Below, piece after piece: positions 1 through 64,000 of a DNA stretch of 64,000 nucleotides (positions within the stretch are counted from its first letter, which is position 1; every line of letters begins with the position of its first letter). The notes beneath the pieces were generated by a model. The model saw only the letters and a program-made list of their open reading frames with translations. It made no database searches and was not told where the DNA came from. Source of the stretch: a virus. The position numbers and the translations under genes were made by a program. Where the stretch lies: positions 17,808-81,807 of the IMG/VR virus record IMGVR_UViG_3300010370_000030. One strand, given 5' to 3'.

Positions 1-465
1 CGCTCAAAAGAGTTCAAACTCGAAGAAGATAACGTAAAAATCCGTTTTCAACGGCTAAAAAAGGACAGTCCACACTATTTGCCCGAGGCAGACGAGCATA
101 ATTATGGTGTTCGCAACGAACGAGTAGCTGGTCCATTGGAAAAAATCCTCGATTCTTTCAAAGCTCCACTGGCAAGAGTCCGTTTTGCAGCAATGGCACC
201 CGGTTTCGAGATCAAACCGCATACAGATTACGACCCAACATACATTACTCGTTTCCATTTACCCATCGTTACTAACGAAAAATGCATGCTCTACGCCGAA
301 TATAAGGGCGTTTTAACAGAAAAACACATGCCAGCCGATGGAAACGTGTATTTTCTCAACACTGGAATCAAGCATTGGGCTGTCAATCATGGCGATACAT
401 GGCGAATTCACCTCCTTATCGACGTGAAAAATCAGGATGACCTTGTAAATCTGAGACCACTTTAA
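1..465 (+). CDS. Aspartyl/asparaginyl beta-hydroxylase-like 2OG-Fe(II) oxygenase (5' truncated)
   Basis: Frame is open from position 1; motifs IKPHTD, RFHLPI, FLNTGIKHWAVN, RIHLLID. Confidence 0.8.
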   Translation, partial: RSKEFKLEEDNVKIRFQRLKKDSPHYLPEADEHNYGVRNERVAGPLEKILDSFKAPLARVRFAAMAPGFEIKPHTDYDPTYITRFHLPIVTNEKCMLYAEYKGVLTEKHMPADGNVYFLNTGIKHWAVNHGDTWRIHLLIDVKNQDDLVNLRPL

Positions 466-473
466 AAACCTTG

Positions 474-502
474 TTGACGTTTTTGTAAAAAACACATAAG
501 AT
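474..502 (+). promoter_or_regulatory. sigma70-type early promoter
   Basis: TTGACG-N17-TAAGAT upstream of the DUF932 gene; same layout recurs at 13446-13474. Confidence 0.75.
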
Positions 503-535
503 GAGGCTTCCTTAACTGATCTAATGGAGTTAATT

Positions 536-1486
536 ATGGCACACATGGTTGAAACAATGGCTTATGCGGGTGAAGTTCCTTGGCACGGTCTTGGTGTTCA
601 GGTTCCAAATGACCTTTCCCCTGCTCAAATGCTGCAAAAAGCTGGTCTTGACTGGCAAGTTCAAAAAGTTCCGGCGTTTTCCAACATTAATGGAACGCCT
701 GTTAATGTTGGTTGGTCGGCTCTTGTTCGTAGCACTGACGATAAAGTCCTGTCTGTCGTATCCACCGACTGGAATCCTGTGCAAAACACAGAGGCTTTTG
801 AGTTTTTTCACGAGTATTGTGCGGCTGGTGACATGGAAATGCACACGGCTGGCTCACTTCGCGGTGGTCAGATCGTATGGGTTCTTGCAAAAATTAAGGA
901 GTCATTTGACCTTTTCAACGGCGATACGGTCGAATCCTTCTTGTTGTTCACAAATCCTCACAAGTTCGGTCAATCCATCGATATTCGCTTCACTCCAATC
1001 CGTGCTGTTTGCAATAACACGCTAACACTTGCACTCAGTCAACAAACGGACCGTATGGTCAAGAAGAGTCACCGTCGTGAATTCAACGCTGCAGAAGTAA
1101 AAGAGCAGCTTGGAATCGCAACTGACAAGCTCGCTAAGTATAAAGAGATGGCCGAGTTCCTTGGTTCGAAGCGTTACACGGGTGAATCTTTGAAAGAGTA
1201 CTTCAACAAGGTTTTCCCCGTCCTTGCATACGACAAGGAAAAAGGTCCTCAGCGTAAAGAGGTTTCAAAATCAGCAGCTCTTGCGCTTGAAGTTGTCGAG
1301 ACACAACCGGGTGCTCGTTTTGCTGAAGGTAGCTGGTGGCAAGCGTTTAACGCTGTCACGTACTTGACCGATCATAAGATTGGTAAGTCGGCTGATAATC
1401 GTTTGACTTCGGCTTGGTTCGGTCCTAACAAAAACCTCAAGGTGAAAGCTCTTGAGACTGCGGTCGAGTTTGCTGAAGCTGCTTGA
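536..1486 (+). CDS. DUF932 / phage-plasmid-like protein
   Basis: MAHMVETMAYAGEVPWHGLG, TAGSLRGG, FTPIRAVCNNTL, WWQAFNAVTYLTDH; GGAG RBS at 526-529. Confidence 0.9.
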   Translation: MAHMVETMAYAGEVPWHGLGVQVPNDLSPAQMLQKAGLDWQVQKVPAFSNINGTPVNVGWSALVRSTDDKVLSVVSTDWNPVQNTEAFEFFHEYCAAGDMEMHTAGSLRGGQIVWVLAKIKESFDLFNGDTVESFLLFTNPHKFGQSIDIRFTPIRAVCNNTLTLALSQQTDRMVKKSHRREFNAAEVKEQLGIATDKLAKYKEMAEFLGSKRYTGESLKEYFNKVFPVLAYDKEKGPQRKEVSKSAALALEVVETQPGARFAEGSWWQAFNAVTYLTDHKIGKSADNRLTSAWFGPNKNLKVKALETAVEFAEAA

Positions 1487-1493
1487 TGGAGGT

Positions 1494-1513
1494 GGGCCCT
1501 TCGGGGCCCTTTT
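1494..1513 (+). terminator. Intrinsic terminator with UUCG tetraloop
   Basis: GGGCCC-TTCG-GGGCCC-TTTT directly after the DUF932 stop. Confidence 0.85.
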
Positions 1514-1514
1514 C

Positions 1515-2471
1515 ATGATATACATTGAAAAATTTTGGTACGAGAATAATTTTAACATAACAGAATTTTTTTCTAAGTTCGAATCTGGTCATGACTATGA
1601 ACCGTCTTGGCCAGCTGTCCTTGTTTCATCGTCGCGAGCCAATTTTGATGCTCACGAAGCAATGATGAACAACTATCGTTCAGGAAAAACAAGGACCAAA
1701 CCATCATTGTGCCTTGCTGGAGGCCTTGAATCTGTTCATGCCGATATTTCTCGGATACTTGGTCTCTCGAACATGACATTCTCTGTCCTGTCAGCATGTA
1801 CTTCTTCAGCATATGCAATATATCAAGCAGGGCTTATCAGTACGCACCAGGGTACTCCTGTTATTGTTGCGTGTGCTGATATGTTCTCTCCTATCGATAT
1901 GCATTGGTTCAATTCACTTGGCGCTGTTTCGCCAGATACAGGTATACCTTTTGATAAAAAAAGTAAGGGTTTCAGACCTAGCAAAGCCCAAGCGATGTTT
2001 GTTGTGTCTGCAAAACCAATCAATCCTGTAGCGCAGATTGAGCAAATGATGTTCATGACTCAACCACAAGAAAAAACAGCCATTGGGGCGCTTGATGAAA
2101 TTGAGAAGATGTTTGATCTTGTTGCAATGAACAACGTTGAATGGTGGAATGCTCATTCACCGGGTACTCCTTTAGGTGACGCAACAGAGTTTGAACTATT
2201 CTCACGCTTCAAACGGGATATACCTATTTCTTCCTTGAAGGGTAGGTTTGGTCACGCCTTAGCAAGCTCTTACCTTCTCGAACTTGGCGGGGCTCTGGAG
2301 GCTGTAATGGCGGGAAAGGTCCCTCAGAACGAAGGAATAACGGAGAAGATTGTTGAGGATGATAGGATCATCACGGAACCGATAAGTATTGGATGGCGGA
2401 AGAGGTTTGTTAAAATGAATATGGGGTTTGGAGGCAAAAACGTCCTGTCTGTTATAAAGGTACTAGTTTAA
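1515..2471 (+). CDS. Beta-ketoacyl-ACP synthase (FabF/KAS-like, N-terminally short)
   Basis: Cys in SACTSS, His in NAHSPGTPLGD, His in SLKGRFGHAL, C-terminal GFGGKN. Confidence 0.85.
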   Translation: MIYIEKFWYENNFNITEFFSKFESGHDYEPSWPAVLVSSSRANFDAHEAMMNNYRSGKTRTKPSLCLAGGLESVHADISRILGLSNMTFSVLSACTSSAYAIYQAGLISTHQGTPVIVACADMFSPIDMHWFNSLGAVSPDTGIPFDKKSKGFRPSKAQAMFVVSAKPINPVAQIEQMMFMTQPQEKTAIGALDEIEKMFDLVAMNNVEWWNAHSPGTPLGDATEFELFSRFKRDIPISSLKGRFGHALASSYLLELGGALEAVMAGKVPQNEGITEKIVEDDRIITEPISIGWRKRFVKMNMGFGGKNVLSVIKVLV

Positions 2472-3256
2472 TGTTAGAGAAAATTAAAGGTTGGAATAAT
2501 TACTATGCTATCAAAGCAGCACAAGTGTCATGTCTCGTGCTGTTACCAGTTGCAATCACCCTCCTTGTCATCAACTTATCGTGGTTGTATTTGTTTGCAA
2601 CGCTGCTGACTGTTCTGTTGATTTCAAAGGTAGGACATTCAATAGGGCAACATAGGTATTTTAGCCACCGAAGTTTTAAGACGGACACAAAGCGTGAATG
2701 GTTAATGGCTTTTCTTGGTACACTTGGAACAACACATACAGCTGTTCACTATGCAGCACTACATCGGTACCATCATGCCAATAGTGATACCGATTTAGAT
2801 CCACATTGTCCGGAAAAGTTGGGTGTCGTAAAATCTTTCTTTGGATTTATTGATCGTGAAAAAGCAGATAAGATACCATTCCGCATTGTGAAGGATCTTC
2901 TCGCTAATAAGCCCGTGATGTTTTTTTATAATTGGTACTGGCCCACGCTCGTGTTTTACTGGATCGTGCTGATCGCCATCGATCCTTTGTTGTTTGTGTT
3001 CTGTTATGTTATTCCTTGCGGGTTTGTACAGTTCGTTGCAGGCGTACAGTTGAGCCTTGGACATCACAAAGGGTACGTAAACTTCAATACAAAGGACAAA
3101 AGCATAAATAGTAAGATATGGAACGTGTTGACATTAGGCGAAGGTCTGCATAATAATCATCACAACAAGCCTTACGAGTACAATTTTGCATACACACAAA
3201 AACCTGGTGAGTGGGATTTCTGTGGATGGCTTGTTACAAAGTTCCTGAAAGTATAA
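2471..3256 (+). CDS. Membrane fatty acid (delta-9-like) desaturase
   Basis: His boxes HRYFSH, HRYHH, GEGLHNNHH; hydrophobic segments. Confidence 0.92.
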   Translation: MLEKIKGWNNYYAIKAAQVSCLVLLPVAITLLVINLSWLYLFATLLTVLLISKVGHSIGQHRYFSHRSFKTDTKREWLMAFLGTLGTTHTAVHYAALHRYHHANSDTDLDPHCPEKLGVVKSFFGFIDREKADKIPFRIVKDLLANKPVMFFYNWYWPTLVFYWIVLIAIDPLLFVFCYVIPCGFVQFVAGVQLSLGHHKGYVNFNTKDKSINSKIWNVLTLGEGLHNNHHNKPYEYNFAYTQKPGEWDFCGWLVTKFLKV

Positions 3257-3257
3257 T
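3252..3257 (+). promoter_or_regulatory. -10 box upstream of tmRNA acceptor piece
   Basis: Perfect TATAAT overlapping the desaturase stop; -35 is weak. Confidence 0.45.
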
Positions 3258-3262
3258 CGTAT

Positions 3263-3623
3263 GAAGTTGACTGAAAGATGTCTCGGACGGCGGTTCGATT
3301 CCGCCCAGGTCCACCAGAAAACTCTTTGAGTAGCTACACTAGATAAACAGAAAAACTTGCTAAAGTCGACCAAAGCAAGGACCTGCTAGGAAGAAGGGCT
3401 ACCAAGATTTCAAGTATCGCAGAGAGTTTTCTAATGGGCCTGACCTGGTTTCGACGGGGCAATAAGTAGGAAGATGGACGATTCGGCAATGTGAAAGCCG
3501 TAGGGTTGGGACTTCCCGGCCGAAGAAGCAAACGAAGTAAACGCAAACGAAGAACGTTTCGCATTGGCTGCCTAAACACAGCCTAGGGTTTCGGTGGGTT
3601 TCCTCGTAACAGAATAACCCACC
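3263..3623 (+). ncRNA. ssrA: tmRNA, circularly permuted two-piece gene
   Basis: T-arm GGCGGTTCGATTCCGCC and CAGGTCC-A-CCA (ends 3316) come before the 5' half GGGCCTGACCTGGTTTCGAC (starts 3436); G3.U70 pair present; tag frame 3543-3575 = ANEERFALAA*. Outer ends approximate. Confidence 0.92.
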
Positions 3624-3657
3624 ATTTTAAACACACTCACACACAAAGGAGATAAAC

Positions 3658-3894
3658 ATGAGTGAATCAGCGTTTGGTATTAGACTTGAACTTCTTAAAA
3701 TGGCAAAAGAAATGCTTGAGCATGATTACTTTACCAGGAAAGAAGCGGAGAATCAATTGTGGCATTTCAAATGTGAAATGGCAAAGACAAAAGGTGAAGA
3801 GTTGCCTGAGTTAATGCATATTCCATACCCATCTACAGTAGACATTCTTGCGAAAGCAAAAGAACTTAATCGCTTTATTAGCGACAGGCAGTAA
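3658..3894 (+). CDS. Hypothetical phage protein
   Basis: 78 aa ORF with AAGGAG RBS. Confidence 0.8.
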   Translation: MSESAFGIRLELLKMAKEMLEHDYFTRKEAENQLWHFKCEMAKTKGEELPELMHIPYPSTVDILAKAKELNRFISDRQ

Positions 3895-3950
3895 GATATA
3901 AAGGTTTTGATGGGTTTCCTTAATAACCCATCTTTAACAAAGGAGGAATC

Positions 3951-4502
3951 ATGAAAGCAATCCTTGCAGGATTTTTGCTTATCGCCTTTGTTCTACCGCT
4001 ACAAGCGACCATTCATGAATTACCCCTCTTAGTAAATTTTCATGACCTGAGTAAAGAGTCGCAAAAACAAGTTTCTTGTTTAGCAGAGAACATATTTTTT
4101 GAAGCTGCATCAGAATCGACAGCAGGTAAAGTAGCTGTTGCGTTCGTAACAATAAACAGAGTGTTGTCGGGTAGGTTTCCGAACACTCTTTGCGGTGTTG
4201 TCCAACAAAAAATACAAGGTGTGTGTCAGTTTAGTTGGTATTGTGATCCTACTAAGCTACATCGTAGACAAGCAATTAAACATACACCGCTCTACAATGA
4301 TATTCTTCGACTCTCAATCGAAGTGTTGATATATCATAAAGTATTTGAGGACATGACAAAAGGAGCTACATACTTCCATAACACCTCTACTAATCCGAGG
4401 TGGAGATTGCAAAGAACAGCTCAGATAGGGAATCACGTTTTTTATCGTCATGGAAAGGACCGACATGAAATATCAACTAGCAGACAACTTTTTATTCACT
4501 GA
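3951..4502 (+). CDS. Cell wall hydrolase, SleB/Hydrolase_2 family
   Basis: CLAENIFFEA, AVAFVTINRV, FPNTLCGVV, CQFSWYC, KGATYFH, IGNHVFY; signal-like N-terminus; AGGAGG RBS. Confidence 0.92.
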   Translation: MKAILAGFLLIAFVLPLQATIHELPLLVNFHDLSKESQKQVSCLAENIFFEAASESTAGKVAVAFVTINRVLSGRFPNTLCGVVQQKIQGVCQFSWYCDPTKLHRRQAIKHTPLYNDILRLSIEVLIYHKVFEDMTKGATYFHNTSTNPRWRLQRTAQIGNHVFYRHGKDRHEISTSRQLFIH

Positions 4503-5094
4503 TTTTTTCAACACTTTCCGTGAGGGAATGGTTAAAGATTTTTTGGCGGTCTTTCCTAACTTTAGCGATAAGCAGCCGACACCAGAAGAACGGGAGTTGG
4601 ATCCAAAATACAACATGAAGACCGTTGGGCAGTGGAAGACGGCTGGTAATGCTGCAGCAGGTGATGCGTGGAAGGTAGAGGGATTGCGATACACAGATCC
4701 TGGTGTGAACACTCGATCTGCAACCAATCGCGACAAATACCCAACGGCGTGGCAACTAGTTGATCATTTCGATAATCTATATCCAGATGGTGTCGAAGGT
4801 GGTCAAATAGCATGTCCTATTGCTACGTATAGTATAATGGAAGCACATAGTCGTATTGGTAGACACACAGGAATTGAAAATAGGCGCAAGCAATATGTGA
4901 GATGTCATATTCCTTTAATTGTTCCGGAAGGTGATATCGTATTTGAGATCGAGCGCAAAGTGTTTATTACGTGGGACAACGTGTTTGCTTTCGACAATCA
5001 ATGCGAACACAGTGCTTGGAATAATTCCTCGTATAGACGGCTTGTTTTTCTAATCGACCTACATCGCTCAATTGTTAAGTGGCCACCAGCGTGA
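4465..5094 (+). CDS. Aspartyl/asparaginyl beta-hydroxylase-like oxygenase
   Basis: IGRHTG, RCHIPLIVPEGD, FAFDNQCEHSAWN, RLVFLID. Confidence 0.8.
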   Translation: MKYQLADNFLFTDFFNTFREGMVKDFLAVFPNFSDKQPTPEERELDPKYNMKTVGQWKTAGNAAAGDAWKVEGLRYTDPGVNTRSATNRDKYPTAWQLVDHFDNLYPDGVEGGQIACPIATYSIMEAHSRIGRHTGIENRRKQYVRCHIPLIVPEGDIVFEIERKVFITWDNVFAFDNQCEHSAWNNSSYRRLVFLIDLHRSIVKWPPA

Positions 5095-5648
5095 ACAGGT
5101 ATCACCACAGGATAAACGTTCCAGTACCATTTGTTTTTCCGAAGTATGAAGTGCCTGATCTTAGATTCCATCTTCATCGTCGGTTTGATAAAAAGGACAT
5201 GAATGTTGAGATCGTAACGTGGATACATTCGCTTGGTTTGTATATCGTTGCTGGTGAATATTTTTACACGCCACCCGGTAGAACGTTGGAACCACATTCG
5301 GATAGTCCGTCAATCAATGACGTCGTTAAACTTAACTGGATGAAGGGTGGCGAAGGGAGTGTAATGGAGTGGTTCAAGCTCAAGGATGGTGCTACACTCA
5401 AGACAAATACAACGGTGATTGGAACCCAATACTCGTTTGCACCTCGTGAGGACTTAATTAAAGTACACGCTGCTACGATAGGTACTCCAAGTCTCGTTAA
5501 TGTCGGTCAAATACACGCTATACAAAACAAAGACCGACCACGTTTCGTTGCATGTTTAGTAATAGCCAAGAATGCGACAAGGAGTAGGGTGACATGGGAC
5601 GAGGCGTTGGACATTTTTGGTCCCTATGTTGACTTTGATAGAAGTTAG
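5091..5648 (+). CDS. Hypothetical protein, probable cupin/2OG oxygenase fold
   Basis: EPHSD...PSLVNVGQIHAIQN...R pattern; GTGA coupling with the upstream stop. Confidence 0.55.
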   Translation: MNRYHHRINVPVPFVFPKYEVPDLRFHLHRRFDKKDMNVEIVTWIHSLGLYIVAGEYFYTPPGRTLEPHSDSPSINDVVKLNWMKGGEGSVMEWFKLKDGATLKTNTTVIGTQYSFAPREDLIKVHAATIGTPSLVNVGQIHAIQNKDRPRFVACLVIAKNATRSRVTWDEALDIFGPYVDFDRS

Positions 5649-5657
5649 ATAGATAGT
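5629..5657 (+). promoter_or_regulatory. Possible sigma70 promoter for the tRNA array
   Basis: TTGACT-N17-GATAGT about 27 nt before tRNA-Cys. Confidence 0.4.
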
Positions 5658-5683
5658 TCCTTTGTTGTTGAAATGATTTATGT

Positions 5684-5760
5684 GCACGTGTGTCGCCGAA
5701 TGGTTAGGCTACGGATTGCAAATCCGTTTTATGCAGGTTCGATCCCTGTCACGTGCTCCA
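5684..5760 (+). tRNA. tRNA-Cys(GCA)
   Basis: Acceptor GCACGTG/CACGTGC, U73, CCA; ACGGA-TTGCAAA-TCCGT. Confidence 0.9.
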
Positions 5761-5762
5761 GC

Positions 5763-5855
5763 GGAGGTCTTGATGCTATGGCGTGTGCATCCCCGGACTG
5801 TAAATCCGGTCCCTCGTGGTAAACATTCGCGGTTCGAATCCGTGGACCTCCACCA
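5763..5855 (+). tRNA. tRNA-Tyr(GTA)
   Basis: CCGGA-CTGTAAA-TCCGG, long variable arm, GGTTCGAATCC, ACCA. Confidence 0.92.
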
Positions 5856-5861
5856 CTAATT

Positions 5862-6623
5862 TTGGAATTAAATGTGAAGATTGAGCAGATCGTTAGAGTA
5901 CCTTATACAACACGGCCTACGATGATCAGGAACAACGAAAGTGTCTATAACATAAGTCCTGATCCTGAGTATATCAGGCAGAAAAAACATCAGTTGCTAA
6001 TGTTTGATAATGCGTTGTATGGTGAAACGGAAGATGCAGTAAAGAACGATCTGGTTAGAAGGGCGGCGACATATCTTAGTGTACCAATTACAACAGACAT
6101 TGTTGAATTCTCTTTTAACTTTGAAGAAGATGTAGCGATTCTACATCAAGGTGTGTTGTCAGCAATTTGTTTTTGTTTTCCAAGCTCATGGACACCAGGT
6201 GCAGGGTTAGGTAAATCGCTTAGGGAGTTGCATGCGCCTGTTGCAGATGGTGAGCTGCTTGTAAAGGCTAGTGATAAGATTGCTTCAACAATCTCAGATT
6301 TTAGTCAAGGCAGTTTTAGACGATATGTTTGGACAATAACAAAAGTGCCTTCTGTAAGTAATTATGAGAAGATTACCGAACAGTACAAAGATGAAGATTT
6401 AGATATAAATACACTTTTCATGCGTATTGAAACACAAACAACATTGCCGTTGCCAAATGGTGCGATAGCGTTGTTCTTTGTAAAGGTTGATGTCTTACCG
6501 CTAAAAGACGTATGGTACAGATACAAAAATTTGTTGTTGCAAAGTTTAAGTAGTATGTCTGATAATATCATTCGATATAAAAATTTGGGAGAAATTAGAT
6601 CGTATTTACTCTCTGTGGCGTAA
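5862..6623 (+). CDS. DUF3445 / heme-dependent oxidative N-demethylase alpha-like protein
   Basis: EEDVAIL, CFPSSW, GKSLRELHAPV, RYVWTI, RIETQT..LP; start codon uncertain. Confidence 0.75.
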   Translation: MELNVKIEQIVRVPYTTRPTMIRNNESVYNISPDPEYIRQKKHQLLMFDNALYGETEDAVKNDLVRRAATYLSVPITTDIVEFSFNFEEDVAILHQGVLSAICFCFPSSWTPGAGLGKSLRELHAPVADGELLVKASDKIASTISDFSQGSFRRYVWTITKVPSVSNYEKITEQYKDEDLDINTLFMRIETQTTLPLPNGAIALFFVKVDVLPLKDVWYRYKNLLLQSLSSMSDNIIRYKNLGEIRSYLLSVA

Positions 6624-6684
6624 CCTGGCAGCGTTCTACGTTTGGGGCGTAGAGGTCCTGGTTCAAATCCAGGCAGAGAGACCA
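6609..6684 (+). tRNA. tRNA-Pro(TGG)
   Basis: CTCTCTG/CAGAGAG acceptor; CTACG-TTTGGGG-CGTAG; ACCA. Confidence 0.92.
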
Positions 6685-6690
6685 AAAAAA

Positions 6691-6765
6691 GGGCTGATAG
6701 TGATAAGGATAGCACACTGCGTTTGCACCGCAGAAGTCGGGGTTTGAATCCCCGTCGGTCCACCA
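6691..6765 (+). tRNA. tRNA-Ala(TGC)
   Basis: G3.U70 acceptor; CTGCG-TTTGCAC-CGCAG; T-loop variant TTTGAAT. Confidence 0.85.
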
Positions 6766-6771
6766 AGTTTT

Positions 6772-6845
6772 GCCCCTATAGTTAAATGGTATAACAGTTG
6801 ATTTGTAATCATCAATTCCTAGTTCGATTCCAGGTGGGGGCACCA
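6772..6845 (+). tRNA. tRNA-Thr(TGT)
   Basis: GCCCCTA/TGGGGGC acceptor, anticodon loop TTTGTAA, ACCA; a few stem mismatches. Confidence 0.85.
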
Positions 6846-6939
6846 TATTGAAACACATTAGAATCTGTAAAAAGATTAGGGATGGTACACCGCATGCCTC
6901 TCATTGAAAGCATGTATAGACCTTAGTGTGTTTCAATAT
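6845..6939 (+). ncRNA. Structured spacer / candidate stable RNA between tRNAs
   Basis: 16-bp closing stem ATATTGAAACACATTA / TAGTGTGTTTCAATAT with two internal hairpins. Confidence 0.5.
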
Positions 6940-6943
6940 AAAT

Positions 6944-7018
6944 TCCAGTGTAGCTCAGCGGTAGAGCAGTTGACTGTTAATCAATTGGTCGTTGGTTCGA
7001 TCCCAGCCACTGGAGCCA
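6944..7018 (+). tRNA. tRNA-Asn(GTT)
   Basis: TCCAGTG/CACTGGA, G73, anticodon loop CTGTTAA, CCA. Confidence 0.95.
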
Positions 7019-7020
7019 AA

Positions 7021-7097
7021 GCCCTCTTATCCCAATTGGTAGAGGAGACGGTCTTAGAAGCCGTGAAGTCTCAGTTCGAATCTGAGAGAGGGCACCA
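7021..7097 (+). tRNA. tRNA-Leu(TAG), short variable loop
   Basis: ACGGT-CTTAGAA-GCCGT; 5-nt variable region; ACCA. Confidence 0.88.
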
Positions 7098-7103
7098 GAT
7101 TTT

Positions 7104-7179
7104 GCGGGTGAAGTGTTTACGGTTACACGTCAGTCTTCCAAACTGAAATAGACGAGTTCGAATCTCGCCTCCCGCTCCA
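7104..7179 (+). tRNA. tRNA-Gly(TCC)
   Basis: GCGGG/CCCGC, U73, TCAGT-CTTCCAA-ACTGA. Confidence 0.92.
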
Positions 7180-7186
7180 GTTTAAC

Positions 7187-7264
<78 letters not shown>

Positions 7265-7266
7265 CT

Positions 7267-7797
7267 TTAAATAAATGATTTTTTTGAAAAGTTAAAGTTT
7301 AGATTTAGACGTAACGAGTCACATTTATTCCACGCTGTGTGCATTACAAAGGGACTAAAACAAAAAACTTTACCTCGCTCCCATTTGTATGTGGTTTGTT
7401 CAACGGTGATACCCAGATCTCCATCTGGAACGATTAACGGTAAATGTACACGAACATACTCCTCGCCTTCGTCGTATTTGTCAGTATGCCACTGTACAAT
7501 GCCGCCAGGAAGTATTGCGCTGAACCAAATACCTAACAAATGATTTGCTGGGAAGGACTCTATAAAAGGTATCAGGAACTCCGATCTTGCACGACATTTC
7601 TCGTCCCATTGAGGATTGCGTTTTCTGATAAATGAAAACGCACCGACCCACTCTGCAGAGGTACCTTTGTCTTGCTTAGGTGATTTAATGATGTTAAGAT
7701 CACCAACGCCACTATAAATTCTATAGAAATCATTTTCAATTGACACTGCAGCATCTTCAATTTTATTAGTATATAAAAAATTACTGCTGGTATACAT
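7267..7797 (-). CDS. Aspartyl/asparaginyl beta-hydroxylase-like oxygenase
   Basis: FSAILPGG..WHTD, RVHLPLIVPDGD, WERGKVFCF, HTAWN, RLNL. Confidence 0.85.
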   Translation of the reverse strand: MYTSSNFLYTNKIEDAAVSIENDFYRIYSGVGDLNIIKSPKQDKGTSAEWVGAFSFIRKRNPQWDEKCRARSEFLIPFIESFPANHLLGIWFSAILPGGIVQWHTDKYDEGEEYVRVHLPLIVPDGDLGITVEQTTYKWERGKVFCFSPFVMHTAWNKCDSLRLNLNFNFSKKSFI

Positions 7798-7803
7798 TCC
7801 CTA

Positions 7804-8331
7804 TCAGCTCCTCAAACTAATAATAACTTCATCTGAATTCCCATGATTAATAATGTCATGGAAAGTTGTCGGATTAACAACGACAGGCTTGTTACATTGC
7901 ATGCTGAAAATAACATCAGCGTCATTTCTTGATAGACCAACAATATCAAATCCTGATGCAGATTTTATTGTCTTTGTTTGACGGTTCGATTTAGGTACGT
8001 ACCAGCTCATATAAACGTTGTCGCATTTTGTAATCGGTATGTTGATCGCGGCAGGAGTGAGAACACCTTTTGCATCACGGTCGATATGTATAGCCGACAT
8101 TTGCTTCGGTTTAAGGCAAGCAACGGTTACAAAATTTATGAGCACGTTATGAACATGATTGTTCTCATCTATATTTAATACTTTGAAGATTTGTTGGCGT
8201 TGCTCACGGTTGAATGTTGATATGGGGAATGTTTTGTCAAAAAGACGATCATAGTGTACAATATCTATAACTACCTTCTCAAGGAGAGGAGCATTATATG
8301 TTAAGTTGATCACATCGGCAAAATAAGTCAT
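7804..8331 (-). CDS. Hypothetical protein, probable cupin/2OG oxygenase fold
   Basis: IHIDRD, AINIPI, PVVVNPTTFHDIIN; pattern like 5091-5648. Confidence 0.55.
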   Translation of the reverse strand: MTYFADVINLTYNAPLLEKVVIDIVHYDRLFDKTFPISTFNREQRQQIFKVLNIDENNHVHNVLINFVTVACLKPKQMSAIHIDRDAKGVLTPAAINIPITKCDNVYMSWYVPKSNRQTKTIKSASGFDIVGLSRNDADVIFSMQCNKPVVVNPTTFHDIINHGNSDEVIISLRS

Positions 8332-8364
8332 TGTAAATACAAGTATTGCAAAGAAATTATTTAT

Positions 8365-8439
8365 CTCGGTGTAGTGTTAATGGCAGCACGTGGATCTCCA
8401 AAATCTAAAGATGCGGTTCGAGTCCGTACACCGAGGCCA
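8365..8439 (+). tRNA. tRNA-Trp(CCA)
   Basis: CTCGGTG/CACCGAG, G73; TGGAT-CTCCAAA-ATCTA. Confidence 0.9.
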
Positions 8440-8453
8440 CAACGAGGAAGATT

Positions 8454-9083
8454 ATGTCTCATATTGATCATTTAAAAGCTGCGTCACGTACCAAGCACTT
8501 AAACGTTCGTCGCAATGAACAAGTTCCATATCAATCGCATTTTATAATCCCACGTGAGTTTGTTCGTTTGGATCCATGGGAAATTCAATATCTTTATGCG
8601 CTGAGTGAAAATGTATCAGAAGGCATTGTTGAGGTGGGTCGATATAAAGGTGGATCAACGCTGTTGTTCTCTCTAGCTAACACAAAAGTACCGATTCACA
8701 GTATTGATAATGCACCACAAGATGATGATTATTTGCGCACACTTATGCATACATTAGGCGTAGGTAAAAACGTTAACATTATTGTCGGTGACTCTCAAAA
8801 TACAAAATATAGCAGTATCGGTAATTACGATCTATTGTTTATAGATGGTGATCATTCGTATCAAGGATGTCTAAATGATTTGAATAACTGGTGGGAGCAA
8901 CTTTCACGCGGTGGACACCTCGTTTGCCACGATTGTTACTACCTTCCTGTTCAAAACGCTGTACATGATTTTATTAACTCTCCTCATGTTAAAGAAAGCG
9001 TTCTAATACACGTAACATACAAAGTCCCAGCAAAACACAAACTTATCCCGACAGGATCCCTATGTCATTTTCAAAAAATTTAG
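8454..9083 (+). CDS. Class I SAM-dependent methyltransferase (Methyltransf_24-like)
   Basis: IVEVGRYKGGST, HSID, GDS, DLLFIDGDHSY, GGHLVCHD. Confidence 0.9.
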   Translation: MSHIDHLKAASRTKHLNVRRNEQVPYQSHFIIPREFVRLDPWEIQYLYALSENVSEGIVEVGRYKGGSTLLFSLANTKVPIHSIDNAPQDDDYLRTLMHTLGVGKNVNIIVGDSQNTKYSSIGNYDLLFIDGDHSYQGCLNDLNNWWEQLSRGGHLVCHDCYYLPVQNAVHDFINSPHVKESVLIHVTYKVPAKHKLIPTGSLCHFQKI

Positions 9084-9134
9084 TCATCTTACCAGTATCA
9101 TTGATAATGACCAAAAATTATAAAGGAGTTGCTC

Positions 9135-9980
9135 GTGCCATTACCATTGGTAAAAATTAAGAATATTATTCATAATAGTGAAGGGGACCCACTTCTTGGA
9201 TTGACTGCTGTCGAGATTAATCCAACCGAATTATGCAACAGGACCTGTGCATTTTGTCCTCGTGTTGATCCGAACGTATATCCAAATCAAAACCTTCACA
9301 TAACACGAAATACTGTCTCAGCCGTTGTAGATGATCTATACAAAAACAATTATAAAGGTCGGCTTGTTTTCTCTGGTTTTGGTGAACCTACTCTAAACAA
9401 AGATATCCTCAATCTAATATCGATAGCAAAAGGTAGAATAGATGATATACAGCTATACACAAACGGCGATAAGATCTTAAATGATGATTGGTACACTCTA
9501 GATGAATTTTTTGCAGCTGGTGTATCAGGCATGTTTATTGACGTGTATGACGATGAAGTACAGATGAAGAAGTGGCAGAAAAAGATTGAGAGGTACAACT
9601 TTCCTATTCATCTTTCAGCCAAATATAAATTCCCCATCAATATTTTTACGAACCGAGCTGGTACCGTAAAGACAAAAGGTGTACCGCAAGATGTGTTTGC
9701 AGAGCGTTGCTTTCTGCCACATACAAAAGCGTTTGTTGATTGGGATGGAAGTATTTTGTTATGCTGTAACGATTGGGCGCGCGCCGCCGGCAGATTCGGT
9801 AACGTTAACGAGACCCCTTTTCATAAATTATGGCTGGCACCTGAGCTTAATGCTATAAGGAAGAGATTGATTGCAGGAAGTCGAGCAAACGCTGGCAGTC
9901 CATGCAATGTGTGTAATGCTGTTGGTAATCAGAAGCTCTCTGCCGAAGTACGTCAGGTTTGGCATAATGCGCTTAATTGA
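9135..9980 (+). CDS. Radical SAM protein with SPASM/twitch domain
   Basis: CNRTCAFC, SGFGEPTL, TNG, C..P....VDWDG...CCNDW, PCNVC; GTG after AAGGAG. Confidence 0.92.
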   Translation: MPLPLVKIKNIIHNSEGDPLLGLTAVEINPTELCNRTCAFCPRVDPNVYPNQNLHITRNTVSAVVDDLYKNNYKGRLVFSGFGEPTLNKDILNLISIAKGRIDDIQLYTNGDKILNDDWYTLDEFFAAGVSGMFIDVYDDEVQMKKWQKKIERYNFPIHLSAKYKFPINIFTNRAGTVKTKGVPQDVFAERCFLPHTKAFVDWDGSILLCCNDWARAAGRFGNVNETPFHKLWLAPELNAIRKRLIAGSRANAGSPCNVCNAVGNQKLSAEVRQVWHNALN

Positions 9981-10494
9981 AGTATTGTCAAAAAGAAACG
10001 ACATTACTCCTTTCATACAAGAGGTGCTTGCACCGCAGGTACAATCGTTATGGCAGAGCTATGGAAAATCTTTTTACGCGTTCCGTCACACAGAGTCCAT
10101 TCGGTTGTTGGGACCGTTTGAACAGGACGGTGCTGTTATAATGGAGAATGTACTTAGAAACAATACAGAGATCGTTGATTTGACCAATGGCCTTTTTCCA
10201 AAAACTGTTGACTGGCTTCAAACAAATTTTGTATCATTGCAAAGAGCTGCTTTAATAAAGCTGTACCCTTTTAAAGATGTTTCCCTTCATGTTGATCGAG
10301 GTGATTATTTTGATAAAACTAAACGTTTTCACTTATGCTTGAAAGGGTCGTACCGATATTTTGTCGGTGAAGAAAGTTTAGATGTTGTACCTGGAATGTT
10401 ATTTACATTTAGGAATGATGTAAAACACGGAACACAAAATTTGAACGGAGAAGATCGAATAACTCTTATGTTTGATGTTCTAAAGCCTCTGTAG
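9967..10494 (+). CDS. Aspartyl/asparaginyl beta-hydroxylase-like oxygenase
   Basis: LHVDRGDYF, RFHLCL, FRNDVKHGTQN, RITLMFD. Confidence 0.85.
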   Translation: MRLIEVLSKRNDITPFIQEVLAPQVQSLWQSYGKSFYAFRHTESIRLLGPFEQDGAVIMENVLRNNTEIVDLTNGLFPKTVDWLQTNFVSLQRAALIKLYPFKDVSLHVDRGDYFDKTKRFHLCLKGSYRYFVGEESLDVVPGMLFTFRNDVKHGTQNLNGEDRITLMFDVLKPL

Positions 10495-10576
10495 CTCAGT
10501 GGTAGAGCAGCGGATTTATACCCCGTAGCGCCAGATAAGCGGCAGGTCGTTGGTTCGAATCCAACCAGAGGCACCA
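10485..10576 (+). tRNA. tRNA-Ile(TAT) with long variable arm
   Basis: GCCTCTG/CAGAGGC acceptor, loop TTTATAC, about 20-nt extra arm, GGTTCGAATCC, ACCA. Confidence 0.8.
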
Positions 10577-10580
10577 GTTA

Positions 10581-10657
10581 CTGACCGTAGCTCAGTTGGA
10601 TAGAGCAACGGATTTCTAATCCGTTGGTCGGGGGTTCGAATCCCTCCGGTCAGGCCA
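10581..10657 (+). tRNA. tRNA-Arg(TCT)
   Basis: ACGGA-TTTCTAA-TCCGT; D-loop GGATA; GCCA. Confidence 0.95.
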
Positions 10658-10661
10658 GATT

Positions 10662-10749
10662 GCGGATGTGGCGAAATAGGTGAAACGCAGCAGACTTAAA
10701 ATCTGCCACATAAGAAACGATGCGGGTTCGAATCCCGCCATCCGCACCA
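10662..10749 (+). tRNA. tRNA-Leu(TAA)
   Basis: GCAGA-CTTAAAA-TCTGC, long variable arm, ACCA. Confidence 0.95.
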
Positions 10750-10775
10750 CCTAAATATTTTTATTTGAGACGTTA

Positions 10776-10943
10776 ATGAACCCTTCAGCAAACGTAACAA
10801 AAGAGCCTCTACACAAAGAAGAAGATAATGCTTGTGTGATGAAAAATGAATACTATGATATCTTATCAACTGAAGATTGTTTGATAGTAGTTGATGAACA
10901 AGAATTAGAGATTGGAGAGAATATCATTCTTGGTTATAACTAG
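10776..10943 (+). CDS. Small acidic hypothetical peptide (55 aa), not in ORF track
   Basis: MNPSANVTKEPLHKEEDNACVMKNEYYDILSTEDCLIVVDEQELEIGENIILGYN*; fills the intergenic gap; CTAAATA upstream. Confidence 0.6.
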   Translation: MNPSANVTKEPLHKEEDNACVMKNEYYDILSTEDCLIVVDEQELEIGENIILGYN

Positions 10944-10951
10944 GATTTGTT

Positions 10952-11419
10952 ATGAAGATGAATATTGATGAAGTAAAAAAGTTTATTCAAAAACAATCGG
11001 AATCAACAAAAATTTACATAGGTGCTGACTCCGTACGTTTCCAACATAAAAAGAAGTGGTACGCAGAATACACGCTGGCCGTTGTTATTCATATTGATGG
11101 TCAACATGGTTGTAAAGTATTTGGTGAAATACAAAACGAGCCCGACTTTGATCAGAAGAAAAATAAACCAGCTCTTAGACTTATGAATGAAGTATATAAA
11201 GTGTCAGAGCTATTTCAAAAACTATCCGATGTGCTTGCTGACCGTCACGTAGAAGTTCATCTTGATATTAATCCTGATGAGAAATATGGGTCGAGCTGTG
11301 TTGTACAACAAGCAATCGGTTACATTAAAGGCACGTGTAACATTATTCCCATGGTTAAACCAAATGCATTCGCTGCATCATATGCAGCAGATCGTTTGAG
11401 AGAGGTCATATCAGCATGA
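10952..11419 (+). CDS. RNase H-like protein, YkuK family
   Basis: KIYIGADS, RLMNEV, EVHLDIN, KPNAFAASYAAD. Confidence 0.85.
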   Translation: MKMNIDEVKKFIQKQSESTKIYIGADSVRFQHKKKWYAEYTLAVVIHIDGQHGCKVFGEIQNEPDFDQKKNKPALRLMNEVYKVSELFQKLSDVLADRHVEVHLDINPDEKYGSSCVVQQAIGYIKGTCNIIPMVKPNAFAASYAADRLREVISA

Positions 11420-12054
11420 ACATTCTTGCTGCAACAATTAATTTACCGTTGTTAGATAAAGAAAAGGCATTAGTAGAAACTCAATCGGTTGATGAACGTT
11501 ATTGGTTCTATGATACGTATCGTCACACTACCATGCTTCCTGTTATGACAATGGGTGGCGAAATGGGTGAGAAGGGGGCGTCAAATTTTAGAGAAAAGAA
11601 ATCTTTTCAATGGACTCCCTATGCTCCACAAACGCTTGTTGATTGGTTTGAACATAGTGTGTTCCCATGGATGGGAATGAGAACACGTATTAGTATACTT
11701 AAAACACACCCTGGTCAAAGAAATCACGAACACATTGATTGCTCACCTCAAGCGTTTGGTTCAAGACAACATAAATTTAGAGTCGTTCTCAAAGGTCGCA
11801 CAGACAGTCTTTACTTTGTATCAAAATTTTCACCTATAAGAATGTTTAATTGTGACACGCCCTTCATTATGGATGGTAGCTGGCCTCATGGAATGCATAA
11901 CTTCACCAACGAAGAAAAGTACACAGTAGCAGTTGGTGCTCCTTGGTCAGGTTTAGATAACTACAACAATCTTGGACCTCATATCATTCTACGTAATCCG
12001 ATCCTTCTGCCGGAAGATTTGAAGAGATATTATGATCAACGATACTTCAAATAA
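11416..12054 (+). CDS. Hypothetical 2OG-Fe(II) oxygenase-like protein
   Basis: HEHIDC, KFRVVL, FIMDGSWPHGMHN. Confidence 0.6.
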   Translation: MNILAATINLPLLDKEKALVETQSVDERYWFYDTYRHTTMLPVMTMGGEMGEKGASNFREKKSFQWTPYAPQTLVDWFEHSVFPWMGMRTRISILKTHPGQRNHEHIDCSPQAFGSRQHKFRVVLKGRTDSLYFVSKFSPIRMFNCDTPFIMDGSWPHGMHNFTNEEKYTVAVGAPWSGLDNYNNLGPHIILRNPILLPEDLKRYYDQRYFK

Positions 12055-12655
12055 AGTTGAGTTTTTTGAAGCTGGTGGTGACAAATACAAGTTCACCATC
12101 ATAACAAATTTTGATGCTGATAATGTGAGCTTAATTCAATCTTTGTGGGAAAGTTATTCAGGGAACAGGCTTAAACAAAATTACACTCCTGAAGCACTAA
12201 AAAGGTTGCTCCGAGCTCAGCGTTTTGATCTGGGATTCTTTGTTGTTGAGCGAAGCGACTTGGTAGTTGCGTCGTTTGGCTTAACACTATATAATCGCTG
12301 GGCCGTAGGTACCCGTTACATAAAACACACAAAGAAAATAGAGCCAATAGCTGCAACAGTTATAGCACCTTTTTTAAAAAAGTTCCTCGATGGGAAAGTC
12401 GATGGAATGGCAGTAGCTTACAATAGTGAAGAAAGAAGAACACTTAGTGTGTTCAGTAAAAAAGCTGATCGTGTATTTGTTTATAAGAAATTAAACAATG
12501 ACGATTTGAAGCACCTTTATGAATTTAAGGAACTAGATTATGAAGTTTTCTACAGAAAAACTCGCCAACGAGTTTTTTATGCTCCATACAAAGAGGGAGC
12601 TAAACCGGTTTTTGAACGATATACAGGATCCAATGACAGAAATCAGTCCAGTTAA
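12032..12655 (+). CDS. Hypothetical protein
   Basis: 207 aa ORF coupled to its neighbours; no recognised motif. Confidence 0.6.
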   Translation: MINDTSNKVEFFEAGGDKYKFTIITNFDADNVSLIQSLWESYSGNRLKQNYTPEALKRLLRAQRFDLGFFVVERSDLVVASFGLTLYNRWAVGTRYIKHTKKIEPIAATVIAPFLKKFLDGKVDGMAVAYNSEERRTLSVFSKKADRVFVYKKLNNDDLKHLYEFKELDYEVFYRKTRQRVFYAPYKEGAKPVFERYTGSNDRNQSS

Positions 12656-12869
12656 GTCCCTAAAAGATTTTCAACGAGATGTAGAGAGATTAGCTTTTGA
12701 AAAACGTATCGATTTCATGGAAGCCGTTCTGCTTTATTGTGAGCAGACAGGCATGGAAATTGAGACGGCTGGTAGTTTGATTAAGTCGAGTGCAAAAATG
12801 AAAGCTCGGATTCAAGATGAAGCCGAGGCACTCAACTACTTCCCTAAAACAACAAAGCTGCCTTTGTGA
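12633..12869 (+). CDS. gp33: Late promoter transcription coactivator gp33
   Basis: IDFMEAVLLYCE...EIETA..LI...K.RIQDEAEALN; conserved order 33-59-32. Confidence 0.9.
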   Translation: MTEISPVKSLKDFQRDVERLAFEKRIDFMEAVLLYCEQTGMEIETAGSLIKSSAKMKARIQDEAEALNYFPKTTKLPL

Positions 12870-13471
12870 TGTTTGCGCTACGGATGGACGCGTTCGAAGC
12901 ATATAAACGCTACCTTGCTCTGAAAAGTCATTTTACCACCGATCGGTATGACTTCTTCAAGTACAACGGTGCAGTGAAGGCTCAACGTGATAAGTTTGAA
13001 ACACGTAACGACAAGTACTTTTTTCATAAACTATCAAAACACAAAGATCTAACTAACTTTTTAGTAGCTTTGTTTGTTTATGGTAAACATGATATGTGGA
13101 TTGGTGATGTCCTTCGTAATGAAGAATCAGATAAGATGTATCGTGAGTGGTTACGTGTAAAGGAATCATTGACATATGTTTTTAAAAATGATATTGAGAA
13201 GTTTAATGAGGATCTTATAAGCAGTTTTGTGGTGACCGACGGTCAACATCCCCACGCTCTTAAACTTTTACTGCGAAAAGAAATTCACATTGAAACATTT
13301 ATTATTATGAACGACATCCTTAGGTTCAGTCCTATGTGGAACCGCGAGATTAAAGAACAGGCTGTGTGGCCTGATGTGAGGAAGAAGTGTAAGAAGTATT
13401 TTCCTTTCATGCAATATGACAAAGACCAACTCAAAAAAGTTGTTGTTGACCGTTTTAATGTTAGTCTGTAA
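12869..13471 (+). CDS. gp59: Helicase loader gp59
   Basis: YLALKSHFT..YDFFKYNG, RNDKYFF.KL, GQHP, ETFII. Confidence 0.92.
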   Translation: MFALRMDAFEAYKRYLALKSHFTTDRYDFFKYNGAVKAQRDKFETRNDKYFFHKLSKHKDLTNFLVALFVYGKHDMWIGDVLRNEESDKMYREWLRVKESLTYVFKNDIEKFNEDLISSFVVTDGQHPHALKLLLRKEIHIETFIIMNDILRFSPMWNREIKEQAVWPDVRKKCKKYFPFMQYDKDQLKKVVVDRFNVSL

Positions 13472-13479
13472 GATAAATA
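13446..13479 (+). promoter_or_regulatory. Overlapping early (TTGACC-N17-TAAGAT) and late-like (ATAAATA) promoters for gp32
   Basis: Motifs read directly; same -10 as the 474-502 promoter. Confidence 0.7.
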
Positions 13480-13543
13480 TCTGTATCGTTATGATACTGT
13501 GGACACGCAAATACAAATCACACTTTTATACAAGGAAATATAC

Positions 13544-14452
13544 ATGACAATCGATTTCAAAGCCCTCAAAAAAGCTAGCGCCACCTCTCTGCAAACTGCT
13601 CAGAGCGCTGTTGAAAAGCTAGCAACTCCCTCAACCAAGCCTCAAGACGACGATCGTTTTTGGCGACCCACTGTGGACAAAGCTGGTAATGGTTACGCTG
13701 TTATTCGTTTCCTTCCTGCGCCTGCTGGTGAGGACGTTCCGTTTGTTCGACTGTTCGATCACGCGTTCCAAGGTCCTGGTGGTTGGTTGATTGATGGGTG
13801 TCTTACTACCATTAACGAGAAATGCCCTGTATGCGAGCATAACAGTGCTTTGTGGGCAACTGGTTCGAAAGAGAACCAAGACTCAGTACGTAAACAGAAG
13901 CGCAAGTTGTCGTTTATCAGCAACATCTATGTTGTGAAAGATCCTTCCAATCCCGAAAACGAAGGGCGTGTCTTCTTGTTTAAGTATGGCAAGAAGATCT
14001 TTGATAAACTTAATGCAGCAATGAATCCTGAATTTGAGGATGAAGATTCAGTTAATCCGTTTGATTTCTGGACGGGTGCTAACTTCAAGCTCAAAATTCG
14101 TAAAGTTGAAGGCTATCAGAATTACGACAAGTCTGAGTTTGATACTCCGGAGCCTCTTTTGTCTGATGATGATGAACTCGAGGCTATTTGGAAGCGTGAA
14201 TACTCTTTGCAGCCGTTCCTGGATAAGTCAAACTATAAGTCGTATGACGATATCAAGAATCGTCTGAATAAAGTATTGTCGCTTGCTATGGCACCTGCTG
14301 CTAAGTCTAATGCTTTTGAAGATGAAGCACCTGTTATGCGCGCAGCAGCTCCGAAACCTGCTCCTACGAAAGCTCCGAAGGCGGACTTGCCATGGGACGA
14401 GCAGGAAGATGAAGACATGCTCCTATTCCAGAAGCTGGCTAGTGACGACTAA
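13544..14452 (+). CDS. gp32: Single-stranded DNA-binding protein gp32
   Basis: DDRFWRPTVDKAGNGYAVIRFLP, HAFQGPGGW, CPVCE, YGKKIFDK, acidic tail. Confidence 0.97.
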   Translation: MTIDFKALKKASATSLQTAQSAVEKLATPSTKPQDDDRFWRPTVDKAGNGYAVIRFLPAPAGEDVPFVRLFDHAFQGPGGWLIDGCLTTINEKCPVCEHNSALWATGSKENQDSVRKQKRKLSFISNIYVVKDPSNPENEGRVFLFKYGKKIFDKLNAAMNPEFEDEDSVNPFDFWTGANFKLKIRKVEGYQNYDKSEFDTPEPLLSDDDELEAIWKREYSLQPFLDKSNYKSYDDIKNRLNKVLSLAMAPAAKSNAFEDEAPVMRAAAPKPAPTKAPKADLPWDEQEDEDMLLFQKLASDD

Positions 14453-17256
14453 GCACCAACTGCACCTATAAACTCAGCGCGCCCTTGCGGTCCATTAGAG
14501 GCTGCAAGGGCTTGCGTTGTATTATGTGCAACGATAATTGTTGGTGAAACTGTTGGTTTTTGTTTTGCAGCGTTAACAGCTGTCGATGCTTGTGCAAGCT
14601 GTGTTCCGGTTTCATTGTGTCGAGGTACGATTGTGTTCATGCTCATATCCGTACCCGAACGAATCATACTAACAATAGTTGGGCCTCTGTTGCCTACTTG
14701 TTTGTACCACAAACTATCCTGTAGGTGTGCGGACGCCGTATCGAAATCACCAGCTTCGAGAGAACGCGTCGTATTAGGAAACTTGTTGTACCATGTGTTG
14801 CCCATATTAAAGGCTAGGTCTATCAAAGCGGCTTTGCCTGTTTGATTCGCTTTATCATAACCAGGACCTTGCTCTGCTCCCTGCTTGTGTTTAATGTAAT
14901 CTTTAGCGAACAGGGCATCAACTTCTTCCATTGTAAATCGTCTGTTCCATTCTGGTGGCAAACTTTTCCCATCACCAATAAGATGTCCTACACCAACAGT
15001 CCATAACCCAAGACTGTCTTTGTATGGTGATAGCCGCACACCTTCATGTTTTTTAATTAAAGCCATGATAGGCTTATCTTCAGGCGTTATTGTAGGCATA
15101 GACACGGGTTTTCGAATAGGAGTACCAGACCCGCGGCGAGGAATATTTTGAGTAGGTGTTTCGGGACGTGTAAACCATCCCCTTATAGATGGTATGATTC
15201 CCTTTCTTGGGGTAGCATCACTTTCATTCGGGACCGTAAGAGGGGTACCTTGCATTTCCGTCGCAGCTTTATCGTAATCCATCTCTGTGATATAGCTAGA
15301 CTTCAGTTCATTTTCAACTGCTTCTCTTACCGTGTCGTAGATGAACTTCCACCGTTCTGCTTTATCAGGAGCCGGGTCAGATTCTGGCCATTCACCGAAT
15401 TCCTCGTGGTAGATATCACGGGCCATGTTTGTTATAGTAGCTGGAATAGCTGTAACAAATGAACCAAATGTACCTACAACCTCCACACCAGCCCCGACGG
15501 CATCACCTATCACTATTCTATAAGCAATAGCAGCAACACCAAGGCCTAACCCTATAACAGGAATTGATTTGACGGCTGCCTTGGCAGCAGTAACCGCAAA
15601 TCTTTTTGCGACCGTTGCAACAATTTTTGGTTTATTTTTTACAACATCGGCTAGTATTGGTTTTGGTGTTACAGAGACGCTAGGTTTTTGTATAGGCTCT
15701 GGTGTAGGAGGTTTTGGAGGTTCAGGTGATGGTGTAGGCGTAGGCGTAGGCGTAGGAGGTTTTGGAGCTTCAGGTGCTGGCGTTATTCGTTTGCTTTCGG
15801 ATTCTCTGACTGCTTGAGCTAAAGCAAGACGTCTAGCTTCACTTGCATACTCTGCGTTTACTCGTTTGTAGTCCGCGTCGTTTGCAATCCTTGCTTTCTC
15901 AGCTTCAACCTTTGCTCGTTCCGCATTCACTCTCTCTGCTTCTGTTGCAGCAGCTTTAAGTCTTTCATTAGCGAGTTTTTCTTGACGTCTTAATTCTGCA
16001 GATCTCTCTACATAGCTCTTATCAAAAGTATCTCTAAGTTTCCCAAATTCTTGCCTTTGTTTCTCGAGCGCATCAATCTCAATTTTTAGTTGAGCAGCGC
16101 GAGCTTGATTGGCCGTTGCAGCAGCTTTACTTACCTGCTCGGCTTTTGCCGTATCTGCGTTTAGACGAGCTCGTTGTGTTTCCACATCGGCTTGGGCAGC
16201 TTGAACTCTTGCGCGTTCCGTTTCAATATTACGGCGGTCAGCATCGACAGCAGCTCTTTCTGTCTGTACCCTCTTTTGTTCTGCTTCAACTTTTTGTTGT
16301 TCTGTTTTTATTCTTTTTTGTTCTTCAGCCTGTTGAGCAGCAACTTTTTTTCGTTGTTCTTCAATTGCATTTGCACGTGCTTCTGCTTCAGCTCTAAGTT
16401 TTTTGTATCTTTCTTCAGCAGCTGCCTTCTCGGCGGATAGTTTTCTTTGCTCGGCTTGTAATTTTCTTTGCTCAGCATCTAAAGCCGCTTGCCTACGAGC
16501 AATTTCACGATTTATTGCAGCCTGTCTTGCTGCTTGTTGTGCGGAAGGACCCCTTCCAACCCCAGCTCTGCCGCGAGCTCTACTCTCTTGTAAAACTCTA
16601 TTTGATATTCTCCGTGCTTCTTGGGGCGAGGCACCATTCCTCAAAGCCCTGTTGTAGGCACGGCGCGCAGCAACTCGTGCTCGTCTCTCTGTTTGAGCAG
16701 GGGTTGGACCACGACGTTGACCGGGTGGTTTAGGAACCGGTCTTCCACCAGGAGGTCTACCAGGAGGTCTACCAGGAGGTCTGCGTGGTGTTCTTCTTGG
16801 TGTTCTGCGTGGTGTTCTTCTTGATCTTCCTCGACGACCAAACAGATCTAAAAAGTTATCAAAAAAGCCCCCAACATCATTATTGTCCTCTTCTAATTGT
16901 TGGTTAAGTTTTTTAACCGACGATGGACTAATTTTTATCTTTTTCTTTTTCTTACGAAGATTATCAATTTCTTTCAGAACTTTATCTGTCTCTTCTTGTA
17001 ACGTAACCTGTGCGCCCATTGCCTGAGCAAGGATCTGCACATTTCTCGATATAAGGATAAAGTGTTTTTCTATGTTTGATAAAGATGCGCGAGTTGTACG
17101 AAGCTGTGTTGTTACTTCCTCGATATACTCAACGCGTTTTTGTGTTCTTTCTGCGCGCTCTTTTTTTAAACGCGCTTCACGTAACACATCACCAAATGAA
17201 CCCAGTCCTTGTTCAAATTTTTCGCGGAGAACCTCTTTCATTACGCTAGTTACCAT
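14449..17256 (-). CDS. Tape-measure/hub-like protein with Arg-rich tract, coiled coil, Pro linker and C-terminal GH24 lysozyme
   Basis: HEGVRLSPYKDSLGLWTVGVGHLI, ALIDLAFNMG, DSLWYKQVGNR; KSIPVIGLGLG hydrophobic segment; lies downstream of gp26/gp51. Confidence 0.75.
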   Translation of the reverse strand: MVTSVMKEVLREKFEQGLGSFGDVLREARLKKERAERTQKRVEYIEEVTTQLRTTRASLSNIEKHFILISRNVQILAQAMGAQVTLQEETDKVLKEIDNLRKKKKKIKISPSSVKKLNQQLEEDNNDVGGFFDNFLDLFGRRGRSRRTPRRTPRRTPRRPPGRPPGRPPGGRPVPKPPGQRRGPTPAQTERRARVAARRAYNRALRNGASPQEARRISNRVLQESRARGRAGVGRGPSAQQAARQAAINREIARRQAALDAEQRKLQAEQRKLSAEKAAAEERYKKLRAEAEARANAIEEQRKKVAAQQAEEQKRIKTEQQKVEAEQKRVQTERAAVDADRRNIETERARVQAAQADVETQRARLNADTAKAEQVSKAAATANQARAAQLKIEIDALEKQRQEFGKLRDTFDKSYVERSAELRRQEKLANERLKAAATEAERVNAERAKVEAEKARIANDADYKRVNAEYASEARRLALAQAVRESESKRITPAPEAPKPPTPTPTPTPSPEPPKPPTPEPIQKPSVSVTPKPILADVVKNKPKIVATVAKRFAVTAAKAAVKSIPVIGLGLGVAAIAYRIVIGDAVGAGVEVVGTFGSFVTAIPATITNMARDIYHEEFGEWPESDPAPDKAERWKFIYDTVREAVENELKSSYITEMDYDKAATEMQGTPLTVPNESDATPRKGIIPSIRGWFTRPETPTQNIPRRGSGTPIRKPVSMPTITPEDKPIMALIKKHEGVRLSPYKDSLGLWTVGVGHLIGDGKSLPPEWNRRFTMEEVDALFAKDYIKHKQGAEQGPGYDKANQTGKAALIDLAFNMGNTWYNKFPNTTRSLEAGDFDTASAHLQDSLWYKQVGNRGPTIVSMIRSGTDMSMNTIVPRHNETGTQLAQASTAVNAAKQKPTVSPTIIVAHNTTQALAASNGPQGRAEFIGAVGA
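16745..16822 (-). repeat. 12-bp tandem repeats encoding RRTP x3 and RPPG x3
   Basis: CCAGGAGGTCTA and GGTGTTCTTCTT/GGTGTTCTGCGT units on the + strand. Confidence 0.85.
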
Positions 17257-17258
17257 TA

Positions 17259-26027: not shown

Positions 26028-27815
26028 ATGGCCAATACCAATATTGACTTGGTTGGTTTAGATTTTACAAGTCTAAAAAACAATCTAAAAACATTCTTAA
26101 AGAATAACACGTCCTTCAAAGATCTGGATTACGAAGGATCTAATATCAATGTGCTGCTTGATGTGCTTGCCTACAACAGCTACTTGAATGCGTTTTATAC
26201 GAACATGGTAGCGAGTGAGATGTTTTTAGATAGCGCACAATTACGTGATAGCATTGTTTCACATGCAAAAGAGTTAAATTATGTCCCACGGTCCTTTGTG
26301 TCAGCGAAAGCAACCATCGATGTAACGATTACCCCTTCAGGCAGTACATCATCGGTATTCATTCCTAGAAACACATCGTTTACGTCTCGAGTTGGCTCAA
26401 ATACATTTACTTTTGTCACGAACGACTCATATGTTACAGCAGCCAATGGTGCTAGCTTTGTACAGAGGTTGGATTTATATGAAGGGTCTATCAAGACCGA
26501 GTCGTTTGTCATTAACTATTCAAATACATCGCAACGATTTGTACTCTCTAATCCTACAATAGACACGGCTTCCTTAGAGGTTGTGGTATATGAGGATAAT
26601 GGACAGACAGCATTAGTGTATACGCGTGCAGCGACTCTCTTTAATCTAAGCGAAACGTCAAGAGTGTTCTTTATACAAGCTGCGCAAAATCAACAGTATG
26701 AAATTATTTTTGGTGATGGAGTGTTTGGTCGTAAACCAAAGGATGGTTCAACATTTGTTGCCAAATACAGGGCCTGTTCGGGCGAGTTACCAAACGGGGC
26801 ACGCGTATTTGATGTAGATGGTCCAATCGATGGGCATAGTAATGTAGTAGTTACAACGGTTGATGAGGCCTCAGGAGGAGCAGTTGCTGAATCTATTGAA
26901 TCGATAAGATTCAATGCGCCGCGCTCATTCCAAGCTCAGAATAGAGCCGTTACTGCAACTGATTATGAGACGTTACTCAAATCTCAATTTTCTGACATAC
27001 AATCAATAAGTGTGTATGGTGGTGAAGACAGTGACCCACCTCAGTATGGAAAAGTATTTGTATCAGTCGACGTTGCACAGGCGGATGGTGCGCCCGAGTT
27101 GCGTAAAAAAGCATACTTTGATTTCATTAAAGATAAAACACCACTTAGTATGCAGGTGAATTTTATTGATCCGTTGTTTCTTTATGCTTCGGTTGAAACA
27201 ACTGTTCAGTTTGATGTTAACATGACAACAAAGACAACAAACGACATTGAAACGCTGGTGAAAGCAGCGATTAGCAATTATAACATTACAAAGCTGTCTA
27301 GTTTTAAGAAAATTTTATACTACTCACAATTGGTCAATGCTATTGACAAAGCTGATCCAAGTATAGTTTCAAATGATACTGTTGTTAAAATGATAGCACA
27401 TGTTACACCATCAACGAACGTACCATACCCATTTAGTGTATCGATTAACAATCAAGTTGTTGCTGAAGAGGGAAAAAAGCTAGAGGTAGATGAAACTCAT
27501 TATGGACATGGACTAACAAGTTCCTTTTTTACATATCAAGGTAGTAGATGTTCTCTTGTCGATGATTCGCTCGGAAATGTTCATATAGCTTTGCAAGAGG
27601 GCGAAACGATTCGCATCATTAAAAAAGTAGGAACAATTGATTACACCAAAGGCCGAGTCGTTGTTGAGGAGACGTTTGAAGTCAGTGCCTATGAAGGGAA
27701 TTTTCTTGAGTTAATCTTTAAAACCGTTTCAAAAAATCTCGAAACAAAAAATAATGCCATTCTCAGTATTGACAATCTGGACGTTAACGTAACAGCTGTT
27801 GGTGTCAAGCAATGA
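26028..27815 (+). CDS. gp6: Baseplate wedge gp6
   Basis: LDF..LK.NL, DYEGSN...LLDVLAYN, EMFLDSA, QNRAVTATDY, PPQYGKVF. Confidence 0.96.
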   Translation: MANTNIDLVGLDFTSLKNNLKTFLKNNTSFKDLDYEGSNINVLLDVLAYNSYLNAFYTNMVASEMFLDSAQLRDSIVSHAKELNYVPRSFVSAKATIDVTITPSGSTSSVFIPRNTSFTSRVGSNTFTFVTNDSYVTAANGASFVQRLDLYEGSIKTESFVINYSNTSQRFVLSNPTIDTASLEVVVYEDNGQTALVYTRAATLFNLSETSRVFFIQAAQNQQYEIIFGDGVFGRKPKDGSTFVAKYRACSGELPNGARVFDVDGPIDGHSNVVVTTVDEASGGAVAESIESIRFNAPRSFQAQNRAVTATDYETLLKSQFSDIQSISVYGGEDSDPPQYGKVFVSVDVAQADGAPELRKKAYFDFIKDKTPLSMQVNFIDPLFLYASVETTVQFDVNMTTKTTNDIETLVKAAISNYNITKLSSFKKILYYSQLVNAIDKADPSIVSNDTVVKMIAHVTPSTNVPYPFSVSINNQVVAEEGKKLEVDETHYGHGLTSSFFTYQGSRCSLVDDSLGNVHIALQEGETIRIIKKVGTIDYTKGRVVVEETFEVSAYEGNFLELIFKTVSKNLETKNNAILSIDNLDVNVTAVGVKQ

Positions 27816-30800
27816 GACAGATTGAAGAGTTAATATTCCCGCTTGTTAAAGCTCAATTCCCCGATTTCTATCAGGACGAAGGTCCTCGCTTTGTTTCTTT
27901 TGTTAAAGAATATTACAGGTGGATGGAGACTGAGGGGGAAGCATTAAACGCTTCGCGTAACTTACTTGATTACCGAAATATCGATAGCACGTCAAGTGAT
28001 TTTATAAAATATTTCAAGAACAAATACCTGTCTGGTGTGCCTCTTTCAACAGAAGCAAACACACAACTTGTTATTAAACACGCTCTTGATATCTATAAAT
28101 CCAAGGGAACAGAACGTGGTGTGCAGCTATTGATTCAAGGGCTTTTTAATGAAGAATCAAGAGTTGTTTTTCCCGGTCAGGATATTTTCAAAACATCTGA
28201 CGGCGTATGGATTAAGCCAACGTATCTTGAATTGACGGTTAAAGAAAGAACACAAAGTTTTGTTGGTCAAGAAATCGTAGGTTCGCGGAGTGGTGCTAAG
28301 GCATTTTTAGAAAGTCTCGTAACCAAACGACTTTCGGGCAAGTATCAACAAGTTGCTTATCTGAGTAGTGTCAGGGGTAATTTTGAAACCGGCGAGCTCA
28401 TAACGACGTCGTCAAACACATCTTTTGAAAACGCGCCGACTGTAATAGGGTCAATGACTTCGCTTACAGTGGCCGATGGCGGTGCTAATTTTGCCGTTGG
28501 GGATATTTTTGAAGTAACATCCACAAACGGTAAGCAAGGCAAAGCACGTGTAACCGAGGTTTCAAATGAAACCGGACGTGTCACTTTCATATATGTCGAT
28601 GCATTTACAAGTGGTGGTTGGGGATATAGCATTGACCATGCAAACGTTATCGTATCGGATAAAGTCCTAACTCTCACAAACATTGTTAACGCCAATGGGT
28701 TAATTACTGACTTCAGTCAATTTGAAACTGTTACACAACCTCTAGCTAATATTGGATATAGTACCGCAAGAGGGAACAATTATTATTTTAATGTCGGTAA
28801 CATTATAGAGAACTATAATTCTAATGGTGATGTTGTTGCTAACGCTGTTATAGCGGTTACGAGCAAAACAACAAACACTGTTGGATGGATTATAGTGGTA
28901 CCTAATGTTGGTAACATAGCATCCCAAGACACAACCTTTGCTGTACGTTCACAAGATCCTGATGAATCATCATTCAATCCGTCGTCGATCGGATTTGCTG
29001 AAAATACGTACACGTCTGTTTACAGCAAGACATACTCGAATTTGTTTACAGGTAACTTTTCTCGGTTATTCACTGCCACATATACGTCAGGATATGTGGG
29101 TGTATATGGTAGCACATACAGTTCTGTTTACACACAAGAATATTCCAGTACGTACAGTAGAGTATTTACTTCAGATTCTTATTCAGGTAATTTCGTTGGT
29201 GCTTTCACTAGCGGCGTCTACACGGGTACATATAGTCGAGTATTTACAACAGCTGGAGAAACAGGCTTTACTGGATCGTATTTACAGTACTTCATTGTCA
29301 CCTCACCCTACACAGGCTCTGCATATACATCGGCATTTACGGGTACATATACATCAGCAGGGTTCACAGGAGTATATAACCGTGTTTATACAGGCGACTA
29401 TAATACAGTATTTTCAAGCGCCTATACGGGTACGTTAGTACCAGGGGTTTATACAGGATCGTATGCTGGCTCCTATCTTGGAACATATGAAGGATCTTTC
29501 TCTGGCTCACGACCAAATCCGTTTGCTGGTGGAACATATGGTGGTTCGTATGTGGGACAATTTACTCGTGTATTTGTTGGATCGTATCAGGGCGTATATC
29601 AATCGTCTTATCAAAATCCATACAGCGGTGCAACATTCGCAATAGGAGTTAACTCCTATAATGTACCCAGTTATATTGGTAATTTTACAAAAGCATACAC
29701 AGGTGGATATATTGCATACCCTGTTTATACGGGTCTGAAAGCACTACCATATGGAGGTGTACCAGGAGTTACACAAAGTTATATAGGTGCTGGTTACACA
29801 GGATCTTATCTAGAATCATTCACGGCTAATTACAGTGGTGCATATGGTGGTGATTCATTTTCAAGAATTTTTACAGGATCATATCAGCTCGGTTCATTCA
29901 CAGGAAACTTCACATCTCAGTTTACTGGTAATTTTACTGGTTTGTACGGAGCAGCATACACGGGCACCTACAGTGATGTGTTCACAAACGAGTATGTGGG
30001 CAGTTTTTCACAAACATTCCAGGGCAACTTTACAACAATCTATACAAAAAATTACACAGGATTGTATAATGTCTTTTCCGGTGCCTACACGAGCACGTAC
30101 TCACAAGCATTTACTGCATTTACAGGGCAATATACAGGATTTACAGGGAATTACAGCTTAGCTTTCAGTGGTAACTATAATGCTTTCTCTGGGCAATACC
30201 TTACTTTTTCATTGTCGTTTGGTGGATACAGTTCAGCTTTTAGCGGCGTATATAACAATTCATTCACCAGCGGGTATGGTGGGTATACTGGCATCTTTAC
30301 AAGAACTTACACCAGCACCCAAGGAACAGCAAACGGTGTTATAGCTCAGTATTTTAGCAAAGCATATACAGGGTTATATGCGGGATCGGATTATACAAGC
30401 GCCTTTAATGGTTACACGAGAACATTTACAGTAACGCTTGATGGTGCGTTTACGAGTTCATATAGTGGCCAATTTACAGGCGCTTACGTAGGATACACAG
30501 GAACGTATCTAGCTCGAACATACACGGGCGTTTATGGTGCTTACAGTGGTGTATATCAAGATTCGCTGTTTACAGGTAATTATGGTTTCTTCACAGGTGC
30601 TTTTGGATCAGCCTACACAGGTCTCTTTGTAGGAGGTGGTAGTGCTCGAATAAACACATTAACAGCACATGAATTTAGTAACAACGATCTAGTACGCTAT
30701 CATGTTATGCCCGGTAACACATACATTCCTGAGTTGTCGATAGGAGCAGCATATTATGTTGTGAATGCGGTATCGGGATCAACGAGTTTGTGTTTATCTC

Positions 30801-33256
30801 ATACGCCTAGTGGCACACCTATAGCCCTTACGATTGGATCAAATGAAACAGGTCACAAACTAATTCGTACGTTAGGCACAGCTGTAATCACCTCATATGG
30901 GGATCGAACAGCTACAGGTAATGTCAGTGGATCGAATACAACATCACTTATATACTCTTTCAACGCGCAGACATCCGTATCAAGCGCTGGCGACACAATA
31001 ACAATACCGAGCCATCAGCTTGAAAATAATTACGTCATTTCTTACAGCGTTAATGCAGGTAACACACAGCTTGATGGACTGATTAATAACACAAAGTACT
31101 ACGTTGTTAACACAACAGCATCCACTATCCAACTATCTGCTACCAGAGGTGGATCGCCTCTAGGTATATCAGCGAGTAATAGAAGCGAAAATGGGCATTT
31201 CATAACACACACGACTGGATATGTTGGTGTTGTAGATATATCTGTGAATGGATTCGTTGCATCGGCCCAAACCTACATTCGCGGGTCGACGAGTAACACA
31301 ACAGCCTCAGTAGCGAACGTTAGTACAGGATCAGGAGCTGGTTTTAGTATCGGCCTTTTGACGGATACAGAGAATGTTCTACTATCACCTGACTTTATTA
31401 ATGGGAAAAATACAGGTAATGTGAAGTTTAGCGAAATAAAACTTAACGGTATTGGTTCCAATGTTACCGCTGGTGGATATGGAACGGCAGCTACATTTAA
31501 TGGTAATACTGATATTACAGAAGGAGCAAATGGTACTGGTGTCCTGCTGCCATCACGTATTGAGTTTAATGCTTTGTCAGGTGTTAACAACACAACAAAT
31601 ATTATTACCATCAGCTCACCAGCTAAGCACATCTTTAGTAACAACGAGCAGGTAAAATATCTTGTTACACCAGGTAACACAGCTGTTACAGGTTTAGCAA
31701 ACAACACCAACTATTATGTTGTTAATGCAGTCGCAGGATCGACAACATTACAGCTATCGCTTACTTCTGGTGGTTCACCAATTGATATAACAGCTACCGC
31801 CAATGAGGTTGGGCACTCGCTTACACGACAAGCCACGACCGGATCAAACAACAGTATAGCCTTAAGCACAGCAGTTAATTATTTACCAAATAGTGCTGTG
31901 CATTATAGTCTAAGTGCTGCGAACACGTCTATTAATGGTCTTACACCCAACACCGTGTATTATGTTGATCAGTCAAACGCTACGCATATAACGTTAAAAG
32001 ATTCACCGACAGGTCTACGTATCAATATCCTTAAAGGACCAACCGAATCGGGGCATACGTTATTTGGTCCTCTGAGAATAATCACTGGTGCAAATTCAAC
32101 ATATGATAACGTTGGTTCAGGCGAAGAAATATTCCGTGGTCTTGGTTTTATTAAATTCCCTGGAACGAATCTCGATACAATTCTCCTTGACGCTCTTCGT
32201 TTTGACAGTACCACTATAGGATCTATAGCTTCACTAGTTTCTATTAACCCAGGATCTGATTACAATGTTGATCCGTTTGTAACCGTTGTTGATACGTATG
32301 TTGTTGGATATGACAACCGTGATTATGTCATGCAAATTAACACTACAGTTGGTGCATTTGTTGTTGGTGAGCAGATACAACAATCATATAGCAATGTAGC
32401 AACACAACTAACCGTTACAGGATTCACAGGTACGGCTGCGAACGGTGTTGGAACTTCGACATTTATCATAAATGAGTTTGTTTATCAAAGCAATTCAACA
32501 GCAAACGTAGCAGCATCTGGATATGTAGTTGAAGCTGCGATAAGTGCTGGCGCTGGAACATTAAAAGTTAAAAATGTAACCGGTACGTTTGTTAATAATG
32601 CGCCGTCTTACCCTCTAAAAGGATTATCGTCAGGATCAACATCTAATGTTACACTAGTAACGGCAACAACACTTGCCACTACTGCTAGAGCACTTGTTAA
32701 ATCAGCGAACTCATCAGTACTTAAATTAAAGCGTATCAATTTAGAAAACACCTTCCTCGATGGTAATCCAATTATAGGTCGTTCGTCTGGTGCAACAGCA
32801 AATGTTGTTGGTGTTGTTGAGGATGCAAACGCTGTACCAGTTGGTTTAAATGCATCAATAGAAGCCAATGTTCAAACAGCTAACAATGTTGTGAAAAAAC
32901 TTGCTGTTGCTGATTCGGGTTTTGGATATCTTGATCGTGAACCAGTTACTTTGACGATGTCCAACTCCGCGTTCAGCGTGACTGCTGTTGTTGAGCTTGG
33001 TAAACAAGGCGTTGGCCAAGGATATTATGGTTCGACGAGAGGATTTTTAAGTAATGATAAGAAACTGCAGGATAGCGAATTTTATCAAGAGTACAGTTAT
33101 GAAGTACAAACAAAGGTACCGTTTGATAGATATTTCGATGTCTTGAAAAGAGTTACACACGTAGCTGGGACAAGAGCATTTGGTAGAGTTATTTCTCTTT
33201 CGCTGGCAAACTTAGAAATGACTGCTATAAATACTATCGAAACCTCGAACACGTAA
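27812..33256 (+). CDS. gp7: Baseplate wedge gp7-like protein with large insertions
   Basis: QFP.F, F...YY.WME, YKSKGT, C-terminal LQDS.FYQEYSYEV; sits between gp6 and gp8. Confidence 0.85.
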   Translation: MRQIEELIFPLVKAQFPDFYQDEGPRFVSFVKEYYRWMETEGEALNASRNLLDYRNIDSTSSDFIKYFKNKYLSGVPLSTEANTQLVIKHALDIYKSKGTERGVQLLIQGLFNEESRVVFPGQDIFKTSDGVWIKPTYLELTVKERTQSFVGQEIVGSRSGAKAFLESLVTKRLSGKYQQVAYLSSVRGNFETGELITTSSNTSFENAPTVIGSMTSLTVADGGANFAVGDIFEVTSTNGKQGKARVTEVSNETGRVTFIYVDAFTSGGWGYSIDHANVIVSDKVLTLTNIVNANGLITDFSQFETVTQPLANIGYSTARGNNYYFNVGNIIENYNSNGDVVANAVIAVTSKTTNTVGWIIVVPNVGNIASQDTTFAVRSQDPDESSFNPSSIGFAENTYTSVYSKTYSNLFTGNFSRLFTATYTSGYVGVYGSTYSSVYTQEYSSTYSRVFTSDSYSGNFVGAFTSGVYTGTYSRVFTTAGETGFTGSYLQYFIVTSPYTGSAYTSAFTGTYTSAGFTGVYNRVYTGDYNTVFSSAYTGTLVPGVYTGSYAGSYLGTYEGSFSGSRPNPFAGGTYGGSYVGQFTRVFVGSYQGVYQSSYQNPYSGATFAIGVNSYNVPSYIGNFTKAYTGGYIAYPVYTGLKALPYGGVPGVTQSYIGAGYTGSYLESFTANYSGAYGGDSFSRIFTGSYQLGSFTGNFTSQFTGNFTGLYGAAYTGTYSDVFTNEYVGSFSQTFQGNFTTIYTKNYTGLYNVFSGAYTSTYSQAFTAFTGQYTGFTGNYSLAFSGNYNAFSGQYLTFSLSFGGYSSAFSGVYNNSFTSGYGGYTGIFTRTYTSTQGTANGVIAQYFSKAYTGLYAGSDYTSAFNGYTRTFTVTLDGAFTSSYSGQFTGAYVGYTGTYLARTYTGVYGAYSGVYQDSLFTGNYGFFTGAFGSAYTGLFVGGGSARINTLTAHEFSNNDLVRYHVMPGNTYIPELSIGAAYYVVNAVSGSTSLCLSHTPSGTPIALTIGSNETGHKLIRTLGTAVITSYGDRTATGNVSGSNTTSLIYSFNAQTSVSSAGDTITIPSHQLENNYVISYSVNAGNTQLDGLINNTKYYVVNTTASTIQLSATRGGSPLGISASNRSENGHFITHTTGYVGVVDISVNGFVASAQTYIRGSTSNTTASVANVSTGSGAGFSIGLLTDTENVLLSPDFINGKNTGNVKFSEIKLNGIGSNVTAGGYGTAATFNGNTDITEGANGTGVLLPSRIEFNALSGVNNTTNIITISSPAKHIFSNNEQVKYLVTPGNTAVTGLANNTNYYVVNAVAGSTTLQLSLTSGGSPIDITATANEVGHSLTRQATTGSNNSIALSTAVNYLPNSAVHYSLSAANTSINGLTPNTVYYVDQSNATHITLKDSPTGLRINILKGPTESGHTLFGPLRIITGANSTYDNVGSGEEIFRGLGFIKFPGTNLDTILLDALRFDSTTIGSIASLVSINPGSDYNVDPFVTVVDTYVVGYDNRDYVMQINTTVGAFVVGEQIQQSYSNVATQLTVTGFTGTAANGVGTSTFIINEFVYQSNSTANVAASGYVVEAAISAGAGTLKVKNVTGTFVNNAPSYPLKGLSSGSTSNVTLVTATTLATTARALVKSANSSVLKLKRINLENTFLDGNPIIGRSSGATANVVGVVEDANAVPVGLNASIEANVQTANNVVKKLAVADSGFGYLDREPVTLTMSNSAFSVTAVVELGKQGVGQGYYGSTRGFLSNDKKLQDSEFYQEYSYEVQTKVPFDRYFDVLKRVTHVAGTRAFGRVISLSLANLEMTAINTIETSNT
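29005..30630 (+). repeat. [YF]-[TS]-G-x tetrapeptide repeat tract inside gp7 (about 540 aa)
   Basis: Aromatic residue roughly every 4th position, e.g. YTGTYSRVFT, FTGNFTSQFTGNFTGLY. Confidence 0.9.
33226..33233 (+). promoter_or_regulatory. T4-type late promoter TATAAATA
   Basis: Exact motif about 30 nt before the gp8 start. Confidence 0.7.
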
Positions 33257-33264
33257 CAATAAAG

Positions 33265-35028
33265 ATGACAACACAACTTATCACCAATTATTTTCGTCTC
33301 CATAATGTTAATCAATTTAAAGAGTCGATAAACGAAACAGCAAACAGCGTATACTATGTGTTTGCGGCTCGACATACACCATACGCAAGTGGAGATGGTA
33401 CTGTTGCTAGCATTACCAATAGCGTCGAAGAAACGATGACCAATCCTTATGAAGAAATGGTCTTTGGCAAAAGAGTCTCTGCAAATGATGTCGCTGTAAT
33501 GATACCTAGGTATGTGTGGACATCCAATACACAGTATTCTGCATACCGAAGTAATGAAGATCTCAACGATAAACAGTTCTTTGTATATGTCGATGAAGGG
33601 TCCTCATATAGTGTGTTCAAATGTTTGGACAACAACGGTAATGCCTACTCGACATATGCGCCTTCTATTAGTGAAACTTCGCCCGATGATGAGTACTATG
33701 CAACGAACGATGGGTATCAGTGGAAGTTCATGTATTCAATTACTCCTACACAGTTTGACAAATTTGCAACTTCAGATTTGATACCTGTATTTGCAAACAC
33801 CCAAGTTGTAGGCAATGCAGTCTCTGGTGCTATTGAAGTTATAGGTGTTACTTTCAAAGGATCCAATTACAACACAACGTTGAGTGGTATATTTGAGTCG
33901 GACGATGTTCGTATTGGTGGTGACTCCACGCTTTATTACATAGCTAACAGTGCATCATCAGCAAATAATTTTTATACAGGCAGTTATATTTACTTAACTG
34001 CTGGTACAGGAGCTGGACAAGGTCGACGCATAGTCGATTACTCCGTCATTGGTGGTTCAAAAACCATTACATTAAGTGAACCGTTTACAGTTAACCCTGT
34101 CGGTGGTACTGAGTATGAAATTACTCCAGCTGTTGTTATAGAAGGGGATGGAAATGACGCTGAAGCTCGAGCTATTGTTAACACAACTTCTTCCAATTCA
34201 ATATCACGAGTAGAAATTATCAACCGGGGTAGTGGTTATACATGGGCTTCAGCAACTGTCACAGGTAATACAGGGGGCATATCGAATAATGCAACTCTCC
34301 GTGTTGATAGGGGACCTAAAGGTGGTCATGGTTCAAATCCTGAATACGAACTTATAGGTACGGCTTTAGGAGTAAGTGTTACGTTTGCCAACAATGAAGT
34401 CGGTACAATACCGACAGAAAATGATTATAGAACTTTTGGTTTAATAAAAGATCCATTATATGCAAACGTTGTCTGTACGCTTACGTCACCAAATGGTTCT
34501 TTCACGGTCGGTGAGCTCGTAACACAAAATGTTTCGAATGCGTCTGGCTATGTTACAGAGTGGGATACTATTAGTACTTTGTCCTTGACGAATGTTAGCG
34601 GGGTTTTCGTTACTTCGCAAGTTGTAACTGGTGCTACTTCGGATGCTGAAGGCACAGTAAGTACGTATCAAATAAACGGACAAGCAAAGAATTTCAATAC
34701 ATTCGATCAGCGTTATCGTTATACCTTTCTACCAATCAGCGGTACCTTTCAACAAGATGAAGTTGTATATCAAACAGATCTACAACTTGCAAATGCCATT
34801 TTCCACAGCAACACGTCAACAAATCTATATGTAACACACGTCAAAGGTGTGCTAAATACAGGTAACACTTTGATAGGGATCAATTCAACAGCAACGGCAA
34901 ACTTACTATTTGCTTATGCGCCTGATCTAGTTAAACATTCTGGTGAAGTAGTGTATGTAGAAAATGAGACACCAATCACGCGATCCAATTCTCAATCAGA
35001 AACCATCAAGCTAATTTTGCAGTTTTGA
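33265..35028 (+). CDS. gp8: Baseplate wedge gp8
   Basis: M.FGKRV, IPR..W, VFKCLDN, DGYQWKFMY, PKGGHG, YR.FGLIKDP, SGEVVYVEN..PITR..Q.E.IKLILQF. Confidence 0.92.
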   Translation: MTTQLITNYFRLHNVNQFKESINETANSVYYVFAARHTPYASGDGTVASITNSVEETMTNPYEEMVFGKRVSANDVAVMIPRYVWTSNTQYSAYRSNEDLNDKQFFVYVDEGSSYSVFKCLDNNGNAYSTYAPSISETSPDDEYYATNDGYQWKFMYSITPTQFDKFATSDLIPVFANTQVVGNAVSGAIEVIGVTFKGSNYNTTLSGIFESDDVRIGGDSTLYYIANSASSANNFYTGSYIYLTAGTGAGQGRRIVDYSVIGGSKTITLSEPFTVNPVGGTEYEITPAVVIEGDGNDAEARAIVNTTSSNSISRVEIINRGSGYTWASATVTGNTGGISNNATLRVDRGPKGGHGSNPEYELIGTALGVSVTFANNEVGTIPTENDYRTFGLIKDPLYANVVCTLTSPNGSFTVGELVTQNVSNASGYVTEWDTISTLSLTNVSGVFVTSQVVTGATSDAEGTVSTYQINGQAKNFNTFDQRYRYTFLPISGTFQQDEVVYQTDLQLANAIFHSNTSTNLYVTHVKGVLNTGNTLIGINSTATANLLFAYAPDLVKHSGEVVYVENETPITRSNSQSETIKLILQF

Positions 35029-35038
35029 GAGATAACAC

Positions 35039-38000
35039 ATGCCATTAGAAAAATCCCTTAATGTAAGTCCTTATTACGATGATTTTAATGAAGAGAAGGA
35101 CTTTTACAGAATATTATTCAAGCCTGGTGTTGCTGTTCAGACTCGAGAACTGAATCAACTTCAAGCGCTTTTACAAAATCAAGTTGAACGTTTTGGTAGT
35201 CACGTATTTAAATCTGGCACGATATTAAGTGGCGTAAATTTTAATTATCTAACAGCATACCCTTATGCAAAGATACTAGATGTGCAAACGGATGGTCAGC
35301 CTTCATTACCAGCAGGATATGTTAACTATTTTGTTAAGTCAAGTTTAAATCTAACAGCACGTGTTGTTGATTACAAAGATGGTCTAGAAGCAAGCAATCC
35401 TGATCTTAAAACAATCTATCTTAGATACACGAATAGTTCAGATCCAGATCCCGCCGCTTCAAGTATCATATACTCAGCATTTCAACCTAATGAACAGCTA
35501 ACTGTTTTTGGTGAGGATTATCCATTATTCAAAATTAATGTTATTAGTGGTGGTGTTGGTTTTTCTAACTCGGATACAATTGTAGTTCAAAGTGCTCTAC
35601 AACTAGCTAACGTGACGGGAACGTTCACAAATGGTGAAGTCATTACACAATCGACGACGCTTGCTAAAGGTGTTATTAAGGCAATAAACACAACAGCCAT
35701 AGCATGCACGACTATTCTTAGTATCGCACCTCTCACGGCTGATTTAACCAATACTAGCGTTAATTCGGCGGCATGGACCTTCACAGCACCATATACCGTG
35801 GTCGGAAACACTTCAGGTGCAACTGCTAATGTATCTGGCTTAATAGGTTCGGGTGCTACAGCTCTAATGACCACGGATACAAGTGGTATCATTCAATCTA
35901 TATCACTAAGTAACGTAGGTGAAGATTATACCTACTTACCTTGGGTGACAGTAAAGACTTCTAATACCACTGCTACCGTTGCAAGTTTGGATCTTGTCGC
36001 GCAAAATTACAAGGCCAAAATTACTGTAGCAAACACTACTGTAAACGCTGTTGGCACAGGATATGCATTTGGTGTATCAGAAGGTATTATCTACCAAAAA
36101 GGACACTTTCTTCGAGTTGAAAAACAGTCTATTATTATAGACAAGTACACAACAACACCAAACAACATTGTTGTTGGTTTTAAGACTACTGAAGAATATG
36201 TTGATAGTAATGAGGACGAAACACTTCTCGATAACGCATCGGGAGCGCCTAACTATACGGCACCGGGGGCAGATAGACTGCTGTTGACACCGGTTCTGAC
36301 AACCTTGACGTCGGAACAAGCTGCAGCAAATATTGACTTTTTTGCTTTAGCAGAGTGGAAATCGGGTCTACCATTTAAAGAGAACCGTACAACAGTATAC
36401 ACAACAATAGGCGATGAACTAGCTCGTAGGACGTATGAAACGCATGGTAATTACATCATAGATCGTTTCAACGTCACAACAAAAGAAAAGGCAACAACAA
36501 ACACGACACATTTTGATGTTGTTGTTGATCCAGGTACAGCCTATATTGAAGGGTACAGAATAGCGACGAAATACAACAACTATATCAATGTTGCTCGCTC
36601 TTCAACAACAACGGACTTATCATCTCAATCTATAACAGTTAATTATGGCAATTACACAATTGTAAAAGAGCTTGTTGGGGTTTTTAACTTTAAGGCTGGA
36701 GCATCTGTTTCATTATACGATACAGCAAAACAGCTAATAACCAATAGCACGAATACCACGTTGACTGTTACAAATGGAACAATTACGCCAGCTGGTAATT
36801 CTATAGGAACAGCAAGACTTCGTTCCTTGGTTCTTGATACAGGCGATCCTGGAACAGCCGAAGCAACGTATAGGATGTATCTCTTTGATATTGACATGGA
36901 CTCGGGATATTCATTCCGTGACGTCAAGAGCATTTATTCTAACGATGGACAAGACGGTATTGCAGATGTAGTACGAGTTCAGGATGCTACAATCAATGCG
37001 AACGTTGCACAGCTGTATGATGTTTCACGAAATCAATTAGTGTTTCCAATTGAAGCCGGGGCTGTTGAGTCATTAGAAAACATTTCGTACATTTATAGAA
37101 CTGTTTCAGACAACGATCGGCTAGTAACAACATCAGGCACAGTACAAATAGGACCACTGAACGCGGGATTCACATTTCCATACAGCGGAACGCTATCAGC
37201 AACACAAGAAAAAGATTTTGTTGTGATACCAACAGAGCCTTTTCAAGCCGCTGCGAATATTACAGGCACAAGCATAAGTGTGTATGCAAACGGGTTGATC
37301 GAAGGAACAGGTACTACATTCATAGCCGATCTTGCACCAGGTGATTTTATCAAGTGTGCCAATTCAACAGCTGCTGCTTATTTTCAGATTAAATCAATTG
37401 CAAACAACACTCAAGCGCAGCTAACAACAGCAGCAACAGCAATGACTGCTGGTAATACATACCTATATTTCCCTGCGCTATATCCTATATCACTATCACG
37501 TACATCACGAAGTATTAGTATCAATGGTGGCGCCAACACTGCGACGATTAGTCTAGGCGTTTCAGCAAACGTTGAAGCAAATGCGATCGTCGTCTATAAC
37601 GTAAAGAGAACAAACGTTTCACCGGTGTCAAAAACGATTAATCGTGACGTGCTTGTTAAAATTCATACAGCAAATAATGATGGTAGTAATACAGGACCGT
37701 GGTCATTAGGATTACCAGGTGTTGTTCGTCTAAAAAATGTATACCTTGGTAACTCAACCAATGTAGGAACAACAACTAATACGACAGTATCTGATGTTAC
37801 AAAATATTTTGTTATAGATCCTGTTGAAGATGAGAACGCTTATAGATTGTCTCAGCTTAAATTAAAAAACGTACCCTCTACGCTAGCTGTCAACACAAAT
37901 CAGTTCATACTTGCGAAAGTTGATGTATTGACGCAGGCGTCTCGAGGTCTTGTTGCTATCGGTTCTTACGATATAGATGATACAGCTAACCTTGCTAGTT

Positions 38001-39052
38001 CTTCAAGTACGATTAACACGTTAGAGATACCTGAACTCTATACGACTCAAGGTAAATATGTTGACCTACGTAATGCCTTTGATTTTCGTCCATATGCTAC
38101 AAACACTGCTGTTGTTACGGCAACATTGGGTTCAGCAAATACAAACCCATCAGGCGCATTCACTTTAAGTAGTGCAGAATTGTATATCCCAGCACCTGAT
38201 TCCACCATAACGTTCGATGCCACGTATTATAATAAACGTAAAGACCGTGTTGTTGTAACAAGTAACGGATCCTTTGTTGTTCTACAAGGTACGCCTGATC
38301 TTAATAATCCAAAAGCTCCAGAACAACCAGATCATTCGGTTACAATAGGCGTGCTAAGTATTCCTGCATATCCCTCGTTGCCTTCAGTTTTAAACTCTCA
38401 GACAACAGAGTTTGCCGGTAAAGAACTTGTTTCACAAGATACGCTTTTAACTGAAAGACTTAGTAGCTCACTAGTGACGGTTGATTCAGTAAAAAATATT
38501 AATGATGCCCAACACCGCGTTTACACGATGAAAGATATTGGTTTACTTGATCGTCGTTTAAACACAATTGAAAGCACCGTGAGTTTATCAGCTATTGAGC
38601 AAAAAATAAAAGAACTAACAATTCCAAGTAGCATAACAATAACAACAAACAGATTTAAGAACGCATTCTTTGTCGATCAGTTTAGTGATTACACTAAATC
38701 TGATTCAACTCATCGTGAATTCAGAGCAGGTATATCGCCTGAACGTGGAGTTTTACAACCAAAGATCAATCAACTAAATATTGAGTCTGAGTTTGATTTA
38801 ACGCATTCTAACACAGCCGCTTGTGTTACGAATGGATTTGCTATGTTACCGTATACGTCGGAAACACTGATCAATCAAAACATAAAGAATATTGTTCTTA
38901 ACGGTGATGGACAAGAAGTAAGGTTTATAGGGTCAGGATCAATTTCACCTCCATCTTTCTCTGTGAAATTGCGTGGTGAACGTATTATTCAAGAAGATGC
39001 TCCACCACCACCGCCGCCTCCACCAAGTAGGCCGTGGTGGAAATTCTGGTAA
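35039..39052 (+). CDS. VrlC/DUF4815-like virion structural protein, N-terminal part
   Basis: LNVSPYYDDF, ILFKPG.AVQ.RELNQLQ, NYTAPGADR, LARRT.E..GNY, YTMKDIG.L..R, RFKN.FFVD.F. Confidence 0.85.
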   Translation: MPLEKSLNVSPYYDDFNEEKDFYRILFKPGVAVQTRELNQLQALLQNQVERFGSHVFKSGTILSGVNFNYLTAYPYAKILDVQTDGQPSLPAGYVNYFVKSSLNLTARVVDYKDGLEASNPDLKTIYLRYTNSSDPDPAASSIIYSAFQPNEQLTVFGEDYPLFKINVISGGVGFSNSDTIVVQSALQLANVTGTFTNGEVITQSTTLAKGVIKAINTTAIACTTILSIAPLTADLTNTSVNSAAWTFTAPYTVVGNTSGATANVSGLIGSGATALMTTDTSGIIQSISLSNVGEDYTYLPWVTVKTSNTTATVASLDLVAQNYKAKITVANTTVNAVGTGYAFGVSEGIIYQKGHFLRVEKQSIIIDKYTTTPNNIVVGFKTTEEYVDSNEDETLLDNASGAPNYTAPGADRLLLTPVLTTLTSEQAAANIDFFALAEWKSGLPFKENRTTVYTTIGDELARRTYETHGNYIIDRFNVTTKEKATTNTTHFDVVVDPGTAYIEGYRIATKYNNYINVARSSTTTDLSSQSITVNYGNYTIVKELVGVFNFKAGASVSLYDTAKQLITNSTNTTLTVTNGTITPAGNSIGTARLRSLVLDTGDPGTAEATYRMYLFDIDMDSGYSFRDVKSIYSNDGQDGIADVVRVQDATINANVAQLYDVSRNQLVFPIEAGAVESLENISYIYRTVSDNDRLVTTSGTVQIGPLNAGFTFPYSGTLSATQEKDFVVIPTEPFQAAANITGTSISVYANGLIEGTGTTFIADLAPGDFIKCANSTAAAYFQIKSIANNTQAQLTTAATAMTAGNTYLYFPALYPISLSRTSRSISINGGANTATISLGVSANVEANAIVVYNVKRTNVSPVSKTINRDVLVKIHTANNDGSNTGPWSLGLPGVVRLKNVYLGNSTNVGTTTNTTVSDVTKYFVIDPVEDENAYRLSQLKLKNVPSTLAVNTNQFILAKVDVLTQASRGLVAIGSYDIDDTANLASSSSTINTLEIPELYTTQGKYVDLRNAFDFRPYATNTAVVTATLGSANTNPSGAFTLSSAELYIPAPDSTITFDATYYNKRKDRVVVTSNGSFVVLQGTPDLNNPKAPEQPDHSVTIGVLSIPAYPSLPSVLNSQTTEFAGKELVSQDTLLTERLSSSLVTVDSVKNINDAQHRVYTMKDIGLLDRRLNTIESTVSLSAIEQKIKELTIPSSITITTNRFKNAFFVDQFSDYTKSDSTHREFRAGISPERGVLQPKINQLNIESEFDLTHSNTAACVTNGFAMLPYTSETLINQNIKNIVLNGDGQEVRFIGSGSISPPSFSVKLRGERIIQEDAPPPPPPPPSRPWWKFW

Positions 39053-39065
39053 GGATAAGTGTTAA

Positions 39066-39545
39066 ATGGCAATACAAACAAATTTATTTTTTACGACACG
39101 CGACCAGGTTTTTACGGTAACAGTCTATGGGCTGAGACCTTTAACAAGACATTATTGTTTTTTTGAACGCAAACTTGTTCCGACAACTCAAATAAAACCT
39201 TTAAATGGAAATTTAGGTGAGTCAATTATTACCGATGAAAACGGATCTGTAACATTTGACTTCTATTATCAAAGTGGAGCTTCTCTCGCTGCGACAACTG
39301 TTGCGGAAGCTCAACGGTTTGCTGCATCTATTGCAGGTACGAAGGAAATTATTGTTAGCAACATCGGTTCGTCTACGTTAGATGCAGGATACGAAAATAC
39401 ATCGGATTCTTTCTTTACAACACAAATCCAAATTTCTGTTTTTATTCCGTCAGATAATGAGTTTGAGACTATAAACAAACCCTATGTACCGCCGCCTCCT
39501 CCTCCTATTACAGACGCGGGATACGATCAACCTCAAGGATGGTAA
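39066..39545 (+). CDS. Virion structural protein, VrlC-like middle part
   Basis: GLRP.TRHY.FF, ITDENG..F; poly-Pro C-terminus. Confidence 0.65.
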   Translation: MAIQTNLFFTTRDQVFTVTVYGLRPLTRHYCFFERKLVPTTQIKPLNGNLGESIITDENGSVTFDFYYQSGASLAATTVAEAQRFAASIAGTKEIIVSNIGSSTLDAGYENTSDSFFTTQIQISVFIPSDNEFETINKPYVPPPPPPITDAGYDQPQGW

Positions 39546-39565
39546 TTAATAATAAAAGGTAATAA

Positions 39566-41602
39566 ATGAGCTACGATTTAGGACAAACATTTTATGTAGA
39601 CAAAGCGGCAGTTCAAAATGCTGAGATGTGTTTTGTTACCTCTGTTGGTTTGTTTTTCAAATCAAAACCTGTCCAAGGCAAAACAGTAAGTGGTTTAGAA
39701 TCACCAGGTGTCACCGTTGCTTTGTGTAGTGTTAAAGAAGATGGGACACCTAATATAGGTAGTTCACCGATAGATATAGCCCGTAAAGAATACGCCGATA
39801 TATCTGTAAGTGCTACGGGTTCTACAGAAACGACTTTTATATTTGCTAAGCCGATATGTATCGATACTAATCGAACATATTGTTTCCTTATAGCTTTTGA
39901 CGGTAATGATACGGATTATGAAATATTTGCAAATAAAGCCGGCAAACTAGCTGTTTCATCGACGTCGATTTCACAGGTCTCATCAGGCATTGTTGATGGT
40001 AATGCCTACAAAATAACAAATGGTAACGTTCTTACTCCTCTGACCGATACAGATATCACATTTAAAGTTAAAGTAGCTAAATTCACCGAGCTCACACAAA
40101 CGATAAAGATTAACAATCGTCCCTATGAGTTTTTAACCGTTTCTGGTGTTACTGGAACATTTAAAGGTGGTGAAGAAGTTTATGGCTACGGAACAGGTGT
40201 AGGGAACGTCACTATCACACAAACGACATCTCTTGTTGGTGACGGTACAAATTTTACTGCACAGTTATCCGTGGGAGATAAAATCAAGATAGAAAGCGCT
40301 AACGGTGATTTGGTTAATATTCGCGTTGTAAACTCTATTACTAACACAACACATTTGGTAATGGATCGCCCAGGAAGTTTTATTGATAGTGAGGCAACGT
40401 GTAATACCGCACCAACAGGTATTCTTTATGAATATGATCCAATAAATGATTTAATGGTGATACAAGATTCAGACTCAATATCTGACAACTACAGAAACTG
40501 GGGTGATTCAGGTATCATCATAGGTGTGGATTCTAGAGCTTCGGCAGATATAACTAGTGTAGCGAATACCCGTGTTAACAACATTATACCCAACTATACG
40601 GCTACAACACCTCCACAAACATCACTGTCGCTTACGGCTAATTTTGCTAACACGAGTGGAGGAGTGAGCTCCACGAGGAAAGTAACAGCAAAGCTCGGTA
40701 AGCGAGTGTTCATCAATACGTATGACGCAATGCTGGCTTCTAGGACCCGTGAAGTCAAGGCAGCTACGCCTTTCAAATCGTTTGAAGGTGAACTCGTATT
40801 GACAACATCCAATCCTTACTCTAGTCCCTTTGTACGTGAAAATGATTTGGATTTATTTGTAGAAAGATATAGCGTTAACAATAATACAGCAAGCGAATCA
40901 TCAAACAGAGGGTCTGCTTCAGCTCGTTACATTGGAAATCAAGTAACGTTAACAAATAATCAATTTGCTGAAGATATGAAAATCTATCTCAAAGCATTTA
41001 AGCCTTCAAACACTGATATTAAAGTGTATGTTAAATTTTATAACACGACAGATATTGAATCATTTGACATGAAGAGTTGGACAGAACTATCGTTAAATTC
41101 AACTTCGGTAAGTGTAACATCAAACCCTTCAAACATTGATGATTTTAAAGATTTAGGGTTTGATGTACCGTTTTATCCACCTGGTACGCAAATCACAGGT
41201 AATTTTGCTGTCAACGCGAATGGTTTAATCGAAGGGTCATCGGGTACAGTAAGTAGTAACGTAGCTGTGGGGGATGTTGTTCGGGTTTATCATCCAGCTA
41301 ATGCTAGCATATACGTTGTAGATTCTGTGGTCGCAACTAATTCTTCTTCTTTAACCTTGTCGAGAGGGATTTCAAATACAACCATTACAAACCTACAATC
41401 GGGATTTTATGTAGACAAGACTACAGACAAAGAGGTTGCTTTCCTGGATAAACAAAATTTTAACACATTAACATATTTTAATAGTTCATTATCTAAGTTC
41501 AAGACATACAACGCTTTTGCTGTGAAGATTGTGTTATTGTCTTCGGATAATACAAATATACCATTTGTTGATGATCTACAGGCTGTGGCGGTGTCAGCGT
41601 GA
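39566..41602 (+). CDS. Virion structural protein, VrlC-like C-terminal part
   Basis: LGQTFYV, FVTSV.LFF..K, DI.FK...AKF, ARYI...VTL, AED.K.YL.A.KP, FAVKIVL, DL.AVAV. Confidence 0.75.
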   Translation: MSYDLGQTFYVDKAAVQNAEMCFVTSVGLFFKSKPVQGKTVSGLESPGVTVALCSVKEDGTPNIGSSPIDIARKEYADISVSATGSTETTFIFAKPICIDTNRTYCFLIAFDGNDTDYEIFANKAGKLAVSSTSISQVSSGIVDGNAYKITNGNVLTPLTDTDITFKVKVAKFTELTQTIKINNRPYEFLTVSGVTGTFKGGEEVYGYGTGVGNVTITQTTSLVGDGTNFTAQLSVGDKIKIESANGDLVNIRVVNSITNTTHLVMDRPGSFIDSEATCNTAPTGILYEYDPINDLMVIQDSDSISDNYRNWGDSGIIIGVDSRASADITSVANTRVNNIIPNYTATTPPQTSLSLTANFANTSGGVSSTRKVTAKLGKRVFINTYDAMLASRTREVKAATPFKSFEGELVLTTSNPYSSPFVRENDLDLFVERYSVNNNTASESSNRGSASARYIGNQVTLTNNQFAEDMKIYLKAFKPSNTDIKVYVKFYNTTDIESFDMKSWTELSLNSTSVSVTSNPSNIDDFKDLGFDVPFYPPGTQITGNFAVNANGLIEGSSGTVSSNVAVGDVVRVYHPANASIYVVDSVVATNSSSLTLSRGISNTTITNLQSGFYVDKTTDKEVAFLDKQNFNTLTYFNSSLSKFKTYNAFAVKIVLLSSDNTNIPFVDDLQAVAVSA

Positions 41603-41832
41603 ATTATCGTCCAGATACAAGCGACTCTAATTATATTCGAGATCCTCTGTCCAAAGCTGTTCTAAATATTGATATGGCAGGATATGAACGGTTCAAAACG
41701 GAACGAGACTTCATACTAAGGCAGCAACAACTTGAAAATAGTGTGCATGATCTTAAAAAAGACTTGAATGAATTCAAAGACTTGATTAAACAGTTAATTA
41801 ACGGAAACACAAATGGCAAGACCAATAGCTAA
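41599..41832 (+). CDS. Small coiled-coil virion-associated protein
   Basis: RDPLSKAVLNID followed by heptads; GTGA coupling. Confidence 0.7.
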   Translation: MNYRPDTSDSNYIRDPLSKAVLNIDMAGYERFKTERDFILRQQQLENSVHDLKKDLNEFKDLIKQLINGNTNGKTNS

Positions 41833-43885
41833 TGTTGTTATATCTACGGATTCATTTGCAACGTGGATTGGTATTACTAATCGGATAGCGGACACTATTA
41901 CGACGCAGGCCTTAACAGCAAACAATACCGCTAATGGGGCTAATGTTTCTGGTAATTCACAACTGATAGGTATTTTTGCTGCAAACACTATAGCTGCTGG
42001 CACAACCCTACGTGGTGGTACAGTTAACGCATCGGCTAATTTAAATGTAACATCAAATGCTTACTTTACAGGAAGTAATACGGCATTTGCTAGCAACGTT
42101 GCCATCTACAATTCGACAGGATATTTTTATTCAAACACACAAACGTTTTACGTAGCTGGTACACTTGCCAATGTAACCGCAAACAGCTACTTTAATTCCA
42201 ACTTCTTCATTGCAAACACGGTTATAAACCGTGTACAAGGTGGTGGATTTCAAGTAACTTCAAACACACTACTTTCTTCAGCTAATGTGTTTGTTAACGC
42301 AACGGCAACAACAATACAAAACGGCCAGGCGACAATAACATCTAACGTCTCTATTGAGAATACAAATACCAATATTAATGCAACAGCTTTTGGTGTTCAA
42401 GGTGTTAGCACTATAACAGGTAACACTACATTAAAAGGTAATACATCTACTAATAGTATTCAGCTCACTGGCAATTCGACTGTAACAGCTTTATCGGTAA
42501 GTGTCAACAGCGCTTCTGTTGTGGGTAATTTGGCTGTGACAAATGCTACTTCGTTATCCAATACGTTATCTATTAGTGGCAACACAACGATATCAAACAC
42601 GTTAGTTGTTACTGGTAATGTAACGTTCTCAAATACCCTATCAGTTGTTGGTGCAGCTACACTGTCGAATACATTAGCCGTGACAAATGCAGTAACTTTG
42701 TCAAACACGTTGTTGACGGTAGGTAATGTAACGTTTTCGAATACATTAGCTGTAACCGGTGCTGTCACAATGTCTAATACGCTAGCCGTGACAAATGCAG
42801 CTACGTTTTCAAATACAGTATCCGTTACTGGTAATGCTACGTTTTCAAACACAATATCTGTTACGGGCGCTGCAACACTTTCAAATACACTGGCAGTGAC
42901 AAATGCGGCAACATTATCTAACACGCTGTCTGTTACTGGTAATGTTGCGTTTTCAAACACATTATCCGTTACAGGTAATACTACATTATCAAACACATTA
43001 GCTGTAACTGGTGCTGTAACGTTATCAAATACATTAGCCGTTACAGGTACTGGGACGGTGAACGGTGCATTCACCGTTAACAATACAGCTTCTGTAGGCA
43101 ACACAACAATAACAGGATTTGTTAACGTATCATCAACGGCAAATGTTGGTGGTAATGTAAATTTAAGAGGCACTCTCACTGTTAACGGTGCTGTGACAGT
43201 ACCTAATACATTAGCTGTAGGAAATACTAGTGTTACTGGTTTTGTGTCTGTGACACAAACATTGGGTGTAACTAACGCTGTTACTTTCTCCAACACACTA
43301 GCGGTCACGGGTAATGTAACGTTTTCTAATACGTTAGCGGTTACAGGTGCAACGACTTTATCTAATACGTTAGCTGTTATAGGTAATGCGACGTTCTCAA
43401 ATACAATATCCGTCACTGGTAACGCAACATTCTCAAATACGATATCTGTAACCGGTAATACTACGCTATCAAATACATTAGCCGTAACAGGTGCTACGAC
43501 TCTATCGAACACACTCAGTGTTGCTGGTAATACAACACTCCAAACAGATCTTGAATTGTGCGTTGTATCGACTACACTTAATACAGTCACTGTAACTCCA
43601 CAAGATGTGTTGGTGTTAACAAAGCCTGTAGGATATAGAGCTGCAAAAATAACTGCAGCAGTGACAAGTCAAAGTGGTGCCAATGTATCAACACAGGAAA
43701 TGATCCTCGCACATTCAGCTTCTGCTAATGATGTAACATTGACAATTTATGGTACAGTAGCTGCTCCAGCAACAGCTAATCTGGGTAGTTTTTCTGCTGC
43801 TATAAATACAACAGCACTAGCGCTAAAGTTTCAACAAAACGGTGCTAGCTCGCTTGTAAAAATGTTCATTCAGTTTATCAAATAA
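41813..43885 (+). CDS. Fibre-like protein with 12-aa VTG(N/A)xT(L/F)SNTLA repeats
   Basis: DSF.TW...TN N-terminus; more than 20 dodecapeptide units. Confidence 0.75.
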   Translation: MARPIANVVISTDSFATWIGITNRIADTITTQALTANNTANGANVSGNSQLIGIFAANTIAAGTTLRGGTVNASANLNVTSNAYFTGSNTAFASNVAIYNSTGYFYSNTQTFYVAGTLANVTANSYFNSNFFIANTVINRVQGGGFQVTSNTLLSSANVFVNATATTIQNGQATITSNVSIENTNTNINATAFGVQGVSTITGNTTLKGNTSTNSIQLTGNSTVTALSVSVNSASVVGNLAVTNATSLSNTLSISGNTTISNTLVVTGNVTFSNTLSVVGAATLSNTLAVTNAVTLSNTLLTVGNVTFSNTLAVTGAVTMSNTLAVTNAATFSNTVSVTGNATFSNTISVTGAATLSNTLAVTNAATLSNTLSVTGNVAFSNTLSVTGNTTLSNTLAVTGAVTLSNTLAVTGTGTVNGAFTVNNTASVGNTTITGFVNVSSTANVGGNVNLRGTLTVNGAVTVPNTLAVGNTSVTGFVSVTQTLGVTNAVTFSNTLAVTGNVTFSNTLAVTGATTLSNTLAVIGNATFSNTISVTGNATFSNTISVTGNTTLSNTLAVTGATTLSNTLSVAGNTTLQTDLELCVVSTTLNTVTVTPQDVLVLTKPVGYRAAKITAAVTSQSGANVSTQEMILAHSASANDVTLTIYGTVAAPATANLGSFSAAINTTALALKFQQNGASSLVKMFIQFIK
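42530..43535 (+). repeat. Degenerate 36-bp coding repeats
   Basis: Recurrent TCAAA(C/T)ACATTAGC.GT.AC.GG units. Confidence 0.85.
43801..43808 (+). promoter_or_regulatory. Possible late promoter TATAAATA
   Basis: Exact motif inside the upstream gene, about 85 nt before the next start. Confidence 0.5.
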
Positions 43886-43893
43886 GGTAAGTA

Positions 43894-45687
43894 ATGGCTG
43901 ATACGTCAAGCAATGTTCAATTTAAGGTTGAAAATGGTCTCCTTGTTTTAGGTACCGCTAACGTTGCTGGACCAGTGGTGTTCAATGGCAACGTTGACAT
44001 TAACGGGTCATATCTTTCTGTTACGGCAAACCTTCAAAGTAGCCTGATCCCATTAAATAACACCTATTCACTTGGTAACGCAACGTCGCGCTGGGCATTG
44101 AGTGCAATGGGTGGTAGCTTCGTTGAAAGTGTTTCAGTTACCAACACCTTATCAACAGGTAATACAACAATAACCGGCTTTGTGAACGTATCTTCCACAG
44201 CAAACATTGGTGGTGCAACAACACTAAGAGATACGTTGACTGTTGACGGTGCTGTAACGATCGCCAATACCCTAGCTACAGGTAATACGTCCATAACTGG
44301 TACATTGGCAGCCAACGATACAACTATAACAGGGTTTGTTAATGTATCTTCAACAGCCAATGTCGGTGGCGCCACGTCGTTACGAAGTACACTGGTTGTA
44401 AACGGTGCTGTAACAATAGCCAATACGTTAGGTACAGGTAACACATCTATAACAGGGTTCGCAACAGTATCCACAACCCTCACAGTTACTGGAGCAACGA
44501 CACTTTCTAATACGCTCTCTGTAACAGGAAACACTACTCTTTCAAACACGCTAGCTGTCACTGGTAATACATCTCTTTCTAATAGTTTAATCGTAACTGG
44601 TAACACAACCTTATCCAATACGCTGGCTGTAACTGGTAACGTCGTTCTATCGAACACGATAGCTGTTACTGGTAACGTGACGTTTTCTAATACGTTAGCG
44701 GTTACAGGTAATGCTACTTTTTCAAACACTATTAATATTGCAGGTATCGCGACCTTACGTAGTGCTGCCAATGTGGTTGGAGCAGCTGCAGCCTTCAATG
44801 CATTGACAGGGGTTGCAAACACGACGGAGTTCATCACCACAACAGCAGCACATGGCTTTAGTAATGGTGATCTGGTTCAGTACATTGTATCGACTGGCAA
44901 TACAGCTGTGACAGGTCTTGCAAATGGAACAAGCTACTACGTGGTTGAGGCAAATTCAACCGCATTTAAGTTATCCACGTCGTATGGTGGATCAGCCATA
45001 AATCTAACCGCCAGTGCTAGTGAAGTTGGACACACTCTTACGCCCCAACGAATTGTTCTATCAACGAATGGTAATATTGACAGTTCGTTAGGATTAGCTA
45101 ACGTTGGCTCTTTACGTGTATTAGGGACCGCTGTTGTAAACGGTGCAGTAACGCTAGCTAGTACGTTAGGTGTTAATGGAGCAGCAACATTTTCAAACAC
45201 ATTATCCGTAACAGGTAATGCGACCCTGTCAAACACGCTTGCTGTTACTGGTGCAACGACGCTATCAAATACACTTGTTGTTTCGGGTGACGCAACATTT
45301 GACACAGATTTGCTTTTCATTGATGCAGTAAACAATAGGATTGGATTTAAGAACACATCACCAAGTTCAACCGATCTAATAACTATATCTGGTAACACAG
45401 TACTTACTGGTTTAAGTGCAGCTATTCGTTTCCTATCGTCAAACGCAACACATAATGCGTCTATTACAATAGCCGGTAACGCAACAAATACACGTACGAC
45501 GTTTACTACATACGAAGCGAACGCAACAGCAAGTGACGGTGGTTTTATTTTCCAGGCAGCAAACGGAACAACAACCACATCTGTTCTAGCTTTTAATCAA
45601 ACTGAGCTAAAGTATAAAACTGGTAATGTTGCACATGCAGGAAATTTTGGGATTTACGATGTGAACGGTACGCGGCTAGGACCATGA
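43894..45687 (+). CDS. Fibre-like protein with 12-aa repeats and one gp7-type HGF..GD.V.Y module
   Basis: FKVENGL N-terminus; VTGNTTLSNTLA repeats; HGFSNGDLVQY...YYVV...FKLS. Confidence 0.75.
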   Translation: MADTSSNVQFKVENGLLVLGTANVAGPVVFNGNVDINGSYLSVTANLQSSLIPLNNTYSLGNATSRWALSAMGGSFVESVSVTNTLSTGNTTITGFVNVSSTANIGGATTLRDTLTVDGAVTIANTLATGNTSITGTLAANDTTITGFVNVSSTANVGGATSLRSTLVVNGAVTIANTLGTGNTSITGFATVSTTLTVTGATTLSNTLSVTGNTTLSNTLAVTGNTSLSNSLIVTGNTTLSNTLAVTGNVVLSNTIAVTGNVTFSNTLAVTGNATFSNTINIAGIATLRSAANVVGAAAAFNALTGVANTTEFITTTAAHGFSNGDLVQYIVSTGNTAVTGLANGTSYYVVEANSTAFKLSTSYGGSAINLTASASEVGHTLTPQRIVLSTNGNIDSSLGLANVGSLRVLGTAVVNGAVTLASTLGVNGAATFSNTLSVTGNATLSNTLAVTGATTLSNTLVVSGDATFDTDLLFIDAVNNRIGFKNTSPSSTDLITISGNTVLTGLSAAIRFLSSNATHNASITIAGNATNTRTTFTTYEANATASDGGFIFQAANGTTTTSVLAFNQTELKYKTGNVAHAGNFGIYDVNGTRLGP

Positions 45688-45688
45688 A

Positions 45689-48600
45689 ATGGCAAGACCA
45701 CTTAGAGCAAGATATGTTACAGCAAGTACAAGTGATGGTGTTCAGGAGATGTCGGATAGTGACATCAATGACCTTGTTATTCCTAGGATAACCAACTTAT
45801 TTTACGCTGCATCGAATACATCCGGCTACGGTAACAAACTCGAACTAAGAACTACACCACCAACTTGGAATTATGTTACTGGTGGGACTGTTCTTGATGT
45901 GTTTCCAACAGCTTTACCACCCATCGGGACACATCCAGTAACTTCTTCGTCAACAACATACACGTTGTACCAAAATCTTGACACTGCATTGACAACAAAC
46001 TTTGATCTTATAACCAAACCTGTTAAAACAGAGGCAAGTGGCGGTGTTCAAAAAATCCAGCAATTCTCAAACAATGATATTAGAGACGATATTCACAGCA
46101 AAGTTATTGCCGAAATATCTGCTGGAGCACAGGGAGCTTACTGGCTTGGAACTTCGCCACCAGGAACAGGCACGTGGATTATCGTATCTTCGATAAACGA
46201 CACGTTTGTCAACTCAACAAGCAACAGCACGCAAACAACTACATACAATTTATATCAGCGTTCTACAAATAGTGGGTATGGTACTAAGAGACCTCTAAAA
46301 GGTACAGCGAACGCTCTTACAGAAATGTCTGATGCTGAAATCGACACTATGGCAGCGGCTATACGTGATTGTATTGCGGCTGGGATTGGAAGGTATCAGA
46401 TATCCGCAACAACACCGACACCAGGAACGTGGGTAGCCCGTGGTTCTTTCACAGATACACAGAATGGTATTGTTGATACACCGTATGCAGGTAGTTACTT
46501 AGGAGTATTCACTGGAGCATTTACTGGAGAATATAGCCGGGCCTTCAGTGGAAATTATGCTGGATCATATAATCAAGCGTTTACTGGTAACTTCATTGAT
46601 ACCTCACGGTTTACCGGGACGTATCAGGGAACGTATCAGAATACGTTCACAGGCGTGTATTCAAGAGCGTTCTCAAGAGAAACAACAACAGGATTTACCG
46701 GAATTTACCAAAACACATACTCGGGTACATACTCGGGTGTATATACAGGAGCCTACACCAGAGCATACGCTGGTACATATTCCGGGCTATATCAAGGCGC
46801 TTCATTTGCAGGATCATATGATAACACGTTCGCAGGTTCATATGACCGCGCATTTACAGGATCTTTTGATAGAGTATATGCAGGTTCATATGACCGCGCA
46901 TTTACAGGATCTTTTGATAGAGCATATGCAGGTTCATATGATCGCGTGTTTGCAGGATCATATGACCGTACGTTTACCTTTGAATGGAGTGGTTCTTACA
47001 GTGGCGCAGCGTTTGCAGGGTCATACGACCGTGCGTTTGCAGGGTCATACGACCGTGCGTTTTCGGGCAATTACACCAGAACATACACGGGATGGTATAC
47101 AACACAATGGACAAGAAATTATGCAGGCGGCTATGCTGGCCCAGCCTGGACTTTATCATACACAGGAACAAGGGAATATTCCTTTTCTCGAGTGTTTCAG
47201 ACATTGGTTCCGGTAGGAGTCAATGGGCCGGTTTATACAAGAAATTTCTTTGCGACAGAATTTACTAAAGGAACAACAGGAATCTTTACACAAGATCTCC
47301 AGTATTATAGAACTGGTTATTTTACCAGTGAAGTAAATCGAACGTTTACCGGTGATTACACAGGAAATTTCACAGTCGATTACACCGGTACATACTCACG
47401 TAATTTTTCAGGTACACGTGAAGGAATAACTTATGGGAGCACGTTTTCAGGCGTGTATGCTTTATTTAATTATACCGGGGACTTCACAAAAACAGCTCAA
47501 TTCTCAGGCATTGCCTACACGAGGAAATTTACTAGAAGTTATCAAGCGATCTTCGCAACTCAATACACAAGGACGTTTACAGGTTCTAGGGATAAATCTT
47601 ATTTAAACCCTTATAATAGCACATACTACTCAGGATCGTACGCCGGATCATATGCAGGTTCTGAAGCGTATGGAGGAGCTCCTTATTACACGGGGCTTCG
47701 CGATAGCGCTAGCTACTCAAGAGCCTTCACGGCAACATGGAGTGGTTTGAATGATGGTGAGGTGTACGCGCGTGCGTTCACAATCCTTGAAAGCTATTGG
47801 TTCTTTACCGCTACAAACTATACAAAAACATGGGCCGGTACATATACAGGGGCATTCAGTGGATTCTCATACGCACGTGTTTTCCAAAGGATATTTTCTG
47901 GTGCATATTCAAGACCATATGCAACAACTTATTCACGAGTTTTTACAAGATTTGTTCCAATATATTGGACGGCTATCTATTCAAGAGTCTTCAGTGGCGA
48001 TTATACGGCCACATACACAAGGGATTTAACGGCTACATATACCGCAACTTGGTCAAGAATTTTTGCAGGCGATTATACAAGTCCATACCCTTCATATCAA
48101 GCTACATTCACAGGGTCGTATACAAAGAACGAAACCTTTGCCTCGCCAATATTCCAAGGATTTTCGGGATCCTATGATCGCGTGTGGTCGGGCGATTATA
48201 CCCGAGCGTTTTCTGGTGATTATACTCGTGCGTTTTCTGGTAATTATACGCGAAATTACACTGGTGCATATACAGGCGATTACACACGCGCGTTTTCAGG
48301 AGATTATACCCGAGCGTTCTCAGGAGATTATACCCGAGCGTTCTCAGGAGATTATACTCGCGCATTTTCAGGCGATTATACCCGAGCGTTCTCAGGAGAT
48401 TATACCCGAGCGTTCTCTGGCAACTACACACGTGCGTTCTCAGGTAGCTATACGAGAACATACACGGGTAATTGGACCGGAGAATTCAACTCCACGTTTT
48501 CTGGGCCATATGTAGGATCCTTTATAGGTAGTTACATTGGATATTGGACGGGTGTTTATTCGCGGATATTCACCGGAGCATATACAGGAGAGTTTACAGG

Positions 48601-48829
48601 TGGGTTTATCGGTAATTTCACAGGTGGTTATGTAGGAACATACTCACGCATATTCACAGGTGCATACACAGGTCAATTCACTGGCATCTATACCGGGGCA
48701 TTTACAGGCGCATTCAGTGGTAATTATGCAAATAATTTTACACGTTTATTCACAGGGGCATACTCAGGCTTAACGGTCACCGGCACTACGACGACGACTA
48801 CATACACATTATGGGTTAGAACAGCTTGA
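45689..48829 (+). CDS. Giant tetrapeptide-repeat virion protein A (1046 aa)
   Basis: Three RPL..QEMS..DI..GTW..DT..LYQ modules; about 760 aa of [YF]xxx repeats; ends YTLWVRTA. Confidence 0.85.
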   Translation: MARPLRARYVTASTSDGVQEMSDSDINDLVIPRITNLFYAASNTSGYGNKLELRTTPPTWNYVTGGTVLDVFPTALPPIGTHPVTSSSTTYTLYQNLDTALTTNFDLITKPVKTEASGGVQKIQQFSNNDIRDDIHSKVIAEISAGAQGAYWLGTSPPGTGTWIIVSSINDTFVNSTSNSTQTTTYNLYQRSTNSGYGTKRPLKGTANALTEMSDAEIDTMAAAIRDCIAAGIGRYQISATTPTPGTWVARGSFTDTQNGIVDTPYAGSYLGVFTGAFTGEYSRAFSGNYAGSYNQAFTGNFIDTSRFTGTYQGTYQNTFTGVYSRAFSRETTTGFTGIYQNTYSGTYSGVYTGAYTRAYAGTYSGLYQGASFAGSYDNTFAGSYDRAFTGSFDRVYAGSYDRAFTGSFDRAYAGSYDRVFAGSYDRTFTFEWSGSYSGAAFAGSYDRAFAGSYDRAFSGNYTRTYTGWYTTQWTRNYAGGYAGPAWTLSYTGTREYSFSRVFQTLVPVGVNGPVYTRNFFATEFTKGTTGIFTQDLQYYRTGYFTSEVNRTFTGDYTGNFTVDYTGTYSRNFSGTREGITYGSTFSGVYALFNYTGDFTKTAQFSGIAYTRKFTRSYQAIFATQYTRTFTGSRDKSYLNPYNSTYYSGSYAGSYAGSEAYGGAPYYTGLRDSASYSRAFTATWSGLNDGEVYARAFTILESYWFFTATNYTKTWAGTYTGAFSGFSYARVFQRIFSGAYSRPYATTYSRVFTRFVPIYWTAIYSRVFSGDYTATYTRDLTATYTATWSRIFAGDYTSPYPSYQATFTGSYTKNETFASPIFQGFSGSYDRVWSGDYTRAFSGDYTRAFSGNYTRNYTGAYTGDYTRAFSGDYTRAFSGDYTRAFSGDYTRAFSGDYTRAFSGDYTRAFSGNYTRAFSGSYTRTYTGNWTGEFNSTFSGPYVGSFIGSYIGYWTGVYSRIFTGAYTGEFTGGFIGNFTGGYVGTYSRIFTGAYTGQFTGIYTGAFTGAFSGNYANNFTRLFTGAYSGLTVTGTTTTTTYTLWVRTA
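46817..47075 (+). repeat. 24/48-bp tandem repeats encoding (AGSYDRAF)n
   Basis: GCAGGTTCATATGACCGCGCATTT / ACAGGATCTTTTGATAGAG units. Confidence 0.85.
48190..48445 (+). repeat. 24-bp tandem repeats encoding (SGDYTRAF)n
   Basis: TCAGGAGATTATACCCGAGCGTTC repeated with synonymous changes. Confidence 0.92.
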
Positions 48830-48835
48830 GAGAAA

Positions 48836-51800
48836 ATGTCACTTCGTCCACTCTACTATAGCACATCGTTATCTGGTTTACAGGAGATGTCCAACACGGA
48901 CATTGATGGTTATATTGTAAACGTGATTGGTACCGATTTTGCTTCAACGGAAGATATTGGATCTCTTATAGTTCAAGATCCAGGTGACCCGGTTCCCGCT
49001 AATTCTACTTCTATTGGTACATGGGCCGATACACACTATGATCAACAAATAGGTGATCATCCTGTTTCCGAAGCAAACCTCGTCTATTCAAACACGACCA
49101 TTTATCAAAGAATGAGTGGTGGGCCTTTGGCTGATCCATTTATGGTGCGTCCTATTTGCTGGAATGATACACTAAATGGATTACAGCAGATGGCGAACGC
49201 TGATTTAGACACGACCATTATTGCAAGAGCTGTTTCGTATATTGTCAATGGAGGTGTGGGGTCATATGTTTTGCAACCTTCAGCACCAGCAAGTGGCACG
49301 TGGGTTGCGCGAGGACGTCTTAAAAATACAGAGCGTCCATATTATGCTAATGAAACGTTTCTATGGCAAAAAACGTCTGAAAGTCCAAGTGGTTCTGTAA
49401 AGCCTTTGAAATGGAATGTTGGTGCTGTGCAAGAAATGTCGAACAATGACATTAAAACATTAACACACCGAGCAAGGAATTACATTGCTTCAACAGGAAT
49501 AGGGACATATCAGTTATCAACAAGTACTCCTACTTCCGGTGGTACGTGGGTTGAGGCAGGTAGCGGATTTGCTGACACGCGTCAAGAAATAAGACCACAA
49601 ACTTACAATGCTCAAGTGTACACAGCAACTTTTTCTGGTGCATACACGGGAGCATTTACAGGCCAATATCAAGGCAATTTTACTGGGACGTATGGCATTC
49701 CGTACACCCGTGATTTTACAGGTTCATTTGTTGATACGTTCACAGGCGTATTCAACCAACAATTTACTGGTGCTTTTACTGGTGGATATGCTACGGCTTA
49801 TACTGGTTCATTTAATCAAGAGTTCACCGGCCAATTCACAGGCACATATACAGGTGGTTACACCGGTACTTTTATCGGATCGTACACGGGTGATTATATA
49901 GGGCAATTTACAGGAGCTTATTCCTCACCGTATGTTGGGAGCTTCACTGGTACATATGCTGGAAAGTTTAACCAGGAATTCACGGGAGCATTCAGTGGAT
50001 TTTACCAAGGTACGTACAATCAAAATTTTACGGGCGATTTTGTTGGTGGGTTTACGGGTGAGTTCTCAGGTAAGTATGCCCAGGAATTCACAGGGTCTTA
50101 TAGCTCTAACTTTACAGCAGCTTATAGTGGTGCGTTTACGGGTCAGTTTACAGGATTATATGCAAACACATTTACAGGCGAGTTCGTAGGCAAGTATGTA
50201 GGATTTTTCACTGGCGTATACTCAACCACGTATGCTAATACTTTTACCGGTAGTTACACGGGCATATACACCGGTGCCTACAGTCTGGCTTTTACTGGAG
50301 ACTTCACTGGATTATTTAATCAAGTATTTGTAGGAAACTACGCTGGTAAGTATGCAGGAACTTTCGACTATCCGTTCTCAGGTACGTTTGTTGGTACATA
50401 CAGCAATGTATTCTCTGCAGTATATACGGGTAATTACACAGGCATTTATAATCAACAATTCACTGGTGCGTTCACAGGTATTTTCAATCAGATCTTTACG
50501 GGCGAGTTCGTTGGTAAGTATTCGGGAGATTATAACCAAACATTTACGGGAGATTTCGCTGGAACATATAGTAGATTGTTTACCGGAAGCTATACGGGTA
50601 ACTATACAGGTGTATACAATCAGGTCTTCACAGGCTCTTTTGCCGGTAAATATGCAGGATCTTTCACAGGTGCGTTTGCTGGTGGATACACGGGATCATT
50701 TACTGGATCCTATACAGGTGCTTATACAGGGTTGTATTCAGGTGCATATGCAGGAAGTTATCAAGGTAATTTCACAGGTGATTATACAACCGCAGCCGTA
50801 ACAAATTTACTAGCATATTCCGATAGCCTCGATGGTGGTGCCTGGCAAGGATATTGTGCAGCTAATATGAACAACGTCACGTACAAGACGACAGACATCC
50901 TTGCACCGGACGGTACATACAATGCCTTGAAAGTTGTTATGGATGGAAGCACAACGTGTGGTGGTGGCGGTACATGGGGTATGTTGTACGGAGCTTCGCA
51001 GATCTTTACATCAGGGCAACCATATACAGTAAGTATTTGGGCGCGATGTGCCACAGGTACAACAGGTATGCAATTAGGTTTGAACGACTATTACAGTACG
51101 GGTGTTACACTAACTACATCGTGGCAGCGTTTTTCTTTTACAGCGACACCGACAGGACCAGGGGCACCATTAGATCGAGGTCTTCAATTTGTGCGTCATG
51201 ATTCAACACCCGGTGTTACAATTTACGTATGGGGTGCTCAGCTTGAGACCGGTAGCACAATGTCGCGGTACGTACAAACAAGCACTACATCAGCCACATC
51301 ACCGGCAGGAACATATGTCGGGACTTTCACTGGGCCTTATTCGGGTAGTTATACGAGGGCCTTTACCGGAGCATACACTGGCATATATGCAGGTGGCTAT
51401 GTAGGATACTTCACAGGTGGTTATACTGGTGGTTATGTTGGCTCGTTCACAGGAATTTACTCTGGTGGATACACGAGAGCCTTCTCAGGAATTTACACGG
51501 GTTCTTACACAGGAACGTATGCCGGAACATACACAGGATTATACTCTGGTGGATATGTTGGTTCGTTTACTGGGATATACTCTGGTGGGTATGTTGGTTC
51601 ATTTACTGGGATATACTCTGGTGGGTATAGCAGGCTGTTCACTGGAGTTTATACTGGTTCCTACACAGGAACATATGCCGGAACATACACGGGAATATAT
51701 TCCGGTGGTTATGTTGGATATTTTACAGGTGATTATGCAGGTGGGTATGTTGGATATTTTACAGGTGGTTATGCAGGTGGGTATGTTGGATATTTTACAG

Positions 51801-54800
51801 GTGGTTATGCAGGTGGTTATAGTGGGCTATTTACTGGAGTTTATACAGGATCATACACAGGAGCGTATGCTGGTACATACACTGGTATCTATGCAGGTGG
51901 GTATGTAGGGTATTTTACTGGGATTTATGGCGGTACGTATAGTAGACTGTTTACAGGTATCTACTCAGGAAGTTATCAAGGCAATTTTTCTGGAACATAC
52001 GCTGGCACATATAGCCGATTATTTACAGGTATCTACTCAGGAAGTTATCAAGGTAATTTTACCGGAAGTTTTGCCGGAACTTATAGTAGATTGTTTACTG
52101 GTCTTTACTCAGGAAATTACCAAGGTAACTTCACTGGAGTATATGCTGGTACATATAGTAGATTGTTTACTGGAGCCTACGCGGGATCATATTCACGAGG
52201 ATTCACAAGGGTATTTATTGGTACTTATTCAAGAGTATTTAACAACACGTTCGCTGGAAATTATGTAGGTGTTTTTACGCCTACGTTTGCAGGGACGTAT
52301 ACAAGAGGGTTCACCGGTTCTTATGCAGGGTCTTATCAAAATCCCTTCAGTGGTGTAGTTTATGTAGGGTATTATGCAGGAACATACAACAGGGCATTCT
52401 CTGGAACGTATCAGGGAGCTTTCACGCGTATATTCACTGGATCTTATTCGAGATTGTTTCAGGATCCATATTCGGGCGTAACCTATAGCGGGTCATATGC
52501 AGGAAATTACGTTGGAATATATGGAGCCTCATGGTCACGTATATTTACTGGATCATATGCAGGGTTTTTCACAGGTGAATTTACCGGTCCGTATGCATCT
52601 ACCTACACCGCAACATGGTCAGGATTATTCTCAGGAAGTTATCAAGGTAACTTTAGTGGAAGTTTTGCCGGAACTTATAGTAGATTGTTTACTGGTTTTT
52701 ACTCAGGAAATTACCAAGGTAATTTTACCGGAAGTTTTGCCGGAACTTATAGCAGATTGTTTACAGGCGATTACTCTGGAAATTATCAAGGTAACTTTTC
52801 CGGAATCTTTGGTGGTACATATAGCAGATTGTTTACAGGCGATTACTCTGGAAATTATCAAGGTAACTTTTCCGGAACATATGCTGGTACTTATGCCCAA
52901 ACATTTACCGGAGCTTATGCGGGTGGTTACACAGGATATTATTCAGGAGCGTATGCAGGCTCATATTCAGGATCCTATAACAACACCTTTACTGGAGCGT
53001 TTGCTGGTACTTATGCCCAAACATTTACCGGAGCTTATGCGGGTGGTTACACAGGATATTACTCGGGAGCATATGCAGGATCATATTCAGGATCTTACAA
53101 CAATACTTTTACCGGCATATATTCTGGGGCTTACGCCCAAACGTTTACCGGTATATACTCGGGTGCTTACGCTCAAACATTCACCGGTATATATTCTGGG
53201 GCTTACGCCCAAACGTTTACCGGAGCTTATTCGGGTGGTTACACAGGATATTATTCAGGAGCGTATGCAGGTTCCTACTCAGGATCTTATAACCAAACGT
53301 TTACAGGCGCTTTTGCAGGCACGTATCAGCAAACGTTTACTGGCGGGTACTCGGGAACATATCAACAAACGTTCACTGGAACTTATTCGGGTGGTTACAC
53401 AGGATATTACTCGGGAGCATATGCAGGATCATATTCGGGTTCATATAACCAAACGTTTACAGGCGCTTTTGCAGGCACGTATCAACAAACGTTCACAGGT
53501 ATTTACTCGGGAACGTATCAACAAACGTTTACAGGTGGGTACTCAGGAACGTACTCGGGATCATACAATCAAGCCTTTACGGGCACTTTTTTAGGTAGCT
53601 ACCAAAGTTCTTTTACAGGATTTTACTCGGGCACATATAGCCGCGCATTTTCAGGAAGTTATACGGGTGCATATGCGGGAGTCTATGCAGGCGCATATGC
53701 TGGAACCTTCAATCAAGTGTTCACTGGTTCGTTTGTTGGAGTTTACACAGGCGTATTCACGGGAAATTATTCCGGAGGCTATACCGGTGCGTTTACAGGA
53801 ATATACGCTGGTGCATATGCAGGTAACTACCAAGGTAGTTTTACTGGAAATTATTCAGGCGGGTACACTCGAGCATTTACGGGAACATATACAGGAATTT
53901 ATGTTGGTAAGTATACCGGATCATTTACGGGTGTATATTCGACAACTTTCACAGGTGCGTTCACAGGCATCTACGCAGGCGGGTACGGAGGAAGTTTTGT
54001 GGGGGATTTCACCGGAGCGTTTGTGGGTAAGTATACGGGGTCGTTCACAGGTGTTTACACAGGTAACTATGCGGGCAATTACACAGGAACATTTGCTGGT
54101 GTTTACTCAAGTCCATTTACAGGAACTTTTGCTGGGGGATATGCTGGAGCATATGTCGGTTCATATTTAGGCTTTTTCACGGGTAATTTTACGGCTGAAT
54201 ACGCAGACATATATGCAGGTTTTTATACCGGTGTGTATAGCGGATCGTTCAGTGGTTCGTACAATCAATCGTTTACACGAAACTTTACGTTCGACTATAC
54301 AGGAACGTTTTCGGGTCCATACGTAGGGTTTTTTACAGGAAGCTATTCGCGAATATTCAGTAGATTCTTTACCGGTGCATACACAGGCCAATTCACTGGT
54401 GCTTATTCTGGCGCCTATAGTCAGGCATTTACAGGGTTCTTCTCAGGCACATACACAGGCGTCTACAGCCAAGCGTTCACTGGTACCTACACGGGAATTT
54501 TCAATCAGGCGTTCTCAGGTAAGTATGTAGGCCTTTTTAATCAAGTGTTCACAGGTATGTTTGTTGGTTCATACAACCAACAATTCACAGGCGCATTTAG
54601 TGGAGATTATACTGCTGTATACAGTGGGGCATATAGTCAAGCGTTTACAGGTGCGTTTAGTGGTAAGTACACAGGTCAATTTTCTGGTGCCTATACAGGA
54701 GCGTTTGGTTCGTTGTTTACGGGAGTGTATTCTTCATTGTTCACTGGAACATATTCAAGTTTATTTACGGGTTCATTTAATCAAACACCTATCTACACGA

Positions 54801-55105
54801 GCGTATACTCGAGACCATATGCCGGTGTGTATGGGCAAACATTTAGCAGTGCAGTCTACTCTGGTGCAACATATGCACAAGCGTATACAGGAGAATATAC
54901 TGGGTCTTACACGGGGACTTCTATTTTCGGTTTTGTAGGGCAGTTTACAAAAGCATTTACTGGTTTATTGGGTTCTTTTTCGTCTTTATTTACAGGACTA
55001 TATACTAACATAACAGGGCAGTATTTAGCAGCTTGGTCGGGTTTGACAATCATATCAACACCTGAAACAATTCAAACACTTAAACTTTGGGTACGAACAG
55101 CATGA
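48836..55105 (+). CDS. Giant tetrapeptide-repeat virion protein B (2089 aa) with inserted carbohydrate-binding-like domain
   Basis: N-terminus paralogous to protein A; ends LKLWVRTA; globular insert at 50801-51280 (TNLLAYS..APDGT..YTVSIWAR..LTTSWQRFSFT..IYVWGAQLE). Confidence 0.85.
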   Translation: MSLRPLYYSTSLSGLQEMSNTDIDGYIVNVIGTDFASTEDIGSLIVQDPGDPVPANSTSIGTWADTHYDQQIGDHPVSEANLVYSNTTIYQRMSGGPLADPFMVRPICWNDTLNGLQQMANADLDTTIIARAVSYIVNGGVGSYVLQPSAPASGTWVARGRLKNTERPYYANETFLWQKTSESPSGSVKPLKWNVGAVQEMSNNDIKTLTHRARNYIASTGIGTYQLSTSTPTSGGTWVEAGSGFADTRQEIRPQTYNAQVYTATFSGAYTGAFTGQYQGNFTGTYGIPYTRDFTGSFVDTFTGVFNQQFTGAFTGGYATAYTGSFNQEFTGQFTGTYTGGYTGTFIGSYTGDYIGQFTGAYSSPYVGSFTGTYAGKFNQEFTGAFSGFYQGTYNQNFTGDFVGGFTGEFSGKYAQEFTGSYSSNFTAAYSGAFTGQFTGLYANTFTGEFVGKYVGFFTGVYSTTYANTFTGSYTGIYTGAYSLAFTGDFTGLFNQVFVGNYAGKYAGTFDYPFSGTFVGTYSNVFSAVYTGNYTGIYNQQFTGAFTGIFNQIFTGEFVGKYSGDYNQTFTGDFAGTYSRLFTGSYTGNYTGVYNQVFTGSFAGKYAGSFTGAFAGGYTGSFTGSYTGAYTGLYSGAYAGSYQGNFTGDYTTAAVTNLLAYSDSLDGGAWQGYCAANMNNVTYKTTDILAPDGTYNALKVVMDGSTTCGGGGTWGMLYGASQIFTSGQPYTVSIWARCATGTTGMQLGLNDYYSTGVTLTTSWQRFSFTATPTGPGAPLDRGLQFVRHDSTPGVTIYVWGAQLETGSTMSRYVQTSTTSATSPAGTYVGTFTGPYSGSYTRAFTGAYTGIYAGGYVGYFTGGYTGGYVGSFTGIYSGGYTRAFSGIYTGSYTGTYAGTYTGLYSGGYVGSFTGIYSGGYVGSFTGIYSGGYSRLFTGVYTGSYTGTYAGTYTGIYSGGYVGYFTGDYAGGYVGYFTGGYAGGYVGYFTGGYAGGYSGLFTGVYTGSYTGAYAGTYTGIYAGGYVGYFTGIYGGTYSRLFTGIYSGSYQGNFSGTYAGTYSRLFTGIYSGSYQGNFTGSFAGTYSRLFTGLYSGNYQGNFTGVYAGTYSRLFTGAYAGSYSRGFTRVFIGTYSRVFNNTFAGNYVGVFTPTFAGTYTRGFTGSYAGSYQNPFSGVVYVGYYAGTYNRAFSGTYQGAFTRIFTGSYSRLFQDPYSGVTYSGSYAGNYVGIYGASWSRIFTGSYAGFFTGEFTGPYASTYTATWSGLFSGSYQGNFSGSFAGTYSRLFTGFYSGNYQGNFTGSFAGTYSRLFTGDYSGNYQGNFSGIFGGTYSRLFTGDYSGNYQGNFSGTYAGTYAQTFTGAYAGGYTGYYSGAYAGSYSGSYNNTFTGAFAGTYAQTFTGAYAGGYTGYYSGAYAGSYSGSYNNTFTGIYSGAYAQTFTGIYSGAYAQTFTGIYSGAYAQTFTGAYSGGYTGYYSGAYAGSYSGSYNQTFTGAFAGTYQQTFTGGYSGTYQQTFTGTYSGGYTGYYSGAYAGSYSGSYNQTFTGAFAGTYQQTFTGIYSGTYQQTFTGGYSGTYSGSYNQAFTGTFLGSYQSSFTGFYSGTYSRAFSGSYTGAYAGVYAGAYAGTFNQVFTGSFVGVYTGVFTGNYSGGYTGAFTGIYAGAYAGNYQGSFTGNYSGGYTRAFTGTYTGIYVGKYTGSFTGVYSTTFTGAFTGIYAGGYGGSFVGDFTGAFVGKYTGSFTGVYTGNYAGNYTGTFAGVYSSPFTGTFAGGYAGAYVGSYLGFFTGNFTAEYADIYAGFYTGVYSGSFSGSYNQSFTRNFTFDYTGTFSGPYVGFFTGSYSRIFSRFFTGAYTGQFTGAYSGAYSQAFTGFFSGTYTGVYSQAFTGTYTGIFNQAFSGKYVGLFNQVFTGMFVGSYNQQFTGAFSGDYTAVYSGAYSQAFTGAFSGKYTGQFSGAYTGAFGSLFTGVYSSLFTGTYSSLFTGSFNQTPIYTSVYSRPYAGVYGQTFSSAVYSGATYAQAYTGEYTGSYTGTSIFGFVGQFTKAFTGLLGSFSSLFTGLYTNITGQYLAAWSGLTIISTPETIQTLKLWVRTA
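51390..53570 (+). repeat. Nested 36-, 60- and 120-bp coding repeat blocks
   Basis: GGTGGGTATGTTGGATATTTTACAGGTGGTTATGCA x3; YSRLFTGxYSGxYQGNF blocks; near-exact 120-bp duplication at about 52883/53003. Confidence 0.88.
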
Positions 55106-55545
55106 AACGAACTATTGTAAATCCGCATTGGGTAAACAATGCAAGAACGGTCATCTCTGCTGAATTTCATTATGATGATGGTAGAGTAGCGCAGGCAACT
55201 ATTTCGGAATCGGATGTAACAAATCCTGATCTCGTTGAAATTAAAACTAAGTTCACGAACGAACAGCTTGAAGCTAATACACGTAAAAAAATTCAAGAAA
55301 TAAATGCTGAGCGTGAGCGTAAGCACCAAGAAGAGCTTGCAAAACAGCAACGTAAACAACAGGAAGAACTTTTTGCTGCTAAATTAGAAATTTTTGAAAT
55401 TGAAGCAATTAAGAATTCGGATAACAGAGCTCTAAAAACAAAAATTCGAAAATCTAAGAGTGGCGTTGAAGCTATGGCTTGGGCGTCAGCTTTACTTCTT
55501 GATGTTGCACAGAAGGAAATGTCTGCTAATTCAACAACGGAGTAA
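55102..55545 (+). CDS. Hypothetical protein, possible fibre chaperone
   Basis: ATGA-coupled to protein B; LFAAKLEIFEIEAIKNS...K.KIRKSK. Confidence 0.65.
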   Translation: MKRTIVNPHWVNNARTVISAEFHYDDGRVAQATISESDVTNPDLVEIKTKFTNEQLEANTRKKIQEINAERERKHQEELAKQQRKQQEELFAAKLEIFEIEAIKNSDNRALKTKIRKSKSGVEAMAWASALLLDVAQKEMSANSTTE

Positions 55546-55547
55546 GA

Positions 55548-56282
55548 ATGAATATTCGTAATGGTTTTTTGATAGTCGCTTCGCAGCTCAAAGAATATTT
55601 GGATTCGGCTAATTATCTAGCCAACAGTATCAAAGATTATTATCCTGATGCTCATATAACGCTCTTCGTAACACCAAACTTGGAGCGCTATGCTGACCGT
55701 AGCGTTTTTGACATCGTAATGTCTGAAGATGTACCTAATCACGTACGTACTAAATTGTATGCTCTTTCTAGAACTCCATATACTGAACTTACTGTTTATG
55801 TTGATGCCGACATGGAATGTATGCACACTGATGTATCAAAGGTATGGGATCAAATGCCCGAAGATTGTGATATCCTTATTACAAGGATACGTCCATACAA
55901 CGGAAAGGAAGATCGTTGGCCCGGTGGTAAAACTATTCCCAAAGGTCGTATGGTTTATCATGGTGGGTTTTTCATGTATAGATCGAATCCACAAACACTT
56001 GAATTTATGCGTAGGTGGTGGGAAGATTATCGACTCCAAAGAAGTGAGCCATGGCCATACCCCGAAGAAGAATGCCGCCAATCTTTTGCTCAATGGGACC
56101 AATTTACATTTTGGAAGCTGATGGCAGTAGATAATTTGCCCGTCAAAGTGGATGTATTCAAAGATGATGCGCGGTGGAATTTTGTTAACGGATATTTTCC
56201 TAATGAGACAAAGGAACCTATCATATTCTGGCATCATACAATCCCATCCAAACATGAGAACATAGGACTTACAAAGAAATGA
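55548..56282 (+). CDS. GT-A fold glycosyltransferase-like protein
   Basis: SIKDYYP, RTKL.AL..TPY, YVDAD (DxD), GGFFMY, WDQF, RWN. Confidence 0.78.
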   Translation: MNIRNGFLIVASQLKEYLDSANYLANSIKDYYPDAHITLFVTPNLERYADRSVFDIVMSEDVPNHVRTKLYALSRTPYTELTVYVDADMECMHTDVSKVWDQMPEDCDILITRIRPYNGKEDRWPGGKTIPKGRMVYHGGFFMYRSNPQTLEFMRRWWEDYRLQRSEPWPYPEEECRQSFAQWDQFTFWKLMAVDNLPVKVDVFKDDARWNFVNGYFPNETKEPIIFWHHTIPSKHENIGLTKK

Positions 56283-56911
56283 AAGAAATTCCGATTAACA
56301 ATGCTGAACTTAAATCTATCCTCGACAGGTGGTTGAATGTCCTGCTAAAAGTAGATAGATCAAAATATCCTTACAACGTAGGTGTTGGTAAAGATGGTCC
56401 TTTTACACCGGAATATGCATGTGGTATGGAGTATTTGAATCACATGCAAAGTAAAAAAGTGGATGGGTTTCCAGAGTCGACTTTAGGTGTTGACCTAATG
56501 AAATTCAATCCACCACATCGGTCACTTTCTGAAGCGTTGTTTAAGCTCGATCATGAATTATTGAACTGGTCAGGTTCTAGGAACAATGCGGTGAAAATGT
56601 TATATCCAAAAGGTGGATATATGGGGTGGCATCACAATGCTAATGCACCTGGTTATAATATCCTTCTATCCTGGTCTGAAAAAGGAACGGGGTTTTTTAG
56701 GTATCAGGATCCAATTACAAAAGAAATCATAACAATGCATGATACGCCGGGATGGACTTGTAAAGTCGGATATTACGGTCCGTGGCATGAACCGAACCGG
56801 ATCTATTGGCACTGTGCAAGTGCACATGAGGAGGAAAGAGTAACGCTTGGGTATATTATTCCGCACGAGGGAATGTGGAATAATATGTGCGAAGATATTC
56901 AATATGGGTGA
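56279..56911 (+). CDS. 2OG-Fe(II) oxygenase/cupin-like protein
   Basis: YPKGGYMGWHHNAN, YWHCA, RVTLGY. Confidence 0.65.
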   Translation: MKEIPINNAELKSILDRWLNVLLKVDRSKYPYNVGVGKDGPFTPEYACGMEYLNHMQSKKVDGFPESTLGVDLMKFNPPHRSLSEALFKLDHELLNWSGSRNNAVKMLYPKGGYMGWHHNANAPGYNILLSWSEKGTGFFRYQDPITKEIITMHDTPGWTCKVGYYGPWHEPNRIYWHCASAHEEERVTLGYIIPHEGMWNNMCEDIQYG

Positions 56912-57636
56912 TGTTTATTGAAAATTGTGTCGTAATGGTGCTGCTGGATTGGTCCGTTAAAAAGAACCACGGGTATTCTCTTCGCTGTTTCTATAAATTT
57001 ACTCTCCCGGTAAGCACCATTAACATCGTAAAGATAATTCTCCGCATTATCAACGCCATAAAGATACGAATAAAATTTTCTCGTCGGAAAATATCCAATA
57101 CCAATACCTATATTGTCTTTTTCGTAAAATAAAAATGAATCCATACCCCATCGGTATTTTGTCATAAAAAATTCAGGATCTTTTATCACATAATCCCAAA
57201 TTTTTTGCGTTTTATCATTTTTCCATGTCATGCAGCTACTGTTGAAGGGATGGTGAAAGACAGGAAAACCATAGTCCCATTTGCGTCTCCATTCAGCTTC
57301 AATCAGAGTCAACTCATTATTATTACACAACACGATATCGTTAATGTTATGTTTAATGACAACATCGAGGTCAAAGAAAACGCGGTTACCACGAGGTAGA
57401 ATGCTATTGATGTGGTCACTGAATAAAAATAGCTTGTTGTAGACAACTATATCGAATTCGTTTTCCACGTACTCGATTATGTTGATGTTGCTATTGATAC
57501 CCTCGGGATTGTCCGTGTAACAAAACATATTAAACGGTGTTGTTATATGCTTACTACACATCCTAAATAAATTATTAACCATGTAGCTGGGGTACTTTGT
57601 GCCAACTTTAACACATAAAATTGTGAGTGTTTCCAT
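56899..57636 (-). CDS. GT-A fold glycosyltransferase-like protein (inverted)
   Basis: CVKVGTKY..VNNL, FCYTD, YNKL.LF, FFDLDVVI, NSSCM.W. Confidence 0.8.
   Translation of the reverse strand: METLTILCVKVGTKYPSYMVNNLFRMCSKHITTPFNMFCYTDNPEGINSNINIIEYVENEFDIVVYNKLFLFSDHINSILPRGNRVFFDLDVVIKHNINDIVLCNNNELTLIEAEWRRKWDYGFPVFHHPFNSSCMTWKNDKTQKIWDYVIKDPEFFMTKYRWGMDSFLFYEKDNIGIGIGYFPTRKFYSYLYGVDNAENYLYDVNGAYRESKFIETAKRIPVVLFNGPIQQHHYDTIFNKHHPY

Positions 57637-64000: not shown

Follow-up and report, generated by a model that had tools for sequence, protein, structure and literature searches.

A long aromatic-glycine repeat tract within an accessory domain of a T4-like baseplate wedge protein

How does a baseplate wedge protein come to carry several hundred residues of a simple aromatic-glycine repeat, and what could such a tract build at the base of a phage tail? 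The question is raised by the gp7 gene in a 64,000-nucleotide stretch of IMG/VR record IMGVR_UViG_3300010370_000030 (positions 17,808 to 81,807), which is called the window here.

The gp7 gene and its tetrapeptide repeat

The gp7 baseplate wedge gene lies at 27812-33256 on the + strand and encodes 1814 aa in an open frame. Its identity is given by a profile match of aa 1-422 to phrog_17744 “baseplate wedge subunit” (E 9.8e-163) and by gene order, with gp6 (26028-27815; phrog_219, E 8e-151) and gp8 (33265-35028; phrog_438, E 1e-84) directly adjoining it on either side; a match to Pfam PF23786 is weak (18.7 bits, under the cut-off of 27). By gp7, the nearest named phages are the T4-like phiM12, Cr30 and DLP6, which have the same gp6-gp7-gp8 order and whose gp7 (phrog_17744, PF23786) is homologous to the window protein in the N-terminal ~380 aa and in the C-terminal part. 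These named proteins are 767-1288 aa long and possess neither a ~95-aa module nor a repeat tract, whereas the window gp7 has both.

The tract covers aa 395-945 (551 aa; 28994-30646, + strand), with the consensus [YF]-[TS]-G-x, and stands out by its aromatic spacing, with a dN/dS of 0.13. Successive aromatic residues stand four apart in 88 of 128 cases, compared with 13.6 ± 3.5 in shuffled sequences, and the composition is dominated by Gly (16%), Thr (15%), Tyr (14%), Ser (13%) and Phe (9%), with 28 charged residues and neither His nor Cys among the 551. Because the DNA of the tract has almost no tandem repeat, the four-residue period is kept at the protein level. The tract has two units. Unit 1 consists of a Pro-free N-arm (aa 395-493; 28994-29290, + strand) with in-phase runs of 56/12/24, an irregular head (aa 494-661; 29291-29794, + strand) that holds all nine prolines of the tract together with its NP[YF]xG motifs, and a Pro-free C-arm (aa 662-759; 29795-30088, + strand) whose runs of 20/12/60 mirror those of the N-arm according to a register-break mirror score. 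Unit 2 (aa 760-932; 30089-30607, + strand) is a dispensable block of 173 aa, absent in some relatives and drawn as coil by AF2. Proline is excluded from the arms and unit 2 (0/383), compared with 2.9% elsewhere in gp7.

The tract is a translated and selected unit. Its aromatic codons have a dN of 0.018 against 0.13-0.23 in the other residue classes, all 86 of 86 aromatic columns stay Tyr, Phe or Trp, and at 63-80% identity only 0-1 small indels are found in 551 aa. In further relatives, alignments at 35-43% identity still span 91-100% of the tract. Compared with the remainder of gp7 it diverges 3-8 times faster; positive selection was not seen in pairwise dN/dS, where the highest class reached 0.26. 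A diversity-generating retroelement was considered as the source of the fast divergence and rejected, as no RVT_1 match occurs on the 81.8-kb record (~36% complete).

The host module, its relatives and other tract-bearing proteins

The window gp7 holds four copies of a ~95-aa module, the first just after its conserved N-terminal wedge part, in agreement with the several copies that an earlier note on this DNA had pointed out. A module HMM was built from copy 2 (aa 1040-1137; 30929-31222, + strand) and copy 3 (aa 1242-1342; 31535-31837, + strand), and it recovers a divergent, weaker copy 4 (aa 1347-1417; 31850-32062, + strand; 21.8 bits, E 7e-9). Copy 1 is the one that the tract divides. Its larger part (aa 945-1021; 30644-30874, + strand), in which RINTLTAHEF starts at aa 946 after the tract, matches HMM positions 27-104 with 59.5 bits (E 1e-20) and has a pLDDT of ~75. 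Its first strand, SFNPSSIG (aa 387-394; 28970-28993, + strand), is with eight residues too short for an HMM score of its own and was placed by alignment to the xFNxxxV start of copies 2 and 3, lining up with xFNAxxxV in these copies and in the unbroken modules of tract-less relatives; for the homologue L011, the AF2 model predicts it as a strand. The earlier note had correctly described SFNPSSIG as split from the rest of the module by the repeats, but its distance of about 540 aa is to be replaced by 551 aa.

Neither Pfam searches at E 10 nor PDB sequence searches matched the ~95-aa module, and no curated family covers it. It does superpose on small beta-barrels that decorate phage fibres and baseplates: BFVD models with the annotation tail fiber or baseplate wedge initiator of cyanophages agree with it at an rmsd of 1.6-3 Å over 70-85 residues and 20-32% identity. 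In the L011 model, the N-flank strand and the C-terminal part align together onto single ~85-residue beta-barrel domains; the model range 44..389 aligns to 9mc4_A with Z 6.4 and an rmsd of 3.1 Å over 81 residues, the values of the best PDB match of the whole module, where the Z lies within the noise band of the tool and the module pLDDT is ~75. The AF2 model draws the host module, with low confidence, as a small beta-barrel, and the resemblance to PDB barrels of the EF-Tu domain 2 / UBA1 FCCH class (Z 4.6-6.4, also in the noise band) offers only a lead as to its fold class.

We judged the integrity of the module from natural tract-less alleles in place of an in-silico deletion. In L020 the residues FNASLV-GASLITT are contiguous at the tract site, so that the flanks form an unbroken module once the tract is gone, and an intact module (HMM positions 12-103, aa ~385-471) occupies the same site in the tract-less L020, L023, L024, L029, L030, L036 and L043. 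In other gp7 relatives the tract at that one site measures 240-256, 366-378 or 512-552 aa, the module being intact with and without the insert. Since the L020 site is contiguous, the two ends of the tract must be close, only a few residues apart in the module, as the earlier note had proposed. The tract is therefore a self-contained add-on, of which relatives carry 240-552 aa or none with the host domain undisturbed. A quick tree recovers the tract clade as a single group (SH-aLRT 99) in which L020 is nested, and on it the tract was gained once and cleanly lost once, in L020. P0005 and P0006 lack exactly unit 2, P0010 and P0011 lack nearly the same stretch, and on the tree the block is variably present in three sub-lineages. 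The tract has grown in length either in its head or by a separate block and not inside one arm, and the short natural forms (L009/L011, ~256-aa tract) come to ~360 aa with the host domain.

The earlier note had also called the tract portable and counted it three times in the window, and both statements agree with our results. The tract occurs in the gp7 loop, in a sister clade at the free C-terminal end of gp7, and also in A/B-type proteins, which the window encodes at 45689-48829 and 48836-55105. These A/B-type repeat proteins (window 45689-55105; uncultured T4-like phages) share with the gp7 tract the [YF]-[TS]-G-x repeat, the NP[YF]xG landmarks and regular arms around an irregular centre; their repeats, too, are apparently inserted in a small domain, at its last loop, the host domain being a different one from that of gp7. 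That the tract is a loop insertion each time is established for gp7. For the two other proteins, the third N-terminal module breaks off at ~69-81 of the 95 model positions and a C-terminal ..TYTLWVRTA aligns to model positions 75-87, a match too short to be significant alone; most other tract-carrying proteins end alike, with ..TYTL[WY]VR... The motif YQNPYSG, said to recur in protein B, is in its exact form confined to gp7, protein B having YQNPFSG and FQDPYSG instead. At the DNA level the A/B tracts are young, with many tandem repeats of 24-192 nt, in contrast to the gp7 tract.

The repeat type appears to be new, in that the searches made yielded no Pfam family, solved structure or paper. 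The gp7 tract had no Pfam match even at E 10, including Gly-zipper_YMGG (PF13441), to which protein B has a sub-threshold match, and phmmer against all PDB chains gave 0 matches at E<=10. No description of the tract or of the A/B-type proteins was found in the literature, a “tentaclin” paper proving unrelated. Among 50,697 phage records a similar tract occurs only in Phage C48C1, in one long hypothetical protein.

Arms, head and the possible fold of the tract

In the gp7 relatives, unit 1 consists of two Pro-free arms of ~100 aa around a Pro-containing head, which measures 37-165 aa across relatives and ~37-50 aa in the short forms. With the N-arm measured from the start of the tract up to the first Pro of the head, and the C-arm from the last such Pro to where unit 1 ends, the arms are 102/106 aa in the window, 100/108 in L055, 95/101 in L008 and 107/111 in L009, these four lineages being the basis of a possible covariation of arm length. 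The in-phase runs are 100 aa, head and 96 aa in L011, 52/36 ... 32/56 in L008 and 56/40 ... 32/60 in P0010, with L017 (40/36 vs 104) and L019 as exceptions that have no mirrored breaks. For unit 1 of the window, the register-break mirror score reaches an F1 of 0.74 around a centre at aa 575 (p ~0.01 with run shuffles, 0.03 with local shuffles), against p 0.58 in a translational control.

The hairpin model of the earlier note fits these data as far as the coarse architecture goes, namely equal Pro-free arms, a head between them and growth at the tip. A rigid residue-by-residue mirror register (Ar:Ar, Ar:G) in unit 1 of the window was not above shuffles (p 0.5-0.7), and among 57 A/B-type relatives the mirror signal at p<=0.05 fell from 27/57 to 5/57 under a null keeping local density; because of this loss under local shuffling we claim only a coarse symmetric architecture and not pairing. 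A single hairpin over all 551 aa is rejected, since the C-proximal block of 173 aa is dispensable and is the only part missing in P0005 and P0006; the whole-tract mirror score is likewise p 0.12.

The reading that we favour, and consider somewhat probable, is that the gp7 tract belongs to an accessory module of this phage clade in which unit 1 is a fold-back stalk with a variable tip, forming wedge projections that contact the host. The 551-aa tract emerges between the first and second strands of the accessory ~95-aa domain; unit 1 would leave the domain as a regular strand-like arm, turn in the head and return along the first arm, giving a thin stalk of up to ~30 nm by our own estimate if it is fully extended beta-strand. 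Aromatic residues and glycine would alternate on one face of the stalk, with Thr/Ser and variable residues on the other. In T4 there is one gp7 per wedge. Only by homology with T4 gp7 would the tract decorate each wedge, as the earlier note had stated, and by the same analogy six projections might surround the baseplate and touch the host surface early, through contacts that are probably weak and multivalent, host contact being the least supported step of the proposal. At the free C-terminus in the sister gp7 clade the ends of the tract need not meet, an observation that speaks against folding back.

A bolder form of the proposal, which we regard as tentative and rather doubtful, is a fibrous fold of a new kind, in which one chain would form a two-stranded aromatic/glycine ribbon of tens of nm, with a length set by repeat number; such a ribbon could be grafted into any beta-hairpin loop or terminus and would here supply six extra baseplate filaments with exchangeable tips. 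To our knowledge, an isolated two-stranded ribbon of such length has no precedent, which counts against the fold-back stalk.

AF2 gave the tract a pLDDT of ~25 in both runs, one with window aa 340-1030 (16 sequences) and one with the short natural form L011 (aa 340-733, 14 sequences), and both models draw ~20-residue strands or coil in the tract rather than two long strands, so that neither offers a usable fold and both speak against the stalk; the ESM Atlas entry for gp7 had no feature matches. Such values would suit an intrinsically disordered, sticky low-complexity loop that would surround the baseplate as a brush or gel and lack a fixed fold, comparable to FG-nucleoporins or FUS-type Tyr/Gly/Ser regions. 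The G/S/T/Y-rich, charge-poor composition and the fast divergence of the tract also fit this alternative, as does a loop or C-terminal seat, which needs no special geometry. We nevertheless consider disorder unlikely. The dN/dS of 0.13, the kept aromatics, the near absence of indels and the exclusion of Pro argue that the tract is folded rather than junk, and the invariant aromatic register, the equal arms and the alignability over nearly full length in distant relatives weigh on the same side, as does the presence in the head of the proline that the ~380 residues of the arms and unit 2 exclude.

More improbable is a compact antiparallel beta-meander or closed barrel of ~20-residue strands in unit 1, whose first and last strands would be neighbours and so bring the ends together. 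It takes its appeal from the first AF2 model, with ten strands (8-24 residues, mostly ~20) over aa 402-751, corresponding to unit 1, and coil over unit 2; in VIA-align this model resembles FadL (1t16_A, Z 7.3, rmsd 6.2 Å over 219 residues) and BrkA (3qq2_A, Z 7.0). The L011 model did not reproduce the strand pattern, however, and unbroken Pro-free in-phase runs of 56-100 residues ill fit a turn every ~20. An outer-membrane barrel was not adopted, the Z of 6-7 being in the noise band of the tool and the pLDDT of the model ~25.

There is even less to recommend the idea that the gp7 tract is a like-with-like dock, zipping onto the repeats of 45689-48829 and 48836-55105 and so anchoring these fibre-like proteins to the wedge. 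One repeat type does occur in three virion-module proteins of one phage, and an aromatic/glycine ladder on one face would suit face-to-face packing. Yet in the records of L016 and L021 a gp7 that has no tract is accompanied by a pair of A/B-type tract proteins, so the A/B proteins do not need the gp7 tract, and L020 has lost it.

That the tract is an artefact, such as chance low complexity, an assembly error or non-coding or mobile DNA in gp7, has nothing but its odd composition in its favour and is refuted by a frame open for 1814 codons, by colinear tracts on many independent contigs from several sources and by clear purifying selection; nor was a reverse transcriptase found on the record.

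Comparison with T4 gp37 and significance

The fold-back stalk that we favour has a partial counterpart in the tip of the T4 long tail fibre protein gp37, a structure of which was reportedly presented by Bartual et al. in 2010. Both proteins have a small domain made up of two stretches of the chain, between which a long thin excursion runs out to a tip and back, the fold-back being proposed in the case of gp7. The collar domain D10 of gp37 comprises residues 811-881 and 1010-1026, and the stretch between them is a needle with the tip (PMC6957217); as D10 is made of these two segments, the needle is inserted within it. Packing of glycine against an aromatic residue is also seen in the gp37 stem, at G921/F970 (PMC6957217). 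The differences are considerable, since the gp37 needle (D11) is a trimer of ~130 residues with seven His-coordinated iron ions, whereas the gp7 tract has 551 residues, lacks the HxH iron-coordinating repeats of the gp37 type, with not one His along its length, and is part of a protein whose T4 counterpart is a monomer in each wedge. Unlike the gp37 needle, the tract also has a strict four-residue period, and its sequence matches no PDB chain.

Baseplate wedge proteins are commonly regarded as a conserved chassis, and here a chassis protein has itself acquired a repeat appendage that is very long and evolves fast. Both the structure of this undescribed type of repeat and its effect on adsorption become directly testable, as the relatives provide ready controls with no tract or with tracts of 250, 370 and 550 aa in otherwise near-identical proteins. 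If the fold-back stalk is true, the tract would offer a simple length-tunable scaffold for protein design, and the short forms, host domain included, lend themselves as practical targets for solving the structure.

The repeat tract and its host module

The gp7 gene of the window (27812-33256, plus strand, 1814 aa) is flanked by homologues of gp6 (26028-27815) and gp8 (33265-35028) on an IMG/VR virus record of 81.8 kb, part of which is covered by the window, and its product matches the gp7 family phrog_17744 (E 1e-162). Among named phages, Sinorhizobium phage phiM12, Caulobacter phage Cr30 and Stenotrophomonas phage DLP6 come nearest; unlike the window protein, their gp7 (767-1288 aa) carries neither the ~95-aa accessory module nor the repeat tract. 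The motifs bounding the tract were placed correctly in the earlier note, SFNPSSIG at aa 387-394 and RINTLTAHEF from aa 946, and the 551 residues between them (nt 28994-30646) are rich in G (16%), T (15%), Y (14%), S (13%) and F (9%), with the consensus [YF]-[TS]-G-x. Of 128 spacings between successive aromatic residues, 88 equal four, where shuffled sequences give 13.6 +/- 3.5. Because tandem repeat is nearly absent from the tract DNA, in contrast to both downstream repeat genes, this period is upheld at the protein level.

A profile HMM of the module was built from gp7 copies 2 (aa 1040-1137) and 3 (aa 1242-1342); it matched aa 945-1021 at HMM positions 27-104 (59.5 bits) and picked up a fourth, divergent copy at aa 1347-1417. 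The N-terminal flank of eight residues is below scorable length on its own, so natural controls were sought in 80 related IMG/VR loci, using gp6 as anchor and reading the gene downstream of it in each. Seven distinct relatives (L020, L023, L024, L029, L030, L036 and L043) hold an unbroken whole module (HMM positions 12-103, aa ~385-471) at the exact position of SFNPSSIG in the window. L020 reads ..SFNASLV-GASLITTTAAHTFSNN.. with zero residues separating the two strands, and its closest relatives L009, L011 and L019 carry ~255 aa at this contiguous site. These intact natural alleles show that the flanks do reconstitute the module once the tract is absent, the point on which the loop insertion of the earlier note depended. 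For the short form L011, an AlphaFold2 (AF2) model draws the N-terminal flank as a strand, and the range 44..389 (low-confidence stretches trimmed) aligns in a fold search to single contiguous barrel domains of ~85 residues, one example being 9mc4_A (Z 6.4, within the noise band of the tool, rmsd 3.1 A over 81 residues). The module has no match among Pfam and PDB sequences; it recurs in many BFVD models from cyanophages annotated as tail fibre or baseplate wedge initiator.

Two related contigs have a gp7 frame that ends prematurely, at 456 aa in L025, where divergence begins within module 1, and at 168 aa in L063; the gene may be broken, or the early stop may stem from a frameshift or a sequencing error.

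Distribution and history of the tract

A quick maximum-likelihood tree with 69 rows, based on gp7 residues 1-375, places every gp7 with a mid-protein tract in one group (SH-aLRT 99). The sole tract-less member of that group, L020, is nested beside L019 (99); in the sister group the module is intact and no tract is present. Provided that this N-terminal tree also applies to the central part of the gene, the simplest reading would be that the tract entered an already existing module once and was cleanly lost once. A second (sister) gp7 clade bears a like tract as a free C-terminal extension rather than a loop insertion (L051, at gp7 aa 1076-1385, P0013, P0014 and P0022); P0015 and P0026 were also grouped with this clade.

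When 1.84 billion representative proteins were scanned without a profile, only 88 had E<=0.001, most of them starting like proteins A and B, the repeat-tract proteins of the window (45689-48829 and 48836-55105), and ending in ..TYTL[WY]VR..; among 50,697 phage records, a similar tract was found in Phage C48C1 only. In both A and B, the third N-terminal ~95-aa module ends at HMM position ~69-81 and the final residues ..TYTLWVRTA align to HMM positions 75-87, a match too short for significance by itself; the same or a similar ending is found in most other tract-carrying proteins. Relatives lacking the gp7 tract (G002 and G003, holding L016 and L021) nevertheless encode two adjacent A/B-type proteins (683+1379 aa and 502+1725 aa), and two complete, more distant genomes (L076, L081) have neither; for this reason the A/B family is older than the gp7 tract and is its likely source. 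The tract was earlier described as portable, a fair term given its presence in a gp7 loop, at the gp7 C-terminus and in A/B-type proteins.

Architecture and selection

The gp7 protein P0005 is 96% identical to that of the window outside the tract and differs by one deletion, aa 760-932, a block also missing from P0006, P0010 and P0011; its presence varies in three sub-lineages. The tract consists of unit 1 (aa 395-759) followed by this optional block, unit 2; since unit 2 is dispensable, a single hairpin across all 551 residues is excluded. All nine tract prolines lie within aa 499-651, and none occurs in the first or last ~100 residues of unit 1 or in unit 2 (2.9% in the rest of gp7). This Pro-containing head, ~37 aa in short forms and ~155-165 aa in long forms, is flanked by arms of 102/106, 100/108, 95/101 and 107/111 residues (N-arm/C-arm, between conserved landmarks) in four lineages. 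The in-phase runs are 56/12/24, head, 20/12/60 in the window, 56/40 ... 32/60 in P0010, 52/36 ... 32/56 in L008 and 100, head, 96 in L011.

Register breaks of unit 1 match in mirror image around aa 575 (SRPNPFAGG) with F1 0.74 (p about 0.01 against run shuffles, 0.03 against local shuffles), and a translational control stayed at chance level. Mirrored breaks were absent from L017 and L019, and among 57 A/B-type proteins the mirror score exceeded global shuffles in 27, only 5 once local density was kept. The hairpin model of the earlier note is supported in part: the symmetric plan and the matched arms fit it, the whole-tract version falls, and a rigid residue-by-residue mirror test gave no significance. 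Unit 1 has a symmetric stalk-and-head architecture with matched arm lengths, a claim that stops short of strand-to-strand pairing.

Compared with L006 and L004, dN/dS is 0.13 in the tract and 0.02-0.04 in the rest of gp7; within the tract, dN is 0.018 for aromatic codons and 0.13-0.23 for the other classes. Identity is 63-80% in the tract where the rest of gp7 keeps 85-97%. Across six close sequences, 86/86 aromatic columns remain Y/F/W, invariant columns number 40/60 for Gly and 35/128 for others, and 0-1 small indels occur in 551 residues, besides unit 2 missing from two. A scaffold and a length that stay fixed while the surface varies freely speak for a folded structure and against a disordered loop. 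Synonymous divergence from L004 and L006 is raised as well, with dS 2-4 times higher in the tract (0.9-2.0) than in flanking gp7 codons (0.35-0.6), which suggests a mutation hot spot or the exchange of alleles and not positive selection. The 81.8-kb record, itself ~36% complete, holds no reverse transcriptase.

A possible baseplate appendage and other repeat proteins

We give slightly better than even chances to a reading in which unit 1 forms a projecting stalk that leaves the gp7 accessory barrel domain, runs out to a variable tip and returns; unit 2 would be an optional additional block at the stalk base. A rival, a compact meander or barrel, draws on one of two AF2 runs on the tract, where ~20-residue strands over unit 1 resembled outer-membrane barrels (Z 6-7); this score lies within the noise band of the tool, pLDDT was about 25 in both runs with no usable fold, and the second model did not repeat the strand pattern. 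T4 has one gp7 per wedge, and by analogy six copies would ring the baseplate, where the fast-evolving, Tyr/Ser/Thr/Gly-rich surface suggests a putative host-surface contact. The closest published analogue is the T4 gp37 tip, where two chain segments, residues 811-881 and 1010-1026, make up the D10 domain and flank the needle, so that the needle stretch lies inside D10 (PMC6957217). Unlike that needle, the gp7 tract has no His, keeps a strict 4-residue period and is four times longer.

In protein B (2089 aa), the repeat tract is broken by a ~180-aa globular island (..WGAQLETG.., aa ~645-825, 50768-51310), which by eye resembles a domain of the jelly-roll or carbohydrate-binding type; it would form a domain nested in the repeat. 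Tandem repeats of 36 nt and 108 nt (42591-45289) lie in the ORFs 41813-43885 and 43894-45687, and their fibre-like 12-aa period (..LSNTLAVTGN..) is distinct from the tetrapeptide tract.

Follow-up and report, generated by a model that had tools for sequence, protein, structure and literature searches.

This locus raises the question of how a protein is arranged when a single small domain is split by hundreds of residues of simple repeats. The window, a stretch of 64,000 nucleotides from a virus recorded in IMG/VR, contains an ORF at 45689..48829 that encodes a protein of 1046 amino acids (protein A, here called W1). The gene lies on the + strand, as do its parts, its paralog and the three downstream genes described below. 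On the basis of the ORF and its large homologous family, the whole gene is annotated as encoding a putative fold-back repeat fibre protein. Most likely, W1, which belongs to the tail region of an uncultured T4-like phage, runs for about 380 residues out from a small three-module base, turns, and runs back as a two-armed ribbon. We give a probability of about 0.75 to the reading that W1 is a virion appendage in which the terminal hairpin of module 3 is massively lengthened, with matched arms and a swappable distal cassette.

A three-module base completed by the C-terminus

The N-terminal region of W1 carries tandem modules with the pattern RPL..EMS..DI..GTW..DT. Module 1 of the N-terminal base (aa 1–100, 45689..45988) is defined by a paralog alignment and by the module pattern in an AF2 model of P0010, a 316-aa member of the family. 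The same two sources, together with a match to the C-terminus of W1, define module 2 (aa about 105–195, 46001..46273), whose terminal hairpin ends in a TTTYNLYQRS-type strand. In the P0010 model, each module is composed of a β-hairpin, a helix, a strand and a terminal β-hairpin. The N-terminal part of module 3 (aa 199–258, 46283..46462), placed by a module-3 HMM anchor, ends GTWVARGSFTDT, and its terminal hairpin is opened. The preliminary description of this DNA had proposed three N-terminal modules of about 90 residues, and the paralog alignment and the model of the homolog bear this out.

That description had also suggested that module 3 is completed only by the last residues of the protein, and here too the evidence agrees. 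The C-terminus of W1 reads ...GLTVTGTTTTTTYTLWVRTA, with the family's conserved G.T[VI]...LW.RTA strand at the very end, and the segment G-L-T-V...TYTLWVRTA (aa 1026–1046, 48764..48826) completes the module. The last 16 residues of W1 align best with aa 178–193, where module 2 ends (score 38; P = 0.004 when compared with shuffles), and second best with aa 83–98, where module 1 ends. Members that are only 278–296 aa long carry the same C-terminal strand just 20–27 insert residues beyond module 3.

The tetrapeptide repeat

Module 3 is thus split by an insert of 767 aa built from [Y/F]-x-[G/R]-x repeats. The tetrapeptide tract first claimed at about aa 265–1025 is confirmed by the aromatic autocorrelation over aa 266–1025, which reaches 0.69 at lag 4 and 0.59 at lag 8, whereas other lags give about −0.25. 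The in-phase repeat runs analyzed comprise 396 residues, strictly in phase. At phase 1 the tetrapeptide carries Y/F/W in 99%, at phase 2 T/S/A/D, at phase 3 mostly G (63%) or R (28%), and at phase 4 a variable residue. The composition of the insert is of low complexity (T + G + Y + S + F = 62%). A composition count over 760 aa of the insert found no His, which means that it has no iron sites of the gp37 type.

Several other assignments of the tract were considered and rejected. A pentapeptide repeat or β-solenoid is ruled out by the period of 4 and by the tract ends, which meet at the base, and a collagen-like fibre repeat is ruled out by the Gly autocorrelation, which peaks at lags 4 and 8, not 3. 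Against the Pfam family Gly-zipper_YMGG (PF13441), both W1 (12.5 bits versus a cutoff of 28.9) and paralog B (28.3 versus 28.9) score below the gathering threshold, and the match is driven by composition. The sole match of W1 to phrog_430 (baseplate hub/tail lysozyme) aligns aa 834–990, repeat block B, with profile positions 398–505 (E = 1.8e-7) and does not involve the hub or lysozyme domains; the actual gp5 of the window is located at 24815–25597.

Arms, tip and mirrored blocks

The outgoing (left) arm (aa 259–637, 46463..47599) is regular to about aa 480 and irregular thereafter. It leads to the tip or turn motif YLNPY-NS-TYYSG (aa 638–651, 47600..47641), which lies within 4–8 aa of the insert centre; the tip motifs, at aa 638–649, stand against a geometric midpoint at aa 641.5. 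With W1 left out of its training, a turn HMM still places its best W1 hit at relative position 0.508 with 5.1 bits, the next hit scoring 2.0. In the return (right) arm (aa 652–1025, 47642..48763), the aromatic register is unbroken across aa 825–949 and aa 953–1025.

Each arm contains an expanded block of octads. With T645 as the tip reference, the left block (aa 374–458, 46808..47062) lies 187–271 residues ahead of the tip and includes eight AGSYDRAF-type octads at aa 382–458, and the right block (aa 826–925, 48164..48463) lies 181–280 residues past the tip and includes SGDYTRAF-type octads at aa 834–925. The DNA units of the two blocks differ, with a 48-nt consensus on the left and a 24-nt consensus on the right. 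The earlier claims of two 8-aa blocks with different DNA repeat units, and of their mirrored positions, therefore both hold in W1. The 1182-aa ortholog repeats the pattern with other units, a 29-aa period at −321..−225 and a 28-aa period at +223..+327 from its tip, so that mirrored blocks have equal or nearly equal periods in both proteins (8/8 aa and 29/28 aa). By a rough estimate, not computed by a tool, one block mirror match alone has a chance of roughly 3%.

At the level of single residues, the correspondence is poorer. The left arm has about five register breaks in aa 302–487 and the right arm has one in the matching stretch; the breaks are not mirrored one to one, which makes a perfect zipper from end to end unlikely. 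A composition-based mirror scan of W1 shows a weak peak only (r = 0.127, about 2.3 SD, 12 aa off centre), and paralog B also shows weak peaks only. The arms of W1 are matched in length and in blocks and are not sequence palindromes, and strict residue-by-residue pairing across all 380 arm residues is doubtful. The antiparallel out-and-back stem-loop of the preliminary description accordingly stands in its outline, which is backed by the central turn, the matched arms and the hairpin of a homolog, and is weakened in its detail of residue-level pairing. The evidence does not bear out 'single-chain' in the sense of a monomer, and a trimeric six-stranded needle like that of gp37 would fit equally well.

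Orthologs, paralog and the swapped cassette

Related loci were taken from IMG/VR. The orthologs of W1 are 1182 and 953 aa long, and orthologs are 97% and 75% identical. The left and right arms measure 387/380 in W1 and 440/463 and 335/338 in the other two, and the tips align mutually. The inserts of the three proteins are 673, 767 and 903 aa long, with the arms still balanced; the 1182-aa ortholog is out of balance by about 5%, and paralog B and its relative by about 10%. Protein B itself (2089 aa, 48836..55105) has the same architecture as W1, with tip motifs at aa 1167 and 1208 and an insert centre at 1158.5.

The two ends of W1 are 94–100% identical to those of an ortholog and the centre about 40%, and the DNA breaks cleanly at W1 aa 373/374 and 949/950. 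The distal cassette between these points (aa 374–949, 46808..48535) has no nucleotide match to the relative L003, which is otherwise 92% identical, showing that the distal part of the hairpin has been swapped.

W1 is encoded between gp8 and gp13/gp14 in a T4-like module, and its upstream neighbours recur in distant loci. Three genes at 55087..56911 encode proteins of 152, 244 and 210 aa, the second with weak glycosyltransferase-like matches. These three follow family genes in 15–16 of 21 related loci, and searches of this downstream cassette against Pfam, NCBIfam and PDB gave sub-threshold glycosyltransferase hits only. By gp6, the closest isolates are phiM12 and Cr30, at only 38% identity.

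Arm lengths across the family

A family profile made from both paralogs matched 363 representative proteins, 297 of them at E < 1e-10, and a single length band holds 738 members. All named members are annotated as hypothetical, and the nearest relatives outside the W1 lineage have 45% identity. The family, found in aquatic T4-like phages, is characterized by the RPLK three-module base and the LW.RTA strand. A C-terminal strand of this type closes nearly all complete members, and the inserts span lengths of about 12 to more than 1800 aa.

Whether the two arms vary together in length among homologs was a question posed with the preliminary description, and the answer is that they do. Among 103 distinct inserts with one turn motif, the left-minus-right arm difference is identical in 69 and agrees within four residues in 85; for those 85 inserts, the correlation between the arms is r = 0.999. 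A permutation test gave p < 1e-4. Arm lengths in the set of 103 are 9–158 aa, a 17-fold range. The turn motif is central in 63 of 68 inserts of 15–100 aa, 25 of 33 of 100–200 aa and 7 of 11 of 200–320 aa, and the short-family motif becomes uninformative once inserts exceed 320 aa. Motifs of the form Y.[ND]P[YFW] were all found at relative position 0.42–0.62 (17/17, in 12 sequences; p = 1.6e-9). The short-member turn HMM gives weak scores in the long members; its hits are central only in W1 (5.1 bits) and A3 (1.8 bits), and it is uninformative for A4, the paralogs and L005.

Units that would face each other in the two arms may differ in kind. YYQFAD-type units lie opposite R..xGY-type units in P0031/P0028, and NENAI-rich units lie opposite GG-rich units in P0012. 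Charged residues are too scarce in the short members for charge complementarity across the arms to be read. A repeat tract in gp7 of the same window has a YQNPY motif at about 0.38, not 0.5, the boundaries of that tract being uncertain, and so lends no support to a central turn.

Predicted structure and database comparisons

The AF2 model of P0010 (pLDDT 94.2, pTM 0.84) contains one continuous β-hairpin, of which the C-terminal strand is a part. Its strands, 238–270 and 273–314, are linked by a G-G turn, and the pLDDT of the arms is 78–86. With this two-residue turn, the aromatic ladders of the two arms are on opposite faces. A single-sequence AF2 prediction of W1 (1046 aa, no alignment) had a pLDDT of 28 and gave no usable structure. 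As a general point on the method, AF2 run on a monomer may favour hairpins for repeats of this kind.

Foldseek searches against PDB and BFVD returned nothing at E ≤ 0.001, and the family profile had 0 matches among PDB sequences. W1, its N-terminal domain and P0010 had no DNA or protein match in a collection of 50,697 cultured-phage records, none of which carries a member of the family, Pfam and phrog profile searches found no known domain in the centre of W1, and a literature search on tetrapeptide-repeat or long β-hairpin phage fibres found nothing relevant. The fibre design of W1 matches no annotated family, solved structure or paper searched, in line with the initial remark that this architecture was not recognized among described phage fibres.

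The fold-back model

In the model that we favour, the terminal hairpin of module 3 would be vastly lengthened in a protein of the baseplate/fibre block of a T4-like phage. The chain would exit the base after GTW...FTDT, run outward for about 380 residues, turn at the conserved tip Y-x-N-P-Y ... T-Y-Y-S-G and run back for about 380 residues, and the LWVRTA strand would finish the chain by closing module 3. Both arms would present the order aromatic, small polar, Gly/Arg, variable, which is compatible with β-strands, and a Tyr/Phe ladder would alternate with Gly/Arg on one strand face. The long arms probably pair along most of their length. Fibre length would be set by tandem-repeat expansion, with selection keeping the two arms matched. 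The gene ends would correspond to the conserved proximal arms and the gene centre to the distal hairpin, which would be swappable and fast-diverging and, for this reason, is likely to be the host-contacting part. We infer that W1 is a fibre protein and that its tip binds the host.

A more specific form of this model treats W1 as a protein counterpart of a nucleic-acid stem-loop, with the arms paired unit against unit and a length that would evolve by repeat expansion first in one arm and then, in compensation, in the other; we hold this form tentatively, at somewhat below even odds. The units of the two arms could be complementary and not identical, some relatives would be branched with two or more turns, and phages would trade the distal stem-loop as a single cassette from the middle of the gene.

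Alternative arrangements

The chain could fold back and still not stand alone. Three or more copies may join their hairpins into an antiparallel needle or narrow barrel of six or more strands around an aromatic/Gly core, comparable to the tip needle of T4 gp37 or to the stems of β-pore-forming toxins, an arrangement that we regard as a real possibility, at less than even odds. On its own, a two-stranded ribbon striped with aromatics would hardly be stable, and in the P0010 model the ladders at the turn point to opposite faces. In addition, structures that look like the arm are all stems of oligomeric pores, and phage fibres are usually trimers. However, a single chain already supplies the base with three modules, with a hairpin only on the third, which suggests a pseudo-trimer formed from one chain, and the lack of His leaves the insert without the iron sites of gp37.

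Alternatively, pairing may be confined to the regular parts of the arms (about aa 259–480 and 825–1025), and the irregular 345-aa centre may form a compact multi-hairpin sheet or domain at the end of a stalk. We consider this less likely than not. Against it, the mirrored blocks, at about 180–280 residues from the tip, keep their match within the swapped cassette, and the centre is without a known domain. The features that would fit such a head are the frequent register breaks in aa 480–825 between regular flanks, the coincidence of the centre with the swapped cassette, the twin tip motifs about 25–40 aa apart in the W1 subfamily, and the two or more turn motifs, symmetric at about 0.3 and 0.7, in several relatives.

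It is very improbable that the tract is a disordered low-complexity bristle or a sticky Tyr/Gly tract, merely tethered by conserved ends. The composition and the single-sequence prediction without structure would agree with disorder, but the exact arm equality over a 17-fold range, the strict four-residue register, the conserved central turn and the confident arms of the short homolog would not. Least credible is a conventional parallel homotrimeric fibre (triple β-helix or β-spiral) with the C-terminus as a distal cap and a coincidental symmetry, because, although phage fibres have this architecture by default and the repeats are β-prone, the C-terminal strand shares homology with the strands that end modules 1 and 2 and, in the model, is paired with module 3, the variable part is the gene centre and not the 3′ end, and the turn is central between matched arms.

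Comparison with known systems

The P0010 model, a small β-rich base from which a long β-hairpin projects, finds its best structural matches among β-prism domains of the MABP type with a protruding β-hairpin (perforin-2 P2, 6sb1/6sb3; MVB12B MABP, 3tow; Plu-MACPF, 2qp2; Mp2Ba1, 8b6v). The best matches in VIA-align have Z values of 6.4, 6.4, 5.5 and 5.0 over 110–120 residues, which are below the background of 7–8 stated for the tool, with identities of 5–10%; 6sb3 had a Z of 3.7 in another search. The hairpins of MABP-type domains are tens of residues long, not hundreds, the likeness is a resemblance only, and a three-fold pseudo-symmetric β-prism fold is at most a candidate for the base. Residues 250–294 of the model superpose on the hairpin stems of pore toxins with Z values of 2.1–2.5. 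The stems of aerolysin, lysenin, α-hemolysin, CDTb and anthrax PA are likewise long two-stranded antiparallel hairpins with an alternating pattern; however, they exist only in an oligomeric membrane barrel and have 30–50 residues per arm; no homology was found, and their context differs.

Elongated, single-chain, core-less β-stalks are also formed by the G5-E repeats of SasG/Aap and by the central sheet of OspA, and Aap (8deo_B) appeared in the fold search with a Z of 2.0. These rods are strings of small three-stranded domains that run one way, unlike the single fold-back hairpin proposed for W1. The antigen I/II adhesins of streptococci share with the model of W1 a chain that goes out and back, a long thin stalk and matched repeat arms. 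In their stalk, the A-region α-helix is wound with the P-region polyproline helix, and a domain is located at the tip. The arms are thus an Ala-rich α-helix and a Pro-rich PPII helix, whereas both arms of W1 use the same Tyr/Gly tetrapeptide, and antigen I/II comes from unrelated organisms and has an unrelated function.

In the tip of gp37, a long tail fibre protein of T4 (PDB 2XGF), the chains reportedly run out to the head and back. Like the fold-back model of W1, the gp37 needle is a phage fibre element that runs to a distal head and returns, with the N- and C-terminal parts meeting at the proximal collar and the part that binds the receptor encoded in mid-sequence. gp37 is an obligate trimer with a six-stranded needle and His-coordinated iron, whereas W1 has an insert without His, arms up to 10 times longer, a four-residue repeat and a three-module base in a single chain. 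The trimer and seven iron sites are documented for gp37 (PMC6957217). The fold matches listed in the searches do not name gp37, to which a fold similarity may still exist.

If the fold-back model is true, it describes a new structural solution for thin, length-tunable fibres, useful for protein design and nanomaterials, and a family with several hundred members or more, found in aquatic T4-like phages, builds stalks of varied length from one hairpin. It would also be a rare natural case in which two parts of one chain evolve compensating lengths. With the host-range determinant then located in mid-gene, rules of annotation and of host-range engineering that assume a 'C-terminal tip' would mislead for these phages. 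To our knowledge, described phage fibre shafts are parallel trimers (triple β-helix, β-spiral or coiled coil) whose C-terminus carries the receptor-binding part, and the short gp37 needle is the single fold-back case among phage fibres known to us; if the stem-loop reading is true, W1 and its relatives would represent a new, length-programmable class of protein fibre.

Repeat tract and N-terminal base

The 1046-aa protein (45689–48829, + strand) carries a strong tetrapeptide repeat, with an aromatic autocorrelation of 0.69 at lag 4. In the in-phase runs, position 1 is Tyr, Phe or Trp (99%), position 2 is Thr, Ser, Ala or Asp, position 3 is Gly (63%) or Arg (28%), and position 4 is variable, being a small or polar residue. 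The preliminary description proposed that this chain runs out from a base of three modules and returns antiparallel, with a C-terminal strand closing module 3. The original observation is confirmed; we consider the fold-back reading supported, at odds of about three to one for this protein, and we hold it more confidently for the family. The three modules are seen both by alignment and in the AlphaFold2 model of a 316-aa relative, where each is arranged as hairpin, helix, strand and terminal hairpin. Completion of module 3 by the C-terminus holds on four grounds. First, the ends of module 2 (P = 0.004 versus shuffles) and of module 1 are the best matches for the 16 C-terminal residues. Second, this strand is kept at the very C-terminus across the family, whatever the insert length. 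Third, in the shortest members (278–296 aa) it follows module 3 with only 20–27 insert residues between. Finally, it forms one hairpin with the last strand of module 3 in the model. The two expanded octad blocks (AGSYDRAF type, about aa 376–464, and SGDYTRAF type, about aa 828–920) also lie where they were first placed, and their DNA units differ. In four members (P0038, P0067, P0078 and P0086) the last module ends near aa 343–353, not near 258, pointing to a fourth module at the N-terminus; the base is thus not always built of three.

Predicted structure of a short relative

The model of the 316-aa member was built on a 148-sequence alignment (pLDDT 94.2, pTM 0.84); the 1046-aa protein itself has no confident model. 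Strand 238–270, a G-G turn and strand 273–314 form one continuous hairpin, which leaves the core of module 3, runs out and comes back to the C-terminal strand, with a pLDDT of 78–86 in the arms. The 'insert' is therefore best regarded as the terminal hairpin of the module itself, with both strands lengthened. A Foldseek search returned no significant match in the PDB or BFVD. The arm superposes weakly on the stems of β-pore toxins, and the best matches of the whole model are MABP-type β-prisms with a protruding hairpin, with scores below background.

Matched arms across the family

The N-terminal-domain profile found 363 representative proteins among 1.84 billion searched, and a word-indexed search with a short member found 738 in the 173–553 aa band alone. 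Their source-supplied names are all 'hypothetical', save one spurious 'SlyB' label; the precomputed Pfam columns are blank except for isolated Gly-zipper (PF13441) and PF13488 entries on repeats, and the neighbours in the ESM Atlas belong to viral clusters without names. A literature search found no paper on the family or its architecture. The insert ranges from about 12 to over 1800 aa.

In short and medium members a single turn motif is conserved, following the pattern [LRVFIT][YF][YF][GSA][GST] (for example LYYGG, RYFSG and LFYGG). Only sequences with this degenerate motif exactly once were counted, so that the choice of motif was not biased towards the insert centre. The motif is no more than 4% away from the centre in 63 of 68 inserts of 15–100 aa, 25 of 33 of 100–200 aa and 7 of 11 of 200–320 aa. 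Whether the arms vary in length together among homologs, the question raised with the original proposal, is answered in the affirmative: the left-minus-right difference takes the same exact value in 69 of 103 non-identical inserts and is no more than 4 residues off in 85, while the left arm takes 42 different lengths (9–158 residues). Among these 85 inserts the two arms correlate with r = 0.999; the observed fraction was not equalled in any of 10,000 permutations. Independent IMG/VR loci gave the same central turn and matched arms. Repeat number also shifts in both arms together, as in P0128 and P0138, with 3+3 versus 5+5 nine-residue units.

In P0031, P0028, P0012 and P0021, the arms carry differing unit types that stand opposite one another in antiparallel order, as judged by eye and unquantified: aromatic/acidic YYQFAD-type units against basic R..xGY-type units, and bulky NENAI-type against GG-rich units. 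This hints at complementary pairing, not like with like. The turn motif is not always central: in some inserts (P0023, P0171, P0176, P0183, P0200, P0203 and P0216) a strong one sits at about 0.3 or 0.7, in several of them accompanied by another match of similar strength. P0023 has two, at about 0.34 and 0.68, and the P0078 group three. Such patterns suggest forked or multi-hairpin stalks.

Tip and arms of the 1046-aa protein

The insert spans aa 259–1025 and is centred on 641.5. Y-x-[ND]-P-[YFW] occurs just once, at aa 638–642, as does the family-type turn motif (TYYSG), at aa 645–649; a turn HMM trained without this protein has its single best match, of low score, at relative position 0.508. 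All 17 occurrences of Y.[ND]P in the data set, in 12 proteins with inserts of 137–1819 aa, fall at 0.42–0.62. Two IMG/VR orthologs, from loci L003 (1182 aa) and L004 (953 aa), are 97 and 75% identical in the N-terminal domain, and the three tips coincide in global alignments. The left/right arms measure 387/380 residues here, 440/463 in L003 and 335/338 in L004; the net length changes are equal in sign and similar in size in both arms. The mirroring of expanded blocks across the tip is reproduced in L003, where a 29-aa period lies 225–321 residues ahead of the tip and one of 28 aa lies 223–327 beyond it; these repeat units are quite unlike those of the 1046-aa protein, yet the blocks again face each other.

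Exchange of the gene centre

The genes neighbouring the L003 ortholog are 93–96% identical to those in the window. The two proteins share 94–100% identity in the N-terminal base and 86–96% in the last 96 residues, and about 40% between. A 9.1-kb collinear DNA match at 92% ends at nt 46807 (aa 373) and similarity restarts at nt 48536 (aa 950), which indicates that the gene middle, corresponding to the distal part of the hairpin, was exchanged as a single unit. Measured from the base, the breakpoints fall at 115 and 76 residues. The left/right cassette lengths are 271/304 here and 324/387 in L003, an asymmetry in the compensating direction, so the whole arms remain balanced. Such a variable gene centre between conserved ends is expected of a fold-back fibre whose distal tip contacts the host; the usual pattern is the opposite, a variable C-terminus. 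The breakpoints (46807/46808 and 48535/48536) coincide with register breaks at aa 368–373 and 949–953, which may therefore be scars of cassette exchange.

Genome setting

The source record is 81.8 kb (estimated completeness 36%), of which the window is a part. The window carries a T4-like structural module with gp32 (13499–14452), the tube cap gp48, gp5 (24815–25597), gp6 (26028–27815), gp7 (27812–33256), gp8 (33265–35028), and gp13 and gp14 (62286–63777); gp6 of the nearest cultured phages is only 38% identical. Downstream of gp8 come large proteins of unknown function together with fibre-like proteins (35039–45687). Two of the latter (690 and 597 aa; 41813–45687) have N-T-L-x-V-T-G-type repeats, match phrog_36281, 5070, 7964 and 697, and are conserved beside family genes in L003–L005 and L011–L013. 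The next ORF after the 1046-aa protein encodes a 2089-aa paralog (48836–55105) with the same beginning, repeat kind and ending. From this gene context only, we infer a fibre function.

Directly after the paralog stand three co-oriented genes (152, 244 and 210 aa; 55087–56911), which recur directly after family genes in 15–16 of 21 related IMG/VR loci at 27–89% identity (30–60% in most), including phages whose fibre base is only 27–32% identical. A fourth linked gene (245 aa; 56899–57636, − strand) is found again in 10 loci. The only matches of the 244-aa protein, to glycosyltransferases, are below threshold (Nucleotid_trans, E = 0.0013; Glycos_transf_2, E = 0.0041). The products of the three genes may act on the Thr/Ser/Tyr-rich arms, by modifying them or as folding aids.

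Alternatives and comparison with known systems

Several observations call for caution. Register breaks on one arm do not each have a counterpart on the other, which means that there must be bulges or stretches without a partner, and arm imbalance reaches 5–10% in some relatives. In the paralog, a non-repeat CBM-like domain of about 160 aa (50783–51235; about aa 650–800; weak CBM_4_9 match, E = 0.0022, below cutoff) interrupts just one of the arms; neither the paralog's relative in L004 (1796 aa) nor that in L003 has it. The same aromatic-x-Gly-x repeat also fills about 550 aa of the gp7-like baseplate protein (28990–30650; about aa 395–945, boundaries uncertain), a tract with no central motif: its single YQNPY (aa 600) lies at about 0.38 of the tract, given those uncertain boundaries.

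A trimeric needle like that of T4 gp37, instead of a truly single-chain ribbon, is a live alternative. The gp37 fold-back needle is the closest functional analogue; the protein lacks the His-iron sites that define that needle, and the searches turned up no sequence or fold link to it. The irregular central 345 aa may form a head instead of a ribbon. In principle, the nearest system is streptococcal antigen I/II, whose stalk also folds back but differs in secondary structure.

What the first reader, a model, noticed from the sequence alone, without database searches (positions are those of the whole stretch)
48836..55105. 2089-aa paralog with nested A-B-C-centre-C'-B'-A' repeat blocks
Seen: same split third module and LWVRTA end as protein A. 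Block order: NQxF/VGKY/YSTT-rich (about 49600-50790), GGYVGYF (about 51390-51920), YSRLFTGxYSGxYQGNF (about 51940-52170), irregular centre with YQNPFSG/FQDPYSG (about 52330-52480), YSRLF..YQGNF again (about 52630-52880), GGYTGYY/AQTF (about 52890-53570), then NQxF/VGKY/YSTT again. This is a second, independent case of palindromic block order. The symmetry is only approximate in the outer blocks. Inference: a very long hairpin appendage with aromatic ladders, silk- or amyloid-like in composition.
Basis: partly seen in the sequence, partly recalled or inferred. Interest (0 to 1): 0.88.

Follow-up and report, generated by a model that had tools for sequence, protein, structure and literature searches.

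The report
Giant fold-back hairpin phage fibre
A 2089-residue tail-region protein of an uncultured freshwater T4-like phage most likely runs about 190 four-residue Phe/Tyr-Gly repeats out from a small base domain, turns, and runs back in register as one very long two-stranded ribbon, a fibre design found in no protein family, solved structure or paper searched.

Summary
ORF 48836-55105 (+) encodes 2089 aa. It has three ~85-aa N-terminal modules, about 390 [FY]-x-G-x tetrads, a 173-aa CBM-like insert, and a C-terminal strand (...LWVRTA) that completes the split third module.

Evidence for an out-and-back hairpin:
- About 100 complete relatives share the base domain and closing strand, with inserts from about 10 to 3,050 aa.
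- AF2 of a 339-aa relative docks the C-terminal strand onto module 3.
- Phe-tetrads face Phe-tetrads at one sharp mirror register over both arms (58 pairs, Fisher 3e-14; direct-order control 1e-4). That register continues across the globular insert.
- A 1796-aa ortholog shows the same (1e-28, arms 172/171 tetrads), with the B and B' blocks swapped between arms.
- Single-sequence AF2 of aa 1000-1385 is all beta, with one break at 1210-1220, the apex that this register implies.

Like-with-like block symmetry alone was not significant against chunk shuffles (p about 0.1-0.2). The register near the tip, the oligomeric state and the virion position are unresolved.

There is no Pfam, PHROG or PDB match to the base domain or stalk, and no paper describes them. 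This scan has found the same family before on other DNA, about ten times.

The parts
48836..55105 (+). Whole gene, 2089 aa plus stop: hairpin-fibre protein B
   Evidence: ORF list and translation. Orthologs lie in two other viral contigs.
48836..49618 (+). Base domain, aa 1-261: modules 1 and 2 and the first part of module 3 (to ...GTWVEAGSGFADTR...)
   Evidence: 335 representative homologs. AF2 of the homolog P0012 gives pLDDT 86 and pTM 0.78, with three beta-beta-helix-beta-beta-beta modules. The best fold matches are beta-prism-like MABP and MACPF P2 domains, Z 5.3-6.5 only.
49619..50794 (+). Arm 1, outer part (block A), aa 262-653: 98 in-phase tetrads
   Evidence: Phase runs. Collinear with the orthologs. 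Phe:Phe register +9 with arm 2.
50795..51313 (+). Globular insert in arm 1, aa 654-826: CBM-like, tail-protein-type beta-sandwich
   Evidence: phrog_5939 'tail protein' E 1.9e-14. Pfam CBM_4_9 E 0.0032, below the cut-off. Weak PDB sequence hits to baseplate and head-spike proteins. Absent from both orthologs. The arm register is the same on both sides of it.
51314..51937 (+). Arm 1, block B (b-type: GGYVG[YS]FTG, GGYTRAF), aa 827-1034
   Evidence: Its best BLASTP matches lie in arm 2 of the ortholog P0207.
51938..52195 (+). Arm 1, block C (24-aa unit YSRLFTGxYSGxYQGNFTGx), aa 1035-1120
52196..52627 (+). Irregular tip zone, aa 1121-1264. It holds the only two one-residue phase shifts (YQNPFSGVV at 1167-1175, FQDPYSGVT at 1208-1216) and the family turn motif YYAG at 1179-1182. 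The apex is either near aa 1213 or near aa 1192.
   Evidence: The AF2 break is at aa 1210-1220. Register +9 implies an apex near aa 1213. The zone is conserved in both orthologs.
52628..52885 (+). Arm 2, block C', aa 1265-1350
   Evidence: Up to 95% or more identity with C in 24-aa windows. TRF period 72 nt.
52886..53605 (+). Arm 2, block B' (q-type: YAQTFTG, YQQTFTG, GGYTGYYSGAYAG, YN[NQ]TFTG), aa 1351-1590
   Evidence: Its best BLASTP matches lie in arm 1 of P0207. Volume correlation with B is r -0.69 at offset +6 and -0.55 at +9.
53606..54787 (+). Arm 2, outer part (block A'), aa 1591-1984. Arm 2 as a whole (aa 1217-1984) is 192 in-phase tetrads.
54788..55030 (+). Irregular C-terminal tract, aa 1985-2065, out of the 4-residue phase
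   Evidence: It is 71% identical to the ortholog over aa 1985-2089. Its role is unknown.
55031..55102 (+). Closing strand, aa 2066-2089 (...GLTIISTPETIQTLKLWVRTA), which completes module 3
   Evidence: The same end occurs in nearly all complete homologs. In the AF2 model of P0012 the C-terminal strand E309-337 pairs with E237-257 at pLDDT 96-98.
45689..48829 (+). Paralog 'protein A', 1046 aa, with the same architecture
   Evidence: Tandem A and B genes also occur in L011, L012 and L013.
55087..56911 (+). Conserved trio directly downstream: 152-aa coiled-coil-like protein, 244-aa GT-A-like protein, 210-aa protein of unknown family
   Evidence: The trio follows the fibre gene here, in L012, in L013 and in phage C48C1. 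Only weak, sub-threshold Pfam hits link the 244-aa protein to glycosyltransferases. The 210-aa protein has no Pfam match.

Best explanation
The gene encodes a virion fibre of a T4-like myovirus from fresh water.

Base domain. A compact domain is made of three tandem ~85-aa modules in one chain. It probably anchors the protein to the baseplate or tail.

Stalk. The last beta-hairpin of the third module is expanded to about 1,800 residues. The chain runs out as arm 1 (about 185-194 tetrads of [FY]-x-G-x), turns in an irregular tip at about aa 1167-1216, and runs back as arm 2 (192 tetrads). The final strand (...LWVRTA) then closes module 3. The two arms lie antiparallel and in register: Phe-tetrads face Phe-tetrads, Tyr-tetrads face Tyr-tetrads, and a bulky residue at position 3 or 4 of one arm tends to face Gly, Ala or Ser in the other. 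This gives one face an aromatic/glycine ladder. If the ribbon is straight, the stalk would be up to about 250 nm long.

Evolution. Length changes through matched duplications in both arms. Partner blocks can swap arms as long as they stay opposite each other.

Side domain. A carbohydrate-binding-like domain is looped out of arm 1 without disturbing the register. It is a likely adhesin.

What is shown: the split module, the mirror register, the block swap, and the beta propensity.

What is inferred: the two-stranded ribbon geometry, a monomeric stalk, the fibre or adhesin role, and the attachment site.
For: Context. The gene lies between baseplate wedge genes (gp6/7/8-like) and a T4 neck protein gene. 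The contig is an IMG/VR viral contig.

Split module.
- The base domain has 335 representative homologs.
- Nearly all complete homologs end in ...LW[VLI]R[TI]A.
- Inserts range from about 10 to about 3,050 aa.
- AF2 of a 339-aa member docks the C-terminal strand onto module 3.
- The turn motif [YF][YF][GSA]G sits at 0.45-0.55 of the insert in 29 of 67 proteins, against 11.9 expected. P0001 has it at 0.51.

Register in P0001.
- Phe:Phe pairing at mirror offset +9: 58 pairs out of 80 Phe-tetrads in arm 1 and 76 in arm 2, Fisher 3e-14. The next offset and the direct-order control both give 1e-4.
- 13 of 13 pairs in the B zone.
- p 2e-6 for the outer arms, beyond the globular insert.
- Zero bulky:bulky pairs against 6.8 expected in B/B'.
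- Volume correlation r -0.69 or -0.55.
- Mirror global alignment z 3.5, 0 of 200 shuffles reach it.

Orthologs.
- P0207 has arms of 172 and 171 tetrads, Phe:Phe p 1e-28, and all four quarters are best at the same offset.
- P0208: Phe:Phe p 1e-13.
- The b and q blocks are exchanged between arms in P0207 but remain opposite each other, with the same 10 / 3x3 / 10-tetrad unit pattern in both arms.

AF2 fragment, aa 1000-1385. pLDDT 72.8, nearly all strand, with one break at aa 1210-1220. That is the apex implied by offset +9.
Against: - No coordinates of the AF2 model could be read, so pairing in the model is inferred only from the single break. The model used one sequence, and the tip of the short homolog had pLDDT about 45.
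- In the C/C' zone Phe:Phe is best at offsets +2 and -1 (7 of 8 pairs), not +8 (5 of 8). Either the apex lies near aa 1192 and arm 2 carries a 10-tetrad bulge, or the register slips near the tip.
- Like-with-like block symmetry is not significant against chunk shuffles.
- The size-complementarity score was chosen after looking at the ortholog.
- A free two-stranded ribbon of about 250 nm with an exposed aromatic face has no precedent. It may need partners: other copies, protein A, or the gp7 tract.
- Some family members have many turn-like SGSRNY motifs, or hetero-type arms, which suggests meanders rather than one hairpin.
- No virion proteomics, microscopy or expression data exist.
- Copy numbers of units in 51732-52072 and 52688-53454 are not confirmed by an independent assembly.
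Confidence: 0.7

Rival explanations
1. The chain does go out and back, because the split module forces its ends together. But the arms do not form one two-stranded ribbon. They associate with arms of other subunits (for example three or six copies forming a multi-stranded shaft, as in the trimeric T4 gp37 needle), with protein A, or with the gp7 tract. Alternatively each arm folds further into a meander or solenoid.
For: - An exposed aromatic face along about 190 rungs would be sticky.
- Two paralogs and a gp7 protein with the same tract lie in one tail module.
- Relatives have repeated SGSRNY turn-like motifs.
- Phage fibres are as a rule trimers (T4 gp37: PMC6957217).
Against: - The base domain is a three-module pseudo-trimer within one chain, which argues against a need for three chains.
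- The mirror register and the block swap demand arm 1:arm 2 contacts, though these could also be met inside a bundle.
- Super-repeat periods vary (12, 24, 40, 52, 64 aa), so there is no constant solenoid coil length.
- AF2 gives long uninterrupted strands.
Confidence: 0.2
2. The tract is a low-complexity, largely disordered or amyloid/silk-like Tyr/Gly region. The mirrored order is a by-product of how tandem arrays grow and homogenise, not of intramolecular pairing.
For: - The composition is G, T, Y, S, F, A rich.
- Like-with-like symmetry is not significant against chunk shuffles.
- Tandem arrays often have homogeneous middles and degenerate edges (general knowledge).
Against: - Array growth does not predict a single-offset Phe:Phe mirror register over about 180 tetrads (3e-14; 1e-28 in the ortholog).
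- It does not predict avoidance of bulky:bulky pairs.
- It does not predict equal arms (172/171).
- It does not predict a reciprocal block swap that keeps partners opposite each other.
- The aromatic phase is kept 100% over hundreds of residues.
- AF2 predicts strand at pLDDT about 80 without an alignment.
Confidence: 0.05
3. The block pattern, or part of it, is an artefact of short-read assembly of repeats.
For: In Logan contigs of the best-holding runs, 51732-52072 and 52688-53454 are broken into pieces of about 100 nt at about double depth. Copy numbers there are therefore unverified. One 40-aa unit in arm 2 has no partner in one of the two possible registers.
Against: - DNA repeat units are only 76-96% alike, with periods of 36-192 nt.
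- A single 3344-nt contig spans block A, the globular insert and two thirds of B. The centre and A' are also spanned, with 0-1 differences.
- Two orthologs from other metagenomes show the same architecture and balanced arms.
- The one 'joint' seen is explained by words shared with the paralog.
Confidence: 0.05

Closest known systems
Needle (domains D10/D11) of the T4 long tail fibre tip protein gp37 (PMC6957217, read; crystal structure cited there)
   Same: The chain goes out to a tip and comes back. D10 is built from residues 811-881 and 1010-1026, which flank D11. The shaft is an elongated antiparallel beta structure in a phage fibre, and a Gly in a strand packs against a Phe (G921/F970).
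   Different: gp37 is an obligate trimer, giving a six-stranded shaft of about 130 residues out and back, held by seven iron ions on His motifs. P0001 has 4 His in 2089 aa, a 4-residue Phe/Tyr-Gly repeat and about 190 rungs per arm. Its anchor is a three-module single chain. It shows no sequence similarity to any PDB chain.
Beta-prism-like MABP and MACPF C-terminal (P2) domains (8b6v, 2qp2, 3tow, 6sb1)
   Same: These are the best structural matches to the three-module base domain (Z 5.3-6.5, 109-120 residues aligned). They also have threefold internal pseudo-symmetry.
   Different: The Z scores are in the range of common arrangements. Foldseek finds nothing, there is no sequence relation, and the modules here carry a 16-residue helix each.
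CBM_4_9-type carbohydrate-binding beta-sandwiches and PHROG 5939 tail-protein domains
   Same: The globular insert, aa 654-826, matches phrog_5939 (E 1.9e-14) and weakly matches Pfam CBM_4_9.
   Different: This applies only to the insert, which is absent in the two orthologs. The Pfam score is below the gathering cut-off.
Cross-strand aromatic pairs and 'aromatic rescue of glycine' in small beta-hairpins and sheets (tryptophan zippers; Merkel and Regan 1998; from my own knowledge, not checked in a paper here)
   Same: Aromatic residues alternating with Gly on one face of paired antiparallel strands is the local chemistry proposed here.
   Different: Those cases are peptides or single sites of a few residues. 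Here the pattern would repeat about 190 times in a natural protein.
3347-aa hypothetical protein WJE88074.1 of phage C48C1 (OQ984149, Kyanoviridae)
   Same: It is the only member found in deposited phage genomes. It has the same three modules and the same end (...TYTLYVRVA), and it is followed by the same trio of genes.
   Different: It is annotated only as hypothetical. Its tetrads are Arg-rich, and six or more globular domains interrupt the tract. I did not test its arms for register.

Membership tests
Uncharacterised 'split-module hairpin fibre' family (no Pfam or PHROG entry; defined here by its homologs) | Three tandem N-terminal modules homologous to those of the family | tested here: met
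   phmmer with aa 1-262 gave 335 representatives at E <= 1e-3 and 30 at E <= 1e-30. No Pfam or PHROG hit.
Uncharacterised 'split-module hairpin fibre' family | C-terminal closing strand ...G.T[VI]...T....LW[VLI]R[TI]A that completes module 3 | tested here: met
   P0001 ends in ...GLTIISTPETIQTLKLWVRTA. The same end occurs in nearly all complete homologs. AF2 of P0012 docks this strand at pLDDT 96-98.
Uncharacterised 'split-module hairpin fibre' family | The insert between module 3 and the closing strand is made of 4-residue aromatic repeats, with two arms in mirror register | tested here: met
   Arms of 185 and 192 in-phase tetrads. Phe:Phe mirror register p 3e-14.
Uncharacterised 'split-module hairpin fibre' family | Central turn motif [YF][YF][GSA]G at the midpoint of the insert | tested here: inconclusive
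   YYAG at aa 1179-1182 lies at 0.51 of the insert. But the motif also recurs in blocks B and B', and the register points to an apex near aa 1213.
T4 gp37-type needle | His-x-His iron-binding repeats along the shaft | tested here: not met
   Only 4 His in 2089 aa.
T4 gp37-type needle | Sequence or profile similarity to gp37 or gp12 collar and needle | tested here: not met
   The profile of 60 family members found no PDB chain at E <= 1. No Pfam or PHROG fibre family matched the whole protein.
T4 gp37-type needle | Homotrimer | not testable with these tools
   No multimer prediction or experiment was available. The three-module single-chain base argues for a pseudo-trimer.
Pfam CBM_4_9 (globular insert only) | Score above the gathering cut-off | tested here: inconclusive
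   18.3 bits against a cut-off of 25.9, E 0.0032. phrog_5939 'tail protein' E 1.9e-14.
Collagen-like or polyglycine-II fibres | Gly at every third residue | tested here: not met
   The period is 4, not 3: 374 of about 470 aromatic spacings equal 4, with Gly at position 3 of the tetrad.
Beta-solenoid repeat proteins (pentapeptide, hexapeptide, autotransporter type) | Constant coil length with turn-specific residues | tested here: inconclusive
   Super-repeat periods vary (36-192 nt). The AF2 fragment has strands of up to 125 residues. Foldseek hits to curli and autotransporter helices have E >= 0.23 and TM <= 0.3.
Amyloid or silk-like cross-beta assemblies | Intermolecular stacking of identical strands | not testable with these tools
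   Only the composition is alike. The mirror register points to intramolecular pairing.

The most novel reading that the evidence does not exclude
The protein is the polypeptide counterpart of an RNA stem-loop. It would be a single chain whose two ~190-rung arms pair antiparallel by a simple code: Phe-tetrad with Phe-tetrad, Tyr with Tyr, bulky with small. It would evolve by compensatory changes, namely matched duplications in both arms and reciprocal swaps of partner blocks. It could loop out whole domains without losing register. The result would be a length-tunable, roughly 250-nm single-molecule fibre of a structural class not yet described.
Probability: 0.5. Interest if true: 0.9.

Novelty: categorically new. 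Interest (0 to 1): 0.82.

Why it matters
If the reading is right, phages have a way of building fibres that differs from the known trimeric beta-helices, beta-spirals, coiled coils and collagen-like rods. The fibre would be one chain folded back on itself over hundreds of residues, with a readable pairing rule.

That would have three consequences:
- It would give protein science a natural, very long two-stranded beta ribbon to study for stability, twist and mechanics.
- It would give phage biology a large unannotated family of tail-module proteins. There are hundreds of clusters in aquatic metagenomes and one in a deposited phage genome. Their length and side-mounted binding domains probably set how the virus reaches and holds its host.
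- It would give protein design a modular stalk that accepts inserted domains.

This instance adds three things to the earlier sightings in this scan:
- A block swap between orthologs that keeps partners opposite.
- A globular domain looped out of one arm with the register intact.
- An AF2 turn that coincides with the apex deduced from the sequence.

Tried and rejected
- Nucleotide search of the gene against deposited phages found no match.
- Pfam on the whole protein gave only a sub-threshold Gly-zipper hit, a composition artefact. PHROGs gave nothing for the whole protein or the base domain.
- Foldseek of the base-domain model against PDB and BFVD found nothing at E <= 0.001. Foldseek of the stalk fragment model against PDB also found nothing.
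- A PDB sequence search with the family profile found nothing.
- Three literature searches (C48C1; cyanophage tail fibre Tyr/Gly repeats; tetrapeptide repeat phage fibre) returned nothing relevant.
- A mirror dot plot by residue identity gave only about 60% matches, which come from Y and G, and showed no unique centre.
- A single-offset association scan with my first arm limits gave only a broad hump.
- The like-with-like feature-profile symmetry was not significant against chunk shuffles.
- My first window-similarity script had a phase error and was redone.
I studied neighbourhoods through the search for related loci instead.
- AF2 model coordinates could not be read, so strand pairing in the model could not be listed.
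- Logan contigs cannot confirm unit copy numbers in two repeat stretches.
- The 'joint' 50785 to 54374 is not a variant. It reflects words shared with the paralog.
- Protein A and its orthologs have many one-residue phase breaks in arm 1. I did not analyse their register.
- The 210-aa downstream protein has no Pfam match even at E 5, so 'oxygenase' is not confirmed here.

Full report
**What is there.** The window is part of an 81.8-kb IMG/VR viral contig that CheckV rates 36% complete. The genes around the finding are those of a T4-like myovirus:
- gp6/7-like and gp8-like baseplate wedge proteins.
- A DUF4815/VrlC-like protein.
- Fibre-like proteins.
- Further on, a T4 neck protein.

The nearest cultured relatives of the gp8-like protein are Caulobacter phage Cr30, Sinorhizobium phages and cyanophages, at 28-38% identity. 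ORF 48836-55105 (+) is open and gives 2089 aa. It directly follows a 1046-aa paralog, 'protein A' (45689-48829).

**Anatomy.**
- Residues 1-261 hold three ~85-aa modules.
- From aa 262 to 1984 the chain is a run of four-residue units [FY]-x-G-x.
- Of about 470 spacings between successive aromatic residues, 374 equal 4.
- In the in-phase runs, position 1 is aromatic in every tetrad.

The runs are as follows:

| Stretch | Residues | Tetrads |
|---|---|---|
| Arm 1, outer | 262-653 | 98 |
| Arm 1, inner | 827-1174 | 87 |
| Central run | 1176-1215 | 10 |
| Arm 2 | 1217-1984 | 192 |

The only phase shifts are single extra residues after YQNPFSGV (aa 1175) and FQDPYSGV (aa 1216). Residues 654-826 are a non-repetitive domain. 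Residues 1985-2065 are irregular. The last 24 residues end in ...TLKLWVRTA.

**The insert sits inside a domain.** A phmmer search of 1.8 billion representatives with aa 1-262 found 335 relatives.
- Nearly all that are complete end in the same strand...LW[VLI]R[TI]A.
- The stretch between the third module and that strand ranges from about 10 to about 3,050 residues.
- Each module ends in a hairpin: '...GTW....D..(loop)..T..LW.K/R'. In module 3 the loop of that hairpin holds the repeats.
- AF2 of a 339-aa member with a 60-sequence alignment gave pLDDT 86 and pTM 0.78. It shows three beta-beta-helix-beta-beta-beta modules, and the C-terminal strand (309-337, pLDDT 96-98) is paired with strand 237-257. 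The tip of its short hairpin was of low confidence.
- In short and mid-size members a motif [YF][YF][GSA]G lies at the midpoint of the insert far more often than chance: 29 of 67 proteins against 11.9 expected.

So the two ends of the 1,800-residue tract of P0001 must meet at the base domain. The topology is out-and-back.

**Is the block order mirrored beyond chance?**
- Tests that ask for like facing like were weak. The mirror profile of tetrad composition has its single positive peak at aa 1194, but 11-20% of chunk shuffles reach that score.
- A circular-shift test placed the mirror arrangement near zero offset at the top of 374 arrangements.
- A mirror dot plot by identity showed nothing sharp.

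Notes from earlier follow-ups of this scan, on other genomes, spoke of a complementarity code. I took that as a lead to test, not as evidence.

**Orthologs.** A scan of IMG/VR with the base domain found two close relatives with the same gene order:
- L012 carries a 1796-aa ortholog, P0207, whose base domain is 79% identical.
- L011 carries P0208, cut by the contig end at 1934 aa, whose base domain is 88% identical.

Neither has the globular insert. P0207 has arms of 172 and 171 in-phase tetrads.

Block maps read outward from the centre show that the b-type block (GGYVGYFTG, GGYTRAF) always lies opposite the q-type block (YAQTFTG, GGYTGYYSGAYAG, YNNTF). In P0001 and P0208 the b-type block is in arm 1 and the q-type in arm 2. 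In P0207 they are exchanged. BLASTP confirms this:
- P0001 block B matches P0207 arm 2.
- P0001 block B' matches P0207 arm 1.
- A, the centre, A' and the tail stay collinear.

In P0207 both arms show the same unit pattern (10, 3x3, 10 tetrads) at mirror positions. In both proteins the partners recur tetrad by tetrad: Y[AQN][QN]T with Y[SA]GG, Y[AS]GA with Y[VI]G[YS], and FTGx with FTGx. This is a compensatory change at the level of blocks.

**Register.** Counting only whether a tetrad starts with Phe or Tyr gives one sharp mirror offset:

| Protein | Mirror offset | Phe:Phe pairs (of arm 1 / arm 2 Phe-tetrads) | Fisher p |
|---|---|---|---|
| P0001 | +9 | 58 (80 / 76) | 3e-14 |
| P0207 | +1 | 58 (67 / 64) | 1e-28 |
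| P0208 | -5 | 53 (72 / 73) | 1e-13 |

- For P0001 the next-best offset gives 1e-4, and so does the best of 300 offsets in the direct (non-mirror) order.
- The B zone of P0001 gives 13 of 13 pairs.
- The outer arms of P0001 beyond the globular insert give p 2e-6 at the same offset. The insert is therefore a pure excursion.
- In P0207 each quarter of the arm is best at the same offset, +1.

Side-chain volume at positions 3 and 4 is anticorrelated between partners:
- r -0.69 at offset +6 and -0.55 at +9 in B/B' of P0001.
- r -0.37 over 170 tetrads of P0207.
- In B/B' there are no bulky:bulky pairs against 6.8 expected.

A global alignment of the arms with a complementarity plus Phe:Phe score gives 166.9 in mirror order, 123.9 in direct order, and 140.5 +/- 7.5 for chunk-shuffled arm 2, with 0 of 200 shuffles reaching the observed score. 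For P0207 the z-score is 6.5. I chose the volume score after seeing P0207, so it is less independent than the Phe/Tyr test.

**Structure prediction of the stalk.** AF2 on aa 1000-1385, without an alignment, gave pLDDT 72.8 (75-84 in the arms). The model is almost entirely strand, with one element of 125 residues and a single low-confidence break at aa 1210-1220. Offset +9 places the apex at about aa 1213, the same spot.

**Where exactly is the tip?** Two readings remain.
- (i) The apex is at FQDPYSGVT, aa 1208-1216. The arms are then about 194 and 192 tetrads, with no large bulge. AF2 agrees.
- (ii) The apex is near aa 1192, between the two Q[ND]P.SGV motifs, as the register of P0207 implies for the homologous motifs. 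Phe:Phe in the C/C' zone fits better here (7 of 8 pairs at offsets +2 or -1, against 5 of 8 at +8). One extra 40-aa q-unit in arm 2 would then bulge out.

Because C/C' repeat every three tetrads in their Phe pattern, slippage by multiples of three tetrads costs little. I cannot decide between the two.

**The globular insert.** Residues 654-826 match PHROG 5939 ('tail protein', E 1.9e-14), weakly match Pfam CBM_4_9 (below the cut-off), and match baseplate or head-spike chains in the PDB at E 0.02-0.05. The 3347-aa relative in phage C48C1 carries six or more such interruptions. The stalk therefore looks like a carrier for binding domains.

**Assembly.**
- DNA repeats have periods of 36-192 nt and 76-96% matches.
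- The gene's words are held at 93-94% by two aquatic metagenome runs and in part by many freshwater runs.
- Logan contigs of those runs span 48836-51731, 52073-52687 and 53455-55105 with 0-1 differences.
- The same contigs break into pieces of about 100 nt at roughly double depth in 51732-52072 and 52688-53454.
- The one apparent joint is explained by words shared with the paralog.

The architecture is safe, since three independent contigs share it. Exact unit numbers in the two repeat stretches need long reads.

**Neighbourhood.** In this window, L012, L013 and phage C48C1 the fibre gene is followed at once by three genes: a ~150-aa coiled-coil-like protein, a ~245-aa GT-A-like protein and a ~210-aa protein. 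L011, L012 and L013 also have the tandem A and B fibre genes. The glycosyltransferase hits are below threshold, and the 210-aa protein matches no Pfam family. A role in modifying or assembling the stalk is possible but untested.

**Comparison with what is known.** The nearest described design is the needle of T4 gp37, where the chain runs to the tip and back. There, residues 811-881 and 1010-1026 together form the collar domain, in a trimer held by seven iron ions (PMC6957217). P0001 shares the out-and-back idea and glycine-aromatic packing. It lacks the His motifs and any sequence relation, is about seven times longer per arm, and has a single-chain three-module base. The base domain resembles beta-prism MABP and MACPF P2 domains only at Z 5.3-6.5. 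I found no family, structure or paper that describes the stalk.

The same family has been reported by this scan on about ten other genomes. One of those reports concerns a 5391-nt gene, the same length as the ortholog gene in L012 that I analysed here independently; I take it to be that gene. My tests agree with those reports and add the three points named under why it matters.

**Limits.** Everything here is computational. The oligomeric state, the real length and stiffness, the position on the virion, the host and the function are inferred. The length figure (up to about 250 nm) assumes 0.33 nm per residue in a straight ribbon and is an upper bound.

Noticed in passing
window 55087-56911; L012 15373-17191; L013 14431-16267; L010 (phage C48C1) 10139-12019: A trio of genes directly follows the hairpin-fibre gene in all four loci whose 3' flank is available: a ~150-aa coiled-coil-like protein, a ~245-aa GT-A-like protein and a ~210-aa protein with a WHHNANAPG motif. 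Identity to the window's proteins runs from 30-34% in C48C1 to 83-89% in L012. The 210-aa protein has no Pfam match.
   Followed up: partly
window 50795-51313: The CBM-like globular domain is present in this phage only. Both close orthologs (L011, L012) go straight from block A into block B at that point. It is therefore a recent gain or loss, and it lies in a place where the arm register is unaffected.
   Followed up: yes
window 27812-33256 (aa ~395-945 of the gp6/7-like protein): The baseplate wedge protein carries an insert of the same aromatic tetrad repeats, including YQNPYSG. Many database proteins with Pfam PF23786 (baseplate wedge) of 1280-1815 aa share this. Its in-phase runs are short, at most 15 tetrads.
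   Followed up: partly
window 52334-52579 (aa 1167-1248): The tip zone is itself a direct repeat of about 41 aa: YQNPFSGVV-YVGYYAGTY... and FQDPYSGVT-YSGSYAGNY.... The arrangement is conserved in both orthologs.
   Followed up: partly
window 45689-48829 and orthologs L012:7133-9994, L011:6446-9994: Protein A varies in length between close relatives (953, 1046 and 1182 aa). Its arm 1 has one-residue phase breaks about every 7 tetrads, while its arm 2 runs 49-70 tetrads unbroken. I did not test its register.
   Followed up: no
short family members, e.g. P0020, P0013, P0074: Some 350-380-aa relatives have quite different repeat flavours in the two arms (FNENAxNY opposite xGGxNY; YYQYA opposite NYQAT). 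Others have identical ones (FTSPNYTT x3 on each side of the turn). This suggests the pairing rule allows both hetero- and homotypic rungs.
   Followed up: no
whole gene, sequencing runs X1-X24: Words of the gene occur almost only in aquatic, freshwater and lake metagenomes from 18 studies. The phage lineage appears to be a freshwater one.
   Followed up: partly
window 57599-58237: A 212-aa ORF downstream of the trio has a weak, sub-threshold match to a methyltransferase domain (Methyltransf_25, E 0.016).
   Followed up: no
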